A stretch of 64,000 bases of DNA from an uncultured Chloroflexia bacterium (GCA_963783765.1 CAWAOV010000002.1:18927-82926), one strand, 5' to 3'. Shown: positions 1-64,000, counted from the stretch's first letter. Translations and numbers: made by a program. The notes: a model not told the origin generated them from the sequence alone.

Positions 1-1066
1 CGCGCATGTCGCAGATCATATCCCAGTGGATGGCACTTTTATTAAGGCTTCCTGTAATGGGATATCCCTGGCCCAGCGCCATATGGATGGTCCCACCGAT
101 TTTCTCATCATAGAGGATCTTTTTAATAAAGCGGTTGATCTTTTTATTGGTCCCGATAGCAAATTCACCCAGGTAGCGGGCGCCCCGGTCTATATCAAGC
201 ATCGACAGCAGGAAATCCTGATTCTTCTCAGCGGAGGCTTTAACCACCTTGCCTGCTTCAAAGTGAAGCTCTACTCCATCTACTTCCTTACCTGTAAGAA
301 TACAGGGGTGGGTGAATCGCACCCACCCATTTACAGAATCCTCAACCGGTCCCGTGAAGATCTCCCCGCTGGGCATATTCTGTTTTCCATCTGAATTGAT
401 AAAAGTCCGGCCTGCGATCGATAAATCAAGCTCAATATGTGGGCCTCTTACCTGGACCTCTTTTTTTCCTTTTAACCAATCCACCAGGACCTGCTGGTCT
501 TCTTTCATTTGCTTCCATTCTCCCACCGGATCCTCACTGTCGCTGAAAGTAGTGCCATAGACATAATCTTCAAATTCTTTCAAACTCATCCCGGCATCAT
601 CAGCATAGGCCTGGGTTGGATATAATGTGCTTACCCTTCTCAGATCGCCGGATGACATACGTTCAAAATAAGTATCAAAGGTCGGTTTATAAGCCTGGCG
701 CCGGATTGTCAAACGCTCTGGAGATACATCCTTGATGCTCTGCGTATCATATTCACTCAAAATGAAGATCCGGACATCAAAATCCTCATTCAGGGTTTTC
801 CAGAAACGGTCCTCATGCTTAAGCTGTTTCTCGCTGGCCTCCTCAAAAAAGATCTGTTCCAGGCCTTCATAAGCCAGGGTTGGCAGAGGCACACTGTAGG
901 GCAGCAGGTACGGATTCCCGCCCTGGCGCAGGACTTCCCTTAAAACTTCCTGGACCAGGGGGGTTGCCAGAGGTGTCGCTATGATACCTACCAGATCGTC
1001 TTCTTTCACCGTCACACAATAATTGACCAGGGTTTGGGCCAAATTGATCACACGTTGGTCTGTCAT
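1..1066 (-). CDS. M29-family aminopeptidase (AmpS/PepS-like); 3' end runs off the window
   Basis: Absent from the ORF track because it is open to the window edge. Manual translation from the ATG at 1066 gives MTDQRVINLAQTLVNYCVTVKEDDLVGI ... GEFAIGTNKKI ... YDEKIGGTIHMALG ... AIHWDMICDMR, the conserved aminopeptidase T/S core. The + strand ORFs 26..394 and 312..560 are antisense shadows. Confidence 0.8.
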   Translation of the reverse strand, partial: MTDQRVINLAQTLVNYCVTVKEDDLVGIIATPLATPLVQEVLREVLRQGGNPYLLPYSVPLPTLAYEGLEQIFFEEASEKQLKHEDRFWKTLNEDFDVRIFILSEYDTQSIKDVSPERLTIRRQAYKPTFDTYFERMSSGDLRRVSTLYPTQAYADDAGMSLKEFEDYVYGTTFSDSEDPVGEWKQMKEDQQVLVDWLKGKKEVQVRGPHIELDLSIAGRTFINSDGKQNMPSGEIFTGPVEDSVNGWVRFTHPCILTGKEVDGVELHFEAGKVVKASAEKNQDFLLSMLDIDRGARYLGEFAIGTNKKINRFIKKILYDEKIGGTIHMALGQGYPITGSLNKSAIHWDMICDMR

Positions 1067-1200
1067 GAAGTACTCCTTATTTCTTTGATGGATCCAGCTA
1101 ATCAATAGTATAAGGCTCAGCGATTGGCAAATCAACAGGAAAAAGGATAAAGATCAGTTATGACAATATTCGTAAACATCCAAAATGATATAATGCCATC

Positions 1201-1404
1201 ATGCTGCCTGATCTGGAATTAGAGGATATTCTAAAACTGAGAAAGACCCATCCCTGTGGCGAGGACCGCTGGAAGGTCATCCGCCTGGGAGCGGATATTA
1301 AGATCGAATGTCTGGGCTGCGGCAGGCAGGTGATGTTACCCCGCCGCAAGCTTTCCCGCAGTTTAAAGACCAACCTTTCCCTGGAGGAACGAAAAAATGA
1401 GTGA
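1201..1404 (+). CDS. DUF951 family small protein
   Basis: 67 aa with KTHPCG..RW.V.R.GADIKI.C.GCGR..MLPR, the pattern typical of DUF951. Overlaps rsmI by 8 nt. Confidence 0.7.
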   Translation: MLPDLELEDILKLRKTHPCGEDRWKVIRLGADIKIECLGCGRQVMLPRRKLSRSLKTNLSLEERKNE

Positions 1405-2221
1405 CCTATATCTGGTCGCCACGCCGATTGGCAACCTGGAAGATATGTCGTTCCGGGCTGTACGGATCCTCAAGGAAGTTCCCCTGATTGCGGCCGAGGA
1501 TACCCGTACCTCAGCCACTCTCTTAAAACATTATCAAATCGATACACCACTCACTTCATACCACGACCATAATAAAAAATCAAAAACAGCCGTATTACTG
1601 GATCACCTCACAACCGGAGATCTGGCCCTGATATCGGATGCGGGGACCCCTGCCATCAACGATCCGGGGTTTACTCTGGTTCAGGCAGCCTTGGCGGCAG
1701 GTCATAATGTTGTGCCTGTTCCGGGTCCCAGCGCCCCCATAGCAGCACTTTCAGCTGCCGGTCTTCCGACAGATAATTTCCTCTATCTGGGATACCTGCC
1801 GAGGAAGAAAAAAGCCCGTAAAGATATCTTACAGATGGTAAATGATTTTCCCTGGACATTGGTATTCCTTGAAACCCCCCACCGCCTGCTGGACGCCCTG
1901 GAAGATTGTCAATCCACTTTGGGAAATAGACAGATCGCAGTAGCCCGGGAGCTGACCAAGCTGCACGAGGAAATCAAAAGGGGAACAATCGAACAGGTTA
2001 GGAATCATTATTTAGAAAAGGAACCCCGGGGAGAGATCACGTTGATCATCGCTGGGAAAGAAAAAGAGGGTAATTGGTCAGAAAAACACCTGCTGGAAGT
2101 AATCCTGGAGGAAGGCGCTGGAGAAGATGTCAGTCCCAGTCATCTAGCAAAAAGACTGGCCAAAGAATCAGGCTGGTCGCGCAGTGACATCTATGATTTA
2201 ATGCAGGGGCTTCAAGATTAG
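1397..2221 (+). CDS. rsmI: 16S rRNA (cytidine1402-2'-O)-methyltransferase
   Basis: N-terminal LYLVATPIGNLEDMSFRAV..L.....IAAEDTR and a tetrapyrrole-methylase-like fold signature; 274 aa. Confidence 0.9.
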   Translation: MSDLYLVATPIGNLEDMSFRAVRILKEVPLIAAEDTRTSATLLKHYQIDTPLTSYHDHNKKSKTAVLLDHLTTGDLALISDAGTPAINDPGFTLVQAALAAGHNVVPVPGPSAPIAALSAAGLPTDNFLYLGYLPRKKKARKDILQMVNDFPWTLVFLETPHRLLDALEDCQSTLGNRQIAVARELTKLHEEIKRGTIEQVRNHYLEKEPRGEITLIIAGKEKEGNWSEKHLLEVILEEGAGEDVSPSHLAKRLAKESGWSRSDIYDLMQGLQD

Positions 2222-2275
2222 TACATAAAAATCAAGGGATTAAGTCCCTTTGAAGGGACTCAATCCCTCATCAAC

Positions 2276-3364
2276 GTGAAGGAATTTATGAATTTAAATA
2301 ATCACAAAGATTTTTCCACACTCGATACAAAGAATATGCTGGCAGAAATGAACGGGCTGCCGGAGCAGCTGCTCACTGCCTGGGAAGAAGCCCAGCACCT
2401 GCCGCTGGCTGATTTCAGCGCTGTAAAACAGGTATTAGTAGCCGGGATGGGCGGTTCTGCTATTGGCGCCGATCTGCTGAAAGCCTATACTGCGCCGCTG
2501 TCCTCTGTATCCCTGGAAGTTCACCGGGATTATGACCTGCCCGCCTGGGCGGATGGACCAGAAACGTTGGTGATCGTTTCCTCCCACTCTGGAAATACCG
2601 AAGAGACTTATTCTGCCATGCAAACTGCCCTGAAACGAGGCTGCAGTTTGCTGGCTATCTCCACTGGCGGCAAAATCGCCGATCTGGCCAAACAGAACGA
2701 TGTCAATTTATGGATGTTCCAGCACAAAGGCCAGCCCAGGGCCGCGGTCGGTTATTCCTTCTGCCTTTTATTGAATGTTTTCACCCGACTGGGATTTATC
2801 GAAGATCCAACAGATGATCTTATCGGCGCAGTGGAAGAGATGAAAATTCAGCGTGATAAACTGGCACCGGAACTCCCTGATTATAATAATCCCGCCAAAA
2901 GAATGGCCGGTCAATTGATCGATCGCTGGGTGAGTGTTTTTGGCGCGGACCTGCTGGCACCGGTAGCACGACGGTGGAAAGGGCAAATCAGTGAAATCGC
3001 CAAAGCCTGGGGTCAATACGAGGACCTTCCTGAAGCGGACCACAATACGCTGGCTGGTGTGATCAACCCTGAAGAGCTGCTTCTCAAGACCATGGCTTTA
3101 TTTTTGCAGGCAGATTCCAATCATCCCCGCAATCAGCGGCGGATCGAACTCACGAAAAAGAATTTTATGATCGAAGGTATCAGCACGGATCTGATCCAGG
3201 CCAAGGGTGAGAGCAGGATGGCCCAGATGTGGACTACCATCCAGTTTGGCGATTACACTGCCTTTTATCTGGCCATGGCCTATGATATGGACCCCACGCC
3301 CGTGGCGTCCATCGAAAACTTAAAAGAGAGCTGTAACCCGTTTGATAATAAAATCCGGCGCTGA
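2276..3364 (+). CDS. Bifunctional phosphoglucose/phosphomannose isomerase (SIS domain)
   Basis: VAGMGGSAIGADLL, SHSGNTEET and a C-terminal PGI/PMI domain. The GTG at 2276 or the ATG at 2288 (preceded by GAAGGA) may be the true start. Confidence 0.8.
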   Translation: MKEFMNLNNHKDFSTLDTKNMLAEMNGLPEQLLTAWEEAQHLPLADFSAVKQVLVAGMGGSAIGADLLKAYTAPLSSVSLEVHRDYDLPAWADGPETLVIVSSHSGNTEETYSAMQTALKRGCSLLAISTGGKIADLAKQNDVNLWMFQHKGQPRAAVGYSFCLLLNVFTRLGFIEDPTDDLIGAVEEMKIQRDKLAPELPDYNNPAKRMAGQLIDRWVSVFGADLLAPVARRWKGQISEIAKAWGQYEDLPEADHNTLAGVINPEELLLKTMALFLQADSNHPRNQRRIELTKKNFMIEGISTDLIQAKGESRMAQMWTTIQFGDYTAFYLAMAYDMDPTPVASIENLKESCNPFDNKIRR

Positions 3365-3406
3365 TTATGGAGATAGAATATTCGTCAGCGCTGGATTTTT
3401 CACCTC

Positions 3407-4399
3407 ATGAAAAAAATCCCCTTCCGGCTTTTCCTGATTGGACTTACACTCCTGGTCTCCCTGTTTATGGCTCGGGTCATCCAGGCTCAGGGTGATTCTG
3501 CTACAACAGTGATAAATACCATTAACTCACTGCGAGCCCAGCAAGGTTTAGCAGCATTGCAGTCCCACCCTGCCCTGATGTTGATCTCACAGCAGCACAG
3601 CCAATACCAGGCATCGATCGGCACCTGGACCCATGTCAGCGCGGATGGATCCCGGCCTATTGATCGTGCCTATGCAGCAGGATTCGGGAATGGAGCAACG
3701 ATCTTTATTTCGGAAAATGTGGCCTACGGGCAGAATGCCTCTATCATGGAAATTATCAACGGCCCCTGGAATGATCCTGACCACCACCACACCATGTACA
3801 ACCCCAGCGCAAAATATATCGGCGCAGGGGTGGCTTATGCCGGGGATATTGTCTTTTACACAGTAGATACAGGTTACTGGGTTGGTGATCCCGCCCCAAC
3901 GCCAGAAAACCCTGTTATTTCCTACACACCATCTTCTTCATTGATGCCAACCCCTGTACCAGTAGTAGTCTCCACGCCAATGCCTGACGGGACAGTAAAA
4001 CATATCATCGCCGGGGGGCAATCACTGTGGACTATTGCGGCTGTGTACAACGTCTCACTGGAAGAAATTCGTTTATTGAATGAGCTGGAACCGGACGCGA
4101 TCATGAATCTAGGAGATGAGATCATCATTCAGCCTTCTTATACTCCAACCAACACTCCTATTGGACAGGCCAGTGCTACACTGCCTCCGCGCTATACCCA
4201 TACGCCTTCCCCGGTAGGCTCAAGAGGTACTGCAATCCAATTTTCGCCCGCTACTCCATCACCTACAAATAAAGCTGCCGCTGAACCCCGCTTTCGGACC
4301 AGCACAAAAAACCCCACCCTTGTCATTCTGGCAGTGTTAATTTCAGGTGGGACTTTAGCAGCCGCCCTGGTATTCAGCTTAAGAAATAATAACGATTAG
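3407..4399 (+). CDS. Secreted CAP/SCP (YkwD-like) domain protein with LysM domain and C-terminal TM anchor
   Basis: Signal peptide; CAP motifs (LR...GL..L, H.SADGSRP.DR, SENVAYG, HHHTM); LysM HIIAGGQSLWTIAAVYNVSLEEIRLLN; Pro/Thr linker; terminal hydrophobic helix. Confidence 0.7.
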   Translation: MKKIPFRLFLIGLTLLVSLFMARVIQAQGDSATTVINTINSLRAQQGLAALQSHPALMLISQQHSQYQASIGTWTHVSADGSRPIDRAYAAGFGNGATIFISENVAYGQNASIMEIINGPWNDPDHHHTMYNPSAKYIGAGVAYAGDIVFYTVDTGYWVGDPAPTPENPVISYTPSSSLMPTPVPVVVSTPMPDGTVKHIIAGGQSLWTIAAVYNVSLEEIRLLNELEPDAIMNLGDEIIIQPSYTPTNTPIGQASATLPPRYTHTPSPVGSRGTAIQFSPATPSPTNKAAAEPRFRTSTKNPTLVILAVLISGGTLAAALVFSLRNNND

Positions 4400-5229
4400 G
4401 CTTCTTGCAGTTCTCCCCCTACCCATTCCAAACCTTCAACACGGGCTTCCCAATCCAGCAACAGCCTGATAACCTCCTGCAGGTCGGCCGGATCCCCTGT
4501 GGTGAGGAATGAAGTTTTTCCGTTTTCTCCACCGTTGGTCAGCAGATCATACTCGGTCAGCAGTCGTCCCGCTTGCCTGGCAATAGCTGGGGCAGGATCG
4601 ATCACCTGAACATTTTCTCCAACAATTTCCTTGATCAACGGAATCACAAAAGGATAATGAGTACAACCCATCACAACCTCATCCACCCCTTTTTCCAACA
4701 TCGGATCGAGTGCTTTTTTTAATATTTCCCTGGTCCTGGGGTGATCGATCTTTCCTTGCTCAATCAGTTCTACCAACCCGGGACAGGTATCCGGCAGAAT
4801 CTTGACTCCTTTTGCAAACCTTTCAACAGTGGATGCGTAGAGCGCTCCCTGGAATGTGGCAGGAGTGGCCAACACACCGACTATCCCTGTGCTTGTCTCT
4901 TCTGCTGCCGGTTTAACCGCCGGCTCCATACCCACAAAGGGAATCGCAGGATAGGATTTCCTAAGAATATCCAGAGCCACCGCAGAAGCAGTATTACAGG
5001 CGATGATAATCAACTTGACTTTTTCATTCAAAAAAAATCGAACAATACCTTCTGAAAAGTCAAACACCTCTTCCCTGGTACGTATTCCGTATGGTACATG
5101 GGCTTGATCGGCTATATATAACAGGTCCTCGGAAGGAAGTTGGCGCCGTACTTCCCTCAATACGGAAAGCCCCCCCACCCCGGAATCAAAAATCCCAATT
5201 GCTCGGTCTTGTTTTTTTATTCTTGCCAT
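4396..5229 (-). CDS. murI: Glutamate racemase
   Basis: IGIFDSGVGGLSVLREV, IIACNTAS, GCTHYP. The ORF extends to 5304, but MARIKKQDRAIGIFDSG at 5229 fits the family N-terminus and avoids overlap with the upstream gene. Confidence 0.9.
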   Translation of the reverse strand: MARIKKQDRAIGIFDSGVGGLSVLREVRRQLPSEDLLYIADQAHVPYGIRTREEVFDFSEGIVRFFLNEKVKLIIIACNTASAVALDILRKSYPAIPFVGMEPAVKPAAEETSTGIVGVLATPATFQGALYASTVERFAKGVKILPDTCPGLVELIEQGKIDHPRTREILKKALDPMLEKGVDEVVMGCTHYPFVIPLIKEIVGENVQVIDPAPAIARQAGRLLTEYDLLTNGGENGKTSFLTTGDPADLQEVIRLLLDWEARVEGLEWVGGELQEA

Positions 5230-5230
5230 C

Positions 5231-6760
5231 TCAGGGTATATTCTCCAAATATTGGCTGGACTCTTCCTGGAACGCAACCCAAGCCAATTTAGGTGTGCCG
5301 TCATTTTCCAGTAAACCCAGATAGTTCAAAAAGTCCACGAAGGTTGCCATAAATTCTTCGTCATGGATCACAGTTGAGTCTTCCGGCAGGAAGGTCAAGG
5401 CTGACTCAGCAGAATTCTCCAATTTGCTGTCATGAAGGGCAAACCAGGAAATGAATTCAATTTGGTCCCTGTGCAAGGCCAACAACCGGAATGTTTCCCG
5501 GACAAAAATTTCCTGGTCTTGCTGAGTGCCTGAAAGGCTTTCCGAAGTATTCCAGCCTAATTCTACAAGCGCTGCAGGCTTTTCTCCAGCCAGATCGAGT
5601 ATCCGATCCAGATAGGCTTCCAGTTCGGTCGGATCACGGTCAAATTGAAATCCCGGGCTGTAAAGATAGAGAGTGATCGGAAGGAAATCTCCCAGATCCA
5701 ACTCCTGAATGATATCGATGGAATTGGTAGTTTCCGCATCATGGTAAGCAAAGGTCATTCCCACCATGACTTGCGGATAACGCTCCTTGATAGCGCCCTG
5801 GACAGTCAGGAAAAAGGTTTTATAGGCAGCGATCTCATCACGGTGATAAACAAAATAGTCGTTTACCTCATTTCCAATACTGAGATATTGAACAGGATAA
5901 CGCTCCAAAACATCAAGAATAAAGTCAGTAAAACGCTGAATAAATTCCGGGTCATCAAAATTTTTATCTCTCAGGTCTTCCGGCATCGAACCCCTCAGAG
6001 CAGTATGGATCACATTCACAACCAGGGACACTTCAAAACCCTCATGAAATCTATAGCCCATCAAGGCATCCTGCCATTCCCAGATCCGTTCACCAGCTTT
6101 TTTTTCCACCTCGCCCCACTGTATGTAGCTGTGTAGAACCTGAACGCCATTCTCTTTTGCAATCCGCAAAGCAGGGTAATACCCGTTCCAAAAGTCATCC
6201 TCGGCATAATTAACCATCAACCCGATCTTTCCAGTTTTTAGGGCTGGAACCTGGAAATCATCTCTACAGCTGGTAGAAGTCAAAACCTGCTCAAAAAGAT
6301 CGGAATTCTGAACTGTATCCCTGCCTCCAACCACCAGGGCGTAGGTTTGGCCCTGGCAATAATCCAATACAGTTTGAAGGCGCATCGTCTGGTTGTCATC
6401 ACGAGTGGTGAATTCGAAAAATGGCCTCCCATCCAATTCGCCTTGCTGGACAAGATAAGCAGTGGGATCATCTTCAATATAAGTCAGGAACTGACCTGCG
6501 AAGATCTCTGGCAAGGTCTGGTAGCGATTTATACCAATAAGCTGCCCATCCTCTACCACCATATGCAAAGCTTCCGGATCCTTGTCCACTGCATCTTGCC
6601 AGGTGGGCAATATTGCCTCATAGTACCCATCGCGGAAGAACTCAAAAGAAAAGTTATCAGAGGTCGGTTCCTGGGGAGGAAGCTCATCAGCTCCACAAGA
6701 ACTGAGCAAGGCTGCGATCAGGATCAGGAACAAAAGGGATCGGGTTCTCATGGCTTTCAT
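5231..6760 (-). CDS. Lipoprotein with clan GH-A-like (TIM-barrel glycoside hydrolase-like) domain
   Basis: Lipobox LLSSCG. IGNEVNDY (acid/base-like NE) and VELGWNTSE (nucleophile-like E) are spaced as in GH-A enzymes. No specific family recognised. Confidence 0.45.
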   Translation of the reverse strand: MKAMRTRSLLFLILIAALLSSCGADELPPQEPTSDNFSFEFFRDGYYEAILPTWQDAVDKDPEALHMVVEDGQLIGINRYQTLPEIFAGQFLTYIEDDPTAYLVQQGELDGRPFFEFTTRDDNQTMRLQTVLDYCQGQTYALVVGGRDTVQNSDLFEQVLTSTSCRDDFQVPALKTGKIGLMVNYAEDDFWNGYYPALRIAKENGVQVLHSYIQWGEVEKKAGERIWEWQDALMGYRFHEGFEVSLVVNVIHTALRGSMPEDLRDKNFDDPEFIQRFTDFILDVLERYPVQYLSIGNEVNDYFVYHRDEIAAYKTFFLTVQGAIKERYPQVMVGMTFAYHDAETTNSIDIIQELDLGDFLPITLYLYSPGFQFDRDPTELEAYLDRILDLAGEKPAALVELGWNTSESLSGTQQDQEIFVRETFRLLALHRDQIEFISWFALHDSKLENSAESALTFLPEDSTVIHDEEFMATFVDFLNYLGLLENDGTPKLAWVAFQEESSQYLENIP

Positions 6761-6799
6761 TATACTCAGGTTTTTGGGAGGTTATTCTCTGGCTTAAAC

Positions 6800-6830
6800 C
6801 AAAAAAGGGCACAGATAGATCTATGCCCTT
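6800..6830 (-). terminator. Intrinsic terminator downstream of rplS
   Basis: On the minus strand: AAGGGCA-loop-TGCCCTT followed by TTTTTTGG. Confidence 0.6.
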
Positions 6831-6854
6831 GGATATAACAAACTATAGTCTTTA

Positions 6855-7202
6855 TTAATTAAATTTCTGGCGCAGTTTAGCTTTCTTACCTGTGCGTTCA
6901 CGCAGGAAGTATAACCGGGAACGCCGGTGGTGGCCCTGGCTCTGAACAGTCACTTTTTCCACGATCGGGGAACGGGTCAGGAAGGTTCTCTCAACACCGA
7001 TGCTGTTGCTGGCAATCCTTCTAACTGTGAAACTTTCGCTATTTCCCATACCATGTGTCCGGATAATGGTGCCTTTGAACTGCTGGACTCTTTCATTATC
7101 GCCTTCTTTAATGCGGACAAAAACGGTAACAGTATCCCCGGTTTGAAGTTCGGGAACATTGGGGTTTTTTGGCGTTTCAAGCGCCTTGATCAGATCGCTC
7201 AT
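6855..7202 (-). CDS. rplS: 50S ribosomal protein L19
   Basis: 115 aa; GDTV.V...I.EG..ERVQ.F.G..I...G.G....FTVR.I..GIGVER.F family signature. Confidence 0.95.
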   Translation of the reverse strand: MSDLIKALETPKNPNVPELQTGDTVTVFVRIKEGDNERVQQFKGTIIRTHGMGNSESFTVRRIASNSIGVERTFLTRSPIVEKVTVQSQGHHRRSRLYFLRERTGKKAKLRQKFN

Positions 7203-7269
7203 CCTAAATTTCCTTCTAAGTAAATCAGTAATCTAACACAATAATTTTCGTTCTTTAACACGGTTGGTG

Positions 7270-7298
7270 ATTATAACACGCAGGTTTTGTTTTGGGAA
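7270..7298 (-). promoter_or_regulatory. Putative sigma-70-type promoter of rplS
   Basis: Minus strand reads TTCCCA - 17 nt - TATAAT, about 70 nt upstream of the rplS ATG. Confidence 0.35.
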
Positions 7299-7319
7299 GG
7301 AAGATGAAGGGGTTCCTGG

Positions 7320-7637
7320 TTAGGGGCCCTGAATTGCTTCCAGCAGCGCGGCCAGGGCAGCTTCTGGCTCAATCTGGTCTTTTAATACGCTGACAACCGC
7401 ATCTCTTATATCAGGACCGAACTCATTCTGAAGATCATTATCAGGTAGAAGCACTGCCGTGGGCAGCAGCTTCTGCAAGGTGGCGAAGTATGGTGTTTCT
7501 GACCAGCTATCCAACCCGGAAGGCCGGACTGGCAAATAACCCGCTGCAACACCCCAGGTGTTTATAAAACTTGCTTCTGTAAGAAATTCGGCCAGTTCAA
7601 CCGCTTCCTGTTCTGTTTCCAAATCAGACGGGATCAC
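7320..7637 (-). CDS. ABC transporter substrate-binding protein, C-terminal fragment (frame-disrupted gene)
   Basis: The frame stays open upstream of the annotated Met and reads LPTKEAKPFAYADGWIWCVIPSDLE..., continuing the upstream ORF's protein. Confidence 0.6.
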   Translation of the reverse strand: MIPSDLETEQEAVELAEFLTEASFINTWGVAAGYLPVRPSGLDSWSETPYFATLQKLLPTAVLLPDNDLQNEFGPDIRDAVVSVLKDQIEPEAALAALLEAIQGP

Positions 7638-8653
7638 ACACCAGATCCAGCCGTCTGCATAAGCGAAAGGTTTTGCTTCCTTGGTCGGGAGGCTGCCAGA
7701 GAAGTATTGGCAGATTCCGAGTTAAGAAGGATCGAACTCCAGGTAATAGCCAGGGTCGATTGGCGATCCTGGTAAGACTGCCAGGCCTGCTGGTCAGACT
7801 CAAATTGTGTTAACCAGTAAGGCATCACACCGGCAGTCTGAGCAGCCTTGTAGTACTTAAGCACTTCCAGAAGGGATTCCTCCTGAATATATGTTTCAGC
7901 GTTTGAACCAGGCATTTCTCCGGAGAGACTTTGATACCAAGCCAGAGTGACCAGGCCCCGCGGGTCTGAGGCAGGAAAAGCCAGGGTTTTTTGGGCTTCG
8001 ATCACAGAAGTCCAATCCTGAGGAAGTTGTTCTTCTGTATCATTTTTATACGCCATGACCATCAAATCACCCGCAAATGGAAAGCCTGCAATCTCGCCAT
8101 TGATATAGGCCAGATCCAGGCCGTAATCATACCAATCATCCTCCACGATGGAGTCAGTATAACCCTCCAGCGGAAGTATCAAACCGGCCTGGAAGGCTTG
8201 TTCTGCAAGCGAACGAGGTAATGCTATCAGGTCCGGCATAAGAATGGGAGCTGCTGAGTTAGTCATCTGGAGGGATTCCAGGATGCCGAACTCACCTGAA
8301 GCAGGTTTAACTCGGACCTGAATTTCAGTTTGAGGCCGCCTGGTCTTGAAATCGTCCAGACGCGACAGGAACAGATTTCCGGCAGATGTCGCAACAGAAG
8401 GATCGAATTGGGGCGGCACCCAAACAATTAACGTCCGGGATTGAACCACCGGGATATTTGGCGTTGCTGAAGGTCGTGGTGTAGGTGAGGCTGCAGTTCC
8501 GGGAATTTCTGTTGGGGAAGTTGAAGGAAAAATATCCCCCAGGTCCGGGAAATTACATGACGTAATGCCAAATACCAGCAAGCTAATAATGAGCACGCCA
8601 GGTAACAACCTCAATAATGTTCTGTTTCTGCTGTAATTTTCAGGTTTTTCCAT
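7634..8653 (-). CDS. ABC transporter substrate-binding lipoprotein, N-terminal fragment (frame-disrupted gene)
   Basis: Lipobox ITSC, Pro/Thr linker, SBP family-1-like body. The last ~25 residues (SRPRKQNLSLMQTAGSGV) look out of frame. Confidence 0.6.
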   Translation of the reverse strand: MEKPENYSRNRTLLRLLPGVLIISLLVFGITSCNFPDLGDIFPSTSPTEIPGTAASPTPRPSATPNIPVVQSRTLIVWVPPQFDPSVATSAGNLFLSRLDDFKTRRPQTEIQVRVKPASGEFGILESLQMTNSAAPILMPDLIALPRSLAEQAFQAGLILPLEGYTDSIVEDDWYDYGLDLAYINGEIAGFPFAGDLMVMAYKNDTEEQLPQDWTSVIEAQKTLAFPASDPRGLVTLAWYQSLSGEMPGSNAETYIQEESLLEVLKYYKAAQTAGVMPYWLTQFESDQQAWQSYQDRQSTLAITWSSILLNSESANTSLAASRPRKQNLSLMQTAGSGV

Positions 8654-8782
8654 GATTAACCTTTCTCTGTGAGAGAAACCACATTAAACCACAGTTTTTT
8701 CCAGCGGAAATAGTAATTATATAAATATAACAATTCAATATTAAGGGAAACTACACAAGTGGAGACTGTTATTGGGTCCTAT

Positions 8783-9190
8783 TTATTCTTCTGTAGCAGT
8801 TGGCAAGGGTGGTGGTTCTGTTGTCGCAGGTTGTGTAAGGGTAGTGGTGAAAGTGGTTGTTGGTGTATAAGTATCCGTTGAGGTTGGGGTGAGTGTATCA
8901 GTTGGAGTCGTCGTTGGAGTCGGGGTCTCAGTTCTGGTAGGCGTTACAGTAGGAGAGATCGTCGGGGTAAAGGTTGGAAAACGGGTGGGGATGATTGGCT
9001 CAGGGGTATTTGTAATGATCGGAGTTGCTGTGAATGTGGCCGTGGCGGAAATCCTGGCAGTTGGCGTGGGTTCATTCTTGCGCTTCAGGTTAACAAAGGT
9101 AATCCCCAGGGCATAACAGGGGATAGTTATGCCGATCAAAGCCAAGAATATGATTTGCAGGCGCTGCTGTTTCTGGTTGGGAGTTCTCAT
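8783..9190 (-). CDS. Membrane-anchored Thr/Pro-rich low-complexity protein
   Basis: One N-terminal TM helix, then about 100 aa of TPT/TPE-type low complexity. Confidence 0.4.
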   Translation of the reverse strand: MRTPNQKQQRLQIIFLALIGITIPCYALGITFVNLKRKNEPTPTARISATATFTATPIITNTPEPIIPTRFPTFTPTISPTVTPTRTETPTPTTTPTDTLTPTSTDTYTPTTTFTTTLTQPATTEPPPLPTATEE

Positions 9191-9345
9191 AAAAAGAGAT
9201 CAATACCTTTCAAAATCCATACAATCAGTATGTCATAAACAAGTGAAACCTTGAGTATCGTATAATCGTATATATTATAGTGTAAATCCCTGGGTTGGCA
9301 GATTATCTTCTGACCCAGGAGATCTGCTGAGCAAATCATAAGATT

Positions 9346-10080
9346 TTGGAAAAACACCACATTATGACCATACCAATCCACATCACAACGCTGCTTTTTG
9401 ATCTTGATGGCACATTGATCCATCAACATCCATCCTCTCTGGATGTCCTGTTTACAATCCTGGATGAACATCTGGTGCCCTTGATGGCAACTGCCCACCG
9501 TGAGACCCAGCAGTTTATATATCGATATTGGGCGAAATCGGAAGAACTAAAACAGGACCAGAAGATGTACGGAGAATTAACAGATGAATTTTGGCTCCAT
9601 TATCTGAAGCGAAAATTATGGGTTGCGGGTTTAACGGAACTACAAACCACAGATCTTGCTCCAGTTATTCAGAAAGAACTTCTCGAACGCCATAAACCTG
9701 AGGTGCTGGTCCGAGACGATGTTCGACCCACTTTAAAGACGTTACGTCAATTAGGATATAAGATGGGACTGGTCAGTAATCGATCCAATTCAATTGAAAC
9801 TGAAGTCAAGGAACTCGGTTTAGATTCCCATTTTGATTTTTACTTTACGTCTGGGGATGTCGAATCAGCAAAACCAGATCCTGAGATATTTGAACACGCC
9901 CTCTACCTGGCTGAAAGCAGCCCGGATATCTCCGCCTATATTGGAGACAATTACTATACAGACATCCTGGGTGCCCAGAACGCAGGCATCTATCCCATTT
10001 TATATGATCCGCGTTATATATTCCCTGATGTTGAGTGCCAAAAGATCACCAAGATCAGTGATCTCGTATCCCGGATCTAA
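9346..10080 (+). CDS. HAD-superfamily hydrolase (subfamily IA-like)
   Basis: Motif I LLFDLDGTLI, motif II LVSNRS, motif III/IV K...GDNYYTDILGAQNAG. An alternative start is at 9364. Confidence 0.8.
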   Translation: MEKHHIMTIPIHITTLLFDLDGTLIHQHPSSLDVLFTILDEHLVPLMATAHRETQQFIYRYWAKSEELKQDQKMYGELTDEFWLHYLKRKLWVAGLTELQTTDLAPVIQKELLERHKPEVLVRDDVRPTLKTLRQLGYKMGLVSNRSNSIETEVKELGLDSHFDFYFTSGDVESAKPDPEIFEHALYLAESSPDISAYIGDNYYTDILGAQNAGIYPILYDPRYIFPDVECQKITKISDLVSRI

Positions 10081-10499
10081 TCTTTCTTGCCCCCGCTTTC
10101 CATAAATAAAGTCTGGGTAGGATAAGCAAACTCAATGTTTTCTTTTTCAAATCGCTGGTAGATTTCCAGGTTGATGGCCTGCTGAATGTCCAGGTAATCG
10201 GAATAATCTGGCAAAAGGACATTGTAGACGACATTAAAATCGAGCGAAAAATCACCCAGATTCTTAAAATGAGTCCGAGCAAATTCGGCATTTTCAAGAG
10301 GGGTGATGATATCTTCGATCATACCGGGAATCATCTTCAATTTTTCAACCGGGGTCCCATAGACCACACCGATCGTAAATGAAATCCTCCTTTTTTCCAT
10401 TCTCTTATAATTCCTGATCCTGCTGTTGAGCAAATCAGTGTTGGAAAAAATTAAGCTCTTCGCCGGAAAGACTTCTGATCCTGGTGCTTTTAAGGCCAA
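10077..10499 (-). CDS. Mechanosensitive channel (MscS family), C-terminal fragment
   Basis: From about 10447 downstream it reads LIFSNTDLLNSRIRNYKRMEKRRISFTIGVVYGTP..., the MscS beta-domain and C-terminal domain. Confidence 0.7.
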   Translation of the reverse strand: MALKAPGSEVFPAKSLIFSNTDLLNSRIRNYKRMEKRRISFTIGVVYGTPVEKLKMIPGMIEDIITPLENAEFARTHFKNLGDFSLDFNVVYNVLLPDYSDYLDIQQAINLEIYQRFEKENIEFAYPTQTLFMESGGKKD

Positions 10500-11142
10500 T
10501 ATCCTCTACATCACCCTCAAAATCATCCACCACCACAAAATCACCGATCACAAAGGGTTTGTCTAGTGCGATCGATAAAGAAGAAAATAAGTCTCCCAGG
10601 ATATTCTGCACTGCCAAAGCCACAGCGATGCCGCCTATTCCCAGGCTGGTGACCAAAGTGCTGATCTCCACATTCAGGTTATCCAGAATGATCAAAGTCA
10701 GAATGACCCAGAGTGCGATCTTTGCGATTAAACCCAATGCATCAAGCGTTGTTGCGTCATCTGCTTGATCTTCCTCGATCTTGGAAGCTACGCCACGTTG
10801 AATATAAAGCGAGATTATGCCAGTGCCCCACAATCCCACCTGCAGCACCAAAACCAGGCGAAGGATCCTTATAAACCAAAATTGGACATCTTCAGGCAGG
10901 GTGATAAAAAGTGATCCCACAAAGAGTCCCACAGCCAGGAGGGAAAACCAGCGGGTTTGGGACATGAGAGGGCTCAGGAAATCATCCAGAGAGATTTTTG
11001 ACTGTGTCACCAGCTTATCCAGCCGATGTTTGAAGATCTTCTTCAGGATCACCAGCAGCAGGAATGACCCCAGCGTTAAACCCAGGGCTATCAACCAGGA
11101 CTGGACCGAATTATCAAGGATCTCATATTTTAATATATTCAT
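10435..11142 (-). CDS. Mechanosensitive channel (MscS family), N-terminal fragment
   Basis: TM helices, then GDFVVVDDFEGDVEDIGLKSTRIRSLSGEE, then an out-of-frame tail LNFFQH*. Confidence 0.7.
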   Translation of the reverse strand: MNILKYEILDNSVQSWLIALGLTLGSFLLLVILKKIFKHRLDKLVTQSKISLDDFLSPLMSQTRWFSLLAVGLFVGSLFITLPEDVQFWFIRILRLVLVLQVGLWGTGIISLYIQRGVASKIEEDQADDATTLDALGLIAKIALWVILTLIILDNLNVEISTLVTSLGIGGIAVALAVQNILGDLFSSLSIALDKPFVIGDFVVVDDFEGDVEDIGLKSTRIRSLSGEELNFFQH

Positions 11143-11207
11143 AATAACTTTCCTTCCAGATAAATAAATATCCGAAACATTATTCCATTTTATTTATTTA
11201 TTTCTTC

Positions 11208-11507
11208 TTACCTGCTCCGGTTTTCTTTCATCCAGCCCACTCCGAAATCAACCAATTCACGTTGAGGAATCAACAGGGAATCAGCCCTGCCGATCTTGCC
11301 TTGATAGAATGATCCACCAGCTTCTTGATAAGCTTGACCCAGATCACCAAAATCATCACTGGTATCCTGCCAATCATGAATCTCAATCCATTCACGCTTG
11401 CCTTCCTTAAGGATTGGCCCTCCTTGTTTGATCTCTTTTTTACCATTAAAGTCCGAGCGGTGTTCCGCCAGGTGCAGGCTGGTATTGTTATTATGCCCAA
11501 CACCTAA
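11208..11507 (-). CDS. Aminoglycoside 3-N-acetyltransferase (AAC(3) family), C-terminal fragment (not in ORF track)
   Basis: Manual translation of exactly 100 codons to a TAA at 11208-11210: LGVGHNNNTSLHLAEHRSDFNGKKEIKQGGPILKEGKREWIEIHDWQDTSDDFGDLGQAYQEAGGSFYQGKIGRADSLLIPQRELVDFGVGWMKENRSR*. Confidence 0.7.
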   Translation of the reverse strand, partial: LGVGHNNNTSLHLAEHRSDFNGKKEIKQGGPILKEGKREWIEIHDWQDTSDDFGDLGQAYQEAGGSFYQGKIGRADSLLIPQRELVDFGVGWMKENRSR

Positions 11508-12039
11508 TTAACAGGATCCAGCCTTCCAGATCATATATCCTGGCCAGGGGTGATCCTTCCCCCAGGCCAAAATCCAGGGAATGGTTAGCCGTTATCAGAG
11601 AGGCAAATTTTCCCCTGGCAGCAAATGACATATGGGGATGATCGCTTCTAAGGACATCCCGCTGGCTGCGAAATGATTCAGGAATCCTGCCCATACCCCT
11701 GGTAGGTGTGATCTCCGGGTCGTAGGCAGGCATAGTCTGGCGGATGATTTCCTTCCATTCCTGGGGCACCGGGGGGTTGGACCATTCTTCCGGATCCGAA
11801 AGATCACCTGAATGGGTTGGCATCACCAGCGTGCCTTCAAGGCCCAGCACTTCTTCCAGGGCCAGGATCACCGCAACAGCCCCACCACTTACCCAGCCCA
11901 ATTTACTGAGGGATGAATGCACAAGTAGAACCATGCCCGGTTTCACACCGATTTCAACCAGATCTTTTTTAATCGACTCTACTGTTACAGGGCCGCCTAT
12001 GGTGTTTTTTATCACATCCGCTTCACTCATAATCCTCAC
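11491..12039 (-). CDS. Aminoglycoside 3-N-acetyltransferase (AAC(3) family), N-terminal fragment
   Basis: LLVHSSLSKLGWVSGGAVAVILAL...GTLVMPTHSGDLSDP...DHPHMSFAARG. Ends in the out-of-frame tail IRCWA*. Confidence 0.75.
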   Translation of the reverse strand: MRIMSEADVIKNTIGGPVTVESIKKDLVEIGVKPGMVLLVHSSLSKLGWVSGGAVAVILALEEVLGLEGTLVMPTHSGDLSDPEEWSNPPVPQEWKEIIRQTMPAYDPEITPTRGMGRIPESFRSQRDVLRSDHPHMSFAARGKFASLITANHSLDFGLGEGSPLARIYDLEGWILLIRCWA

Positions 12040-12154
12040 CTAAATACGAAATCATCATACCAGATTTAGACCATTCCAACCCCGAAAAACCACATGCTGA
12101 TCCTATGGTAAGATAACATCGTCAATCTTCAATTTAATCATTCAATACTTACCT

Positions 12155-12883
12155 ATGGATATTTCAACAACAACCCTGCTGGTAATGGGAACACTTTTCC
12201 TATCTACTTTTATCAGATCTGCCCTGGGTTTCGGCGATGCATTGGTGGCCATGCCAATTTTGGCTATTATCATCGGGGTGCAAGCAGCCACTCCCCTGAC
12301 TGCAATGGGAGCGACCACTATCGCCATTACCATTCTGATCAAGGCCTGGAAAAAGGTAGATATCAAGGCTGCCTGGAGGTTAGTGATAACCACCTGGATC
12401 GGTATACCGCTAGGCATATATTTTCTAAAAGCTGCCCCCGAGCTGGTTGTTAAATCACTTTTGGGAATAACCATTACTGGTTTTGGTTTATATAATCTAT
12501 TTGTGGCAAACCTGCCCCACCTGTTGAATGAAAATTGGGCTTATTTGACCGGGATCATTGCTGGCATCCTGGGTGGCGCCTATAACACTAACGGACCACC
12601 TGTAGTGATCTACGGCATGTTGAGAAGGTGGGATCCAGAAAAGTTTCGGGCTACCCTCCAGGGATATTTTCTGCCCACCGGCCTGGCTATCCTGATATCT
12701 CATGGCCTGGCGGGAATGTGGACCGATCAGGTTATCCAGCTGTACCTTTACAGCATCCCCGTGATCATTGCGGCAGTACTGATTGGCGGCAAGGTGAACC
12801 AGCTTATTCCCCAGGGAAAATTCGACAAGATCATTTATGGGTTTTTGGTTGTAGTTGGGATTTTGTTAATAGTCAGGGGATAG
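12155..12883 (+). CDS. TauE/SafE (TSUP) family anion exporter membrane protein
   Basis: About 8 TM helices; GFGDALVAMPILA and a second-half GGAYNTNGPP repeat. Confidence 0.8.
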   Translation: MDISTTTLLVMGTLFLSTFIRSALGFGDALVAMPILAIIIGVQAATPLTAMGATTIAITILIKAWKKVDIKAAWRLVITTWIGIPLGIYFLKAAPELVVKSLLGITITGFGLYNLFVANLPHLLNENWAYLTGIIAGILGGAYNTNGPPVVIYGMLRRWDPEKFRATLQGYFLPTGLAILISHGLAGMWTDQVIQLYLYSIPVIIAAVLIGGKVNQLIPQGKFDKIIYGFLVVVGILLIVRG

Positions 12884-12899
12884 ATTATCAGATTAATAG

Positions 12900-12942
12900 A
12901 AAAAAGTTCCAGCGGCAAGTATCTAGCGCTGGAACTTTTTTT
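12900..12942. terminator. Bidirectional intrinsic terminator between convergent genes
   Basis: A-run, 10-bp stem AGTTCCAGCG/CGCTGGAACT, T-run. Confidence 0.7.
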
Positions 12943-12972
12943 ATACATTTTTGGTCTTGCTGGCCGGCTTGA

Positions 12973-13716
12973 TCAATGCTGCAAGATCTGCGACAGGAAT
13001 AGTTTAGTCCGGTCTTCCTGGGGATTCTTGTAAATCTCATCCGGTGTACCTGTCTCAACGATCTGACCCTCATCAAAGAAATACATCCTGTCGGCAACTT
13101 CCCGGGCAAAACCCATTTCATGGGTCACAACGATCATGGTCATGCCTGATTTTGCCAGATCGATCATGGCATCCAGCACTTCTTTGATCATTTCCGGATC
13201 CAGGGCAGAAGTGGGCTCATCAAAAAGCATGATCTTGGGTTCCATAGCCAAAGCTCTGGCGATAGCTACCCGCTGCTGTTGACCCCCGGACAGGTTGCCG
13301 GGATATTTTTGAGCCTGTTCAGGAATGCCTACCAGTTCGAGTAATTCCATCGCTTTTTCTTCCGCTTTATTTTTCGGCCAGTTGCGAACCCAAATCGGCG
13401 CCAGGGTGATGTTCTGGATCACAGATAGATGGGGGAATAAATTAAATTGCTGAAAAACCATCCCGGTTTCCGTGCGAATCATCTCAATGTTGCGAACATC
13501 ATGAGAAAGCTCGATGCCGTCAACAAAAATATCTCCCTGCTGATGTTCCTCAAGGCGGTTAATGGTCCGAATAAAGGTTGATTTGCCGGAGCCAGATGGT
13601 CCAAAGACGACGATAACTTCGCCTTCATAAACATCCATATCGATGCCTTTTAAAGCTTGAAAATCTCCAAACCATTTATGCACACCACGACATTTAATGA
13701 TGGGTTGTTTTTCCAT
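12973..13716 (-). CDS. aapP: Amino-acid ABC transporter ATP-binding protein
   Basis: [34 protein letters not shown]; GlnQ/AapP-type, 247 aa. The symbol is assigned by analogy of gene order (J-Q-M-P). Confidence 0.85.
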
Positions 13717-13727
13717 AATAAACTCTC

Positions 13728-14945
13728 CTACAGATTACTCTCGACTCCCAGGGCGGTTTCGATCCGCCGGCTGGCAAGGGACATTAAATAACTGAAGATC
13801 CAGTAGACAACGGCCATGAATATATACACTTCTGTGCGCATCTGCACAAATTCTGGATCGGAATTGATGATTGAGCGGCCGATTCCCAGGAAATCATTGA
13901 TCCCGATGATCACCACCAAAGTTGTATCCTTAAACAAGGAAATGAACTGACCAACAATTGCCGGAAGCACTGCCCTCAATGCCTGGGGTAGAACAATAAA
14001 TACAGTGGTTTTGAAATTCCCCATACCCAGCGCTTTGGCGGCTTCAATTTGTCCCAGGGGAACCGACTGCAGTCCTCCCCGAACATTCTCAGCAGAATAA
14101 GCTGCGCTGAACACAGTCACCGCCATCAAGGCCCGGACCAGGCGGTCGATGCGGGATTCTGCCGGCAGGAATAACGCCAGGATAATTGAGAACATGAACA
14201 GAATCGTTACCAGGGGGACGCCGCGGATAACTTCGATAAAAACTGTTGAGAAAGCGCTCACAACAGGAAGGGAGGAGCGCCTCCCAAAAGCCAGTGCCAC
14301 TCCCAACGGGAAGGATAAGACAATACCACCCGCAGCCAGCAGGAAAGTTACCAGCAGACCTCCCCATAATGTAGTCTGTACGGCAGGAAGTCGGGTGCTA
14401 TTTCCAAACCCTGCCAGCAAAACAATGCCGACAATCGGGATTAAAAACCAGAAGATGATGATCAGGTAATCTTTGACCGCTGTTTTTTTACCGATCAAGA
14501 AGCCAATCAATCCAATCAATAAATTCCCACCCAGGTACAAACGCATCTGGACGGTCAAAGCAGGATGCTGAACCGGGAGGACCGCGATCAACACCAGGAA
14601 TCCGATAACTCCCAAAGCAATCGTCCTCAGCAACCCTCCCCATCTGCCCCAGCTGACTCCCAGCATAAATACCAGTCCGGAAAAGATAGCACCAACGCGC
14701 CAGATCTGATCACGGGGATACTGACCAACTGCGTAAAGAAGGGGAAATTCTGACACTGCCCGCCAATTCGCTCCCGTAAAAACCCAATTCAGGAGCAAAT
14801 AGATCAGGTAGAGAATTGCAGGAAATAATATGATGGTTAAAATTGAGTTGAATATACCGTTGAAAAGGTTATCACGGATCCATTTTAACAGTCCCGGGGG
14901 TTGGGGAGGCCGAATTATATCCTGTTCGAGTTCTTTGATAGCCAT
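13728..14945 (-). CDS. aapM: Amino-acid ABC transporter permease (AapM/YhdY-like)
   Basis: 405 aa polytopic protein with EAA-type loop IEAAKALGM; second permease of the operon. Confidence 0.8.
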
Positions 14946-14947
14946 AA

Positions 14948-16138
14948 TTACCTCACCACAAATTGGATCCGACGGTTATATAAATTCAGAATAAATGAGG
15001 TTAATAAACTGAGGATCAAGTATGTCCCCATAATTAATGCAAAAACCGGGACTGCCCTTCCGGCCTGGTTGATGGCGATCTTTCCCACAGCGAATACTTC
15101 CTGGAATCCTATAGCAAGCGCCAGGCTGGAGTTTTTGGTCAGGTTAAGGAATTGGCTGATCATGGGGGGGATGATTATCCGCAGAGCCTGGGGCATTACA
15201 ACCAGGCTGAGAACCTGGGTTTTGTTCAGTCCGATAGCCTTGGCAGCTTCGATCTGCCCTTTACTGACAGCCTGGATGCCGCCCCTGACAACTTCAGCGA
15301 TAAAGGCAGCCGTGTACAGGCTTAGGCTGAGGAACATACCGGCGAACTCCGGGGTTAGTCTCAATCCTCCCTGGAAATTGAAACCCTCCAGGGAAGGGAC
15401 ATCGATCTTAAAGGGGGATCCACCTGACAGGAACCAACCAGCCACAGCAAATACAATCACCAATAAAAAGCTCACTGGAAGGTAGTATGTGTTCTTCCCT
15501 GTATTTTTTCGGATTCCGCGAAGAATTATAAAAACAATGATGGCTGCCAGAATACCTATTACAGATAAAATAACAAAGGTCGAACCACTTTCTGTTAACC
15601 GCGGCCAGGCAAGATAAATTCCTCTATTATTGATAAAGATAGGACCCGGCCAGACCAAACTTTCCTTGACAGGTGGCACAAATCCAAAAACAACAAAATA
15701 CCAGATGAATAACAAGACCAGTAAAGGAATATTGCGGTGGAATTCAATGAACACCAGTGCGATCCGGCTTAACAGCCAGTTAGAAGACAGCCTGGCCAGG
15801 GCAACCAGTGTACCAACGATAGTCGCGGTGATGATGCCCACACCGGATATCAATAAAGTATTCATAAGTCCTGTCAAAAAAGCCCTGCCGAAAGACATGC
15901 TGGGCTCATAATCTATAGGTGGATTGCTGATTGGAAAACCGGCTGCTTCTTTTAGAAAAGAAAAACTCAGATTCATATTCCTGGCATCAGCCGCTTTGAG
16001 GAAATTTATAACAGCCCAGATCAAAATACCTATGATTATCAGAGAAGATATTATTTGAGCAGTAATCTGCAGCACTCTTTCATCCCTGTAAAACGGGATG
16101 GCGCTAGTATCATTTGTACGAGATTGTTGAGAAGCCAT
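14948..16138 (-). CDS. aapQ: Amino-acid ABC transporter permease (AapQ/YhdX-like)
   Basis: 396 aa polytopic protein with IEAAKAIGL loop. Confidence 0.8.
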   Translation of the reverse strand: MASQQSRTNDTSAIPFYRDERVLQITAQIISSLIIIGILIWAVINFLKAADARNMNLSFSFLKEAAGFPISNPPIDYEPSMSFGRAFLTGLMNTLLISGVGIITATIVGTLVALARLSSNWLLSRIALVFIEFHRNIPLLVLLFIWYFVVFGFVPPVKESLVWPGPIFINNRGIYLAWPRLTESGSTFVILSVIGILAAIIVFIILRGIRKNTGKNTYYLPVSFLLVIVFAVAGWFLSGGSPFKIDVPSLEGFNFQGGLRLTPEFAGMFLSLSLYTAAFIAEVVRGGIQAVSKGQIEAAKAIGLNKTQVLSLVVMPQALRIIIPPMISQFLNLTKNSSLALAIGFQEVFAVGKIAINQAGRAVPVFALIMGTYLILSLLTSFILNLYNRRIQFVVR

Positions 16139-16158
16139 ACTGGTATCCCAGGTCTAGA

Positions 16159-16184
16159 AAGGATGCGGCCTAAGCCGCATCCTT
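16159..16184 (-). other. Intercistronic stem-loop between the binding-protein and permease genes
   Basis: 11-bp perfect stem AAGGATGCGGC/GCCGCATCCTT with a 4-nt loop and no strong T-run. Consistent with a partial terminator or mRNA stabiliser. Confidence 0.5.
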
Positions 16185-16206
16185 AATCTAATTGATTCTT
16201 GTTTCG

Positions 16207-17337
16207 TTATTTGATAGGTGGGGCGTAGATCAAACCATTCTCACTCCAAAGGTTATTTGGACCACGCGGCAAGGTGAAAGAAATACCTTCCGGACCCATA
16301 TAGCGGTCATAGATCTCACCATAGTTTCCAACAGCTGCAATGGCGTTGGCTAAAGCATCTGGTGCAAGACCAAGGTCAGAATAACCCCAGTCACCCTCAA
16401 GACCCAACAGGCGGAGGACATTGATGTTATCACTGCTCTTCATGTCTTCAACATTGGCCTGGGTAACACCCAGTTCCTCAGCGTTGATCAATGCAAAGGA
16501 TACCAATTTGACAATATCGAACCAGGCATCATCACCGTGGGGAACGGCAGGTGTAAGAGGTTCTTTAGAGATGGTTATGTCAAGGATGATGTGTGCGTCC
16601 GGATCGGCAAAACCACTCCGTACAGAAGCCAGCTGAGATTTATCACTGGTGGTGATATCGCAGCGGCCATCTTCATAAGCCCCGTATACTGCCGGGGTCT
16701 CCTCGAAGATCACGGCTTCATATTCCATTCCATTCTGGCGGAAGAAGTCTGACAGGTTCTGCTCAGTTGTCGTGCCACTGGTAACACAAACTGTCGCACC
16801 ATCAAACTCATCTGTGGATGTGATCCCACTATCAATGCGGATCATAAATCCCTGGCCGTCATAGAACATGACGTTTGTAAAGTTTCCCCATTGGGCATCC
16901 CGGCTTGAAGTCCAGGTGACATTGCGGGAAAGGATATCCACTTCAGCGGTCTGCAAAGCAGGTCCTCGGTCGGCAGCAGTCAGAGGAACCACTTCAACGG
17001 CTTCGGGGTCACCAAATACCGCAGCTGCAACTGCACGGCAGAAGTCAATATCAAAACCGATATTCTTCCCATCATCGGTTAGCATACCAAATCCAGCAAG
17101 GTCAGTTCTGCCGCCGCAAACAACGTATCCACGGTCAAGAACTCGGGCAAGAATTCCTTCAACGGCTGGGGCAGCTGCAGCCGGTTCAGCACCTTCGGCA
17201 GGAACTTCAACCTCAACAATTACCGTTTCGACAACCGTCTGAACTTCACCGGCTGGTGCAGGTGTCCCACCACAAGCGGATAGGACAAGCACAAGAACAA
17301 TCAATAGCGCAAAAATAGGGGTAAATCTCTTATACAT
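16207..17337 (-). CDS. aapJ: General amino-acid ABC transporter substrate-binding lipoprotein
   Basis: Lipobox LSACGG; SBP family-3-like body (VCGG...GF, DFCRAVAAA, TWTSSRD). Confidence 0.8.
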   Translation of the reverse strand: MYKRFTPIFALLIVLVLVLSACGGTPAPAGEVQTVVETVIVEVEVPAEGAEPAAAAPAVEGILARVLDRGYVVCGGRTDLAGFGMLTDDGKNIGFDIDFCRAVAAAVFGDPEAVEVVPLTAADRGPALQTAEVDILSRNVTWTSSRDAQWGNFTNVMFYDGQGFMIRIDSGITSTDEFDGATVCVTSGTTTEQNLSDFFRQNGMEYEAVIFEETPAVYGAYEDGRCDITTSDKSQLASVRSGFADPDAHIILDITISKEPLTPAVPHGDDAWFDIVKLVSFALINAEELGVTQANVEDMKSSDNINVLRLLGLEGDWGYSDLGLAPDALANAIAAVGNYGEIYDRYMGPEGISFTLPRGPNNLWSENGLIYAPPIK

Positions 17338-17582
17338 AATTCTCTCCTTTGGCGTTTGAAAATTAGGTATTTTTAATGGTGGATTTTAAATTCCGATAGA
17401 ACCTCCTCTTTAAAATGGTGGGTTAGTGATGGTTATTCAATTGTTGTCTCGATTGAGAGAAACGTATTCGTATCATATCTCAAGCCGCCGCAAAATAAAA
17501 GACCGAACATTGTGAATTGGATTACATACTTTTTTTCACAGGTGTATTACATCAATATAGCTGTATGGTATAAAAGATTACT

Positions 17583-18485
17583 ATGGAGGAAAGCAGAACA
17601 TTCTACCCCCCCAAAGAATTAGGTACAATCATTCACTTGCTGCTGATGGTGATATTTTCAGCTGCCGGGGTGTGGGGGATATGGGGCGTTTCAAATGTCG
17701 AAGTTGCACCCGAATTATTACCCTACATAGCCCTGATCATACTGTTTTTGGCCACTGTCCCCTTTTTTATTTACAGGCTCTACGCCCTGCACCGCTCCGC
17801 CTACACCCTGGAAAGAGGGGGGATCAGATTGGATTGGGGCTGGCGATCAGAAAGTCTACCAATGGAACAGGTGAATTGGGTCTACAAAGTAGAAGATCTG
17901 GAAACCGCGCCCCAACTCCCGTTTCTTCACTGGCCGGGGGCTGTTACTGGGGTCCGGCGTTTTCAACGCGGCCCAGAAGTTGAATACCTGGCCTCAAGAT
18001 CAAAAAAGTTGGTGATCATCTCTGCGGGGGAAAGATATTACGCGGTCTCACCAAGCCGTGTCAATGATTTTATCTCTACCTATAATGAACTCACTGAACT
18101 GGGTGCCATCAGTTCTATGCCGGAAGACTCCGTCCAGCCAGCATTAATACTGACTGATATCTTTAAGATCAAACCCATCCTCTGGACCTTGGTCGGTGGA
18201 GGTTTGTTAAACATCAGCTTGTTAATCTGGACGTTATTGATCATCCCCTCCAGAGAACTGGTGTCCCTGGGTTTTACAGCCTACGGCGTACCGCATCAAG
18301 GCCTGGACAGTGTTAGACTGGTTCTATTCCCGATCATCAATACCACAGCATACCTGGCAAATCTGATCTTGGGTATATTTTTGTTCCGGAATCAGGAAAA
18401 CCGGGTTTTGGCTTATATACTATGGGGTGGCAGTGTGTTGGTGGCGATCCTTTTCCACGTCGGCATGATATTTATCCTCATCTGA
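17583..18485 (+). CDS. Membrane protein with bacterial PH-like (YdbT/bPH_2-like) domains
   Basis: Two N-terminal TM helices, YTLERGGIRLDWGW...LPMEQVNWV, then three C-terminal TM helices. The family assignment is tentative. Confidence 0.4.
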   Translation: MEESRTFYPPKELGTIIHLLLMVIFSAAGVWGIWGVSNVEVAPELLPYIALIILFLATVPFFIYRLYALHRSAYTLERGGIRLDWGWRSESLPMEQVNWVYKVEDLETAPQLPFLHWPGAVTGVRRFQRGPEVEYLASRSKKLVIISAGERYYAVSPSRVNDFISTYNELTELGAISSMPEDSVQPALILTDIFKIKPILWTLVGGGLLNISLLIWTLLIIPSRELVSLGFTAYGVPHQGLDSVRLVLFPIINTTAYLANLILGIFLFRNQENRVLAYILWGGSVLVAILFHVGMIFILI

Positions 18486-18493
18486 TCCCCAGA

Positions 18494-18555
18494 ATATCCA
18501 CGGCTTTTTTCAGTTATCCACAACAAATCAGACTTTATCCCCAGATTTATCCAGA
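18494..18555 (+). promoter_or_regulatory. Cluster of four same-orientation DnaA-box-like 9-mers
   Basis: ATATCCACG (18494), TTATCCACA (18514, perfect consensus), TTATCCCCA (18535), TTATCCAGA (18547). Spacing is 20, 21 and 12 bp, in the leader of the SLC13 gene. Confidence 0.35.
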
Positions 18556-18665
18556 GATATTTCCGATACTGGAGAATAGGATATTTGATACTATTAATCT
18601 CAATACCCTTTCCAGGAAAGATTTGGTACACTAGGCAAACGACTATCATTATCGAGTGCAAAAAA

Positions 18666-20540
18666 ATGGTAAATATTGAGATCTGGATCACTTTAGCATT
18701 ATTAGCTGGGGCCATACTTTTTTTTATTACAGAATGGCTTTCCGTGGACCTCGTGGCTCTCGGTCTATTGATCTTATTAATGGTGAGCAAAATTCTCTCA
18801 CCCGAACAAGCCCTGGCAGGTTTTTCCAGCCCAATTGTCATCACGATCGCTTCATTATTCATTGTGGGCGGCGCCGTAATGGAGACCGGCCTGGCAGACA
18901 GCATCAGCGGTAAGATCATCCAATTTGCAGGGGAAAGCGAATCGCGGCTGCTGGTATTGATCATGGGAACAGTCGCCATCCTATCAGGATTCATTAGCGA
19001 TACCGGAACGGTAGCCGTAATGGCCCCAGCTATCATCAGCATCAGCAGGAAAAAGGGCCTCAATCCCTCCAAACTGCTGATTCCCCTTTCCTTTGGGTCC
19101 CTGTTGGGTGGAGCAATGACATTGATCGGAACTCCTCCCAATATCGTTGTCAGCGATCTCCTGGCAGAAAACGGATTCAAGGCATTTTCTTTTTTTGATT
19201 TCACACCAATTGGTCTGATTTTGCTCTCCAGCGGGATCCTTTATATGATCCTGGCCGGACGCTGGCTGCTGCCTGATAGAAAAAGCGGCACAGAACTGCA
19301 GCGGGTTGATTCGCCGGAAGAGTTGATGGAAGTTTATAAGCTGCCAGAAGACCTATACAGGCTGCGAATCCGCCAGGGGTCTCCCCTGATCGGAAGATCC
19401 CTCCTTAATAGCGACCTGGGAAGCAGGTACGGTGTTAACGCGTTGGAGATCTACCGCGCAGACGAGATAGAAGGTCGATCCCGGATTGGGAACCTCCGGT
19501 TCCTGAGTGAAGAAAGTTCCACCAACCAGAAACTCTCACCACAGGATCCATTACAGCCAGACGATCTGCTAATCTGCCAGGGTAAATATAATGACATCAG
19601 TCATGCTTCAGCAGCTTTAAGGCTTGGCGTGCAGCCGGCCAAAGCTATAGACCAAAAAGCCCTGGTGAATGAAGAAGTAGGTGTGGCGGAGATCCTGCTT
19701 CCTCCCCGATCTCAATTAATTGGAAAAACTTTGGTCACCTCCCGCTTCGGCAGCCTCTATCAACTGACCGTCCTGGGTATCAACCGTCCCGGCGCTGATG
19801 AAAGTTTATCCCTTAAGGATACAGCGCTTCAATTTGGCGATACATTATTTGTGCAAGGATCCTGGAAGAATATCAGAGGGTTATCCAATCAACGGCGGGA
19901 TTTTGTGGTGGTTGGCCAACCTGAAACAATGAAAGGCACCCCTGCCCGATCCAAAATGTTAATCTCCGCCTTCATTATGGCAGGGATGTTGGTTTTCCTG
20001 ATCGCAGGTTGGCTGCCGCTTGCTACAACAGCCATGATCGCTGCCTTCCTGATGATCATCAGCGGCTGCCTGAATATGAAACAAGCATATAACAGTGTGG
20101 ATTGGAAAAGCATCATTCTGATCGCTGGCATGCTGCCAATGACAACCGCCCTTCAGAAAGTTGGATTGGTCGAGATGGGATCAAATTGGGTGGCTTCCAA
20201 CCTGGGAGGTTTGGGAAGTATTCCAATCCTGGCTTCACTGTTCCTTATCACATCGCTCTTCACTCAGGTGATCTCCAACACCGCCACTACTGTCCTGATA
20301 GCGCCGATAGCCCTATCACTGGCTCTGGAGTTAGGATATCAACCCCAGGCCTTTTTGATGACAGTAGCGCTGGCCGCTTCCACCGCTTATGCAACGCCAG
20401 TCGCATCACCCGTGAACACACTGGTGATGGCTGCCGGGAATTACCGATTCAAGGATTATGCAAAGGTGGGCATTCCATTGATTCTGGTTTCAATGGTGAT
20501 CACTGTTCTTTTGCTTCCGATCTTGTGGCCGCTTAAATAA
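18666..20540 (+). CDS. SLC13/DASS-family permease with two central TrkA-C domains
   Basis: Start chosen at MVNIEIWITLALLAG; the ORF opens at 18585. Two TM bundles flank the RCK_C-like segments LRIRQGSPLIGRSL and EILLPPRSQLIGKTL. Confidence 0.8.
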   Translation: MVNIEIWITLALLAGAILFFITEWLSVDLVALGLLILLMVSKILSPEQALAGFSSPIVITIASLFIVGGAVMETGLADSISGKIIQFAGESESRLLVLIMGTVAILSGFISDTGTVAVMAPAIISISRKKGLNPSKLLIPLSFGSLLGGAMTLIGTPPNIVVSDLLAENGFKAFSFFDFTPIGLILLSSGILYMILAGRWLLPDRKSGTELQRVDSPEELMEVYKLPEDLYRLRIRQGSPLIGRSLLNSDLGSRYGVNALEIYRADEIEGRSRIGNLRFLSEESSTNQKLSPQDPLQPDDLLICQGKYNDISHASAALRLGVQPAKAIDQKALVNEEVGVAEILLPPRSQLIGKTLVTSRFGSLYQLTVLGINRPGADESLSLKDTALQFGDTLFVQGSWKNIRGLSNQRRDFVVVGQPETMKGTPARSKMLISAFIMAGMLVFLIAGWLPLATTAMIAAFLMIISGCLNMKQAYNSVDWKSIILIAGMLPMTTALQKVGLVEMGSNWVASNLGGLGSIPILASLFLITSLFTQVISNTATTVLIAPIALSLALELGYQPQAFLMTVALAASTAYATPVASPVNTLVMAAGNYRFKDYAKVGIPLILVSMVITVLLLPILWPLK

Positions 20541-20595
20541 AAAAGAGACGAGATCCTTTATCTGGACTTCGTCCCTTGATTTCCAAAAATGTGTT

Positions 20596-22107
20596 CTAAC
20601 TATCTCGCAGATGCGGGAAAAGCAGGACTTCCCTGATAGTATTCTGATTTGCCAGCAGCATTACCAGTCTATCCACACCCATGCCAAAGCCACCATTAGG
20701 CGGCATACCGTAGCGCATCGCTCGCAGGTAATCTTCATCCAGGGGGTGATGTTCATCTTCCGTGCTGCCATAGGACCGACCCATTTCCAGGAAACGTTCC
20801 TCCTGGTCAATCGGATCATTGATCTCAGTAAAGGCATTGCAGAGTTCCATACCACCCATAAAGCCTTCAAAACGCTCTACCGTATCAGGATCATCCGGGG
20901 TGGTTTTTGCCAAGGGAGAGATCTCCCGGGGGTAATCATAGACAAATGTGGGCTGAATGAAGGTTGGTTCCAGGTAATGGCCCAGCAAATCGTCGATCAG
21001 TTTGCCGCGGGATGCCTTGGGATTAAACTCCATATCCAGAGATTTCATAGCTTTGGCAAGTTCCGCGCCGGTTTGATGGTCCTTAATATCGATCCCTGTT
21101 TTATCCAGGATCCCCTGACGCAGCTCAACCCGCTGCCAGGGTTTATCCAGATGGATCTCATGCTCCCTATAAACAAAAGATGTTGATCCAAGCACTTGCT
21201 GGCCAATAAAAGCCAACATCTCTTCGGTGAGATCCATCACATTTTTATAGTCCGCATAAGCCCAGTAAAACTCCATTTGAGTGAATTCAGGATTATGTTT
21301 AAAAGAAACACCTTCATTTCGGAAATCCCGCCCTATCTCATAGACCTTATCAAATCCACCCACCAGAAGACGTTTTAGATACAGCTCAAAAGAGATCCGC
21401 AAGAACAGGTCTTGTTTCAGCTGATTGTGGTGAGTAGTGAATGGTTGGGCTGCAGCACCCCCATAGATAGGCTGCAATATAGGCGTTTCAACTTCCAGAA
21501 AACCCTTCGAATCCAAAAATTCCTGCATGGCTCGAATGGTTTTTGTCCGCAGGCGAAAAACCTCCCGAACATCAGGGTTTACAGCCAGATCTGCATAACG
21601 CTGGCGGTAGCGGGTTTCAGGGTCGGTGAGAGTTGCGTGGGAAACTACTTCCCCGTCCACAACCTGGTCCTTGGCTGCTGGCAGTGGGGTGATGGCTTTG
21701 GCCAGCATCTGGAATTCAGATATCCACAAGGAAATCTCACCGGTCCGAGTCCGAAATACTTTCCCGCTGCCCTGAATAAAGTCTCCCAGATCAAAGTGAT
21801 CCTTAAAGAAGTCCAGCTTTTCTTCTCCAATATCATTAGCCCTGAAAAAGAACTGGATCTTGGCGGTTCCATCCTCTATATGAGCAAATATAACTTTGCC
21901 CATTGGGCGTACTGATCGGATCCTTCCTGCCAGGATTACCTGGACTTCCTGAGGATCAGTGTTTTCCTCACCCGTCAGGAAAAGATCTAGCGCTTGTTGA
22001 ATGGAGTGCGTTCGTTCCACTCGTCTGGGATAGGGATCAACCCCTAAATCCTTAAGTTTGGCGACTTTTTCCAGGCGTACTTTTTCCAGGTTTGTGTAAT
22101 CAGCCAT
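20596..22107 (-). CDS. lysS: Lysine--tRNA ligase, class II
   Basis: OB-fold N-domain plus class II motifs ([26 protein letters not shown]). Confidence 0.95.
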
Positions 22108-22125
22108 AAGATCTTCCTTGTGATT

Positions 22126-22159
22126 AAAAAAACCCCGTGCCTATGATCCGGGCACGGGG
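22126..22159 (-). terminator. Intrinsic terminator downstream of greA
   Basis: Minus strand: CCCCGTGCC-loop-GGCACGGGG followed by T7. Confidence 0.7.
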
Positions 22160-22179
22160 GAGAATTCTAACTGACTGGG

Positions 22180-22647
22180 TCAGCCAATTTTCAGGATTTT
22201 CACCGTGAAAACCCCACCCGGTGCCGGAACATCAACCTTATCCCCTTTGGCATGCCCCATTAACGCGCTCCCCAGGGGAGATTCGTACGAAATTTTACCT
22301 TCTACAGGGTCTGATTCAGCTCGTCCGACAACAATATAAGTCTCTTTTTCTTTCTCGGCTGTTTCGATGGTTACCTTAGTACCAATTTGAATTACATCGG
22401 TTTTGGGAAGTTCATCAACAATCTCAGCCTGGGTCAAAATGCTCTTCAGGTACTGAATCCGGCCTTCCACAAAAGCCTGGGCATTTTTTGCTGCTTCAAC
22501 CTCAACATCAGCATCCACGCCTAAAGGACTTCCATCCAGGGCTTCCCGCAATCGATCAGCCACTTCCTGCCGGCGCTCTGACTGCAGATATTCCAGCTCA
22601 GTCTTTAGTTTATCATACCCTTCCTGGGTTAAATATGATGTTGCCAT
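22180..22647 (-). CDS. greA: Transcription elongation factor GreA
   Basis: MATSYLTQEGYDKLKTELEYL..., a coiled-coil N-domain plus an FKBP-like C-domain. The ORF opens at 22662. Confidence 0.9.
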   Translation of the reverse strand: MATSYLTQEGYDKLKTELEYLQSERRQEVADRLREALDGSPLGVDADVEVEAAKNAQAFVEGRIQYLKSILTQAEIVDELPKTDVIQIGTKVTIETAEKEKETYIVVGRAESDPVEGKISYESPLGSALMGHAKGDKVDVPAPGGVFTVKILKIG

Positions 22648-22800
22648 AATTTTTCCACCCACTTCGTTGAATAGCCGTATTTAATAGAAAAAGAGCTTTT
22701 ATTTGGGGTGTTTCACCCTAAAAAGCCCTACCCTCTGAAAAGTGCGCTAATTCTATCATAGGTAATCACTACCTGCAAGGTAAAATTTATACCTGATTTT

Positions 22801-23550
22801 TCAGTGATTCTCGACTGCCCTCCATAGTTTAAATCCTCCCAAAAATCTGGAAAACTCATTGATCTGAATACCAAGATGGTCCTCATCATTCCAGAAGGTG
22901 CTGATTTGAGATCCATAGGCCCGGGCAGCTTGAACCCATTTTCCCAGTCCTTCCTCTGAGACTGGGAACTCCTCGAACTGCCATTCTGCTGATCCTTCCA
23001 TAAAATCCAGAATCTCTTTGCCCTGGTCTTCCCTGGCATAGGGATAGTCGGCGTAGAATGTTACTGGGATTTCAAGTCGATTGACAGCCTTACGGGTCAG
23101 TTCGTGGTCCACATGATTACCAATACCTAATGGAGCAACAACCCTGGTTTCCTCAGGGAGTTCTTTCCTGAACTGATCAGACAGTCTTTCTATCAGACCA
23201 GCCTCTCGCGGATCCAATCCACCAAAGATATGCTTCTCAGAGGTGTAGAAGAATTCCCCCAGCGAGGTTTTCCTGTAAATGCAGTCCTGGTAGGAAAAAT
23301 AGTGTGGAGTCGCGCCAATGATCTGGCAGGCTTTTTGATCTTCTTCACGCCGGATTTGAACCGCGTTCAGACCAAGACCCCAATTTTGGTGCAGCTCCTG
23401 AGCGAAGGGCGATAAATCATCCTGCGGGGGATCCCCGGCACAAATCGTCCAGATCTCAATATTATGACCGGCTTTGGCCAGATCCCAGACCAAGCCGCCG
23501 CAAGAAAAAGCTATGTCATCAAGATGGGGGGAAAGAAAGATCCATTTCAT
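22801..23550 (-). CDS. PIG-L/LmbE-family deacetylase
   Basis: LSPHLDDIAFSCGG and HVDH motifs. Confidence 0.8.
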   Translation of the reverse strand: MKWIFLSPHLDDIAFSCGGLVWDLAKAGHNIEIWTICAGDPPQDDLSPFAQELHQNWGLGLNAVQIRREEDQKACQIIGATPHYFSYQDCIYRKTSLGEFFYTSEKHIFGGLDPREAGLIERLSDQFRKELPEETRVVAPLGIGNHVDHELTRKAVNRLEIPVTFYADYPYAREDQGKEILDFMEGSAEWQFEEFPVSEEGLGKWVQAARAYGSQISTFWNDEDHLGIQINEFSRFLGGFKLWRAVENH

Positions 23551-23568
23551 TCCTCTTTTGTATCACAA

Positions 23569-25956
23569 TCAATCCAATCGTTCTACCCGGATCCAGAGCT
23601 TCTCTCCGTTAGTGCTCAGATGAATGGTTCCATGCTGATCTGTCCGGAGCAAAGAATATCCTTCCAGGCGATCCAATAACCCTCGATTTGGCAGCCCCTG
23701 GCTGTTCTTGATGCCAACACTTAATAAGGCTAACTGAGGATGCAGGTTGTCGATCCATACTGATGGGTTGCTGGTTTGGAAGCCATTATCAGCCAACAAC
23801 AAAACACTGAGATTTCCAATATCCCTGCCTTCATGGAATTGACTTCTGATCTCATTGGTGATCCCAAATGGCAATAGGGCCCGGAAATTCTCCAATTCAA
23901 TCAACAATGTCCCCCCTCTGGGGCTTTGGGATACTATTTCAATCTTGAGATCATCGGGGAATATTAAACTTTGACCCGTTTCGCCCATTGACATTGATAT
24001 CCGGTTTTCATCGATGACAGACATAAGATTCTCCGCTTCCCAACACAGAGAGGGATTACCGATCCAGATCACCCGCTCTGGCTTAAAGCGGGGCAGATTT
24101 CCAGTCAGAGCATCCAGATCAAGGGCTTGCGGGGAAGCAACAAACAGCAGATCGAGTTTTCTATTAAATGGGGGCAGTTTCCGTCCCAGGTGATCTGATA
24201 ATAACTTTGTGCTGGGTCCACCGTTGATCAGGATCCGATATCCAGATGGACTTTCGAGATAAATACCACTGCCGGTTCCGACATCTAGCAGATAGAGATG
24301 CAAATTTCCATCCGGTGCTGAAAAAACCATCCGCCAGACAAGCAGGATGGAAAGGGACAAACCTGCAGCCGCCAGAGATGGAGTGATAAAACGTTGAAGT
24401 TGAAATACAAGAGGGTAAAAAAAGGTGAACAGGATCAGTGTCGAATAAAAAACGATGATCCAGATAATGTCCACATCTCCCAAAACAATCGTTCGGATTG
24501 GCAGCCTGCTGAACCATTCTACAGCCCGGATGGTATATAACACAAAAGGATAAACCAGCGGGGCCGCCAACTTCCCGAGTGGAAACCAGATCAAGGCCAG
24601 GATCAAAGCCAATCCACCCAGTACCATGATTGGAGGCTGGACTGGCAGGATGGCCGGATTTGCCAGAAAAGTGCTGATTGAAAAAGCATGGAAATGGTAA
24701 ATCATTACCGGCATTGTTGTCAGCTGAGCTGCAAAGGTGAACAGGACAAATTCGCTGACGGGTTGAGTGATCTTTTGCGCGAGTTCCAGAGGAAAATAGC
24801 GGGATGTTAAACGCAAGAACCAGTCAGACAGGGGATCGGCGTATAAAACCAGTCCCAATGTGGCGGAAAGGGAAAGCTGGAAGGAAATATCCCAGGGCAG
24901 ATGGGGATTGACCAACATCATCACCAAGCTGGCCAGGGCAGCTGCGTTCAATCCATGCTGCCGTCGGCCAATTTGCTGGGCGAAGATAGCCAGACCTCCC
25001 ATTACCGCAGCCCTGACAACCGCAGCATCCGCTCCCACCAGGATGGTATAAAGGCTGATGCCAAATAAAGCCGCAGCAGCACCCTTTTGTGGGTTCATGA
25101 TCCGGCTGAAAAATCGCGAAAAGAACCCTGCTACAATCGTGATATTAAAACCTGATATGGCAATAATATGGGTGGTCCCGGTCTCGCGAAAAGCCTTCTG
25201 GACCTGTTCTGAAATTCCGCTTTCAACTCCCAGCAGTATTCCTGCCAGCAGGGATGCCTCAGGATCCGGCCAGAGCTGATAAATCAAGTCCAGGGCTCTG
25301 GACTTGATACTGTAAATAGCCTGCAGGACTACCGATCCCTGTCCTGATTCCACTACCCGGACGTCTGCCTGAGAAATATAGACGTAGATCCTCTTCCTTT
25401 TTAGATAATCAAGATAATTGAAATCCTCATCTTCAGGAGGTACCTTTAGAAAACCTGTGACAAGGATACGATCCCCAAATTCAACCTGGGTTTCTACCGC
25501 AGCCTTAGCCAATAACATGCCATTCAGCGGTAAGGGAGGTTCTCCTTTTTTGCCCTGAATGCTCTCAGCCTTGATCCGGAGATTAACAATCTGATCCCTT
25601 TGATCAGGAAATCCAACCACTACACCCGTTATACCCACAGGAACCGAACGACCGGTGAAGTTTGAGATATAAGCCGGGTCATCAAAATCAGGTAGGGATA
25701 TCCGATAACGAACAGCTCCAATGAAAAAGGCCAATACCAACCCGAGAATCAGCCCTCTCATTGATGAAGGCATAGATTCCGGGTTTCTTTTTCCAGACAA
25801 CCAGAGTAAAAAACCCACTACCAGGCTGAAACATAATCCAAAAACACTCCAGGTTAAAAGTATCCCAGGATAGGCTGTCAGCCAGTAGTATGCCGATAGT
25901 AAATACAATCGTAGCCCAAATGATTGGCATGGTATTTCCCCCTTGCTGTTTTCCAT
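23569..25956 (-). CDS. comEC: DNA internalisation competence protein ComEC/Rec2
   Basis: 795 aa with DUF4131-like N-terminus, the polytopic competence domain (GTTHIIAISGFNI) and a C-terminal metallo-beta-lactamase-like domain. Confidence 0.85.
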   Translation of the reverse strand: MENSKGEIPCQSFGLRLYLLSAYYWLTAYPGILLTWSVFGLCFSLVVGFLLWLSGKRNPESMPSSMRGLILGLVLAFFIGAVRYRISLPDFDDPAYISNFTGRSVPVGITGVVVGFPDQRDQIVNLRIKAESIQGKKGEPPLPLNGMLLAKAAVETQVEFGDRILVTGFLKVPPEDEDFNYLDYLKRKRIYVYISQADVRVVESGQGSVVLQAIYSIKSRALDLIYQLWPDPEASLLAGILLGVESGISEQVQKAFRETGTTHIIAISGFNITIVAGFFSRFFSRIMNPQKGAAAALFGISLYTILVGADAAVVRAAVMGGLAIFAQQIGRRQHGLNAAALASLVMMLVNPHLPWDISFQLSLSATLGLVLYADPLSDWFLRLTSRYFPLELAQKITQPVSEFVLFTFAAQLTTMPVMIYHFHAFSISTFLANPAILPVQPPIMVLGGLALILALIWFPLGKLAAPLVYPFVLYTIRAVEWFSRLPIRTIVLGDVDIIWIIVFYSTLILFTFFYPLVFQLQRFITPSLAAAGLSLSILLVWRMVFSAPDGNLHLYLLDVGTGSGIYLESPSGYRILINGGPSTKLLSDHLGRKLPPFNRKLDLLFVASPQALDLDALTGNLPRFKPERVIWIGNPSLCWEAENLMSVIDENRISMSMGETGQSLIFPDDLKIEIVSQSPRGGTLLIELENFRALLPFGITNEIRSQFHEGRDIGNLSVLLLADNGFQTSNPSVWIDNLHPQLALLSVGIKNSQGLPNRGLLDRLEGYSLLRTDQHGTIHLSTNGEKLWIRVERLD

Positions 25957-25976
25957 TATACAAGAAAGACAAATCC

Positions 25977-26006
25977 CTCCAAAGAGGGATTTGTCTTTAA
26001 TTTGTA
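25977..26006 (-). terminator. Stem-loop downstream of the MltR-like gene
   Basis: 13-bp stem AGACAAATCCCTC/GAGGGATTTGTCT with a 4-nt loop and a T-rich minus-strand tail. Confidence 0.5.
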
Positions 26007-26068
26007 TCGATTAGAATCGCTGGGCTGTTTTAAATAGAAAAACCCCCTCGAGTATATCTATTAATAGC

Positions 26069-26596
26069 TTATTCGATATTTACCAGGATGAAATTATCCC
26101 TCAGACTTCGTTTCTCTTCATTGGCCTCATTGGCTCGGTACATGAGCTGCTGAGCCAGGATCGCGGTGCCAAAAACAAACAGGCCTCTTGGTGAGGGGCT
26201 TTCTTCCTGCAGAATAACCTCATCTGGGATCTTAAGCCGTTTGCACAAATTCTGAATATCCAATTCCGAAAAACTGCCCTCCCCCATATCACGGATGAAT
26301 CGGTTGCGGATATGCCAGATCAATACCAGGTCATGGTACTCAGTCCTGCTGATCAATCCCAGTCCATAGGCTGCTTTGATGCGGGCTTCAAAACTTCCTA
26401 GCGGATTTTCCTCCCCCAGGAGCATTTTTGAGATCTTTTCATCGTCAATAATAAAACATTCCAGCAAGCGGGCCAGGTGAGTGTTGAGGTAGGTTGTTCC
26501 CAGGATGGCAACAGCCCGGTCACTCTTCTTCTGGAATTCATCTACCAACCGCTTCCATTCCCGTGTTGACGCTGATTTTTGCTCTGTCATTCCCAT
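26069..26596 (-). CDS. MltR (mannitol-repressor)-like helical domain protein
   Basis: SDRAVAILGTTYLNTHLARLLECFII...LGSFEARIKAAYGLGLISRTEYHDLVLIWHIRNRF matches the MltR-family pattern from memory. Confidence 0.5.
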   Translation of the reverse strand: MGMTEQKSASTREWKRLVDEFQKKSDRAVAILGTTYLNTHLARLLECFIIDDEKISKMLLGEENPLGSFEARIKAAYGLGLISRTEYHDLVLIWHIRNRFIRDMGEGSFSELDIQNLCKRLKIPDEVILQEESPSPRGLFVFGTAILAQQLMYRANEANEEKRSLRDNFILVNIE

Positions 26597-26677
26597 TTCC
26601 TTAAAATCAATTTCGTGGATTCAGGTCTATTAATTATACATGACAACTCAAACAGGTCGAGTTGTTAATCCTGAAAG

Positions 26678-27772
26678 TTAGTACCCTCTGCTTGCTTCTT
26701 TGAATATCCAGTCAAACTCTCCCAAATAAATACTGGCGAGCTCTTCATTATGAATGATCAGGACATTTTCATCATTGCGGATCTCCGCGCTGCGAGTCAG
26801 GTTATATGAGCCAGTGATAACTATGCTGTGATCGATAATAATAACTTTATGATGCAGTTTTTCAGGATGAACATCCAAATACACATCCAGTCCATAATCA
26901 AGAAGGCGCTGATATTCACCCCCCAAACCAGCTCTATCCTGGTAGGCATCAAACACACCCCGGACCTGAATACCCTGGGTGTCCTGATAAAGCACCGCAT
27001 CGGCTATACCATCAGAAGTAAAAGAATAATACAGGAAATCAATTGATTCTTCCGCCTCGAGGATCAACTCCATGATCCGTGCGGCAGGAGAATCATCCGG
27101 AGAAAAATAAGTCTCGATCCGGATTCCATCAATAACCAGGTCAGGGTAGGGCGTGTTTTCAAGGCTGTTTTCACCAAAATAACCTTCCAGGAACATCTCA
27201 TCAAATTCCACGGAATAATTCTCAGCCAGCCGGGATGAGCGGACCCGAATCAGGTTATTAAGGTGGCGGTAGGCACCATTGACAGTCAGATTCATGGATC
27301 CTGTCCAAACCTCAGCACCATCGATTACCAGAAATTTATTGTGCATCAAACTATCTGTTTGGTCAAAGACAATCGGGATGCCCGCCTCGATCAATTCCTG
27401 AACCTCCCGCCGGTCCCGGGAATCTTCTTCCATCACCAAACGAACCAACACCCCGCGCTCGTGAGCCCGGAGCAAGGCATTCCGGACAGACCAGAGATTC
27501 AGGTCATATAAAGCAGCATCGATCCCCGATCTGGCTTGATCCAGAGCTTCAACCAGGAACTGGTCAGGCCCTCCCCGGAAATCGTCATTGGAAGGTGCCG
27601 TAAAATAAACACTGAATATTTGATCAGGCGAGATATTAGCAGAAGGTGTAGTACTGGGTAATGGGTCCAGCCAGCTGGGTTCGTCTGGTTTGCAGGCTGC
27701 AAGAAGAAACACAATAATGATCAGCAGAAGCCGATTAGATAATCCAATTTTTTTGGTTTTTTGGTCTGGCAT
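26678..27772 (-). CDS. Phospholipase D-like (double HKD) lipoprotein
   Basis: Lipobox LLAACK and two HKD motifs: HNKFLVIDGAEVWTGSMNLT and HHKVIIIDHSIVITGSYNLT. Confidence 0.8.
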   Translation of the reverse strand: MPDQKTKKIGLSNRLLLIIIVFLLAACKPDEPSWLDPLPSTTPSANISPDQIFSVYFTAPSNDDFRGGPDQFLVEALDQARSGIDAALYDLNLWSVRNALLRAHERGVLVRLVMEEDSRDRREVQELIEAGIPIVFDQTDSLMHNKFLVIDGAEVWTGSMNLTVNGAYRHLNNLIRVRSSRLAENYSVEFDEMFLEGYFGENSLENTPYPDLVIDGIRIETYFSPDDSPAARIMELILEAEESIDFLYYSFTSDGIADAVLYQDTQGIQVRGVFDAYQDRAGLGGEYQRLLDYGLDVYLDVHPEKLHHKVIIIDHSIVITGSYNLTRSAEIRNDENVLIIHNEELASIYLGEFDWIFKEASRGY

Positions 27773-27781
27773 TTCTCCCCC

Positions 27782-28204
27782 TCAGGATACTTTCAAACAG
27801 CGGATCAGAACAGATCTACGGTGGGAACGAGCTCTGTGTTCAAAAACATACACCCCCTGCCAGGTTCCCAGTGATAGATCCCCATCATCAACAGGAATGC
27901 TCAAGCTGGTTGCAGTGAGAATGGACCTCATATGTGATGGAGAATCATCCCTGCCTTCCAACGTGTGGTGATGCCAGGGTTCTCCTTCCGGAGCTATTTG
28001 TTCCATAAACGCCTCCATATCCTGCCTGGCGGATGGATCATAACTCTCATTAATTACTAATGACGCACTGGTATGGGTGATGAACAGGTGACAGATCCCC
28101 TCCCTGATTCCCCAGGAGTGAATTACAGGTGTGATCTGGTGGGTGACCGGATAAAGACCTTTGCCATGAGTCTCTACCAGGATCGTATCTTTGAACCATT
28201 CCAT
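27782..28204 (-). CDS. yjbQ: YjbQ/UPF0047 family (secondary thiamine-phosphate synthase) protein
   Basis: HTSASLVINE, DDSPSHM and GTWQG.Y..EH motifs. The ORF opens at 28294; the start was chosen at MEWFKD. Confidence 0.8.
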   Translation of the reverse strand: MEWFKDTILVETHGKGLYPVTHQITPVIHSWGIREGICHLFITHTSASLVINESYDPSARQDMEAFMEQIAPEGEPWHHHTLEGRDDSPSHMRSILTATSLSIPVDDGDLSLGTWQGVYVFEHRARSHRRSVLIRCLKVS

Positions 28205-28305
28205 ACTGACCTCTCCTGCCTCCATTGTACTGGATAAAAAAAGGTCTGAGAAATAAAAAGAGCAGCGATCTCTCGCTGCCCTTTCGACTGTCAAAAGTGG
28301 AGTAA

Positions 28306-28602
28306 CTAGAATACGCTGTCGGAATCCTCATCCTCTGTGAAAGTATCTTCACTGTCTTCCGGTTCTGTGCTGAAAGAGGTTACGCTTTCGCCCAGGGGTA
28401 GAACATCCTGTGCTTGAGGTCCCTTATCACTTTCAACGACATCAAATTCAACCCGCTGACCTTCGTCAAGCGTTTTGAATCCGGATCCATTTATTGCGCT
28501 GTAGTGGACAAAGACATCGCCTTCGCCGTTGTCGCGCTCAATGAAACCATAGCCTTTTCCTGCGTTAAACCATTTTACAGTTCCGGTCTCACGCTCTGCC
28601 AT
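28306..28602 (-). CDS. Cold-shock protein with about 30-aa acidic C-terminal extension
   Basis: [16 protein letters not shown] (RNP1), DVFVHYSAI (RNP2), then the tail [19 protein letters not shown]. Confidence 0.9.
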
Positions 28603-28930
28603 AAAAAATCTCCTTCGAACTAAATGGTATCAACCAGCAGGGCGTTCCCCCTCGCTCTAAACAATATAATTGCTCAAGAAACGTACGTTCTGCCATAGAA
28701 ATCGGGAAAACCCAATTCCACTGAATAAATATAGCATGAACTTAAATTATCGTCAACGAAATTAAATCTCGCAAAGACCAATAAAACAATATCTCTAAGG
28801 GTGAACAATCCCAGAATTTTCCCTCTGATAATCTGTTTTTTCCTACAGCCAACCATTCTAAGCAAGTCATTTCATCAAGAAAAGACCACCTCCTCATAAA
28901 CACCGCTATAATATGGGTGGGTAAAATAAC

Positions 28931-30277
28931 ATGACAATCGCATCTTTAATCTTATTGATATTTGCTGTATTGATCTTCGCCGCAGGCGCTTCATTTGCAG
29001 TCCTCTCCTTAATAGAAAAGGAGAAAAAGGCTGCCCTCCGGGTTTCAATTATCACAATCCCCCTAACCGTGGTATTTTTGATGGCCCTCGTTTTTCCTGA
29101 AAACATCAAAAACTATATCAGTGGGATCTCAATCAGCATCCTTGTTTTTCTAGTGATACTCTTCTTCCTCCCAACCAGGTCAGAACAGGTGGAATCCAAT
29201 CAGCCCCTGGAACAGATAGATGAACGCGAGATTATCTTCGCCAGGGCAAGGTTGGAACCCGGTTCAGCCCGATATAAAGAGTATTATGGGAAATTTCCCG
29301 ATCAGAAAAAACCCGACGATGACTCCAGAAAACAACCTGGACTGCTTTCACCTGATGCCAGATATATGGACCGCTTTCACAGGGCTTCAGCAGAAGGAAG
29401 TTTTTATTTAACAGCATCCCTGCGCGAAGCAGTAAATGGTCCTATCGCAGCAGAACCTATCCAGTCCACACCAGAAGAATTGACCAAAACGGTGAAAAAA
29501 CTGGCCAATTATTATGGCGCCCTGGATTGCGGGATAACCGTCTTAAAACCTGCTCATATCTACTCTCATATTGGGCGCGGGACCGGAAAGTACGGGGATA
29601 AGATCACACTCAATCATGCCTATGCAATCGCCTTCACAGTTGAAATGGACTTTGAAATGACCGGGGCTGGACCATATGCACCTGTAGTGATGGAATCTGC
29701 CCGCCAATATGTGGAATCGGCCCGGGTATCGATCCAATTAGCCGCCGCTATCCGGGATATGGGATATCCTGCCCGGGCCCATATTGACGGCAACTACCGG
29801 GTGATTGCCCCTCTGGTTGCCAGGGACGCGGGCTTGGGAGAGATCGGCCGGATGGGATTATTGATGACCCCCCGCCAAGGTCCCCGGGTGCGGGTTGGCG
29901 TTGTCACCACGGAGATGCCCCTGATTGCCGCCAAATATCAAGGAGAACCAAGCGTCCTTGATTTTTGCCGGATCTGTAAAAAATGCGCCCGCAACTGCCC
30001 CAGCCAATCCATCCCCCATGGTGAGCGTGAGATCAGCAATGGTGTTCTGCGCTGGAAGATCAATCCCGAAACCTGCTACCACTACTGGACGATCGTCGGC
30101 ACTGACTGCGGCCGCTGCCTGGCTGTCTGCCCATATTCCCACCCTGATAATTTACTCCATAATCTGGTCCGCTGGGGAATTCAAAAATCAGGCAACTTCC
30201 GAAGGGCAGCTTTATACCTGGATGATTTCTTCTACGGGAAAAAACCAGGTTCGCGATTTATGTCCTTTTTACCCTGA
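28931..30277 (+). CDS. Membrane-anchored RdhA/QueG-superfamily 4Fe-4S protein (reductive-dehalogenase-like)
   Basis: Three N-terminal TM helices and no twin-arginine motif. Two ferredoxin motifs, CRICKKCARNCP and CGRCLAVCPYS. VKKLANYYGALDCGIT is as in the RdhA/QueG N-lobe. Confidence 0.55.
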   Translation: MTIASLILLIFAVLIFAAGASFAVLSLIEKEKKAALRVSIITIPLTVVFLMALVFPENIKNYISGISISILVFLVILFFLPTRSEQVESNQPLEQIDEREIIFARARLEPGSARYKEYYGKFPDQKKPDDDSRKQPGLLSPDARYMDRFHRASAEGSFYLTASLREAVNGPIAAEPIQSTPEELTKTVKKLANYYGALDCGITVLKPAHIYSHIGRGTGKYGDKITLNHAYAIAFTVEMDFEMTGAGPYAPVVMESARQYVESARVSIQLAAAIRDMGYPARAHIDGNYRVIAPLVARDAGLGEIGRMGLLMTPRQGPRVRVGVVTTEMPLIAAKYQGEPSVLDFCRICKKCARNCPSQSIPHGEREISNGVLRWKINPETCYHYWTIVGTDCGRCLAVCPYSHPDNLLHNLVRWGIQKSGNFRRAALYLDDFFYGKKPGSRFMSFLP

Positions 30278-30398
30278 TCCGTTGATCATCCATAATAAAA
30301 AGTTTTACCCCATCAACCCATTGTCGAAGTAAAATAAAGGAAAGTAAAATTCAATCTAACACAGGTAAAGGAATCTTAATAATTTAAGAGAGGTGTAC

Positions 30399-31757
30399 AT
30401 GGATCCCGTAATTTTATCTCGATGGCAGTTTGCAATGACTACCATATTCCATTTCTTCTTCGTCCCGGTTACGTTGGGATTGTCACTTTTCCTGGCGATC
30501 CTGGAAACAAAATACGTTACCAGTGGAGAAGAGATCTATAAAAAAATGACCAAGTTCTGGGGAAAGATCTTCCTGATCAACTTCGCCATCGGCGTTGTCA
30601 CCGGAATTGTTCAGGAATTCCATTTTGGACTCAACTGGTCTGAATATGCCCGTTTTATGGGGGATGTATTTGGTGCCCCCTTGGCCATTGAAGGGTTAAT
30701 GGCTTTTTTCCTGGAATCCACCTTCATCGGTGTCTGGATCTTCGGATGGGATAAACTTTCAAAAAAGGCTCATGCTGCTGTAGCATGGTTGGTGGCGATC
30801 GGCGGCAACTTGTCCGCCCTTTGGATACTGGTCGCCAACTCCTTTATGCAAAACCCGGTTGGATATGCCATCCGCAACGGCCGCGCAGAAATGACTGATT
30901 TCTGGGCTTTACTTGGCAACGGCAATGTCTGGCATCAGTTCCCCCATGTGATCACAGCTGGCATCACTATCGCTGGCTTCTTGATCATGGCTTTCAGCGC
31001 CTGGCACCTTCTACAAGCCAAGACCGAGAATAAAGAATTCTTCAAGCTATCATTCAAACGGGCAGCCACCTACGCTCTGATCGGCGCAGTCCTGGTTGGT
31101 GTGATCGGTCATGCCCAGGGACAATATCTGGCAAAAAGGCAGCCTTTAAAAGTAGCCGCCATGGAAGGCCACTGGGAAACAGAACAACCTGCTTCCTTTT
31201 CAGTGATAGGTATTGTTAACCAGGAAAAAATGGAGAACACCTGGGAAATCAAAGTGCCTAAATTCCTTTCCCTGATGTTATTCAACGACTTGACTTCGGA
31301 ATTCAAAGGGCTCAAGGAACTGCAAGCAGAAGAGGTGGCCAAATACGGTCCAGGTAACTATATCCCGCCTGTGGTGATCAGCTATTGGTCATCCAGGACC
31401 ATGATCGGCATCGGTCTATTAATGGTCCTGTTAGCCAGCCTGGCGGTTTGGTGGTCCCAGAAAGATAAACTCGATAATGTAAAGTGGTTCCTTAAGATCC
31501 TCATCCCTGCAGGACTCCTGCCCACGATAGCCAGCACTGCCGGTTGGCTGATAGCTGAAACAGGCCGCTGGCCCTGGATCGTACATGGGCTGCAGAAAAT
31601 CGAAGATGCAGTATCCCCTACCATCACTCCGGGAAATATCATCTTTTCCCTGATCAGTTTCCTGGTTCTTTACACAACCCTGGGAATTGTTGGTATTTCT
31701 TTGATGCTTAAATTTGGCAAGAGTGATCCCGCAGCCGCGGAAGGAAAAGGAGAATAA
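30399..31757 (+). CDS. cydA: Cytochrome bd oxidase subunit I
   Basis: [20 protein letters not shown]-loop, [12 protein letters not shown]. The ORF track starts at GTG 30393. Confidence 0.9.
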
Positions 31758-31759
31758 TC

Positions 31760-32776
31760 ATGGATCTCAATATACTCTGGTTCATTCTATTGACTGTGCT
31801 GTTCAGCGGATTTTTCTTCCTGGAAGGATTTGACTATGGCGTCGGCATCCTGCTGCCTTTTGTGGCAAAAACAGATAATGAACGCCGGGCTGTCATCAAC
31901 ACCATCGGTCCGGTTTGGGATGGAAATGAAGTCTGGATGATCACAGCTGGCGGGGCCATGTTCGCGGCCTTCCCGCATATGTACGCCACACTTTTCAGCG
32001 GTTTTTATGTGGCGCTGGTATTTATGCTGTTCGGTTTGATCATCCGAGGAGTAGCCTTTGAGTTTCGGAGCAAACGGGAGGATCCCAGATGGCGGTCCCT
32101 CTGGGATTGGGCGATTTATTACGGCAGCCTTTTACCAGCCTTACTCTGGGGTGTGGCCATAGCCAACCTGATGCGCGGTGTGGCAATCGAAGGGGATTTG
32201 AACTATTACGGCGGATTGGTTCCCCTATTGAATCCTTACTCCATGTTTGGCGGAGTGGTTTTCCTGGGTCTTTTCACCATTCACGGTGCCAGCTTTCTGG
32301 GCATTAAATTGGAAGGCGACTTAAAAGATCGAGTCAAGGCCTTAGCGAGCAAAATCTGGATCGTTGTTGTAGTCCTGGCTGTGTTATTCCTGGTCTGGAC
32401 CTACTTTGCTACCGATATCCTAAATAATCCCGGATATGACGGTTTGATCCCGGCTATCCTGGCCGCAGTGGCCCTGCTGGCCTACGGCTGGTTCCAGCGC
32501 CAGGGCAAAGAGGGATGGACCTTCATATTCGGAGGTCTGGTGATCATCTTTGCTACGGTGATGGTCTTTTCCGGCCTCTTCCCCCGTCTGATGATCTCCA
32601 CCCTGGATCCGGCTTACAGCCTGACAATCTACAACGCCTCCTCCAGTCCCTATACACTGAAGGTAATAACCATCGTGGCGGCAATATTTTTGCCGATTGT
32701 ACTGGCCTACCAGGGATGGACCTACTGGATCTTCCGCAAACGCCTGAGTCCGGACAGTCCGGACCTGCATTACTAA
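31760..32776 (+). CDS. cydB: Cytochrome bd oxidase subunit II
   Basis: LEGFDYGVGIL, GPVWDGNEVW. Confidence 0.9.
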   Translation: MDLNILWFILLTVLFSGFFFLEGFDYGVGILLPFVAKTDNERRAVINTIGPVWDGNEVWMITAGGAMFAAFPHMYATLFSGFYVALVFMLFGLIIRGVAFEFRSKREDPRWRSLWDWAIYYGSLLPALLWGVAIANLMRGVAIEGDLNYYGGLVPLLNPYSMFGGVVFLGLFTIHGASFLGIKLEGDLKDRVKALASKIWIVVVVLAVLFLVWTYFATDILNNPGYDGLIPAILAAVALLAYGWFQRQGKEGWTFIFGGLVIIFATVMVFSGLFPRLMISTLDPAYSLTIYNASSSPYTLKVITIVAAIFLPIVLAYQGWTYWIFRKRLSPDSPDLHY

Positions 32777-32779
32777 ACT

Positions 32780-32812
32780 AAAAAGAGGTTGGCAATCGCC
32801 AACCTCTTTTTT
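32780..32812. terminator. Bidirectional terminator between cydB and adk
   Basis: A5-AGAGGTTGGC-loop-GCCAACCTCT-T6. Confidence 0.75.
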
Positions 32813-32830
32813 AGTTAATATCCAGTCTGC

Positions 32831-33493
32831 CTATAACCTGGCAATCAGTGCCCCAATATCCCTGGCAACATCATCAATCTGTTGATCACCGTTAACTTCT
32901 TCAAGAATCCCACGAGCACGGTAAAACTCGATCAAAGGACTGGTCTGGTCTTGATAGACAGACAATCGCTGGCGGACAGTTTGGGCTTTATCGTCCTCGC
33001 GTTGATAGAGCTCTCCCCCGTCTACATCACAGATGCCATCTTTTTGCGGCGGATTGAATTTCAGATGATAGGACTGGCCGCAGGAGCGGCAGATCCGCCT
33101 GCCGCTGGCTCGCTCGACAAGGGAGTCGATCGGTACGGCCACAGAGATCACAGTTGAAAGGGCTGCCCCCAATTCATCCAGAATCCCATCCAGTGCTTCC
33201 GCCTGGGGTTTGGTCCGAGGAAATCCATCTAACAAAGCGCCAGATTGGCAGTCAGGCCTTTGTAATCTATCGGCTACCATGCCAATGGTGACCTGATCGG
33301 GAACCAAATCCCCCCGGTCAATATACATTTTTGCTTCCAGGCCCAGTTTGGTCTGATTTTTAATATTTTCCCTGAACAGGTCGCCGGAAGATATCTGGGG
33401 GATGCCAAGCTTTTCAGTCAATCGGGCTGCCTGGGTGCCTTTACCGGACATGGGGGGACCTAACAAGATCAGGTAAGCTGGGTTTTCTGACAT
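32831..33493 (-). CDS. adk: Adenylate kinase
   Basis: GPPMSGKGTQA P-loop; LID with CRSCGQSYH...CDVDGGEL. Confidence 0.95.
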   Translation of the reverse strand: MSENPAYLILLGPPMSGKGTQAARLTEKLGIPQISSGDLFRENIKNQTKLGLEAKMYIDRGDLVPDQVTIGMVADRLQRPDCQSGALLDGFPRTKPQAEALDGILDELGAALSTVISVAVPIDSLVERASGRRICRSCGQSYHLKFNPPQKDGICDVDGGELYQREDDKAQTVRQRLSVYQDQTSPLIEFYRARGILEEVNGDQQIDDVARDIGALIARL

Positions 33494-33582
33494 TCTTTAT
33501 ACTCCTGCATTGGGGATGGATATGAAAAAAGTATAGCACGTTTCAAGTGAGGTGTTATTCCTTATTAGGGAATGATTTAGGT

Positions 33583-33641
33583 GAGATTGCTTCGTCCCCT
33601 TCGACTACAACTGGGTTTCCGCTCAGGGTGCTCGCAATGAC
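33583..33641 (-). repeat. GTCATTGCGAG...ACGAAGCAATC element, copy A (long spacer)
   Basis: Minus strand reads GTCATTGCGAGcaccctgagcggaaacccagttgtagtcgaaggggACGAAGCAATCTC. Confidence 0.6.
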
Positions 33642-33755
33642 AAGAAGGATGGTCTTCTGTCCCCGGTCTCCGGTCCGAAGCGTCGCTTGCTTGTTAACCC
33701 CCGCCTACTAAAGAGGGTTGTGTTACCATAATGAAGAGCTGCTCAGGATAAGCCC

Positions 33756-34457
33756 ATGTTCCCAAATCCAAGACTATTAAACCTGGCAAAAAAAAGCCGC
33801 CCCTGGTTGATCTTAACTATCAGCCTGGGGGTTTTTTCCGGCCTGCTGACCATTTTCCAGGCCCGGGCTGTCAGTCAGATCGTGAGCCGGGTTTTCCTGG
33901 ATTCAGAAAGCCTGGTCGATGTGAAGGGGCTGCTTCAGCTTACTCTGGTTCTATTCACCCTGCGGGCAGTGCTGGCCTGGGGCAGCAGCCTCAGCGGCAA
34001 AACTATTGCCGTTCAGGTTAAGAGCCGGGTCCGAAAACTGCTTTTGAATAAACTGGAAGAATTAGGCCCAGCCTATTTACAGGGAGAACAAAGTGGGGAA
34101 GTCAGCAACACAGTGGTTGAGGGGGTTGAAGCGCTGGATGCCTATTTCAGCCAGTATCTGCCCCAGCTGGTCTTATCTGCCCTTGTTCCGCTTACTATTC
34201 TGATCTTTGTCTTCCCCATGGACCTGCTCTCAGGATTTGTGATGCTGCTGACTGCACCGCTGATCCCTTATTTTATGTCCCTGATCGGCAGCCGGGCTAA
34301 AGCTATCACTGACCAACAATACAACACACTCAGCCGGCTTGCTGCGAGTTTTTTAGACAACCTGAACGGATTAACAACTTTAAACTCTTTAACCAGGCCA
34401 AAGCCCAAACTGAGAAGATCCGCCAAACCAGTGACCAGTATCGAAAAACAACCATGA
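33756..34457 (+). CDS. cydD: Thiol-reductant ABC exporter CydD, N-terminal fragment
   Basis: CydD-type TMD. The tail after LNGLTTL (NSLTRPKPKLRRSAKPV...) is out of frame. Confidence 0.75.
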   Translation: MFPNPRLLNLAKKSRPWLILTISLGVFSGLLTIFQARAVSQIVSRVFLDSESLVDVKGLLQLTLVLFTLRAVLAWGSSLSGKTIAVQVKSRVRKLLLNKLEELGPAYLQGEQSGEVSNTVVEGVEALDAYFSQYLPQLVLSALVPLTILIFVFPMDLLSGFVMLLTAPLIPYFMSLIGSRAKAITDQQYNTLSRLAASFLDNLNGLTTLNSLTRPKPKLRRSAKPVTSIEKQP

Positions 34458-35836
34458 AAGTTCTCCAGGTGACCTTTTTATCCGCCCTGGTCCTGGAGCT
34501 GCTGGCCACGCTCAGCACCGCAGTGGTGGCAGTGCAAATCGGACTGCGTCTATTATATTTTCAGGTCTCGCTGGAACAGGCTCTATTTTTATTGATCATT
34601 GCGCCTGAATTTTATATCCCCTTGCGGCTTTTAGGACTGCGTTTTCATGCCGGGATGGAAGGACAGAGCGCCGCAGAGCGCATCTTCCAGATCCTGGAAA
34701 GTGAACCCCTCTCAAAACAGACTGATAATCAAGATCTACAAAAGACATCTTTTGACGAAGTGCAAGAATTAACCTTCAAGGATGTCAGTTTCAGCTACCC
34801 TGGAGGCCGGGGAATTGCCATTAATGGGGTCTCATTCCAGATCAAGCGTGGTGAGCAGATTGCCCTGGTGGGCGCCAGCGGAGCTGGAAAAAGCACCCTG
34901 GCCAGCCTGCTGATGGGATTCTTTCCCCCCGGCGCAGGTGAGATTTTCATCAATGACATCAAATTGGACAACCTGGATCTGGAGGTATGGCGGGAGAGGA
35001 TCGCCTGGGTGCCCCAGAAACCGTCGCTGTTCCAGGGCACGATCGCTGCCAACATCCGCCTGGCCCGACCGGACGCGAGCGACAGCGCTGTGGCCGCAGC
35101 GGCTTCCGCTGCCCACCTGGCCGATTTTATCGAGAGTCTGCCGGAGGGCTACCAGACCCAAATCGGCGAAGGTGGGGCCCGCCTTTCCGGCGGGCAGGCC
35201 CAGCGCCTCGCCCTGGCACGGGCTTTCCTGAAGGATGCGCCGCTCTTGATCCTGGACGAACCCACTTCGCAGCTTGACCCGGTCACTGAATCCCAGCTGG
35301 CGGATGCCACCCGGGCCCTGATGGCGGGGCGGACCGTGATCACTATCGCCCACCGCCTGAACACTGTATTCCAGGCGGACAGGATCCTGGTGCTTCAAGC
35401 GGGAGAGATCATCGAATCTGGCACTCACAAAGAATTATTGGCCAAAGGTGAATCTTACCGTGAACTGGTGCAGGCCTATACTGGCTTCCAGAATATCCAT
35501 AATCTTGGGAATGCTGGCGATCAATGGATTAGACAGCGGATATGCTCCCCCGTCCTCAGTCTCCGGTCCTCCGATCGTAAATCAACCACCAGCTCTTCCA
35601 GAAAAAGAAAGCGCAGTATTCCTGCGTTTATTATCTTTCTTCAAACCCCATATCCGGGAAGTACTTGCCTCTGTTATGCTCGGAACCCTCACTATCGGGT
35701 CCAGTGTTGCTTTGATGGGCGCTTCTGCCTGGATCATTGCCATGGCAGCCTTACATCCCAATGTGGCTGTACTTCAGGTTGCCATTGTCGGCGTGCGTTT
35801 CTTTGGCATCTCCCGGGGAGTAAGCCGTTATTTTGA
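34454..35836 (+). CDS. cydD: CydD, C-terminal fragment (TM5-6 plus NBD); frame stays open past the expected stop
   Basis: The frame is open from about 34373 and reads KLFNQAKAQTEKIRQTSDQYRKTTMKVLQVTFLSALVLE. NBD motifs GASGAGKST, LSGGQAQRLALARA, LILDEPTS, TIAHRL. After ...YRELVQAY the sequence looks non-protein-like. Confidence 0.7.
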   Translation: MKVLQVTFLSALVLELLATLSTAVVAVQIGLRLLYFQVSLEQALFLLIIAPEFYIPLRLLGLRFHAGMEGQSAAERIFQILESEPLSKQTDNQDLQKTSFDEVQELTFKDVSFSYPGGRGIAINGVSFQIKRGEQIALVGASGAGKSTLASLLMGFFPPGAGEIFINDIKLDNLDLEVWRERIAWVPQKPSLFQGTIAANIRLARPDASDSAVAAAASAAHLADFIESLPEGYQTQIGEGGARLSGGQAQRLALARAFLKDAPLLILDEPTSQLDPVTESQLADATRALMAGRTVITIAHRLNTVFQADRILVLQAGEIIESGTHKELLAKGESYRELVQAYTGFQNIHNLGNAGDQWIRQRICSPVLSLRSSDRKSTTSSSRKRKRSIPAFIIFLQTPYPGSTCLCYARNPHYRVQCCFDGRFCLDHCHGSLTSQCGCTSGCHCRRAFLWHLPGSKPLF

Positions 35837-36545
35837 ACGGCTGGTTTCCCATAACCTGACATTTAAGATCCTGGGCCGGCTGCGGGTCTGGTTTTATGAG
35901 TCCCTTGTACCTTTGGCGCCAGCCAGGATCATGGCATTTCGTTCCGGTGATCTGCTGAGCCGGATCATCTCGGATATCAAAACCCTGGAAGATTTTTATA
36001 TCCGCTCTATTGCGCCGCCTTTTGTGGCCTGTTTGATCGGTCTGGGAACGGGGGCATTTTTATACTCATATCAGCCAATTCTGGGCCTGGTTCTGGGAGG
36101 GCTGTTCCTGGTCAGCGGGTTGATCATTCCCATCCTGGTCCGCTGGCTGGCACAGGAACCCGGGCGGATCCTGATCCAGGAAAGAAGCAGGCTCTCCGAA
36201 AATTTACTGGACTTTATAGGCGGCCTGCCTGATCTGCTGATCTTTGGCCAAACAGCAGAAAAGCGAAACCAGATCCAGGACCTGGACCGGAGCTACCTTA
36301 ACTATCAGCTGCGCTTAGCCCGCATCAGCGGACTGAATGCAGGTTTGTTGATCTTCTTCAGCAATCTGGGCCTGTGGTTGGTATTGGTTCTGGCGATCCC
36401 GCTGGTCCGATCCGGGGAAATCCCCGGCGTAGTACTGGCTGCCCTGGCATTGATTACCTTAAGCGCTTTTGAAGCAGTTCAACCCCTACCCCAGGCAATG
36501 GAAACGCTCTCCAGTTCCCTGGTTTCCGGGGCTCGACTATCTTGA
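35448..36545 (+). CDS. cydC: CydC, transmembrane-domain fragment
   Basis: FLRLLSFFKPHIREVLASVMLGTLTIGSSVALMGASAW..., six TM helices. The real start is unclear (candidate ATG at 35511). Ends out of frame at GARLS*. Confidence 0.7.
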   Translation: MNLTVNWCRPILASRISIILGMLAINGLDSGYAPPSSVSGPPIVNQPPALPEKESAVFLRLLSFFKPHIREVLASVMLGTLTIGSSVALMGASAWIIAMAALHPNVAVLQVAIVGVRFFGISRGVSRYFERLVSHNLTFKILGRLRVWFYESLVPLAPARIMAFRSGDLLSRIISDIKTLEDFYIRSIAPPFVACLIGLGTGAFLYSYQPILGLVLGGLFLVSGLIIPILVRWLAQEPGRILIQERSRLSENLLDFIGGLPDLLIFGQTAEKRNQIQDLDRSYLNYQLRLARISGLNAGLLIFFSNLGLWLVLVLAIPLVRSGEIPGVVLAALALITLSAFEAVQPLPQAMETLSSSLVSGARLS

Positions 36546-37351
36546 GGTACTGGATGCCGAGCCGGCTGTTGTTGATCCGGAAATCCCTTCCCTTTTTCCC
36601 GCTGATAGTTCCATCCATGCTCAAGGACCTGACTTTCAGGTATCCCGCCTCAAACTCGATTGTGCTGGATAAGATCAATTTTGAGCTCCAGGAAGGAAAA
36701 ACCTTCGCAATTGTAGGCCCCAGCGGGAGCGGTAAAACCACCCTGGGCAATTTGCTGCTCCGTTTCTGGGGAGATTATCAAGGGGAAATTTCCCTCGGCA
36801 CTGGTCAGATTGCCCTGGAGTCCCTCACCCAGGATGAGATCCGCCAGCATTTCAGCGTCATCTCCCAGGCAGGATATTTATTCCAGGATACGATCCAAAA
36901 TAATATCGCCCTGGGAAAGCCCGGTGCCAGCCGGGATCAGATTGTCCAGGCCGGTAAAACAGCCCGGATCCATGAGCTGATTAACAGCCTGCCGGAAGGA
37001 TATAACACCTCCATCGGGGAACAGGGCCGGGATTTCAGCGCCGGCGAAGCCCAAAGGATTAACATCGCCCGGGCAGTCTTAAAAGATGCGCCGCTATTTT
37101 TGCTGGATGAACCCACTGCCAACCTGGACCCCGTGACAGAAAAAGCCATTTTGGAAACCTTGTTTTATATCCTGGAAAACAAGACTGCCATTTTGATCAC
37201 TCACCGCCTGGTCGGGCTGGAAAACGTGGATCAGATCCTGGTCCTGGCTGGTGGAAAGATCATCGAGCGGGGATCTGAAAAAGAACTCCTGGCACTGGAT
37301 GGTTTTTACCGCCGGATGTGGGCAGCCCAAAACCGGATCCTGTCTTATTGA
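36542..37351 (+). CDS. cydC: CydC, nucleotide-binding-domain fragment
   Basis: Homologous from about 36626: DLTFRYPAS..., GPSGSGKTT, FSAGEAQRINIARA, LLDEPTANLD, ITHRL. Confidence 0.75.
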   Translation: MRYWMPSRLLLIRKSLPFFPLIVPSMLKDLTFRYPASNSIVLDKINFELQEGKTFAIVGPSGSGKTTLGNLLLRFWGDYQGEISLGTGQIALESLTQDEIRQHFSVISQAGYLFQDTIQNNIALGKPGASRDQIVQAGKTARIHELINSLPEGYNTSIGEQGRDFSAGEAQRINIARAVLKDAPLFLLDEPTANLDPVTEKAILETLFYILENKTAILITHRLVGLENVDQILVLAGGKIIERGSEKELLALDGFYRRMWAAQNRILSY

Positions 37352-37506
37352 TCCCTTCCTGATCGAAATAACTTTCAATCCTGTCAATCCTGAAATTTTA
37401 TACAACTTTCCTGTAAAATTGACGTATAGTAACATCCTGTCGCTTGATAACAGGATGCCAATCAGTCCCTACCCCGGAATTGATAATCCCTGAGGAGGTT
37501 CCTTTT

Positions 37507-38220
37507 ATGAGCATTTTACCGATATCCCTGGTTCTCCTGGTAATCCTGCTATTCGCTGCCCTGCTTCTACTGGCGATCAGAGCTTCCCAAAGGCAGATAG
37601 CCGAGAAAACCCACCAGGCACTGACCCTTGGCTATGATGAAGTGACTTCCCGCCCCTCTCAATTGATCAGTCGAGTTGAATCCCTTTACAAAAGAAGGGA
37701 GAATCAGGGTATTCATATTGACCAGGTCTATTCAAAACGGGATTGGGACCAGGAATTTTTCATTTTTGATGCCCAGGATTCTTCCGAAGACGACAACGAA
37801 ATGGGGTCTGAGATATTTGGTGTGATCACCGACCAGCTGTCACTGCCGCAGTTCTCTTTGACTACCTTACCCGGATTTAACAGTGACACACTGATCGGGG
37901 GGTTGATGGAAAAGCTGCTGGATAAAGTGCTTGATGTGGCAGGGAAATATCAAGGTTTGAGCCGGATCGAATTCCCCGAGCGGCCCGAAATCAATGACCA
38001 GATCATCGTCTTTGGAAAAGACCAGGGGGCTGTCCGGGAGCTGATAGGCAGGATACCCATCAGCTCGCTTATCACTGGTAAATCACCACTCCATATCGCC
38101 GGGTTGGACGATTTCTTAACGGTTGATTTTAGCCAGATGGGGTCTTTTCAAGACCCGGAGAACGATCTGATCGCCCAGCACCAGGAGTTTATCCGGATCC
38201 TGGGCTACTTCAAAAAATAA
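37507..38220 (+). CDS. Hypothetical protein with single N-terminal TM helix
   Basis: Start chosen at MSILPISLVLLVILLFAALLLLAI; the ORF opens at 37444. No recognised domain. Confidence 0.4.
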   Translation: MSILPISLVLLVILLFAALLLLAIRASQRQIAEKTHQALTLGYDEVTSRPSQLISRVESLYKRRENQGIHIDQVYSKRDWDQEFFIFDAQDSSEDDNEMGSEIFGVITDQLSLPQFSLTTLPGFNSDTLIGGLMEKLLDKVLDVAGKYQGLSRIEFPERPEINDQIIVFGKDQGAVRELIGRIPISSLITGKSPLHIAGLDDFLTVDFSQMGSFQDPENDLIAQHQEFIRILGYFKK

Positions 38221-38285
38221 CACCCTGAACCATGGTTTGAACCACACAGGCAGACACAGGTTATGAAGAAGAAAAGGAGAAAAAA

Positions 38286-38699
38286 ATGATCAAAAAGAAA
38301 AGAACTACTTATCTCATCCTCGCCATCCTGGCCTTAACGCTGGCCGCGCTGGCCTGCAGTGGAGGATACAGCACGACCTCTAAGATCAGCGGCAATTCCG
38401 GAGAAGTCCGGATCAAGACCAATGAAGCAGACGGCACGGATTCCACCAGCGTTGAACTGAATGAGGACTGGATGCGGGAACGTGTCGGGGTGACTGCCAC
38501 CTTAACCGTCGAAGCCGGCAGCTGCCAGGCTGACCTGGTTGGAGAGAACGGTACAGTCCTGTCCCTGAATGCCTCCGCGGGGAATCCCGCTCAGGCCTCA
38601 GGAGATCTGGTGACAGATAGTTTTGGAGAAGTGGAATTTGAGACCAACTGCCAGGGGGTCCAGAACCTGGAATTGCTGATCACATTCACCCTTAAATAA
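38286..38699 (+). CDS. Small hypothetical lipoprotein
   Basis: Lipobox LAALACSGG; 137 aa beta-rich body with two Cys. Confidence 0.45.
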   Translation: MIKKKRTTYLILAILALTLAALACSGGYSTTSKISGNSGEVRIKTNEADGTDSTSVELNEDWMRERVGVTATLTVEAGSCQADLVGENGTVLSLNASAGNPAQASGDLVTDSFGEVEFETNCQGVQNLELLITFTLK

Positions 38700-38720
38700 T
38701 GTTTTTTTTGATCCACCTGC

Positions 38721-38756
38721 CCTGCAGCGCTGAAACCTGCAGGGTTATTTTTTTAA
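38721..38756 (+). terminator. Intrinsic terminator
   Basis: CCCTGCAG-loop-CTGCAGGG followed by TTATTTTTTT. Confidence 0.7.
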
Positions 38757-38940
38757 TAACAATGCCTAACCGGTGGTTATTTGGCAGGTTTTGGATCTGA
38801 TCCGGGTCAAAATCAGCTTTCGAAAGCATCTTCGATGGACTAATTTCTGCATCCACATTTAATGGAAATCTTATAATAAGGCCTTGCCTGTAATGTTACA
38901 ATGGTAATGTTAGGCTAAGTTCAAGCCAAAAGGAGAAAGC

Positions 38941-39279
38941 ATGTCTGAAAAGAAAGGGTTATTTGGATTATTTGGAAAAAAAGAGGAAGAAGTGAAGAAG
39001 GACGTTGCCAGAAAGGCAGATGTAGCCGGAACTTCCACCAAGGCAGATATCGATAAAGCCAAAGCCGATATGCTCAAAAAGCAGAAAGAGCTGATGAAAG
39101 AGGCCAAGGAAGTAAAGAAATATACTGTCGTTGCTGGTGACACCTTAAGCGGCATTGCCCAGAAACAATATGGTGATATTGGCAAATACATGAAAATCTA
39201 CGAAGCCAATAAAGCCCTTATCGGCGACAACCCGGACCTGATCAAAGTCGGCATGGAATTGATCATTCCCAAACTCTAA
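38941..39279 (+). CDS. Cytoplasmic-type LysM protein (Kbp/YgaU C-terminal-like) with Lys/Glu-rich N-terminus
   Basis: YTVVAGDTLSGIAQKQYGDIGKYMKIYEANKALIGDNPDLIKVGMELIIP; no signal peptide. Confidence 0.7.
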   Translation: MSEKKGLFGLFGKKEEEVKKDVARKADVAGTSTKADIDKAKADMLKKQKELMKEAKEVKKYTVVAGDTLSGIAQKQYGDIGKYMKIYEANKALIGDNPDLIKVGMELIIPKL

Positions 39280-39371
39280 CTATCAAAATAAACCCTTCCT
39301 GTTCCAGGGAAGGGTTTTTCATGTCAAAAATTAAGTTGCACCGTTTATAAGTTTTGAAAAAGGAGTCAAAA

Positions 39372-39776
39372 ATGGCAAAATTAGAACTCGTAGAAGGCAT
39401 TGGCCCAAAATATGCCAAGGACCTTCGCAAAATTGGCGTAAAAAGCACCGGTGACCTGCTGAAAAAAGGCGGCACCGCTAAAGGCCGCGAGCAGCTAGCC
39501 AAAGATTCCGGGATCGGTAAAAAACTGATCCTGGAATGGGTCAACCATGTCGATCTGTTCCGCATTAAAGGTGTGGGCGAGGAATATGCCGACCTGCTGG
39601 AAGAAGCTGGCGTAGACACTGTTGTTGAGCTGGCTCAGCGCAACGCAGAAAACCTGTATACCGCGATCCTGGAAACCAATACCAAGAAGAAATTGGTCCG
39701 CCAGACCCCATCCCAGAAGATGGTCAGTGGTTGGGTGAAGCAAGCTAAAAAACTGCCCCGGAAGGTTGAGTACTAG
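39372..39776 (+). CDS. DUF4332 (helix-hairpin-helix) domain protein
   Basis: AAGGAG RBS, then MAKLELVEGIGPKYAKDLRKIGV...LFRIKGVGEEYADLLEEAGVDTV. The ORF opens at 39354. Confidence 0.65.
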   Translation: MAKLELVEGIGPKYAKDLRKIGVKSTGDLLKKGGTAKGREQLAKDSGIGKKLILEWVNHVDLFRIKGVGEEYADLLEEAGVDTVVELAQRNAENLYTAILETNTKKKLVRQTPSQKMVSGWVKQAKKLPRKVEY

Positions 39777-39825
39777 ACCCTAAAACTTCCGAAGTCCACC
39801 AGGGATTGAGTCCTTTGAAATAGTA

Positions 39826-39856
39826 AACTTCCGAAGTCTTGAAGACTTCGGAAGTT
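39826..39856. repeat. Nested-palindrome hairpin AACTTCCGAAGTCTT-G-AAGACTTCGGAAGTT
   Basis: Perfect 15-bp arms around one central nt. Each arm contains the sub-palindrome CTTC-N-GAAG. A half copy AACTTCCGAAGTCC lies at 39784-39797. Confidence 0.7.
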
Positions 39857-39863
39857 AAACAAC

Positions 39864-39894
39864 AAAAAAACCCCGCAATAGCGGGGTTTTTTTT
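39864..39894. terminator. Bidirectional intrinsic terminator
   Basis: A7-CCCCGC-AATA-GCGGGG-T8 between convergent genes. Confidence 0.8.
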
Positions 39895-39910
39895 ATAAAC
39901 AATCGGGTTG

Positions 39911-40513
39911 TTATTGACTCAAGCTGCTCATCAGGGTCTTTAAAAGCACATCGCCGACCAGTTTGCTGGACTGGGCCCGGTGAGGGGTTTCGCCCATCTT
40001 GCTGGAAGAGATCACTGCGTCCAGCGCGGCTTCCAGGTTGCTGTCGCCCTCACCTTTGGACTGCATAAAGGCTGCGCCCGCGCTGAGGATATCACCCAGA
40101 TCCAGGCCGTCATCGCCGCCCAGGGATCCCATCACGGAATCCAGCAGGCCGCCAGCGCCCTGGGAAACTTTCGCTTCCCCGCCGCCCAGCATGGTCTGCA
40201 GGAGAGGCAAAATGCTATTGATATCCAGGTCCTTGCCCTGGAAGGTTTCCGCTGCCTGGGCCAGGCCTTTGGCGTACACCGCTGCCGAGCCGCTCGGTTT
40301 TTCAGTCAGCAGTTTGCTGGCCGTGGCCAAACCGCTGGCCAGGTCATTATTGGGTGCTTCTTTGACGGCGCCGGTGATCGACTGGAAAATGTCCACCATA
40401 TGGTCGCCGTGGTCCTGGTTGTATTCATCGGCTTGATTGAGGGAAGCCTGGTTTTCCACCAGGGTTTCCGCGACAGCCGAAAAGATCTTCACGAGATCTA
40501 CATTACTGCTCAT
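39911..40513 (-). CDS. Hypothetical Gly/Ala-rich helical protein, possibly a degenerate DAK2/DhaL-like domain
   Basis: LNQADEYNQDHGDHM resembles LD...GDGDHG.NM, and SGSAAVY resembles GG.SG.LY. This is a weak by-eye resemblance only. Confidence 0.3.
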   Translation of the reverse strand: MSSNVDLVKIFSAVAETLVENQASLNQADEYNQDHGDHMVDIFQSITGAVKEAPNNDLASGLATASKLLTEKPSGSAAVYAKGLAQAAETFQGKDLDINSILPLLQTMLGGGEAKVSQGAGGLLDSVMGSLGGDDGLDLGDILSAGAAFMQSKGEGDSNLEAALDAVISSSKMGETPHRAQSSKLVGDVLLKTLMSSLSQ

Positions 40514-40550
40514 TTTTTCTCCTTGATACTACGAATAAGGGATGGTAGTT

Positions 40551-40796
40551 CTATTTCTTGGGCGGGATCTTCAGGGTCTGGCCCACTTTAATATCATCAG
40601 CACTGGAAAGAACGTCTTTGTTGGCTTCATAGATATCGTTGAATTTTGCGGCATCGCCGTAGACCTTCTCAGCGATCTTGGACAGGGTGTCCCCGGCTTT
40701 TACGGTATAGGATTCAATTATGCCTGATTTTTTGGGATCGAAGCTGAAACCTTTCTTTTCTTCGGAATCATGGGGTTTGGCTGCTTTTTCCATCAT
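40551..40796 (-). CDS. Small cytoplasmic-type LysM protein (Kbp/YgaU C-terminal-like)
   Basis: YTVKAGDTLSKIAEKVYGDAAKFNDIYEANKDVLSSADDIKVGQTLKIP; paralogue of 38941..39279. Confidence 0.7.
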   Translation of the reverse strand: MMEKAAKPHDSEEKKGFSFDPKKSGIIESYTVKAGDTLSKIAEKVYGDAAKFNDIYEANKDVLSSADDIKVGQTLKIPPKK

Positions 40797-40880
40797 TTTC
40801 TCCTTAGGTGTTGGGTTTTCTGGGGTCGATTATAACAAGCGGGCTGAGGGTGGTCAATTGAATTGGATTAGAAAGCTGTT

Positions 40881-40918
40881 AAAAAGGGAACATCCGGAGT
40901 TATCAAAACCTCCGGATG
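40881..40918 (-). terminator. Intrinsic terminator closing the 43974->40986 minus-strand gene string
   Basis: Minus strand: CATCCGGAG-10 nt-CTCCGGATG, then TTCCCTTTTT. Confidence 0.6.
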
Positions 40919-40985
40919 CCCTGACACCTGCCCCCCTCGTTGATTAGTCTTCTACAAAACTAATCTAAAAGCGAACATATATAAA

Positions 40986-41396
40986 TTAATTAATCATGAG
41001 AATATTCTTATTATCAAACTTGCCTGTCAATATTTCTATATCCATCAAAGTTAACAATATTATTCCAATTGAGGTAAAGGAAAAATAATAAATAACACTT
41101 TGCAACCCAATCACTAATAGAGCTAACGGGATTGTAATAATCCATGCCAAATCCAATAAATCCGGTCTTCCAATAAATAGTGATCTAACAATTTGGTTTA
41201 GAAAGTCAAAAGGAATAATACTGGAAACAATACTACAGATTACTGATGCGATTGCTACTTTCGAAAACCATTTACTATAATTGATTAATTTTTCTGGGTG
41301 ATAATGAAAATTCATATTCTTCTTGTCTTGAGAAATACTTACTCCCTGATATTTTCCAATGTTTTCTACAATTTTAACAAGAACCTCTAAAGCCAA
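40986..41396 (-). CDS. Small AT-rich membrane protein (candidate immunity-type protein)
   Basis: 136 aa from a TTG start (alternative ATG at MNFHYHPEK), 2-3 TM helices; sampled 60-nt lines are about 23-37% G+C. Confidence 0.4.
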   Translation of the reverse strand: MALEVLVKIVENIGKYQGVSISQDKKNMNFHYHPEKLINYSKWFSKVAIASVICSIVSSIIPFDFLNQIVRSLFIGRPDLLDLAWIITIPLALLVIGLQSVIYYFSFTSIGIILLTLMDIEILTGKFDNKNILMIN

Positions 41397-41404
41397 AGAT
41401 ATCC

Positions 41405-41653
41405 TTAAGAATCAACCAAACAGAGATCCCAATCATTAGAGATTTCAACTTCTCCAAACACTACAGTAGCAATATAGAGTATCGGTCTTTTCTGAGTGAT
41501 AATAATCAACTCATATGGAATCGTTGCTATATAAAATACTTCACTAATAAACCCAAGAATAAACAAAGTAATAACAAACCAGGAGAGTTTATTTGCGTGC
41601 TTTGCTATTTTCATTAATTTATTAGAGTTTCTGAAGATTCCATTTTCATTCAT
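41405..41653 (-). CDS. Small AT-rich two-TM protein (candidate immunity-type protein)
   Basis: MNENGIFRNSNKLMKIAKHANKLSWFVITLFILGFI...ILYIATVVFG. The ORF opens at a TTG at 41665. Confidence 0.4.
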   Translation of the reverse strand: MNENGIFRNSNKLMKIAKHANKLSWFVITLFILGFISEVFYIATIPYELIIITQKRPILYIATVVFGEVEISNDWDLCLVDS

Positions 41654-41727
41654 CTCATTTTCCAATATCAGGCATCCAAATAATAGGGATTCTAATCAAA
41701 TTTATTAATTAAGGCCTATGTTCATGA

Positions 41728-42687
41728 CTAATCCTGTTTATGAAATTCATGAATTAGAAAACCTGATCTTTTACTATTAGAAACTAACTTGATATAAATA
41801 GTGTTGAGAGTATTTGGGATAATTTTATAATCAGGGTCTACAGGAATAGCACGGAAACTGCCGGATTCTATCCTAATTTTGTCAAAAATATCCGTTCCCG
41901 TTTGGAATTTTGGATAAATTTCTTCATATTCCTTCATTTGATGTGAGTTTTCAATATTTGATCCAATATTAATACCCTCAATTGTAAGAGTTTCATTCCC
42001 CTTATTAATTACAACAATATCGTCAATTTTCTGACCATCAGGAACATCAGAATACATAATGATAGCCTGTGCATCAGGTTTATAACTAGGACCCTGCAAT
42101 ATGTTAGTAGTATCCCTAACTAACACAAGGACCCTACTAATTAACTTAAATAATAACATTCCTGGTGTGCTGGCACCTCCCCCTCCTCCTGTATATCCGG
42201 AGTAACTATTTTCAACCTTTTCGATACCATATCCAGCTCCTGGACCTCCTTTCAGATATACAACATCACTTACTTCAAACTCCCTGTCTACCAATAATTC
42301 TTTGAGTCTTTCATCCTCATCACATAACTTCTTGATTTTTTGATCCACAACATCAAGGGAGGCCGTTTGATGTTTGGGAATTTCATCGTACCCAGCAACC
42401 ACCCTCACAGTCTCATACTGCGGCATCTCCCGGGTGACGATCTTGGTACCAACCTGGACCTGCCGGTCTTCAAATACGGGGATGGTCTCAGTAATGGTTT
42501 TGTACCCGGCCAGGACCTGTTTTTGTTCGAACCTGGGCACATTTTCTGTAACAGCCTTATATCCTGAGATAACCTTGACTTCTTTATATATAGGGACCTC
42601 AACAGAAATGGTTTTGGTGGATTTATAGGGTACCTGTTTGGTAATCGGCACTCGTTTCCAGCGAACTTGATTTTTATAACCGACCAC
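41728..42687 (-). CDS. 19-residue-repeat protein, C-terminal part: repeats 7-11, Gly-rich linker, AT-rich C-terminal domain
   Basis: VPIYKEVKVISGYKAVTEN / VPRFEQKQVLAGYKTITET / IPVFEDRQVQVGTKIVTRE / MPQYETVRVVAGYDEIPKH, then GGPGAGYG...GYTGGGGGASTPG, then about 150 aa with no recognised motif. Confidence 0.55.
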   Translation of the reverse strand: MVGYKNQVRWKRVPITKQVPYKSTKTISVEVPIYKEVKVISGYKAVTENVPRFEQKQVLAGYKTITETIPVFEDRQVQVGTKIVTREMPQYETVRVVAGYDEIPKHQTASLDVVDQKIKKLCDEDERLKELLVDREFEVSDVVYLKGGPGAGYGIEKVENSYSGYTGGGGGASTPGMLLFKLISRVLVLVRDTTNILQGPSYKPDAQAIIMYSDVPDGQKIDDIVVINKGNETLTIEGINIGSNIENSHQMKEYEEIYPKFQTGTDIFDKIRIESGSFRAIPVDPDYKIIPNTLNTIYIKLVSNSKRSGFLIHEFHKQD

Positions 42688-43012
42688 AAATCGTTTTCCG
42701 CCGATATATCTATAAATCCGGCACCCGCTGGGTGGTTTTTTTCCAGACCAGTTCTTTGACCGTTTTATAACGTGTGACCGGAATCTCTTTCTTCACCAGC
42801 CTGGTACCGGCCTTTACCTTCTTGGTGGTATAGATCGGGACCTGTTTTGTAACAGATTCAACACCTACCTGCACTCGCCGGGTTTCATATCGGGGAACCT
42901 TTTTCTTGATCCCCCTTATCCCCACTTTGACCTTTCTGGTCTCGTACACCGGGACTTCTACTTCTACTGTTTTTATCCCTCTGTAAACGGTTTTCTCTTC
43001 ATAGCGGGGAAC
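42370..43012 (-). repeat. Eleven tandem ~57-nt (19-aa) coding repeats, consensus VPxYExxxVxxGxKxVxxx
   Basis: The repeat register is visible in the translations of ORFs 42710..43054 and 41728..42687 and continues across their junction. Confidence 0.75.
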
Positions 43013-43054
43013 CTGGATCACTTCTGGTTCAAGGGGCGGCAATGGACCCGCCAC
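42710..43054 (-). CDS. 19-residue-repeat protein, N-terminal part (repeats 1-6)
   Basis: GTG start directly after an in-frame TAG, with AAGGA 4 nt upstream. VPRYEEKTVYRGIKTVEVE / VPVYETRKVKVGIRGIKKK / VPRYETRRVQVGVESVTKQ / VPIYTTKKVKAGTRLVKKE... Confidence 0.55.
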   Translation of the reverse strand: MAGPLPPLEPEVIQVPRYEEKTVYRGIKTVEVEVPVYETRKVKVGIRGIKKKVPRYETRRVQVGVESVTKQVPIYTTKKVKAGTRLVKKEIPVTRYKTVKELVWKKTTQRVPDL

Positions 43055-43974
43055 CTATTCCTTTGCGGCGGGGATTGGCCAGCTGTTTCCTCAATGCAGA
43101 AAAAACACGCGATTCCTTCAAATCTGCTGCTTGGTTCAAGGTTAGCGCTAAAGCGGATATAACACTGAATAATCCCATCCAGGGAAGGGTGGGATCCATA
43201 GCAGCTGTTGAACTGTTTTTCTGGGGAATCATACCGGAGCTGCCCTGAATTCCCCACAAGGAGAGGAACTCCTTCCTGGACAGGACCGATTTCTCCATGT
43301 GCAGGATCATAGATGTTAATCCAATCACCATCCGCGGAAATTCCTGTCAGGGTTACAAAATGGCCTGGCTGTTCAGACCCATTGGTTCCCAGGGAGACAA
43401 CAACAGGTTTGGCTTGTCGTAATACCTCAGCCAGTTTCTCAAAACTCCAATCCTGGAAGAAGTAGCTTCCTTTAAAACCGATTTCCCTGGCTGCAAAAGT
43501 CAACTCCTCTATACCTGTACCCCAGTCATACATCAAGCCGCGAGCCGCTAAAAAGCTGCTCAGCTGGTTCAGGGTTGTTTCAGGTATTTTTTCAGCCGGA
43601 TTAAGCATATAAAGTGCATGGGCCAGGGCTGAAGGACCGCAGTTAACATCACTAAAGTCCCTGGCAGGGGTATTATCCACGATCACCTGCTCAGATGTAT
43701 GAGGTTCCAGGGCCACAAATGGTGGAGAATCCAATAAAACAGGCAAGGAAATATCAACCGGGGAAAAACTGTCGGAGGGATGGGTCTCCCCCACATTTCC
43801 CTCCGACAGAACCACATCCGGGTTGATCCCGGATATCACTGGCGCGGTGATCCAACCCGTCGGCTGCGGAGTGGGCGAAGCGAGAGGATCCACCCCTGCA
43901 AAAACGAGATCTGGACCAGCTGCCGCCGCCAATAATAAAAACAAAATACATGGAAAAAGGATCTTTTTGGCCAA
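43018..43974 (-). CDS. Secreted C39-like (papain-fold) cysteine peptidase; 3' third frame-disrupted
   Basis: TTG start after AGGGGG; signal peptide ILFPCILFLLLAAAAG; catalytic-Cys context DVNCGPSALAHAL; His context QPGHFVTLTGI. After DPAHGE the family-like sequence SVLSRKEFLSLWG continues in the frame of ORF 43029..43331. Confidence 0.6.
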   Translation of the reverse strand: MAKKILFPCILFLLLAAAAGPDLVFAGVDPLASPTPQPTGWITAPVISGINPDVVLSEGNVGETHPSDSFSPVDISLPVLLDSPPFVALEPHTSEQVIVDNTPARDFSDVNCGPSALAHALYMLNPAEKIPETTLNQLSSFLAARGLMYDWGTGIEELTFAAREIGFKGSYFFQDWSFEKLAEVLRQAKPVVVSLGTNGSEQPGHFVTLTGISADGDWINIYDPAHGEIGPVQEGVPLLVGNSGQLRYDSPEKQFNSCYGSHPSLDGIIQCYIRFSANLEPSSRFEGIACFFCIEETAGQSPPQRNRWRVHCRPLNQK

Positions 43975-44154
43975 GAATAACCCCCTGAAGTTACTGATTT
44001 GGCAGATTTGGATCTACAACGGTACTCTCTGTTTACTATCAACCTGGAAGAGTAATGAACCCCTATTTATCCAGGTGTATCGTCAGTGTACAACGGGCAA
44101 ATTTTGAAGTCAATAGGGCAGGGATTTGGGATTTTTGCTGGGTAACTTTAAACA

Positions 44155-44185
44155 GGAAACGGTTTCCTTGAAGGAAACCGTTTCC
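44155..44185 (-). terminator. GGAAACGGTTTCC-family nested-palindrome hairpin, copy 1
   Basis: GGAAACGGTTTCCTT-G-AAGGAAACCGTTTCC with perfect 15-bp arms, 30 nt downstream of the stop at 44215. Confidence 0.6.
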
Positions 44186-44214
44186 GCTACATGATATTCT
44201 TTTATGGGCCTGGA

Positions 44215-44445
44215 TCAGTCGTCAGATTCCTCGTCTTCTTTGTCCTCTTTATTACCCTCGTCTTCCTGATCTTCTTCACCACTTGAGCTGCCACTGGAAT
44301 CGCTGTCATCATCGCTTGAGCTGTCGCTGCCATCATCCTCAGAGTCATCATTCATATCATCATCAGAGTCATCATTCAGGTCGTCGCCGGAATCGTCATC
44401 CATCTCATCATCGGAGTCATCTATCCATGTCATCGTCCGAGTCAT
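44215..44445 (-). CDS. Anti-sigma-like protein, poly-Asp tail fragment
   Basis: Continues the DDSDDDMD periodicity of the upstream ORF once one nt near 44422 is removed. Confidence 0.6.
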   Translation of the reverse strand: MTRTMTWIDDSDDEMDDDSGDDLNDDSDDDMNDDSEDDGSDSSSDDDSDSSGSSSGEEDQEDEGNKEDKEDEESDD

Positions 44446-44560
44446 CGTTCAGGTCGTCATTGGAATCATCGTCCATGTCGTCATCGGAGTCATCGTCCAT
44501 GTCGTCGTCGGAATCATCGTTCATATCACCATCCAGATCAGCGCCTTCGCCGTAGATCTC
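44215..44560 (-). repeat. 24-nt (8-aa) coding periodicity DDSDDDMD, about 9 units
   Basis: DLDGDMND DSDDDMDD DSDDDMDD DSNDDLND DSDDDMD-D DSDDEMDD DSGDDLND DSDDDMND DSEDDGSD. Confidence 0.75.
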
Positions 44561-44995
44561 GAGGGCTAAAAGGGAGCCATCTGCCTGGGTCAGGGCTTCA
44601 ACCTTAACCAGGTCGCCAACTTCCAGGGCGCCTTTGAGCTCGGTCTGGGCATCCACGGCCACACTGATGCCGCTGACAACCCAGGTTCCTTCGCTTTTAA
44701 CTTCGATCAGGCCCCGGAATTCCACATCCTCTTCCCGGCCTTCACCCAGAAGGGATTCAACCTCATCCAATCTCTCATCTTCGAATTCAGATTCCAATTC
44801 CTGGCGGGTACCATCATTAAAGGACAGGGCTAGGCGGGCCTGTTCCCAGCCCCGTTTTAAACCGTACAGGCCGTCACCGGGCAAACTGGAGGCCGAGGCG
44901 TTGACCGTAAAGAACCCTGCGATCAGGACTGTCATTACTCCATAGATAGCTAAACGCGGTAAAAATTTCATTTCTGCATTCTCCTTTCCAACCAA
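44417..44995 (-). CDS. Anti-sigma-like protein, TM helix plus DUF5666-like beta domain plus start of poly-Asp tail
   Basis: KFLPRLAIYGVMTVLIAGFFTVNASASS aligns with the TM of paralogue 51090..52082. GLIEVKSEGTWVVSGISVAVDAQTELKGALEVGDLVKVEALTQADGSLLALEI resembles DUF5666. Confidence 0.6.
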   Translation of the reverse strand: MVGKENAEMKFLPRLAIYGVMTVLIAGFFTVNASASSLPGDGLYGLKRGWEQARLALSFNDGTRQELESEFEDERLDEVESLLGEGREEDVEFRGLIEVKSEGTWVVSGISVAVDAQTELKGALEVGDLVKVEALTQADGSLLALEIYGEGADLDGDMNDDSDDDMDDDSDDDMDDDSNDDLNDDSDDDMDR

Positions 44996-45309
44996 TAAAC
45001 TACCAATATTTTTGAACCACTGTCCTGAATAACGGGAGACTTCTTGGATTTTGTTCCGTTTTTGGTAAAAGCCCCAGAGGTTTTCATCCGGTCGACCTCA
45101 ACCAGCAGGCGGTTCCGACCTTCCCTCATCGATTTCTGATAGTCAGTTTCCGGCAGGGACCAGGCCGATAACGCGGCCTGAAGCAGCGGTTCTAACTTTT
45201 CTGAATAGCGGGGGTTTTCTTTCAGGATCTCCTGTAAAGAAACATCAGCTTCCAGCTGGGTCAGGCTTTTTTCCAGTATTAGTTCAAACTCTCTTTTCTT
45301 CATATACAA
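44968..45309 (-). CDS. Anti-sigma-like protein, cytoplasmic N-terminal fragment
   Basis: MYMKKREFELILEKSLTQLEADVSLQEILKENP... is paralogous to MFMMPRKFDRILEDCLSRMDRGESLIEILSVYP.... An ATGA overlap with the sigma gene stop is present. Confidence 0.6.
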   Translation of the reverse strand: MYMKKREFELILEKSLTQLEADVSLQEILKENPRYSEKLEPLLQAALSAWSLPETDYQKSMREGRNRLLVEVDRMKTSGAFTKNGTKSKKSPVIQDSGSKILVVYWLERRMQK

Positions 45310-45587
45310 TTTTCCTCTACCAGTTTTTGTTCCAGAGACCTGAGGGCCCGATGCTGCAAGGAACGCACAGCCCGGTCACTTTTCTTCAGGAGCTGGATGA
45401 TCTTTGGCGTTGAAAATCCATTAATAAAGCGGTACACCAATAATTGCCTCTGTGTTTCCGGCAGCAATCTTAAAGCTTTCCTGAAACACTCCGCCCGTTT
45501 GATTGTTCTGGACTTGCTGATCAGGACGCAGGCCCTGATCTTCCAATACTTCATCCATGATCTGTACTTCTGCTTTTTTCTCCTCAA
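45300..45587 (-). CDS. ECF-type sigma-70 factor, region-4 fragment
   Basis: Homologous from about 45500: RAECFRKALRLLPETQRQLLVYRFINGFSTPKIIQLLKKSDRAVRSLQHRALRSLEQKL. Confidence 0.7.
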   Translation of the reverse strand: MRRKKQKYRSWMKYWKIRACVLISKSRTIKRAECFRKALRLLPETQRQLLVYRFINGFSTPKIIQLLKKSDRAVRSLQHRALRSLEQKLVEENCI

Positions 45588-45906
45588 GGCGGTAGTGGTC
45601 TATTACCATATTCCTGGCGATGGCATAAAGCCAGGCCAAAAAGGGACGGCCTCGATCAACATAAGCGGGTAATTTATTGAGCATGCGTATAAAAACCTCG
45701 GCGCTGATGTCTTCAGCAGTCTGTGAATCACTGACCCTGTAATAGATATAGTTGTAGACGGCCCTGTAATGGCTGTCATATAGATCAGCGATCGCTTTTT
45801 TATCGCCGCGCTGAGCGCGCCGGATTAATTTCTTTTCTTTGTTTTCATCCATGGATTTCATCCTGATTAACGGGAAAAACTCGGTTTTGTTCCGCTGGGT
45901 ACTCAA
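45421..45906 (-). CDS. ECF-type sigma-70 factor, region-2 fragment
   Basis: RAQRGDKKAIADLYDSHYRAVYNYIYYRVSD...FLAWLYAIARNMVIDHYR. The likely start is the SMD Met at 45852, by alignment with the paralogue. Confidence 0.7.
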   Translation of the reverse strand: MSTQRNKTEFFPLIRMKSMDENKEKKLIRRAQRGDKKAIADLYDSHYRAVYNYIYYRVSDSQTAEDISAEVFIRMLNKLPAYVDRGRPFLAWLYAIARNMVIDHYRLEEKKAEVQIMDEVLEDQGLRPDQQVQNNQTGGVFQESFKIAAGNTEAIIGVPLY

Positions 45907-45912
45907 AAAAAT

Positions 45913-45942
45913 GAAACGGTTCCCTGTGGAGGAAACCGTTTC
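45913..45942 (-). terminator. GGAAACGGTTTCC-family hairpin, copy 2 (one arm lacks a T)
   Basis: GAAACGGTTCC-ctgtgga-GGAAACCGTTTC; the minus strand is followed by T7. Lies downstream of the histidine-kinase gene. Confidence 0.65.
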
Positions 45943-46003
45943 CCTATTATTATATCAGAGATGGATGCGGGGTCCTGGAAGGGATCAGGCATCCTGGTTT
46001 AAA

Positions 46004-46306
46004 CTAGACAGCGACCGGCAGGGTAACCGTGAAGGCTCGTACCCTCCCCTTCCCGGCTTTCAACCAGATCGATCCGCCGTGGGCTGTCACCAGCTGGCGG
46101 GCAATGGCCAATCCCAAACCGCTGCCGCCGCTGGCCCGGCTGCGGCTTTTATCCCCTTTCCAGAAGCGGTCAAAAATAAATGGCAGGTCCCCGGGTTTTA
46201 TGCCTTGCCCGGTATCCTGAATAGTGACCAGCAGGGACGATTCATCCCGGGCTGTACTCAGGGTGATCTCTCCCCCCTCCGTTGTGTAGCGCAGGGCGTT
46301 ATTCAC
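46004..46306 (-). CDS. Sensor histidine kinase, HATPase_c fragment
   Basis: The frame is open from about 46362: DDLQVEGDWQRLDQVFGNLVNNALRYT (N box), DTGQGI, GSGLGLAIA. Confidence 0.8.
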   Translation of the reverse strand: MNNALRYTTEGGEITLSTARDESSLLVTIQDTGQGIKPGDLPFIFDRFWKGDKSRSRASGGSGLGLAIARQLVTAHGGSIWLKAGKGRVRAFTVTLPVAV

Positions 46307-46347
46307 CAGGTTGCCAAATACCTGGTCCAGGCGCTGCCAATCACCCT

Positions 46348-47304
46348 CTACTTGCAGATCATCCCGGTTTCAGGGTTCTCCAGGACCAGCGTGATCCCGC
46401 TTTCCTCTGCCCTGCCGCTGAAGCTGGTCTTTACGTCTTCCAGCAGCTCCCGGATCGACAGGGTCTGAAAGTGATAATCCAGTGTGCCGGATTCGGCCAT
46501 GGACAGGGTCTGCAGATCCTCCACCAGGCGCTGCAGCAGGCGGGTCTCTTCCAGCATGGATCGGAAATAGTCCGGGGAGGCCTCATAAACGCCGTCCAGG
46601 GCGCCTTCCAGGTTGCCCTGCAGAATGTGCAGGGGTGTGCGCAGCTCATGGGCGACATCAGCGGTCAGGTTTTGACGCTGGATCTCAGCGCCCTCCAGTT
46701 CATCCGCCATGTGATTAAAGGATTGGGCCAATTTCAGGAACTCGCGGTCGCCTTCTTCTTTGACCCGGACACTGAAATCGCCCTCGGATAAAGCCTCGGC
46801 CGCGCTCATCACATCCGCCAGGGGATTCACCCAGCGGCGCATACCCAATGAGCCAATGATCATACCGACGATTGGCACTAAAAAGGGGATGGCGCAGAAG
46901 GTCAGCCGCCGGAGTTCCTTGGAGCCTAATAATTCCTGGTTGCCGCCGATCACCAGGCCCAGCACCACACCCACGATCAGGATCGGAAGCCCCATGAATA
47001 CAAAGACGCCCAAAAAACGGAAGCCCATTTTGCGGCGCTGCTCCAGGTGGGGTTTGGCAAAATGCTCAAATCCCTTTTGCCAGGGAGGTCCATACGCACC
47101 CTTTTTCCAATCCTTATACCGCTGATGGGGAGGATGTGCTGACTGGGGCGGTGTTTTTTCATAACACTTCTCCCAGGAATTTATATCCAAAACCATATAC
47201 TGTCTGAATGTAGATCGGATCGGCTGGATCAGGTTCGATCTTTTTACGAAGATTTTTAATATGGGAGTCCACGCTGCGGTCCACCCCCTCAAAAACCACC
47301 CCAT
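46348..47304 (-). CDS. Sensor histidine kinase, TM/HAMP/HisKA fragment
   Basis: Two TM helices, HAMP, H-box ADVAHELRTPL. The upstream ~45 codons overlap the response-regulator gene and are probably not translated. Confidence 0.8.
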   Translation of the reverse strand: MGWFLRGWTAAWTPILKIFVKRSNLIQPIRSTFRQYMVLDINSWEKCYEKTPPQSAHPPHQRYKDWKKGAYGPPWQKGFEHFAKPHLEQRRKMGFRFLGVFVFMGLPILIVGVVLGLVIGGNQELLGSKELRRLTFCAIPFLVPIVGMIIGSLGMRRWVNPLADVMSAAEALSEGDFSVRVKEEGDREFLKLAQSFNHMADELEGAEIQRQNLTADVAHELRTPLHILQGNLEGALDGVYEASPDYFRSMLEETRLLQRLVEDLQTLSMAESGTLDYHFQTLSIRELLEDVKTSFSGRAEESGITLVLENPETGMICK

Positions 47305-47848
47305 GCAGGCGCTCCAGGAGCTGCTCCCGGCTTAAAGGCTGCCCTTCATGTTTGACCAGGGCTTCCAGCACCAGATATTCACTTCTGGTCAGGCGAACGA
47401 TCTCGCCGCTAAGTTTAACTTCCATTCTCTTAAGATCCAGTTCCAGATCACCCGACCGCAGGATCTCTTCACCCAGCAGATCCCCTTTAGCCCGGCGCAG
47501 TAAAGCCCGCACCCTGGCTACTAAAGCCCGGGGCGAGAAGGGCTTGGTGATGTAATCATCGGCGCCCAATTCCAGGCCGATCAGCTGATCGGTTTCCTCA
47601 GCCCGGGCCGTGAGCATGATGATCGGCACATCCGATTCCCGCCTCAGTGCCCGGCAGACATCCAGACCGTCCATGCCCGGTAACATCAGGTCCAGAACGA
47701 TCAGGTCAGGTTTTTCCTGGCGGGCAATGGCCAGCGCCTGGACGCCGTCCCCGCTGGTCAGTACTTTAAAGCCGTTATCAACCAGGTAATCTTTGGCCAG
47801 CTGGGTGATTTTGGGTTCGTCATCTACAACCAGGATGATTTCATTCAT
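47159..47848 (-). CDS. OmpR-family response regulator
   Basis: ILVVDDE, DLIVLDLMLPGMDG, winged-helix YIQTVYGFGYKF. Confidence 0.9.
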   Translation of the reverse strand: MNEIILVVDDEPKITQLAKDYLVDNGFKVLTSGDGVQALAIARQEKPDLIVLDLMLPGMDGLDVCRALRRESDVPIIMLTARAEETDQLIGLELGADDYITKPFSPRALVARVRALLRRAKGDLLGEEILRSGDLELDLKRMEVKLSGEIVRLTRSEYLVLEALVKHEGQPLSREQLLERLHGVVFEGVDRSVDSHIKNLRKKIEPDPADPIYIQTVYGFGYKFLGEVL

Positions 47849-47973
47849 ATCGTATGATCCAGATCTTTATTATTGGTAGGATAACACAGCTTTAGATTCC
47901 ATTTTTAGAGATCTCTGGCAAAACCAGATACGGGAGAATATCTCCCGTATCTGGTATCAAATGTACAACTGAT

Positions 47974-48426
47974 TTACTCGTCGCCCTCAGGTGGGGTCTC
48001 ATCTTCAGCTTCTTCCTTGATGGGATAGGCTGCCCAGGGGCCGCAATGGTGCGGGCCAAAGTGGTAGGGGTGGTGCTTGAATCTGTTATGCTTCCAGGCT
48101 TTCATTTCATCCCAATCGGGTCCACCTTCGGTTTTCCAGCGCTTGAACATCACCAATCCCACGATCGAAGTGATCAGTTTGATCAGCAGCATCCCGCCGA
48201 AAAAGATCACCAGCAAGGGCAGGAAGGATCCACCCATTGGAAAGTAACCTTTCATATGGGGGTAAAAATAGGGCGCTGTGATCTCGCCGCCCTCTACCGC
48301 CGCGCCCTGCAGGAATCCAGCCTGGAACGCGGAGCGGGCCATAAAGGTGCCGCCTGCAATCAGCAGGATCACCATAAAGATCTTGAATCCAATACCCCAT
48401 CCGGGGTTTCTGTAGAAAAACATCAT
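47974..48426 (-). CDS. Small membrane protein with His/Pro/Trp-rich and acidic C-terminus
   Basis: Two TM helices, then KHNRFKHHPYHFGPHHCGPWAAYP and EEAEDETPPEGDE. Confidence 0.4.
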   Translation of the reverse strand: MMFFYRNPGWGIGFKIFMVILLIAGGTFMARSAFQAGFLQGAAVEGGEITAPYFYPHMKGYFPMGGSFLPLLVIFFGGMLLIKLITSIVGLVMFKRWKTEGGPDWDEMKAWKHNRFKHHPYHFGPHHCGPWAAYPIKEEAEDETPPEGDE

Positions 48427-48550
48427 TACCTCCTCTTAGGTACTATTTAGCTTCTACAGGGACAGTATCCCCTTAAATTGTGGAGAAACGATGGAGGAGT
48501 TGGAGAAGAATTCAGTAATTTTTTAGGACTTTATTTGCTTAAATGAAAAA

Positions 48551-48583
48551 GAGAAACGGTTTCCTGGGAGGAAACCGTTTCCC
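48551..48583 (-). terminator. GGAAACGGTTTCC-family hairpin, copy 3
   Basis: GAGAAACGGTTTCC-tgg-GAGGAAACCGTTTCCC; the minus strand is followed by CTCTTTTTC. Lies 22 nt downstream of the stop at 48605. Confidence 0.65.
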
Positions 48584-48604
48584 TTTGTAAACTCATTTGG
48601 TTTT

Positions 48605-49387
48605 TTATTGTCTTGAGTAGCTATCCACAATAATTCTCAGTAAATCCCCGTACAATTCAATCTCCCCGGGTTCTTCTCCGGAAAGGAAGAAAAAGATATT
48701 GGACTCACCGTCCACGATTTCAAGGTCGTAAGCCCAGATGAAATAACCATCCGAGTCGGTCCATTCCATTTGATGCAGATAAGCATCCTCTCCAGTCGGT
48801 ACCTGATAGGGAGCCGCAGAGATCAGCAGGAAAGTTCCTTCCTGGGATTCTTCCATTAACAATTCCATGACATCATCAGCGATCATCTCGGCCGTTGAGC
48901 CTTCATCAACCAGATCCTCTCCCACATAAAGGTAGGTGTAGCTGTTGGGATCATAGAAGGTCACTGAGTATTCTTCTTCCTCTATATTCCAACCGGATGG
49001 ATACTGGAAATTGGCCGGGAAATCACTGCCAGAATAAAAAGTCAAGGGGATAGAATAGGCGTCATCATTTGAACCAGAATCGGGTAAGTCAGCTTCGGGA
49101 TCATCTTCCAGGGTGGGATCAACACTGTCATCCAGATATTCATCAAATTCAGGTATCAGGGCAGGATCATCCAGGTAATCCCCCAAAGGGATATATTCTT
49201 CGATCCTGCTTCGAAGATCGATTCCCAGGGGGGAAAAATCAGTAAAAAACGTCAGGAAGACCAGGGAACCAAGACAGCAAAAAGTGATCACAAAAAATAT
49301 CACCAGGCCAAGGCAGCCCCACAGGAGACAATTTTTCTTTTTCGGCTGGGCATCTGTTGATGGGATGGATGGTGAATCAATACTCAT
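48605..49387 (-). CDS. Hypothetical membrane-anchored acidic protein
   Basis: N-terminal Cys-rich TM helix and an acidic ectodomain; no recognised motif. Confidence 0.4.
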   Translation of the reverse strand: MSIDSPSIPSTDAQPKKKNCLLWGCLGLVIFFVITFCCLGSLVFLTFFTDFSPLGIDLRSRIEEYIPLGDYLDDPALIPEFDEYLDDSVDPTLEDDPEADLPDSGSNDDAYSIPLTFYSGSDFPANFQYPSGWNIEEEEYSVTFYDPNSYTYLYVGEDLVDEGSTAEMIADDVMELLMEESQEGTFLLISAAPYQVPTGEDAYLHQMEWTDSDGYFIWAYDLEIVDGESNIFFFLSGEEPGEIELYGDLLRIIVDSYSRQ

Positions 49388-49614
49388 AAATTCCTCCTCA
49401 ATAAATGGTTAGTTGGATTTTAACATCAAAACCGAATGAAACCGTATCAAACCCGGAAAGGTTATTTTTTCCTGGCAGAGAACTGCGCCATCCGGCTTTT
49501 TATGCTCAGGTTTAATCTTCAAAAAAATAACTGTGAATCTTGAGATGTAACATCAGGAAGGATAAACACGTTGATAGGTTAATACAATAGCTATTTAATA
49601 GTAGTGTAAAATCA

Positions 49615-50973
49615 ATGAAACTTATTGTTACGATCCTGGAGGCTTTAATGAACCTCAATAAACAACTCTATCTCGCCCTGGCGCTTCTTCTCCTGTCAGC
49701 CCTGGCCTGTGAATATTTACCCTCACCTGAGCCGACCTTGCCCCCCGAGGATGTGATCGCCACCTCCGTTGCAGCCACGGTAGCTGCCGGGGAAGCATCA
49801 CCAACAGCAGACCCCGGGGTTCCGGCAGACACACCAGCGCCGCCCCCATTTCTGCGAATTGCCTTAGCCAAAGACGGCGATGTCTGGTACTGGGAAGAAG
49901 GTGCCGCCCCTGTTCAGCTGACCTCCCTGGGAGATGTACTTTCAGTTTACCTGTCCAGCGACGGAGCGGTGATCGCCTTTATCCGTCAGTACGATTGGGA
50001 AAATCACGAGCTCTACGCTGTCAATTCTGATGGTTCTAACGTCCGCCTCCTGGTGAGCCTGGCAGACTTTGCCACCATGATCACACAACCGGATGCTATT
50101 TCAGCCATTCCCTACCGGGTGGCCTGGGTTCCTGGAACGCATACCCTGGCCTTTAACACCCGCTTGACCTTTGAAGGTCCGGGGTTGATCCTGCCGGATG
50201 AACTGCGTCTGGTCAATGCAGATACTGCGGCAATCAGTGTGTTAATGCCGCCGGGAACCGCAGGAGATTTTTATTATTCTCCGGATGGATCCCAGATCGC
50301 CCTGGTCAACAGCACCATGATCAGCGTGGTGGATGCGGACGGCACCAACCGCCGGGATCTGCTGACCTTCCCCTTTATCATCACCTATAGTGAATATGCT
50401 CTATACCCCACAGTGTTCTGGTCCCAGGACAGCAGCTTCCTTCGGGCAGTGATCCCGGGGGAGGATCCTCTCAACGTTCCCCCTGACCCAACTACAATCT
50501 GGCATTTGCCGGCAGATGGATCTCCCTCCAGCGTTTTAACAACCCTGGCGGCAGTGCCATTTTTCCAGGAGGCTGTCCACCTCTCACCTGATACAAATAA
50601 GATTGCCTACCTAACCATGGTCACACCCGGGGCTCCTCCCATAGTCGATCTGCACATCGCCAACGCCGATGGCAGTGGAGATGTCCTGTACAATTCCGGG
50701 GACCGGCAGTTTGAAGCCTGGTCAACCGATGGAGAGCATTTTATCTTTACGGAAGCCGGGCATTACCCCAAGGTTGGAAGAATTGGATATCCTCCCCAGG
50801 ATCTGTTAGGCATCACACTGCTGCTGGATGTCAGCTGGGTGGACGAAACTCGCTTTTTATACCTGAACCGCCTCAGCGGCAGCTGGGAGTTATGGCTTCG
50901 GGAGCTAGGCACACCCGGCGTATTGCTGGCCAGCACAACCGCAGAACGGATTGGTTATGATTTTGTGAAATAG
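49615..50973 (+). CDS. Lipoprotein with TolB-like PD40 beta-propeller repeats
   Basis: The likely start is 49648 (MNLNKQLYLALALLLLSALAC). Repeated SSDGAVIAF, YSPDGSQIALV, LSPDTNKIAYL and WSTDGEHFIF blades. Confidence 0.6.
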   Translation: MKLIVTILEALMNLNKQLYLALALLLLSALACEYLPSPEPTLPPEDVIATSVAATVAAGEASPTADPGVPADTPAPPPFLRIALAKDGDVWYWEEGAAPVQLTSLGDVLSVYLSSDGAVIAFIRQYDWENHELYAVNSDGSNVRLLVSLADFATMITQPDAISAIPYRVAWVPGTHTLAFNTRLTFEGPGLILPDELRLVNADTAAISVLMPPGTAGDFYYSPDGSQIALVNSTMISVVDADGTNRRDLLTFPFIITYSEYALYPTVFWSQDSSFLRAVIPGEDPLNVPPDPTTIWHLPADGSPSSVLTTLAAVPFFQEAVHLSPDTNKIAYLTMVTPGAPPIVDLHIANADGSGDVLYNSGDRQFEAWSTDGEHFIFTEAGHYPKVGRIGYPPQDLLGITLLLDVSWVDETRFLYLNRLSGSWELWLRELGTPGVLLASTTAERIGYDFVK

Positions 50974-50983
50974 TGTCGAACGA

Positions 50984-50998
50984 AGGAAACGGTTTCCT
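50984..50998 (+). repeat. GGAAACGGTTTCC-family half unit
   Basis: AGGAAAC-G-GTTTCCT single palindrome, 11 nt after the stop at 50973. Confidence 0.5.
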
Positions 50999-51032
50999 GA
51001 GAAAGTTAATTGGATCCCGCATGTTTTCCAAG

Positions 51033-51061
51033 AAAAAAGCACTCCAGCCGGAGTGCTTTTT
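51033..51061. terminator. Bidirectional intrinsic terminator
   Basis: A6-GCACTCC-AGCC-GGAGTGC-T5 between convergent genes. Confidence 0.75.
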
Positions 51062-51089
51062 GATATCTATTGAGCGGATGATCTTACCT

Positions 51090-52082
51090 TCATTTATCTT
51101 TGTCCTTTTCGTCTTCCTTGTCTTCTTTCTCAGCATCCTTATCTGCTTTATCAGCTTCCTTTTCGTCTTCCTTCGCTGCTTTATCGGCTTCCTTTTCGTC
51201 TTCCTTCTCTTCTTTTTCCGCCTCTTTTTCGTCTTCCTTCGCTTCCTTCTCTTCTTCCTTCTCTTCTTTCTCCAGGTCCTTTTCGTCTTCCTTCTCTTCT
51301 TTCTCCAGGTCTTTTTCGTCTTCCTTTTCTTCTTCTTCCAGGTCTTTTTCGTCTATGTCCTGGATTACTTCATCTTCAATAACAGCCTCATCCAGAATGA
51401 ATTCTTCCTCAGGACTATCTACAAATGTATACCTTCTGGTTTGGATTTGTGTGATATCTACGCTCTCAAACAAATCAGTACTGTTTTTGTCATTCTTACC
51501 TCCATCGAGATTCAATGTTTTATAATTTCCTGCTTGATTATCCGGCGAATCCGGCAGTCCATAATTACTTGAGAATATGGTGTTATCTGGCAAGGATTTT
51601 CCAGGAATGGGCCTGACCATCAGCAGGTCTCCAATCTGTTCAAAACTAAAAAAGAGTGTGCTGAAAACATCCTCCGCTAATCCGGAAGCAGAAGCTGAAA
51701 GAGTGAAAAAACCGCCCGCCAGGATCAGAACCACTGACAACGTGGCAAAACGATAGGCAGGCTGCAGCCGTTTGAGGGATCTTGCCCAGCGGTCCAGCAC
51801 CCTTTCGCGGGGAGGTTGGATAGGTTTGGGCTCCAGGAAACGGCCCTCTGCCTGCATGGTGGCTATTTCTGCCAGCATTTCATTTTTACCCTGGCGCAGG
51901 GCAGTATACCCAGGGACGGGCTGCGGCAGAGCCCTGCTTAACATGGCAACCAGAAGCAGGGGTTTTAATGATTCAGCCAGCGCTGGATAAACAGACAGGA
52001 TCTCTATCAAGGATTCGCCCCGATCCATCCTTGATAAACAATCCTCTAAAATGCGGTCAAATTTGCGCGGCATCATAAACAT
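51090..52082 (-). CDS. Anti-sigma-like single-pass membrane protein with E/K/D hendecad-repeat tail
   Basis: The N-domain is paralogous to 44968..45309; TM FATLSVVLILAGGFFTLSASA; tail EKEDEKDLEKE x about 8. ATGA coupling to the sigma gene if the start is 52076. Confidence 0.6.
   Translation of the reverse strand: MFMMPRKFDRILEDCLSRMDRGESLIEILSVYPALAESLKPLLLVAMLSRALPQPVPGYTALRQGKNEMLAEIATMQAEGRFLEPKPIQPPRERVLDRWARSLKRLQPAYRFATLSVVLILAGGFFTLSASASGLAEDVFSTLFFSFEQIGDLLMVRPIPGKSLPDNTIFSSNYGLPDSPDNQAGNYKTLNLDGGKNDKNSTDLFESVDITQIQTRRYTFVDSPEEEFILDEAVIEDEVIQDIDEKDLEEEEKEDEKDLEKEEKEDEKDLEKEEKEEEKEAKEDEKEAEKEEKEDEKEADKAAKEDEKEADKADKDAEKEDKEDEKDKDK
51100..51360 (-). repeat. 33-nt (11-aa) tandem coding repeats EKEDEKDLEKE / EKEAEKEEKED
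   Basis: The + strand shows reiterated TCCAGGTCYTTTTCGTCTTCCTTCTCTTCTTTC units. Confidence 0.75.
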
Positions 52083-52672
52083 TTTTCATTTTCCAGGGCA
52101 ACCTGGAGGGATTGTAAAGCCTGGCGCTGCAGGGATTGAATAGCCCGTTGGCTTTTATTGGTGATCTTCACCAGATCCTTTACCGACCGTCCTTCCACTA
52201 AACGATGGACGATGATGCTTTTTTCCTGATCATTCAGGTGGCTGATGGCCAGCTCAAAACAGCGGTTGGCGCTTTTATCCATCAAATCCTGATCTGACCC
52301 TGAGTTGGCAGAGGTGAATAGTTCCGGTTGGTAGGCGACCTGTTTTTCATTCACCAGATCGCGGGCGATATCATACAACCATGATAAAAATGTGGTTTTT
52401 TTATTCTTGAATTGAGGAAGCTTTTGGATCATTAAAACAAATACTTCCGTGCAAAACTGCTCGGCGGTGGATTTGTCACTCACCCGATAATAAAGATAGG
52501 TATAAATATCCAGATAGTGGCGCTCGTAAAGGGTCTCTGCGGCTCTTCTATCCCCCGTTTGAGCCCTGTACAGGAGCGCTTTTTCGTTGATATCCATAGA
52601 GGTCGATTTACCCTGCCCCGGGGGCAAGGACCTGCTTTTGATCAACTTTCTACATGTTAGGGTAAGTTTCAT
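52073..52672 (-). CDS. ECF-type sigma-70 factor (intact paralogue)
   Basis: RAQTGDRRAAETLYERHYLDIYTYLYYRVSD, FLSWLYDIARDLV, region 4 LNDQEKSIIVHRLVEGRSVKDLVKITNKSQRAIQSLQRQALQSL. The probable start is 52597 (SMD Met). Confidence 0.8.
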   Translation of the reverse strand: MKLTLTCRKLIKSRSLPPGQGKSTSMDINEKALLYRAQTGDRRAAETLYERHYLDIYTYLYYRVSDKSTAEQFCTEVFVLMIQKLPQFKNKKTTFLSWLYDIARDLVNEKQVAYQPELFTSANSGSDQDLMDKSANRCFELAISHLNDQEKSIIVHRLVEGRSVKDLVKITNKSQRAIQSLQRQALQSLQVALENEKCL

Positions 52673-52867
52673 TCTAGCATAAATAAGTGGGAAAAAAAGA
52701 GCTGAAACAAGGTTAGAAAAACAAGAAATACCAGATATGGGGGATAGGGCTCAGGACACCGCCAGAGAGACGGGGTTGGGTCGCTGCGCTCCCGACGGGA
52801 TTGAGCCCTGCGGGCTCGACCGAAGACCGGAGATGGATGGTACTCGGCCGACGGAGAACGGTTTGCT

Positions 52868-52906
52868 GTCATTGCGAGGACGAACGAGTGAGCAACGAAG
52901 CAATCT
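52868..52906 (+). repeat. GTCATTGCGAG...ACGAAGCAATC element, copy B (short form)
   Basis: GTCATTGCGAGgacgaacgagtgagcaACGAAGCAATCT inside a 440-bp gene-free region. Confidence 0.6.
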
Positions 52907-53116
52907 AAACTATCGTAGACCTGATGCCGCCCACGAAGATGAATGATATCCGGAAGCAGAACGTATAAACAAGGTTGTAATACCCTGATATAATTCACTC
53001 AGCTTCCTTGGTCTTCGCTGTAGTTCACTTCGTCAGTTCCGCAAGCACCAATTTCCTCGCTCTCCCGTCTTCCGTCAGTTTTATCATACAATATCCTTAT
53101 ACATAACGGAGCATTC

Positions 53117-53452
53117 ATGGAAGAACTGAAAACCAACATCAGAGAATTCATCCACGCCCGCGACTGGGAACAGTATCACGCGCCCAAGAATCTGGCCATG
53201 GCGCTCAGCGCCGAAGTGGCCGAGATCCTGGAGATCTTTCAATGGAAAAAAGCAGCTGAACCTCTCAGCCCTGCCGAACAGGAACACTTGAGCCAGGAGA
53301 TCGGGGATGTGCTGATCTATCTGCTGGAGCTGGCAGATAAATTTGAGATCGATATCGTACAGGCTGCCAGTGACAAGCTGGTATTAAATGAAAAGAAGTA
53401 CCCGGTAGAACTGTCCAAAGGTAAAGCCAATAAATATACCGATTATCAATAA
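53117..53452 (+). CDS. MazG-like nucleotide pyrophosphohydrolase (all-alpha NTP-PPase)
   Basis: FIHARDWEQYHAPKNLAMALSAEVAEILEIFQW...EIGDVLIYLLELA. Confidence 0.8.
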   Translation: MEELKTNIREFIHARDWEQYHAPKNLAMALSAEVAEILEIFQWKKAAEPLSPAEQEHLSQEIGDVLIYLLELADKFEIDIVQAASDKLVLNEKKYPVELSKGKANKYTDYQ

Positions 53453-53698
53453 ATCCTCACTCGGACTGAAGAGATCAAGCAGCTCTATTCTGATCTAGAT
53501 CCAGGCGCTCCATGCCCTGTCTTGATGAATATCTACTTATTGTCCTCCTCAGGGAGGACTTTTAGATCATGATGCCGCTCCCCAAATCGACCCTGCCAGA
53601 AAAATAAAGACAAACCATCAAAAACCGGGATTAATATACTTCCAATAAACCAGGGATGGAAAACTAGTAGAATGGAATAAACTAGAAGGAGCAAAAAA

Positions 53699-54547
53699 AT
53701 GGAAATCTATTTCTTGGTAATATTACTCGGGCTGATTATTTTCTTCCTGGGGATCAAGATCCTCCGGCCTGTAGAAGTGGGAATCATCGAATTCCTGGGC
53801 CGGTATTCAAAAACTGGCGGCGCTGGTTTTAACTGGATCGTTCCTTTCCTCTCAAAAATGTATCGCATCAACATTACGGAACGCCGGGTGGATATTGATC
53901 CACAATCAATTATTACCAAAGACAAATTAAATGCAGTAGTTGATGGTGTGGTCTATTACAAAGTAGAAGATGCCCAAAAAGCGATTTATAACGTGGAAAG
54001 CTATCAAACCTCGGTACCATCTCTGGCAAAAACAACGCTCAGGGCTGTGATCGGAAAGATGACCCTCACAGAGGCGAACGAAAACAGAGATCAGATCAAC
54101 GAAGAAGTTGAAAAGATATTGTCCAAAGAAGTCACTAAATGGGGAATTGATGTTGTCCGGGTTGAACTGCAGCGCATTGAACCTCCGGATGATGTTCAGG
54201 AAGCCATGAACAAGGTTGTTAAAGCTGAAAATGAGAAGATCGCTGCTCTTGACCTGGCAACAGCCATTGAAACCAAAGCTGATGGAGAAAGGCGGGCTGA
54301 GATCAAAAAAGCAGAAGGTATCGCAGCTGCTATTCGATTAAAAGCGGATGCTGATGGAGACGCTATCAAGACAGTTAACGTTGCTGCCGAAGAATATTTT
54401 ATCGGTAATGCCCAGCTGCTTAAAAAACTGGAGACCGTCGCTGTAGCCTTAAAAGACAATACAAAGATCATTGTTCCCAATAATAGCGATCTTGTGAATG
54501 TGATCAGTGATATGGCAGGGGTGCAAGTACCTATCATCAAAAAATAA
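53699..54547 (+). CDS. SPFH/Band-7 (stomatin-like) protein
   Basis: N-terminal TM; PVEVGIIEFLGRY...; coiled-coil AENEKIAALDLA...ERRAEIKKAEG. Confidence 0.85.
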   Translation: MEIYFLVILLGLIIFFLGIKILRPVEVGIIEFLGRYSKTGGAGFNWIVPFLSKMYRINITERRVDIDPQSIITKDKLNAVVDGVVYYKVEDAQKAIYNVESYQTSVPSLAKTTLRAVIGKMTLTEANENRDQINEEVEKILSKEVTKWGIDVVRVELQRIEPPDDVQEAMNKVVKAENEKIAALDLATAIETKADGERRAEIKKAEGIAAAIRLKADADGDAIKTVNVAAEEYFIGNAQLLKKLETVAVALKDNTKIIVPNNSDLVNVISDMAGVQVPIIKK

Positions 54548-54760
54548 ACCCACCCTGCAATTCTGAATTAATTAAATCCCCCTTGATGGGGGATTTAATT
54601 TTAATCGCTGCCAGGAACCCGTTCGCTGGTAGCGGGGAAAAACCATCCCTCAGGATTGCTCTCGGAGGATAGGAAAACATCCTATCTAAAGGTAAGATTG
54701 TAGTAGTGTGGAGGCAAACCTTTCCCACGCCATTTGTTTTCAATTCCCTCAGGAGGAAGA

Positions 54761-56308
54761 ATGAGTAAGAGATTGATCTGGATCATTGTTATTGTTCTGG
54801 TTTTGGTTGGGCTGGGTGCAGGCGGCTGGTTCTTTTTCCAGACCGAAGACTCGCCGGAAGCTACACCAATCCCGGTTACTTACGAAGGGTATACATTCCC
54901 TGCCTCAGCAGATCAGATCGATTGGGAAGATCGTGAGATCTTCAAAGCCGGACTGGTTGATAGCGCAGTGGGTGCGCTGAAAGACCTTTCTACAGCCAGT
55001 ACGTATTATATTTCCCTCGAAATCGCTCCCGACCTGATTTCCCCGATTAAAGGCCATCAGATCCTGCGCTACTTTAATAATGAGGATCAAGAACTGGATA
55101 AGATCTATTTCCGGCTTTACCCCAACTTCCAGGGTGGAAATATTGAGGTTTCCCACCTGACCCTGGATGGAAACCCCATGATCCCCTCCCTGGAAAGCCA
55201 GGACACTTCACTGCGGTTGGATTTGAACTATCCTCTTCAGCCCGGAGATTCCCTGGTTCTGGAAATGGATTTTGAACTCAGCATACCCACAGAAATGGGC
55301 GGCAACTACGGTTTGTACGGTTATTTTGAGGATGTGCTGGTGCTGGATACCTTCTATCCCATGATCCCCGCTTATGATGAAAACGGTTGGTACAGCCAGA
55401 CTCCCCAGGATAACGGCGACCTGACCTATACAGACGCTTCCTTTTATATCGTCCAGGTAGAGGCTCCTGCAGACCTGGTTTTGGTTTCTTCCGGTGTAGG
55501 GGTCGACCACCAGATTAAGGAAAGCACCCAGACAGCCGTCTTTGTCAACGGTCCCTCCCGGGATTTTTATATTGCAGGCAGCCGGGAATTTGTGGAAATC
55601 AATGAAATGATTGGCGATACCATGGTGCGGGTTTATACCCGCCCCGAATACAGCGTCAATCAGGCCTATGCCCTGGATTATGCCTCCCACGCAATCGAGA
55701 TCCTCAGCCGCCAGGTGGGTGAATATCCGTACACCGAATTTGAAGTTTTAAGCTCTCCCATGCGTGCTCTGGGCATTGAATATCCCGGCATCACCAGCAT
55801 CGTCGTTGACGAATTTGTGGATGGTGTGGAACTGTATGGCATGCCAACAGCCCAGATGCTTGAATCGACTTTGGCCCATGAAACCGGCCATATGTGGTTC
55901 TACAATACAGTCGGCAATGACCAGCAGAACCAGCCCTGGGTAGATGAAGCCCTTGTGCAGTATATGACCTATATCTACTACGAGGACCGCTATGGAGATG
56001 GCGGCGGTTATGTGGACTCCTGGAGATCGCGCTGGAGCCGGGTAGAAAACGCAGATATCCCGATCGGCATGCCGGCCGGAGAATATCATGGTGCCGAATA
56101 CAGTGCCATCGTGTACGGCCGCGGACCATTATTCTTCTTTGAATTGGAGAAGAAATTCGGCCAGGATACCGTTATGGCCGGTATTCAAAACTATTATCAG
56201 GACCACTTATGGAAAAACGGCTACACCGAAGATCTTCGATCAGCGCTGGAAGATGCCTGCGATTGCGATCTGGGAGCCGAATTTAATAAGTGGGTGTACG
56301 AGCAATAA
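54761..56308 (+). CDS. M1-family (gluzincin) metallopeptidase, membrane-anchored
   Basis: AGGAGG RBS then MSKRLIWIIVIVLVLVGL; HETGHMWFYNTVGNDQQNQPWVDEAL (HExxH plus an E 18 residues on). The ORF opens at 54734. Confidence 0.8.
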   Translation: MSKRLIWIIVIVLVLVGLGAGGWFFFQTEDSPEATPIPVTYEGYTFPASADQIDWEDREIFKAGLVDSAVGALKDLSTASTYYISLEIAPDLISPIKGHQILRYFNNEDQELDKIYFRLYPNFQGGNIEVSHLTLDGNPMIPSLESQDTSLRLDLNYPLQPGDSLVLEMDFELSIPTEMGGNYGLYGYFEDVLVLDTFYPMIPAYDENGWYSQTPQDNGDLTYTDASFYIVQVEAPADLVLVSSGVGVDHQIKESTQTAVFVNGPSRDFYIAGSREFVEINEMIGDTMVRVYTRPEYSVNQAYALDYASHAIEILSRQVGEYPYTEFEVLSSPMRALGIEYPGITSIVVDEFVDGVELYGMPTAQMLESTLAHETGHMWFYNTVGNDQQNQPWVDEALVQYMTYIYYEDRYGDGGGYVDSWRSRWSRVENADIPIGMPAGEYHGAEYSAIVYGRGPLFFFELEKKFGQDTVMAGIQNYYQDHLWKNGYTEDLRSALEDACDCDLGAEFNKWVYEQ

Positions 56309-56404
56309 AACAGGATGCGGGATCCTCAATCAACGTATTAGTTACCATTTCTACTGATAACTAATAACACACTATGGTCAGGATCCTGCATCCTTTGTGT
56401 TATT

Positions 56405-56439
56405 GTCATTGCGAGAGTTCATAACAGCTACGGCAATCC
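56405..56439 (+). repeat. GTCATTGCGAG...ACGGCAATCC element, copy C (degenerate)
   Basis: GTCATTGCGAGagttcataacagctACGGCAATCC, 19 nt upstream of the ATG at 56458. Confidence 0.45.
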
Positions 56440-56457
56440 CCGCATTGGAGAATAATT

Positions 56458-57300
56458 ATGAAAAAAATCAGCCCCATACCTGTCCTCCTGATCATACTCT
56501 CTACCTTCTTCTTTTCCGCCTGCAGCCAGGCAGCCCCGGACCAAATCCAAGCCCAACCCATCAACGACAGCCCGGTGGAGGTTTATGCTGTGCTGGCTGA
56601 AAAGGACGACTATTCTGATGTGGACATGAGCAACCTGCTGGTCGATTACATCGATATTAAAAGGATCAGAGCAGCTCTGGAAGAACTGGGCTGGCCTGCT
56701 GAAAACATCCATGACATCAAAGAGTTTGACCGGGAAAGTTTAATAACCGAGCTGGATTGGCTGGAAGAGGTTGCGGACTCCAATGACCTGGTCTTCTTTT
56801 ACGTCACCGCACACGGCAATTATATGCGCTACCTGGTGCACTGGAATGATTTTTTCCCGCAAGAATGGTCCCAGATCGCCAGTCAACAGCGCGTGCTGGT
56901 AGTGGATTCTTGTTCAGCGGCTGAGTTCACCAATTCAGTCAACCCTGATCCCAAGGGCCATATTTCAATTGCGGCTGTGGATGGGGATGAATACGGCTGG
57001 AAAGGCATTAAAGAAGAGGGACTGCCCATTATTGGCGGGGTCTTCACCTTCTACTTTGCTGAAGCACTGGGAGAAACCAAGGCCGACAGGGATGGGGACG
57101 GCCTGGTTTCAGTCCAGGAAGCTGCCCTCTTGGCCGAAGAAAAACAGCGCGGCTACATGCATGATGTGGTTTTTGCTGTGCCGCAATTTGTGGAAGATTA
57201 TCGCAGCCTGGGCGCCCGCTCGGACGAGGATGAAACTTTTCCAGATGTGATCATGGATGATGCGCTGGGATTCCCGCTGGATTTGACATTCAGTAATTAA
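56458..57300 (+). CDS. Clan-CD cysteine-peptidase-like lipoprotein (legumain C13 / caspase fold)
   Basis: Lipobox FFSACS; His-Gly dyad context FFYVTAHGN and Cys context VLVVDSCSAAEF in the expected order and spacing. Confidence 0.5.
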   Translation: MKKISPIPVLLIILSTFFFSACSQAAPDQIQAQPINDSPVEVYAVLAEKDDYSDVDMSNLLVDYIDIKRIRAALEELGWPAENIHDIKEFDRESLITELDWLEEVADSNDLVFFYVTAHGNYMRYLVHWNDFFPQEWSQIASQQRVLVVDSCSAAEFTNSVNPDPKGHISIAAVDGDEYGWKGIKEEGLPIIGGVFTFYFAEALGETKADRDGDGLVSVQEAALLAEEKQRGYMHDVVFAVPQFVEDYRSLGARSDEDETFPDVIMDDALGFPLDLTFSN

Positions 57301-57343
57301 CATAGATAACCTAGATCTAATATAAGCGTAATTCGGAAGGGAG

Positions 57344-57369
57344 GGGCGACCCGCTGGGTCGCCCTTTTT
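57344..57369 (+). terminator. Intrinsic terminator
   Basis: GGGCGACCC-GCT-GGGTCGCCC followed by T5. Confidence 0.75.
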
Positions 57370-57452
57370 CGTTAAACTGCTATTAAGAGGATTGGGGGAT
57401 ATGCCTGATCCGAACGAATTTGAAGGACGGAAATTTCTTGTTCTCTACAATT

Positions 57453-57485
57453 AGGAAACGGTTTCCTCGGAGGAAACCGTTTCCT
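57453..57485. terminator. GGAAACGGTTTCC-family hairpin, copy 4
   Basis: AGGAAACGGTTTCCT-cgg-AGGAAACCGTTTCCT followed by T6, between convergent gene ends. Confidence 0.65.
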
Positions 57486-57532
57486 TTTTTATATTAAACA
57501 ACTTTGGGCAGATGCCGGGGGTCTGTTCCTAC

Positions 57533-60500
57533 TTATCTGGAACTATTTCCCATCTGAACCCGCACTGTATGTTTAACAGGCTCGGATTCCAGAGGGATAT
57601 ATTTCTCCTCCAGGGTCCTGCCATCCAGATCTATGCTGGTTATGCCCTTCTGAACGTGTTCCGGATTCTGGATTTCTATGGCATAGATCGCGCCTTGATA
57701 GCGATAGTCGATCTTAAACCCATCCCACCAGTCGGGGATGACAGGATCAATATATAACCGGTTCCCACGCTTTTTAAAACCTAAAACTTCCTCGATCCAG
57801 ACTCGATACATCCAGGCAGCAGATCCGGTATACCAGCTCCAACCGCCCTGGCCGATTCTGCCAGGCAGCCGGTACACATCAGCCGCGACGACATAAGGTT
57901 CAACAGCATATTTCCAGGCACCAATCCCATCGCGGGCATGTTCAATAGGATTGAGGATCTGTAATAATTTCCCAACCTTGTTGCCATCACCCTTCCGGGC
58001 ATAGGCCATCGCCAACCACAACGCAGCATGGGTATATTGACCACCGTTCTCTCTTACGCCCGGAGGATACCCCCGGATATAACCCGGGGAGGGAGTGCTG
58101 ACATCAAACGGTGGGGTGAAAAGCAGAATTAGCTTTTCATCTAGCCGCACCAGCTGGCGCCAGGCGGATTCCAGGGCCCGCTCTTTGCGATCAGGATCGC
58201 CTGCCCCACTGATCCAGGGCCAGGATTGCGGCAAGGAATCAATCCGGGCTTCTAGATTGGCAGCTGATCCAAGCGGGCTGCCATCATCGAATGTTGCCCG
58301 CTGGTACCACTCCCCGTCCCAGGCCGAACTTTCAATATTGGTTTCGAGGGTAAGCGCGTGCCCGTGATAGTTTTCGGCGAGCTCGGTATTTCCCAGTAAT
58401 TTCGATAAATACTCCATAGAACCGAGGACTTCTATCAAGAACCAGCCCAGCCAAACACTCTCGCCCCGTCCTTTGGGCCCAACCCAATTCATGCCATCAT
58501 TCCAATCCCCTGTACCAATCAGCGGAAGTCCCCGCGGGCCTGTTGTGCGGCCGCGTTCAACTGCCCGCCGACAGTGCTCAAAAAGCGAGCCCAGCTCAGA
58601 TGAAATCTGTGGTTCCAGGAATATTTCATGTTGATCAGGTTCAAGTTCCGGGGCGAGCAAAAATGGAATCTGCTCCTGGAGAATGGCTTCATCACCAGTC
58701 ACCCGAACATATTGGGCAGTTAGATAAGGGAGCCATAAGAGATCATCCGAAATTCGGGAGCGTATTCCAGCCCCTCCGGGTGGATGCCACCAATGCTGAA
58801 CATCACCCTCTATATACTGCCGGCTGGCCGATAAAAGAATATGCTCGCGGGCCAATTCCGGGTTGGTTAATAAGAATGCAGCCACATCCTGCAGCTGATC
58901 CCGGAAACCAATAGCTCCTCCGGACTGATAAAAAGCGGAGCGCCCCCAAATCCGGCAGCTCAGACTTTGATAAAGCAGCCAGCGGTTCAGCATAAAGTCC
59001 ACTGAAAGATCTGGCGTTTCAACCTGAACTGTGTTCAGGATCCGATCCCAGAATTGGTGAGTTTCATCCAGCGCCTGATTCACAGCCAGCACCTCACGAT
59101 ATTTCCGGATCAGGTCACCAGCTTCCTGCTCCGTTCCTGTTTGGCCAAGGACACAGATCACGTCCACTGACTCACCAGGGGCAAGGGTAATCTTGGTCTG
59201 CAGAGCGCCGCATGGATCCAGCTCTGCACCAACCCGACCTGCCAGCTCGATCCTGCCCAGGGCATCAGGGTTTTGAGTAGATTTATTGCGCCCTAAAAAT
59301 AAGGTCCGGTCCCCGGTATAAGAACCAGCTTTGGGGCTGATCGAGGCAAAACTGACCCGCTCACTATAATCGGGGTGGTAGCGGTTGCGGGCAAAGATCG
59401 TCCTCAGCTTGGGATCCCATTCCGTGACGATATGCTGCTGGGTATCTTCGGTTTGTTCTCCGAGCGTCCACTCCACATAATAGGTAATGCTGAGTTTACG
59501 AGTTTTCCGGGAATCATTCAGCAAACTAAGTTTACTGATCTTAACCGGCTCTCCACCTTCTTCATCCGTGGGCACAAAAATAGTCAGGAGCTGTTCAATG
59601 GCATGGCTGTTATGCTCAAAACGGGAATATCCGGCCCCGTGGCTGATCCTGTAAGCATCCCTTTCGCGGATCGGACCGGCAGTTGGATTCCAGACTTTTC
59701 CACTTTGTTCATCCCGAATATAGATCATTTCGGAGTGGGGATCGAGCACGGGATCATTCGACCATTGGGTTAATCGATTTCTCTGGCTGTTCCCATACCA
59801 GGTGAAACCTGCCCCAGTTTCACTGACCAGGGTACCAAATTGCGGATTGGCGATGACATTGACCCAGGGGGCTGGGGTATTGGTATCCGGTCCCAGGTAA
59901 ATCACATATTCTCGGCCATCAGCACTAAACCCACCCAGGCTATTAAAATAGGGCAACTCCAAGAAGGGCAATTTTCGAGAGGGTGCTTCGTCGATCCGTT
60001 TGGTCTCCAGCGGAGCGGGGATCTCGACGGTCTCATACGGCACACTGATCTGCTGCGCCAAAGGTCCACGGGCGGCAATCAGGGATATCCGCGCGACTGA
60101 TTGGATCAGTGTTAGATCTTCCGTGGCGAGCTGGTCAACTGCCAGCAGGAATACAGCTCCTGATTGATCCTCTCCCGTATAGATGGACGAAGATTGGATC
60201 AACCGTTCCAACCTTTCCATCAGCGGCTGGTCATAAGTGCTTGATTCCTCATTAAGCACAACCAGATCTGTATACAATCCATGCTGGCGCCAATAAGCCT
60301 GGGCCTGGAGCATTTGCCGGACAAGTCCCAAATCCCCCACATCAGAAATGGTTATTAATAAGACAGGCAGGTCTCCAGATATACCAAAAGGCCACAGGCT
60401 TGATTGTCCTTTCCGATTGGCTGCTATACGCTCGGTCGGTGGGCGCAAATAGTCTGAGGGATATAACAAATACCCGGCTAACTTTTGGAAGCGGCGGGCT

Positions 60501-63500
60501 TCATCGGGCTTGATCCGAAGGGAACGCAAATTGAGCTGGGTTGATGCCCAGGCAATATCAAAGGCTCGATCAACAACAGCTGAATCATGATATTTACCAA
60601 CCAAACTTAAGGCTTTTTCACGATCATTAGCAATGCCAAGGACTGAGATAAGTTGGGCGCTTTCACCCGGGGATAAAATGATACTCCGCCGGATACTGAA
60701 AATCGGATCAAGCACAAAACCCTCATGATTCTCCAATTCGGTCCCGACTGCAAGAGGAGTCCTCATGGATTGACCCCTTCCGATAAATGCCCGCCGGTCA
60801 GTCTCAAACTGAAGGATTCCCGGTTGGGTAAAACCTCCTATCAGATCCAGACTGTGGAAGGCATAGAGGGAGGGATCATCCTCCTGGCGAGGCCGCCGAT
60901 AGGCAAGCAGCGTCTGATTGGCAGGGACCGCCTCGGTTTGAATGAACAACTTGTTAAAGGCTGGATGCTGCCGATCAGCCCCATGGGACGAGAGTGCAAG
61001 TTCGTAATAACTGGTTGCCTGGATTCGCCTGCTGCGAATAGATCGATTGGTGATTGTGATCCTGCGAATCTCAACATCATCCTCAGGAGCAACGATCAAT
61101 TCTGTTCGGGTTTCCAATCCGTTGTCACGCCGTCTATATTCTGAACGATCCAGCGGAAAATGGACCGTATATTTATCGGGATCCTTATCAAGGGGGTGAT
61201 ACATATTTGACCAGATATCACCGCTATCCATATCTTTTAAGTAAAGGAAAGACCCATAGATATCCCTGGTAGTATCGGATCGCCAGCGGGTCACATCAAT
61301 ATCCTTCCAGCGAGTATAACCACCGCCTGCCGTGGTGGTCATCGTAGAAAGCTGCCCATTTGACAGCAGCTGGACTTTGGGTGTTATGTTATGCGGAGAG
61401 TCAAATTTACTAACAGATGGCGCAACACCCATGGCCTCAATCCGGGAAGGAAGTTCATCACGGGTTGAAATATGGTGCAGGGGAGGTGAAACCGGCACCC
61501 TTTCATACAGCAGCGGTTCTGCCGTTTTCACGCGGGGATCCTGATGGAAGCGGCGCTGCATTGAGTTGTCATGCAGAAAGTTCGTTAAGGCCAGAAATGC
61601 CATACCCTGATGGTGAGCCATATAGGCCCGGACAACTACCCCGGGTTGAGCATCTGATTTTGGTCTGCGGTTAAAATCGATCGCTTCAAAAAAACCATAA
61701 TCATTCAGCAGACCTTGTTTTTTTAGTCGTTTCAGGTTCTGGACTGCAGCTTTTGGATCGATGCCAACTGCCAGCATCGTGGCATAGGGGGCAACCACCA
61801 GGTCATCTTCCAGGTCACGTTTTAACCCCAACCAGGGAACGCCAAAGGCTTTGTATTGATAGGTCTTATTAAGATCAAGATCTCCATAGGCTGACTCGGA
61901 AATTCCCCAGGGAACCCTTCGTTTTCGACCATAAGCAATTTGCAGGGAGACTGACTCCCTGGTTGCCTGGTCGATCAGGGAGTTGGGATAGGTTTTTTGC
62001 AAAAGCAAAGGCATCAAATATTCGAACATGGTTCCAGTCCAACTCAAGAGTACCCGATGTTGACCATGAGAACTGTAAGGACGATTTAATGCCAACCAGT
62101 GATCGCTTGGAACATCTCCCCGGGCGATGGCAACATAACTGCCAAGGCGGGATTCACTGGCGAGCAAGTCGTAATAGGAACCATCAAATTGGTTGTTGGT
62201 CAGGTTGTACCCAATCGAGAATAATGATCTAACAGGATCATAAAGGTAAGCCATATTGATTTCTTCGGTAAAGTTCCGCATCAATTCCAGCAATTCCATT
62301 CCCTTGCCAACCATCTCTCCGGCCAACCACTTGGCAGTTGAATATGATTCGATCAGCCTCTCGATCCAATCCTGATATTTCTGGTCAGGAACGTTTTCAG
62401 TACCAAGAGCCAGATTGAGATTTTCCAGACTCAAAGCCTCACCAGATGCCAGTGCATTAAGTGAGGGAGAGGTTTGAAACTGTGTCCTTAAATGAATTAA
62501 GGATCCTAAACCAGCTTCAAGGATCTGCCCCTCGGTATACTCGTTGAGGATTACCAACCATCCTAGATAACGATCAATAATATCCATCCAGGCGCTGATC
62601 TGATCCCCAAGCTGCCTGGTCCAATACAGTACAGCTTCCGGGAATCCAGCATCTTCAGTCAGATTTTCATTAAAGGCTGTAACTTTAAGATCGATTTCTC
62701 GCAAGGAATAAATCAGGTCGATCGCTTCAGATGGACATGCAAGGATCAACTTCAGGATTTCTGACACAACATGACGGGATTCGGATGGGTAATTAACACT
62801 GGACAACTCTTCCAGAAGGATTTCCGCAGTGTCCTTGAGACCGGACAGGCATGCTGCGTTGAGAATCGGTTGATCTAGATTTTCAATGATACCTTGCTGG
62901 AGCGTCCAAAGAGTAGCTATAAAATTTCCACTGTCAACCGAAGATACATAACGGGGTTGGAGGGGAGCCTGGTCTTGAAGGTTGTACCAATTCAGCAGGT
63001 GGCCTTCATGCCGTTCAAGTTGATTAAGTGTTCCCATCGTTTCGGTAAGCCGTTCGATGGTTTGATCCAGGGTCTGATAGCCAAAATCACTGGCCGCCAA
63101 GGCACTCAACATATACATACCAATATTGGTTGGACTGGTTCGCATGGCCAGCTGGTCCTGATGGGATACCTGGTAGTTATCAGGCGGAAGCCAGGCAGTT
63201 TCCGGGCCCACAAAATCTGCAAAATAACGCCAGGTCCGGCGAGCAATTTTCCGAAGAAAATCCAGGTCTTGATCAGGGAGAGATTTATGAAGGGAAGACA
63301 GCTTTACCGGACTGGTTAATAAACCCCCAACAAGGGGTGTGATCATCCACAGAATCAACCAGGGTAAAGCATAAAAAATATTTTCCGGTCTGAAATAATA
63401 GACGCCGAGAGCCAGTCCTGAACTCAGAAAGGATATCAACCAAAAAGTCAGGCGGAAGGATAGCTGGCGAGACTTTCTGACTCCCAACTCCATTTGGGAA

Positions 63501-64000
63501 GTCGACCATTCCAGGAGACCCCGCTTGCTGATCAAGCGGCGGTACAGGACCCGGACAATAGCGTCCAATGCCAATCCAGCCTGGTGGAACAGCAGGACCG
63601 CCTCAGCGAGAGCCCTGGTCACGTCATGCCGGATCTGGCGAAGAGAAAAAGCTTTGTATCCCTGGCGGGAGGTGACCCAGGTCAACGGTCCTGCCAGCGC
63701 TTGAGAAAAGATCACAGCAGCCACAAATACTCCAGAAAAAAGCTGCAGATCAGGAACCAGGAACCAGGTCAACACCAGGGCGGCAATACTGGCGGGTGAA
63801 ACAAGACTGCGGCGGAGATTGTCGAAGATCTTCCAGCGGCTCAAAGGTCCAAGGATATTCCTGATCTTCTGGTGGTTTTTATCTCGGACTGTAGAAAGGA
63901 TCCACTCAGCTATTTGCCAATCTCCTCGTATCCAGCGATGCTGCCTGCGGCTGTATGTGATGTAATTTGAAGGAAACTCATCAAATAACTCTATATCAGT
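57533..64000 (-). CDS. Cyclic beta-1,2-glucan synthase-like giant protein (GT84-like region plus GH94 phosphorylase domain); 5' end outside window
   Basis: The track ORF 57533..63844 begins at a TTG, but the frame stays open to 64000. Manual translation there gives TDIELFDEFPSNYITYSRRQHRWIRGDWQIAEWIL (QxxRW/RGDWQ motif). GH94 motifs GTGDWNDGMN and RENGGQYTHAALW lie near the C-terminus. Confidence 0.8.
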   Translation of the reverse strand, partial: TDIELFDEFPSNYITYSRRQHRWIRGDWQIAEWILSTVRDKNHQKIRNILGPLSRWKIFDNLRRSLVSPASIAALVLTWFLVPDLQLFSGVFVAAVIFSQALAGPLTWVTSRQGYKAFSLRQIRHDVTRALAEAVLLFHQAGLALDAIVRVLYRRLISKRGLLEWSTSQMELGVRKSRQLSFRLTFWLISFLSSGLALGVYYFRPENIFYALPWLILWMITPLVGGLLTSPVKLSSLHKSLPDQDLDFLRKIARRTWRYFADFVGPETAWLPPDNYQVSHQDQLAMRTSPTNIGMYMLSALAASDFGYQTLDQTIERLTETMGTLNQLERHEGHLLNWYNLQDQAPLQPRYVSSVDSGNFIATLWTLQQGIIENLDQPILNAACLSGLKDTAEILLEELSSVNYPSESRHVVSEILKLILACPSEAIDLIYSLREIDLKVTAFNENLTEDAGFPEAVLYWTRQLGDQISAWMDIIDRYLGWLVILNEYTEGQILEAGLGSLIHLRTQFQTSPSLNALASGEALSLENLNLALGTENVPDQKYQDWIERLIESYSTAKWLAGEMVGKGMELLELMRNFTEEINMAYLYDPVRSLFSIGYNLTNNQFDGSYYDLLASESRLGSYVAIARGDVPSDHWLALNRPYSSHGQHRVLLSWTGTMFEYLMPLLLQKTYPNSLIDQATRESVSLQIAYGRKRRVPWGISESAYGDLDLNKTYQYKAFGVPWLGLKRDLEDDLVVAPYATMLAVGIDPKAAVQNLKRLKKQGLLNDYGFFEAIDFNRRPKSDAQPGVVVRAYMAHHQGMAFLALTNFLHDNSMQRRFHQDPRVKTAEPLLYERVPVSPPLHHISTRDELPSRIEAMGVAPSVSKFDSPHNITPKVQLLSNGQLSTMTTTAGGGYTRWKDIDVTRWRSDTTRDIYGSFLYLKDMDSGDIWSNMYHPLDKDPDKYTVHFPLDRSEYRRRDNGLETRTELIVAPEDDVEIRRITITNRSIRSRRIQATSYYELALSSHGADRQHPAFNKLFIQTEAVPANQTLLAYRRPRQEDDPSLYAFHSLDLIGGFTQPGILQFETDRRAFIGRGQSMRTPLAVGTELENHEGFVLDPIFSIRRSIILSPGESAQLISVLGIANDREKALSLVGKYHDSAVVDRAFDIAWASTQLNLRSLRIKPDEARRFQKLAGYLLYPSDYLRPPTERIAANRKGQSSLWPFGISGDLPVLLITISDVGDLGLVRQMLQAQAYWRQHGLYTDLVVLNEESSTYDQPLMERLERLIQSSSIYTGEDQSGAVFLLAVDQLATEDLTLIQSVARISLIAARGPLAQQISVPYETVEIPAPLETKRIDEAPSRKLPFLELPYFNSLGGFSADGREYVIYLGPDTNTPAPWVNVIANPQFGTLVSETGAGFTWYGNSQRNRLTQWSNDPVLDPHSEMIYIRDEQSGKVWNPTAGPIRERDAYRISHGAGYSRFEHNSHAIEQLLTIFVPTDEEGGEPVKISKLSLLNDSRKTRKLSITYYVEWTLGEQTEDTQQHIVTEWDPKLRTIFARNRYHPDYSERVSFASISPKAGSYTGDRTLFLGRNKSTQNPDALGRIELAGRVGAELDPCGALQTKITLAPGESVDVICVLGQTGTEQEAGDLIRKYREVLAVNQALDETHQFWDRILNTVQVETPDLSVDFMLNRWLLYQSLSCRIWGRSAFYQSGGAIGFRDQLQDVAAFLLTNPELAREHILLSASRQYIEGDVQHWWHPPGGAGIRSRISDDLLWLPYLTAQYVRVTGDEAILQEQIPFLLAPELEPDQHEIFLEPQISSELGSLFEHCRRAVERGRTTGPRGLPLIGTGDWNDGMNWVGPKGRGESVWLGWFLIEVLGSMEYLSKLLGNTELAENYHGHALTLETNIESSAWDGEWYQRATFDDGSPLGSAANLEARIDSLPQSWPWISGAGDPDRKERALESAWRQLVRLDEKLILLFTPPFDVSTPSPGYIRGYPPGVRENGGQYTHAALWLAMAYARKGDGNKVGKLLQILNPIEHARDGIGAWKYAVEPYVVAADVYRLPGRIGQGGWSWYTGSAAWMYRVWIEEVLGFKKRGNRLYIDPVIPDWWDGFKIDYRYQGAIYAIEIQNPEHVQKGITSIDLDGRTLEEKYIPLESEPVKHTVRVQMGNSSR

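Follow-up and report, generated by a model that had tools for sequence, protein, structure and literature searches.

A two-gene operon on the minus strand of the analysed window (the whole 64,000-nucleotide stretch of DNA) is probably a polymorphic toxin/immunity locus of an Anaerolineales (Chloroflexota) bacterium, built on an undescribed scaffold. Gene 1 (41728..43974) encodes, in order, a signal peptide, a C39-like cysteine peptidase, a hydrophobic helix, basic 19-aa repeats, a linker, and a C-terminal module. Gene 2 (40986..41665) encodes a 5-TM membrane protein, the candidate immunity protein. The preliminary description had proposed a polymorphic toxin/immunity locus from the sequence, and this reading is supported by cassette exchange, by the co-variation of module and partner, and by the occurrence of the module on Rhs proteins. 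Three features of polymorphic toxin systems (Zhang et al. 2012) were found here: a constant N-terminus with a variable tip, the presence of the tip on an unrelated carrier, and a co-varying downstream gene. No curated family matched the scaffold, the toxin module, or the immunity families. All features described below except the variable cassette were assigned to the minus strand.

Gene structure and frame breaks

Five ORFs were confirmed at the locus (43018..43974, 42710..43054, 41728..42687, 41405..41665, and 40986..41396). These are the five of the preliminary description, but comparison with intact homologues shows that they make up two genes. Gene 1 is split into the first three ORFs by single-base insertions at about 43292, about 43052, and 42717. 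Once frame-corrected, it encodes 748 aa and aligns end to end with intact homologues of 738-749 aa. The corrected protein matched 66 proteins, and the top matches were intact, within the same length range, at 99-100% query coverage. The two repeat-protein ORFs join into one protein across the single break at 42717, as had been suggested. The fusion of the repeats to the peptidase ORF, for which one correction had been proposed, needs two: from 43292 on, the end of the peptidase ORF is read in the wrong frame, and a second break lies at 43052.

Gene 2 is read as 41405..41665 plus 40986..41396, with frame breaks near 41441 and 41402. Its product of about 212 aa has intact homologues of 212-230 aa (P0113-P0115). 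When these homologues were used in tblastn, two HSPs in different frames were obtained, and residues 70-82 were missing. The gene order is kept and gene 2 is intact in two related loci (L052 and L017). What had been taken for two separate multi-TM proteins of 80-136 aa are fragments of one 5-TM gene of about 212-230 aa, and the number of frame breaks across the two genes is five (43292, 43052, 42717, about 41441, and about 41402), not three.

Further frame breaks were found in the neighbouring sigma factor gene, a 113-aa ORF, the DUF5667/5666 gene, and a histidine kinase gene. At least nine breaks cluster in about 41,400-46,350. The density is about 1.75 per kb in 41,990-45,976 against about 0.5 per kb in the flanks, and every affected gene lies within one syntenic unit. 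Such clustering would fit a dead locus, in which the sigma/DUF5667/toxin/immunity unit was inactivated by frameshifts in this strain, but we regard this as unlikely. Upstream of 41,990, seven breaks could be aligned to relatives; each is a window-specific insertion of 1-2 nt, and about 4 kb of sequence contains no nonsense substitution. The nonsynonymous/synonymous counts in the window lineage were 4/15 and 21/36, as low as or below those of intact relatives; judged from the aligned sequences, this substitution pattern indicates purifying selection. Equal or greater numbers of lineage-specific frameshifting indels occur in related long-read contigs; one of them (L001) carries 75 within a single 5-kb housekeeping stretch, and another (L003) comes from the Nanopore-sequenced Microflora Danica set (PMC12313526). 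Both genes are intact in relatives, and a short-read assembly of the same locus type (L052) is intact. The five frame breaks are therefore most likely long-read consensus errors and not decay, since the relatives are intact, all aligned breaks are 1-2-nt insertions, nonsense changes are absent, and purifying selection is indicated.

Exchange of the AT-rich cassette and its partner genes

The locus has a conserved gene order in Anaerolineales MAGs and metagenome contigs: ECF sigma, DUF5667/5666, gene 1, the variable region, LysM, a 200-aa protein, and DUF4332. The upstream ECF sigma and DUF5667/5666 genes are kept in the close clade; distant members have lost the linkage to ECF sigma. The LysM, 200-aa, and DUF4332 genes separate the locus from the nearest ABC genes (34454-37351). 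The upstream boundary is a perfect 14-bp palindromic hairpin (44154..44185; RNA fold -23 kcal/mol, z = -6.6), with copies in L001 and L002; it resembles a terminator of the preceding DUF5667/5666 gene. A sigma-70-like promoter match, TTGACT-17-TACACT, is located 5' of the toxin gene (44085..44113), as a consensus match only. At the downstream boundary (40900..40938), the sequence and its RNA fold give a 10-bp stem, CATCCGGAG...CTCCGGATG, with a T-rich tract after it. All close relatives regain DNA homology exactly at this stem (40938). The string of genes is bounded by hairpins on both sides, the stem with its T-run and the palindrome, in agreement with the earlier description.

The variable AT-rich cassette spans 40939..42400, as defined by blastn breakpoints (40939-41989 against L002 and L003; 40939-42400 against L001). 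The G+C content was about 0.49 in 42401-43974, 0.39 in 41990-42300, and 0.30 in 41728-41989 together with the small-ORF region, against 0.48 for the window; the sharp downstream drop noted earlier is borne out by these measurements. Across 14 loci, the cassette has a G+C content of 0.33-0.43 versus 0.45-0.60 in the flanks. The closest relatives, L002 and L003, have scaffolds that are 75-92% identical, and DNA homology to them is absent between window positions 41,989 and 40,938. Their cassette contains a different distal half (about 30% identity) and a lipoprotein replacing the 5-TM gene. In L001, the entire C-terminal domain is switched from 42,400. The more distant proteins P0005 and P0006 (about 60-66% identical) have the window's distal half (52-58%) and the 5-TM partner in common with it. 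The cassette type is independent of scaffold relatedness, and class-1 and class-2 tails were found by protein alignment on scaffolds that are 75-90% identical. The expected pattern of a conserved N-terminus and repeats with a divergent C-terminus and divergent small genes is seen in relatives at the fixed breakpoints 41,989/42,400 and 40,938. Conservation of the C-terminal domain and the small ORFs among relatives had been named as evidence against the toxin reading; it was not found, since both vary among relatives. When every module and partner type was searched against the whole window by tblastn, no orphan module/partner cassettes were found, and the window holds a single locus. Such orphans are common in polymorphic toxin systems but are not a requirement.

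The hypervariable distal half of the module (41731..41991), where DNA homology to L002/L003 stops at 41989/41990, changes together with the gene downstream of it. All three loci with the window-type distal half (the window, L017, and L052) carry the 5-TM gene. For the remaining class-1 distal halves, the partner is a lipoprotein of about 170 aa (L002-5, 8, 10, and 20), and the L051 partner, judged by its length of 170 aa, is probably likewise a lipoprotein. The identity of the window's distal half is 52-58% to modules with a 5-TM gene versus 25-37% to those with a lipoprotein. The partner of class-2 modules is a PD40 β-propeller lipoprotein or a CPBP/Rce1-like protein, the latter from a family linked to bacteriocin immunity. 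Based on its position and co-variation, the 5-TM protein is a candidate cognate immunity protein. It was not found outside the scaffold family: a search of 5.8 billion proteins gave three homologues, none beside Rhs copies.

A profile of the window-type module was compared with 1.8 billion representative proteins. There were 49 matches at E <= 1e-3, many of them C-terminal to an Rhs core, and TIGR03696 (Rhs core) scored above cut-off in 9/10 tested module-bearing proteins. BLASTP of the window module against one of these matches, P0085, gave E = 1e-6. In all three Rhs loci examined, the lipoprotein family of the sister Anaerolineales loci is located immediately downstream (blastp E = 1e-13 to 1e-34), and the G+C content drops as at the window locus. 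This finding is the decisive support for the polymorphic-toxin reading: a module behind Rhs cores, with the lipoprotein family of the sister loci downstream, is the arrangement typical of a polymorphic-toxin tip and its immunity gene. As the module is common to Rhs toxins, the scaffold is probably a previously undescribed carrier for bacterial competition toxins.

Peptidase, stalk and C-terminal module

The gene 1 protein begins with a signal-peptide-like segment, MAKKILFPCILFLLLAAAAGPDLVFA followed by G (43894..43974), which was read from the sequence and is conserved in homologues. A Pro-rich linker follows (43675-43893). The next domain (43212..43674) is a C39-like papain-fold cysteine peptidase. 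ORF 43018..43974 scored above the Pfam cut-offs for Peptidase_C39_2 (PF13529; 27.2 bits, cut-off 24) and Peptidase_C70 (PF12385; 29.6 bits, cut-off 19). The catalytic triad of Cys112 (NCGP; codon 43639-43641), His205 (GHFVTLTG; 43360-43362), and Asp223 (43306-43308) is invariant among the aligned homologues. Foldseek with the peptidase domain returned 3erv, 3zua, ComA 3k8u, and PCAT1 at a probability of 1.0 and a target TM-score of 0.59-0.70. The peptidase fold and the catalytic triad are established by these data, and the earlier proposal of a papain-fold C39-like peptidase with both catalytic contexts stands, its signal peptide by sequence reading.

Past the peptidase, a conserved hydrophobic helix with invariant residues (DPxLPWMGLFxxISALALTLNQ; 43128..43196) forms an isolated helix, residues 262-284, in the AlphaFold2 model. 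It is followed by a basic NPRRKGIGGG segment (43047-43091). The Kyte-Doolittle value of the helix is 1.6-2.0 versus 2.3-3.0 for C-terminal anchors, and it is either a membrane-interacting or a marginal TM helix. If it were a true stop-transfer TM helix, the basic segment would put the stalk and the module in the cytoplasm, clashing with a secreted toxin. On that basis, gene 1 could encode a bitopic or polytopic membrane protein with the peptidase outside and the stalk and module in the cytoplasm, acting in envelope-stress signalling with the adjacent ECF sigma/anti-sigma genes. This is very unlikely. In its favour, the RKQLxNPRRKG sequence past the helix fits the positive-inside rule, class-2 modules terminate in a strong TM helix with lysines in front of it, and the close clade retains the upstream ECF sigma and DUF5667/5666 genes. 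Against this, the hydrophobicity of the helix is marginal, distant members no longer show the linkage to ECF sigma, the module also occurs on exported Rhs proteins, and its cognate partners are lipoproteins. Distant members also carry Pro/Thr-rich linkers after the stalk, and such linkers are typical of extracellular proteins.

The stalk consists of basic 19-aa VPxYE repeats (42370..43024). Nine strict [VIM]PxY anchors at 19-aa spacing and additional degenerate units give about 11 units, matching the 11 repeats reported before, and the net charge of the region is +28. In the AlphaFold2 model of the intact homologue P0003, the repeats form one two-stranded β-hairpin with strands of about 105 residues each (318-423 and 426-532) and a pLDDT of about 78-88 in the middle of the hairpin; the turn corresponds to YRYIGGKRF (42679-42714). 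The stalk is thus predicted by the model to be a single very long β-hairpin.

The AT-rich, toxin-like C-terminal module (41731..42285) was delimited by alignment and is shared with Rhs proteins. It contains an (FEVSDVVY)LKGGPG motif, a Gly-rich loop, a hydrophobic helix with ...LVxVRDxT, and an Ig-like β-sandwich ending in S-x-R-x-G. The helix and the Ig-like β-sandwich were modelled by AlphaFold2 with a mean pLDDT of 62.6 (76-85 in the β-sandwich). Foldseek with this model of moderate confidence returned only generic Ig-like folds (ApaG, TRAP-β, an archaeal pilin, and a Kir cytoplasmic domain). No known toxin family or enzyme fold was recognised in Pfam, NCBIfam, or PDB sequence searches or by Foldseek of the model. 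The domain had been called motif-less; it has no curated family match, but it does have its own LKGGPG motif and the modelled fold. The leader-like motif, FEVSDVVYLKGG followed by PGAG, is invariant in class 1, and class-2 tails lack the GG. The LKGG resembles a double-glycine site, but it may not be cleaved and may simply be part of the module, as LxGGPG is also kept in Rhs-borne copies without a C39 domain. Distant family members have other toxin-like tips at the C-terminus, either Gly/Ala-zipper TM hairpins or a second peptidase of the C39_2 family (E = 1.6e-10), frequently preceded by a Pro/Thr-rich linker.

The modelled helix and β-sandwich, without a catalytic fold, would also suit a module for surface recognition or adhesion, serving kin recognition or evasion of phages or predators, with the partner as receptor, chaperone, or anchor. 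On this view, a surface-exposed Ig-like domain would be variable because it is under diversifying selection. The few cassette types within the close clade, the envelope nature of the partners (lipoprotein, 5-TM protein, PD40 propeller), and the core, syntenic, non-island position of the locus are in line with this idea. We nevertheless consider it quite unlikely: in Rhs proteins the module stands behind the core, at the place of the toxin, and a small, conserved lipoprotein is encoded directly downstream, Gly-zipper membrane hairpins or a second C39 peptidase stand at the same position in other members, and one partner is CPBP/Rce1-like.

For the preferred reading as a polymorphic toxin, we infer the toxicity, site of action, topology, and self-processing of the gene 1 protein as follows. 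The protein would be exported via its Sec-type signal peptide, and the helix and the basic stalk would hold it at the envelope. Folding back of the β-hairpin would return the C-terminus to the peptidase side. The N-terminal peptidase may process or release the C-terminal module, as thought for the constant N-terminal peptidases of other polymorphic toxins. The module may target the membrane or envelope of related cells nearby, and the membrane or lipoprotein partner would protect the producers. Recombination that swaps the AT-rich module and partner cassette between the conserved breakpoints would create new specificities.

Comparison with known systems

The locus resembles CdiA/CdiB contact-dependent inhibition systems in its long β-rich stalk (modelled here), polymorphic toxin-like C-terminus, and downstream candidate immunity gene. 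It differs in lacking a TPS domain, FHA repeats, a CdiB partner, and a VENN-type demarcation, and in its Chloroflexota host.

Double-glycine bacteriocin systems, with the C39 domain of PCAT/ComA-type ABC exporters, have the same peptidase fold and catalytic triad. A leader-resembling F-x2-S-D-V-x2-L-x-G-G lies just upstream of the window module, and small multi-TM proteins as well as a CPBP/Rce1-like protein are found among the partners. In contrast to these systems, the window peptidase is behind a signal peptide and presumably extracytoplasmic, its 'cargo' of about 180 aa is in the same polypeptide, and ABC transmembrane or ATPase domains were absent from the gene 1 protein in Pfam and homologue searches.

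Constant N-terminal peptidases with variable C-terminal toxins have been described in the PrsW, ZU5, and PVC metallopeptidase classes (Zhang et al. 2012, PMC3482391). These classes share the N-terminal peptidase, the variable C-terminal toxin, sometimes a long filamentous spacer, and presumed self-processing (PMC3482391). In the window protein, a signal peptide instead precedes a soluble C39-like domain with a papain fold, and there is no multi-TM PrsW, ZU5, or metallopeptidase domain. In the same survey, C39-like domains are confined to the C-terminal toxin position (Tox-PL-C39) and do not serve as the constant N-terminal element.

Rhs/YD-repeat toxins, e.g. the WapA type of monoderm bacteria, are likewise built from a constant N-terminal carrier and an interchangeable tip at the C-terminus, with a small immunity gene directly downstream and a tip and immunity cassette of lower G+C content than the carrier. 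YD/Rhs repeats, the Rhs core TIGR03696, and the DPxGH autoproteolytic motif were absent from the window ORFs and from P0003 in profile searches. The window carrier is a C39-like peptidase with 19-aa basic repeats, unlike the Rhs carrier, and what the two have in common is the module alone, whose family occurs on Rhs proteins together with the lipoprotein partner family of the sister loci.

Gene structure and frame breaks of the locus

The five minus-strand open reading frames (ORFs) at 40881-43974 were recovered with exactly the coordinates of the preliminary description. As it had stated, the ORF string is bounded on both sides: a perfect 14-bp palindrome (44154-44185; -23 kcal/mol, z = -6.6) lies upstream, and a 10-bp stem with a T-tract (about 40900-40938) downstream. 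A candidate promoter, TTGACT-17-TACACT (44113-44085), is a consensus match only. The reported drop in composition was also verified: G+C falls from about 0.49 in the peptidase and repeats through 0.39 to 0.30 in the C-terminal domain and small ORFs, and that of the whole window is 0.48. The palindrome, GGAAACGGTTTCC...GGAAACCGTTTCC, also occurs between genes in the related contigs L001 (5330-5361 and 9793-9822) and L002 (3057-3087), and may be a dispersed terminator-like repeat element.

The ORF 43018..43974 matches Pfam Peptidase_C39_2 and Peptidase_C70, both above cut-offs, in agreement with its earlier naming as a C39-like peptidase. Three-frame translation of the peptidase, repeat and C-terminal ORFs suggested one protein with three breaks, and the conceptual 748-aa fusion (41728..43974) was used as a query. 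Among the 66 homologues found, the best matches are intact, with 738-749 aa, a query coverage of 99-100% and an identity of 59-63%; at 66-81% identity there are others, which are shortened or end in another tail. The alignment of the fusion with homologues is continuous over its full length and spans all three junctions. The single frame correction proposed near 43040-43055 is insufficient, as the tail of the peptidase ORF is out of frame already from 43292. The two small membrane proteins previously described also form one gene (40986..41665). The intact homologues P0113-P0115 (212-230 aa, five transmembrane segments, 5-TM) match window positions 41647-41441 in one frame and 41402-41013 in another, with residues 70-82 in the third frame. 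Two intact genes can hide behind five broken ORFs in a long-read metagenome-assembled genome (MAG), which is a practical warning.

The origin of the breaks was examined by aligning the window to three relatives, L001-L003. Upstream of 41,990, each break is a window-specific insertion of 1-2 nt (45497, 45038, 44422, 43292, 43052 and 42717, and the intergenic 44065). More breaks are present in the 5-TM gene and in a histidine kinase gene. The break density, about 1.75 per kb in the locus versus about 0.5 per kb in the flanks, would fit a genuine and very recent inactivation. This explanation is less likely, given the uniform type of the insertions and the zero in-frame stops after frame correction. 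Window-lineage-unique substitutions number 15 synonymous versus 4 nonsynonymous with four taxa and 36 versus 21 with three taxa, ratios equal to or better than those of intact relatives. The relatives, which are long-read-style assemblies, themselves carry lineage-specific non-multiple-of-three indels in comparable or far larger numbers, with 75 such frameshifting indels in 5 kb of flanking genes in L001. L003 is a MAG of the Microflora Danica project, which used deep Nanopore sequencing (PMC12313526). L052, a short-read assembly with the same locus type as the window, is intact. The breaks in the window are most likely consensus errors.

Similar features were observed in other genes of the window. 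The insertion at 45497 affects the ECF sigma factor, with region 2 in 45421..45906 and region 4 in 45300..45587; that at 45038 affects a 113-aa ORF (44968..45309); and that at 44422 the DUF5667/5666 gene, which is split into 192 aa and a 76-aa acidic tail ORF (44215..44445). The histidine kinase is split (46004-47304) by a break near 46310-46350, with HAMP and HisKA in 46348..47304 and the HATPase_c part in another frame (46004..46306). The kinase belongs to a two-component system at 45977-48547, together with a response regulator (47159..47848) and a 150-aa ORF. The window shares this system with L001, and L002 and L003 lack it, an insertion/deletion polymorphism adjoining the sigma/toxin unit. 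The ABC-transporter region carries window-specific single-base insertions at 36539 and 36620; it is one 967-aa gene in L002 and several overlapping ORFs in the window. The 2103-aa minus-strand ORF at 57533-63844 is intact although the assembly is indel-prone.

Anatomy and predicted structure of the large protein

In the frame-corrected 748-aa sequence, used here for residue numbering, a signal-peptide-like segment (residues 1-27) and a Pro-rich linker (28-100) precede the C39-like peptidase (about 101-255), in which C112, H205 and D223 are invariant. The peptidase is followed by a very strongly conserved hydrophobic helix, DPxLPWMGLFxxISALALTLNQ (261-283), a basic segment, RKQLxNPRRKGIGGG (about 296-310), and about 11 basic 19-aa repeats with a net charge of +28 (about 318-535). 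An acidic, helical linker (536 to about 600) then leads into the C-terminal module, which extends up to residue 748.

AlphaFold2 was run on the intact homologue P0003 with a 53-sequence alignment. The peptidase domain is modelled confidently (pLDDT 80-90), and the conserved helix stands isolated with low confidence. The repeats are modelled as a single two-stranded antiparallel β-hairpin (strands 318-423 and 426-532), with a pLDDT of about 78-88 in the mid-region and the invariant YIGGKRF as the turn. One β-hairpin of about 210 residues is thus predicted, which would be an unusual architecture. Because the repeat span is equally long in nearly all close homologues, this stalk looks like a fixed-length rather than a variable element. 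The DUF5667/5666 neighbour (44215-44995) ends in a long Asp/Ser-rich acidic tail, and the adjacent stalk (42370-43024) carries +28 net; the two could conceivably be electrostatic partners.

Foldseek relates the peptidase to the C39-like domains of 3erv, HlyB (3zua), ComA (3k8u) and PCAT1; a PDB sequence search with this domain gave nothing of use. The long hairpin of the full-length model also matched stems in pore-forming toxins (anthrax PA, CDTb and lysenin) at a low probability of 0.05-0.21, which was taken as geometric coincidence. The model of the window's own ORF has a mean pLDDT of 62.6, with 76-85 in the β-domain, and in its module a 19-residue hydrophobic helix stands between a small β-hairpin at VVYL and an Ig-like β-sandwich. 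For this module Foldseek returned generic Ig-like β-sandwiches only; the matches to an archaeal pilin and ApaG were not read as homology. A PDB sequence search with the module profile had no matches.

Exchange of the module together with its partner gene

The locus was compared with 39 related loci from species genomes and metagenomes, of which the named ones all belong to Anaerolineales/Chloroflexota. The conserved order is ECF sigma factor, small ORF, DUF5667/5666, large protein gene, variable segment, 81-aa LysM protein, 200-aa protein and, on the opposite strand, DUF4332. DNA homology of the window to L002 and L003 extends from 45976 to 41989, that to L001 from 48553 to 42401, and in all three it is back again at 40938. 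This right breakpoint coincides with the terminator hairpin. The variable segment is AT-rich in 14/14 loci examined (G+C 0.33-0.43 vs 0.45-0.60 upstream). No orphan module/partner cassettes were found elsewhere in the window, and no tRNAs anywhere in it. In L017, the only other long contig with a 5-TM partner, an extra 2.9 kb including a 613-aa opposite-strand ORF lies between this partner and the LysM gene (2560-5437).

Two main classes of tail were distinguished. The class-1 tail, which is the window type, contains ...YLKGGPGAG..., a Gly-rich loop, the helix LVWxRDxT, KPDAQAII... and a β-domain ending in SxRSGF. In the window, L017 and L052 the gene behind it encodes a 5-TM protein. In L002-L005, L008, L010 and L020 that gene encodes a lipoprotein that has a lipobox cysteine and about 165-178 aa, as it probably does in L051, where the product has 170 aa. 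The class-2 tail begins with PPTGFS... and ends in CxTKTIKTEG plus a strong TM helix. The partner behind it is a PD40 β-propeller lipoprotein of about 340 aa, except in L001, where it is a CPBP/Rce1-like membrane protein. The only protein recovered with the class-2 tail as query has 279 aa, and no other carrier was found. PD40 lipoproteins of about 320-340 aa were observed behind two different kinds of tail, the class-2 tail and one with a second C39 peptidase at the C-terminus (L044, 6831-7793; L022, L025, L026 and L033). They may be partners of broader specificity, or no immunity proteins at all.

Close homologues keep the proximal half of the class-1 module, at 63-71% identity to the window. 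Over the distal 87 residues, identity to the window is 52-58% for the two 5-TM-paired proteins but only 25-37% for lipoprotein-paired ones, and the latter include the window's closest scaffolds. Since distal-half identity tracks the partner and not the scaffold, module type and partner co-vary independently of scaffold relatedness. A conserved proximal half, with a distal half and partner that swap jointly, provides a test system for immunity specificity. In distant members (33-36% identity) the peptidase and helix persist, as does a basic β-rich region. Their tails, behind Pro/Thr-rich linkers, are of several other kinds, among them Gly/Ala-zipper TM hairpins and a second Peptidase_C39_2 domain (E = 1.6e-10). 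For one distant member, P0050 (L043, 3062-8033), the next three genes downstream are unknown ones, and behind them come Tad-pilus-like genes (SAF/CpaB-like, ParA/CbiA-like ATPase and T2SSE ATPase).

A profile of the class-1 module (189 positions) was searched against 1.84 billion representative proteins and gave 49 matches at E <= 1e-3. Many matches lie outside this family, in proteins that end with the full module right behind ...YDPxLGRFxxxD...NNPxxYxDPxGH. Of ten proteins tested, nine pass TIGR03696, the NCBIfam Rhs-associated core model (35-75 bits, cut-off 32.5), in the stretch just before the module. In polymorphic toxins the segment behind the Rhs core is the exchangeable toxin (PMC3482391). 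In all three readable Rhs loci (L045, L049 and L050) the next gene encodes a lipoprotein of the same family as the Anaerolineales class-1 partners (blastp E = 1e-13 to 1e-34), with lipobox and motifs conserved. The Rhs part has a G+C of 0.53-0.56, the module 0.39-0.45 and the partner 0.38-0.41, a drop as in the window's own locus. Toxin/immunity cassettes are defined by just such behaviour, in which module and partner move as a pair between two unrelated carriers. A module scan of the species genomes gave just three Anaerolineales loci, all known already.

Topology, target and comparison with known systems

The residues kept on both carriers are LxGGPG, the AE[DE] glutamate, RDxT, P[DE], N-x-[SG]-x-E, [YF]P, PG and S-x-R-x-G. 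In its hydrophobic positions (-4, -7 and -12) and its acidic position (-8), FEVSDVVYLKGG/PGAG looks like the double-glycine leader consensus, and a fold-back of the predicted hairpin would set this site beside the peptidase. LKGG was nevertheless downgraded as a C39 cleavage site, and cleavage there is treated as hypothetical, because the Rhs-borne copies keep LxGGPG without any C39 domain. The target of the module is probably in the envelope or membrane, judged from the kinds of partner genes, since all partners are envelope proteins (lipoproteins, 5-TM and CPBP-like).

We favour an extracytoplasmic position of the stalk and module. The alternative, a cytoplasmic stalk with the conserved helix as a TM anchor, would fit the basic cluster right after this helix and the strong TM helix, with lysines before it, at the end of class-2 tails. 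The conserved helix is, however, only marginally hydrophobic (Kyte-Doolittle 1.6-2.0 vs 2.3-3.0 in C-terminal anchors). Pro/Thr-rich linkers behind the stalk in distant members, lipoproteins as partners and a module common to Rhs proteins also argue for the extracytoplasmic arrangement. It is a speculative and rather improbable extension that the constant part (signal peptide, peptidase, helix and hairpin) is an unrecognised trafficking or delivery device for toxins in monoderm filamentous Chloroflexota. The fixed-length, strongly basic hairpins of 2×105 residues would then form a rigid rod of about 30 nm, or assemble into a β-tube, across the envelope, and the tip would be released by the peptidase at the base of the rod or tube. 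Such a device would add one more mode beside the eight listed in 2012.

The interpretation as a polymorphic toxin/immunity locus is supported, with corrections, by three testable comparative criteria: a constant head with variable tails, a tail common to another carrier, and a downstream gene that co-varies. Judged by this comparative pattern, the locus appears to behave functionally like a polymorphic toxin system. Neither the C-terminal module nor the class-2 tail had a match in Pfam/NCBIfam. Among the partners, the 340-aa protein matched PD40 and the L001 protein an Rce1-like family, and the lipoprotein and the 5-TM protein had no match. No curated family covers the scaffold. The locus defines a new C-terminal toxin-module family, common to Rhs proteins, and two new candidate immunity families, the lipoprotein of about 170 aa and the 5-TM protein.

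Polymorphic toxins are classed by their N-terminal trafficking or processing domain. The scaffold would be a new carrier, confined to Anaerolineales/Chloroflexota in the searches run, a group abundant in soils, sediments and wastewater. In the literature searched, nothing links Anaerolineae to polymorphic toxins or describes this architecture. A survey of polymorphic toxins recorded C39-like domains only as C-terminal toxin domains (PMC3482391). The window protein is neither an Rhs protein, nor CdiA, nor a PCAT bacteriocin exporter. In architecture it comes nearest to the PrsW, ZU5 and PVC-metallopeptidase classes, in which a constant N-terminal peptidase precedes variable toxins.
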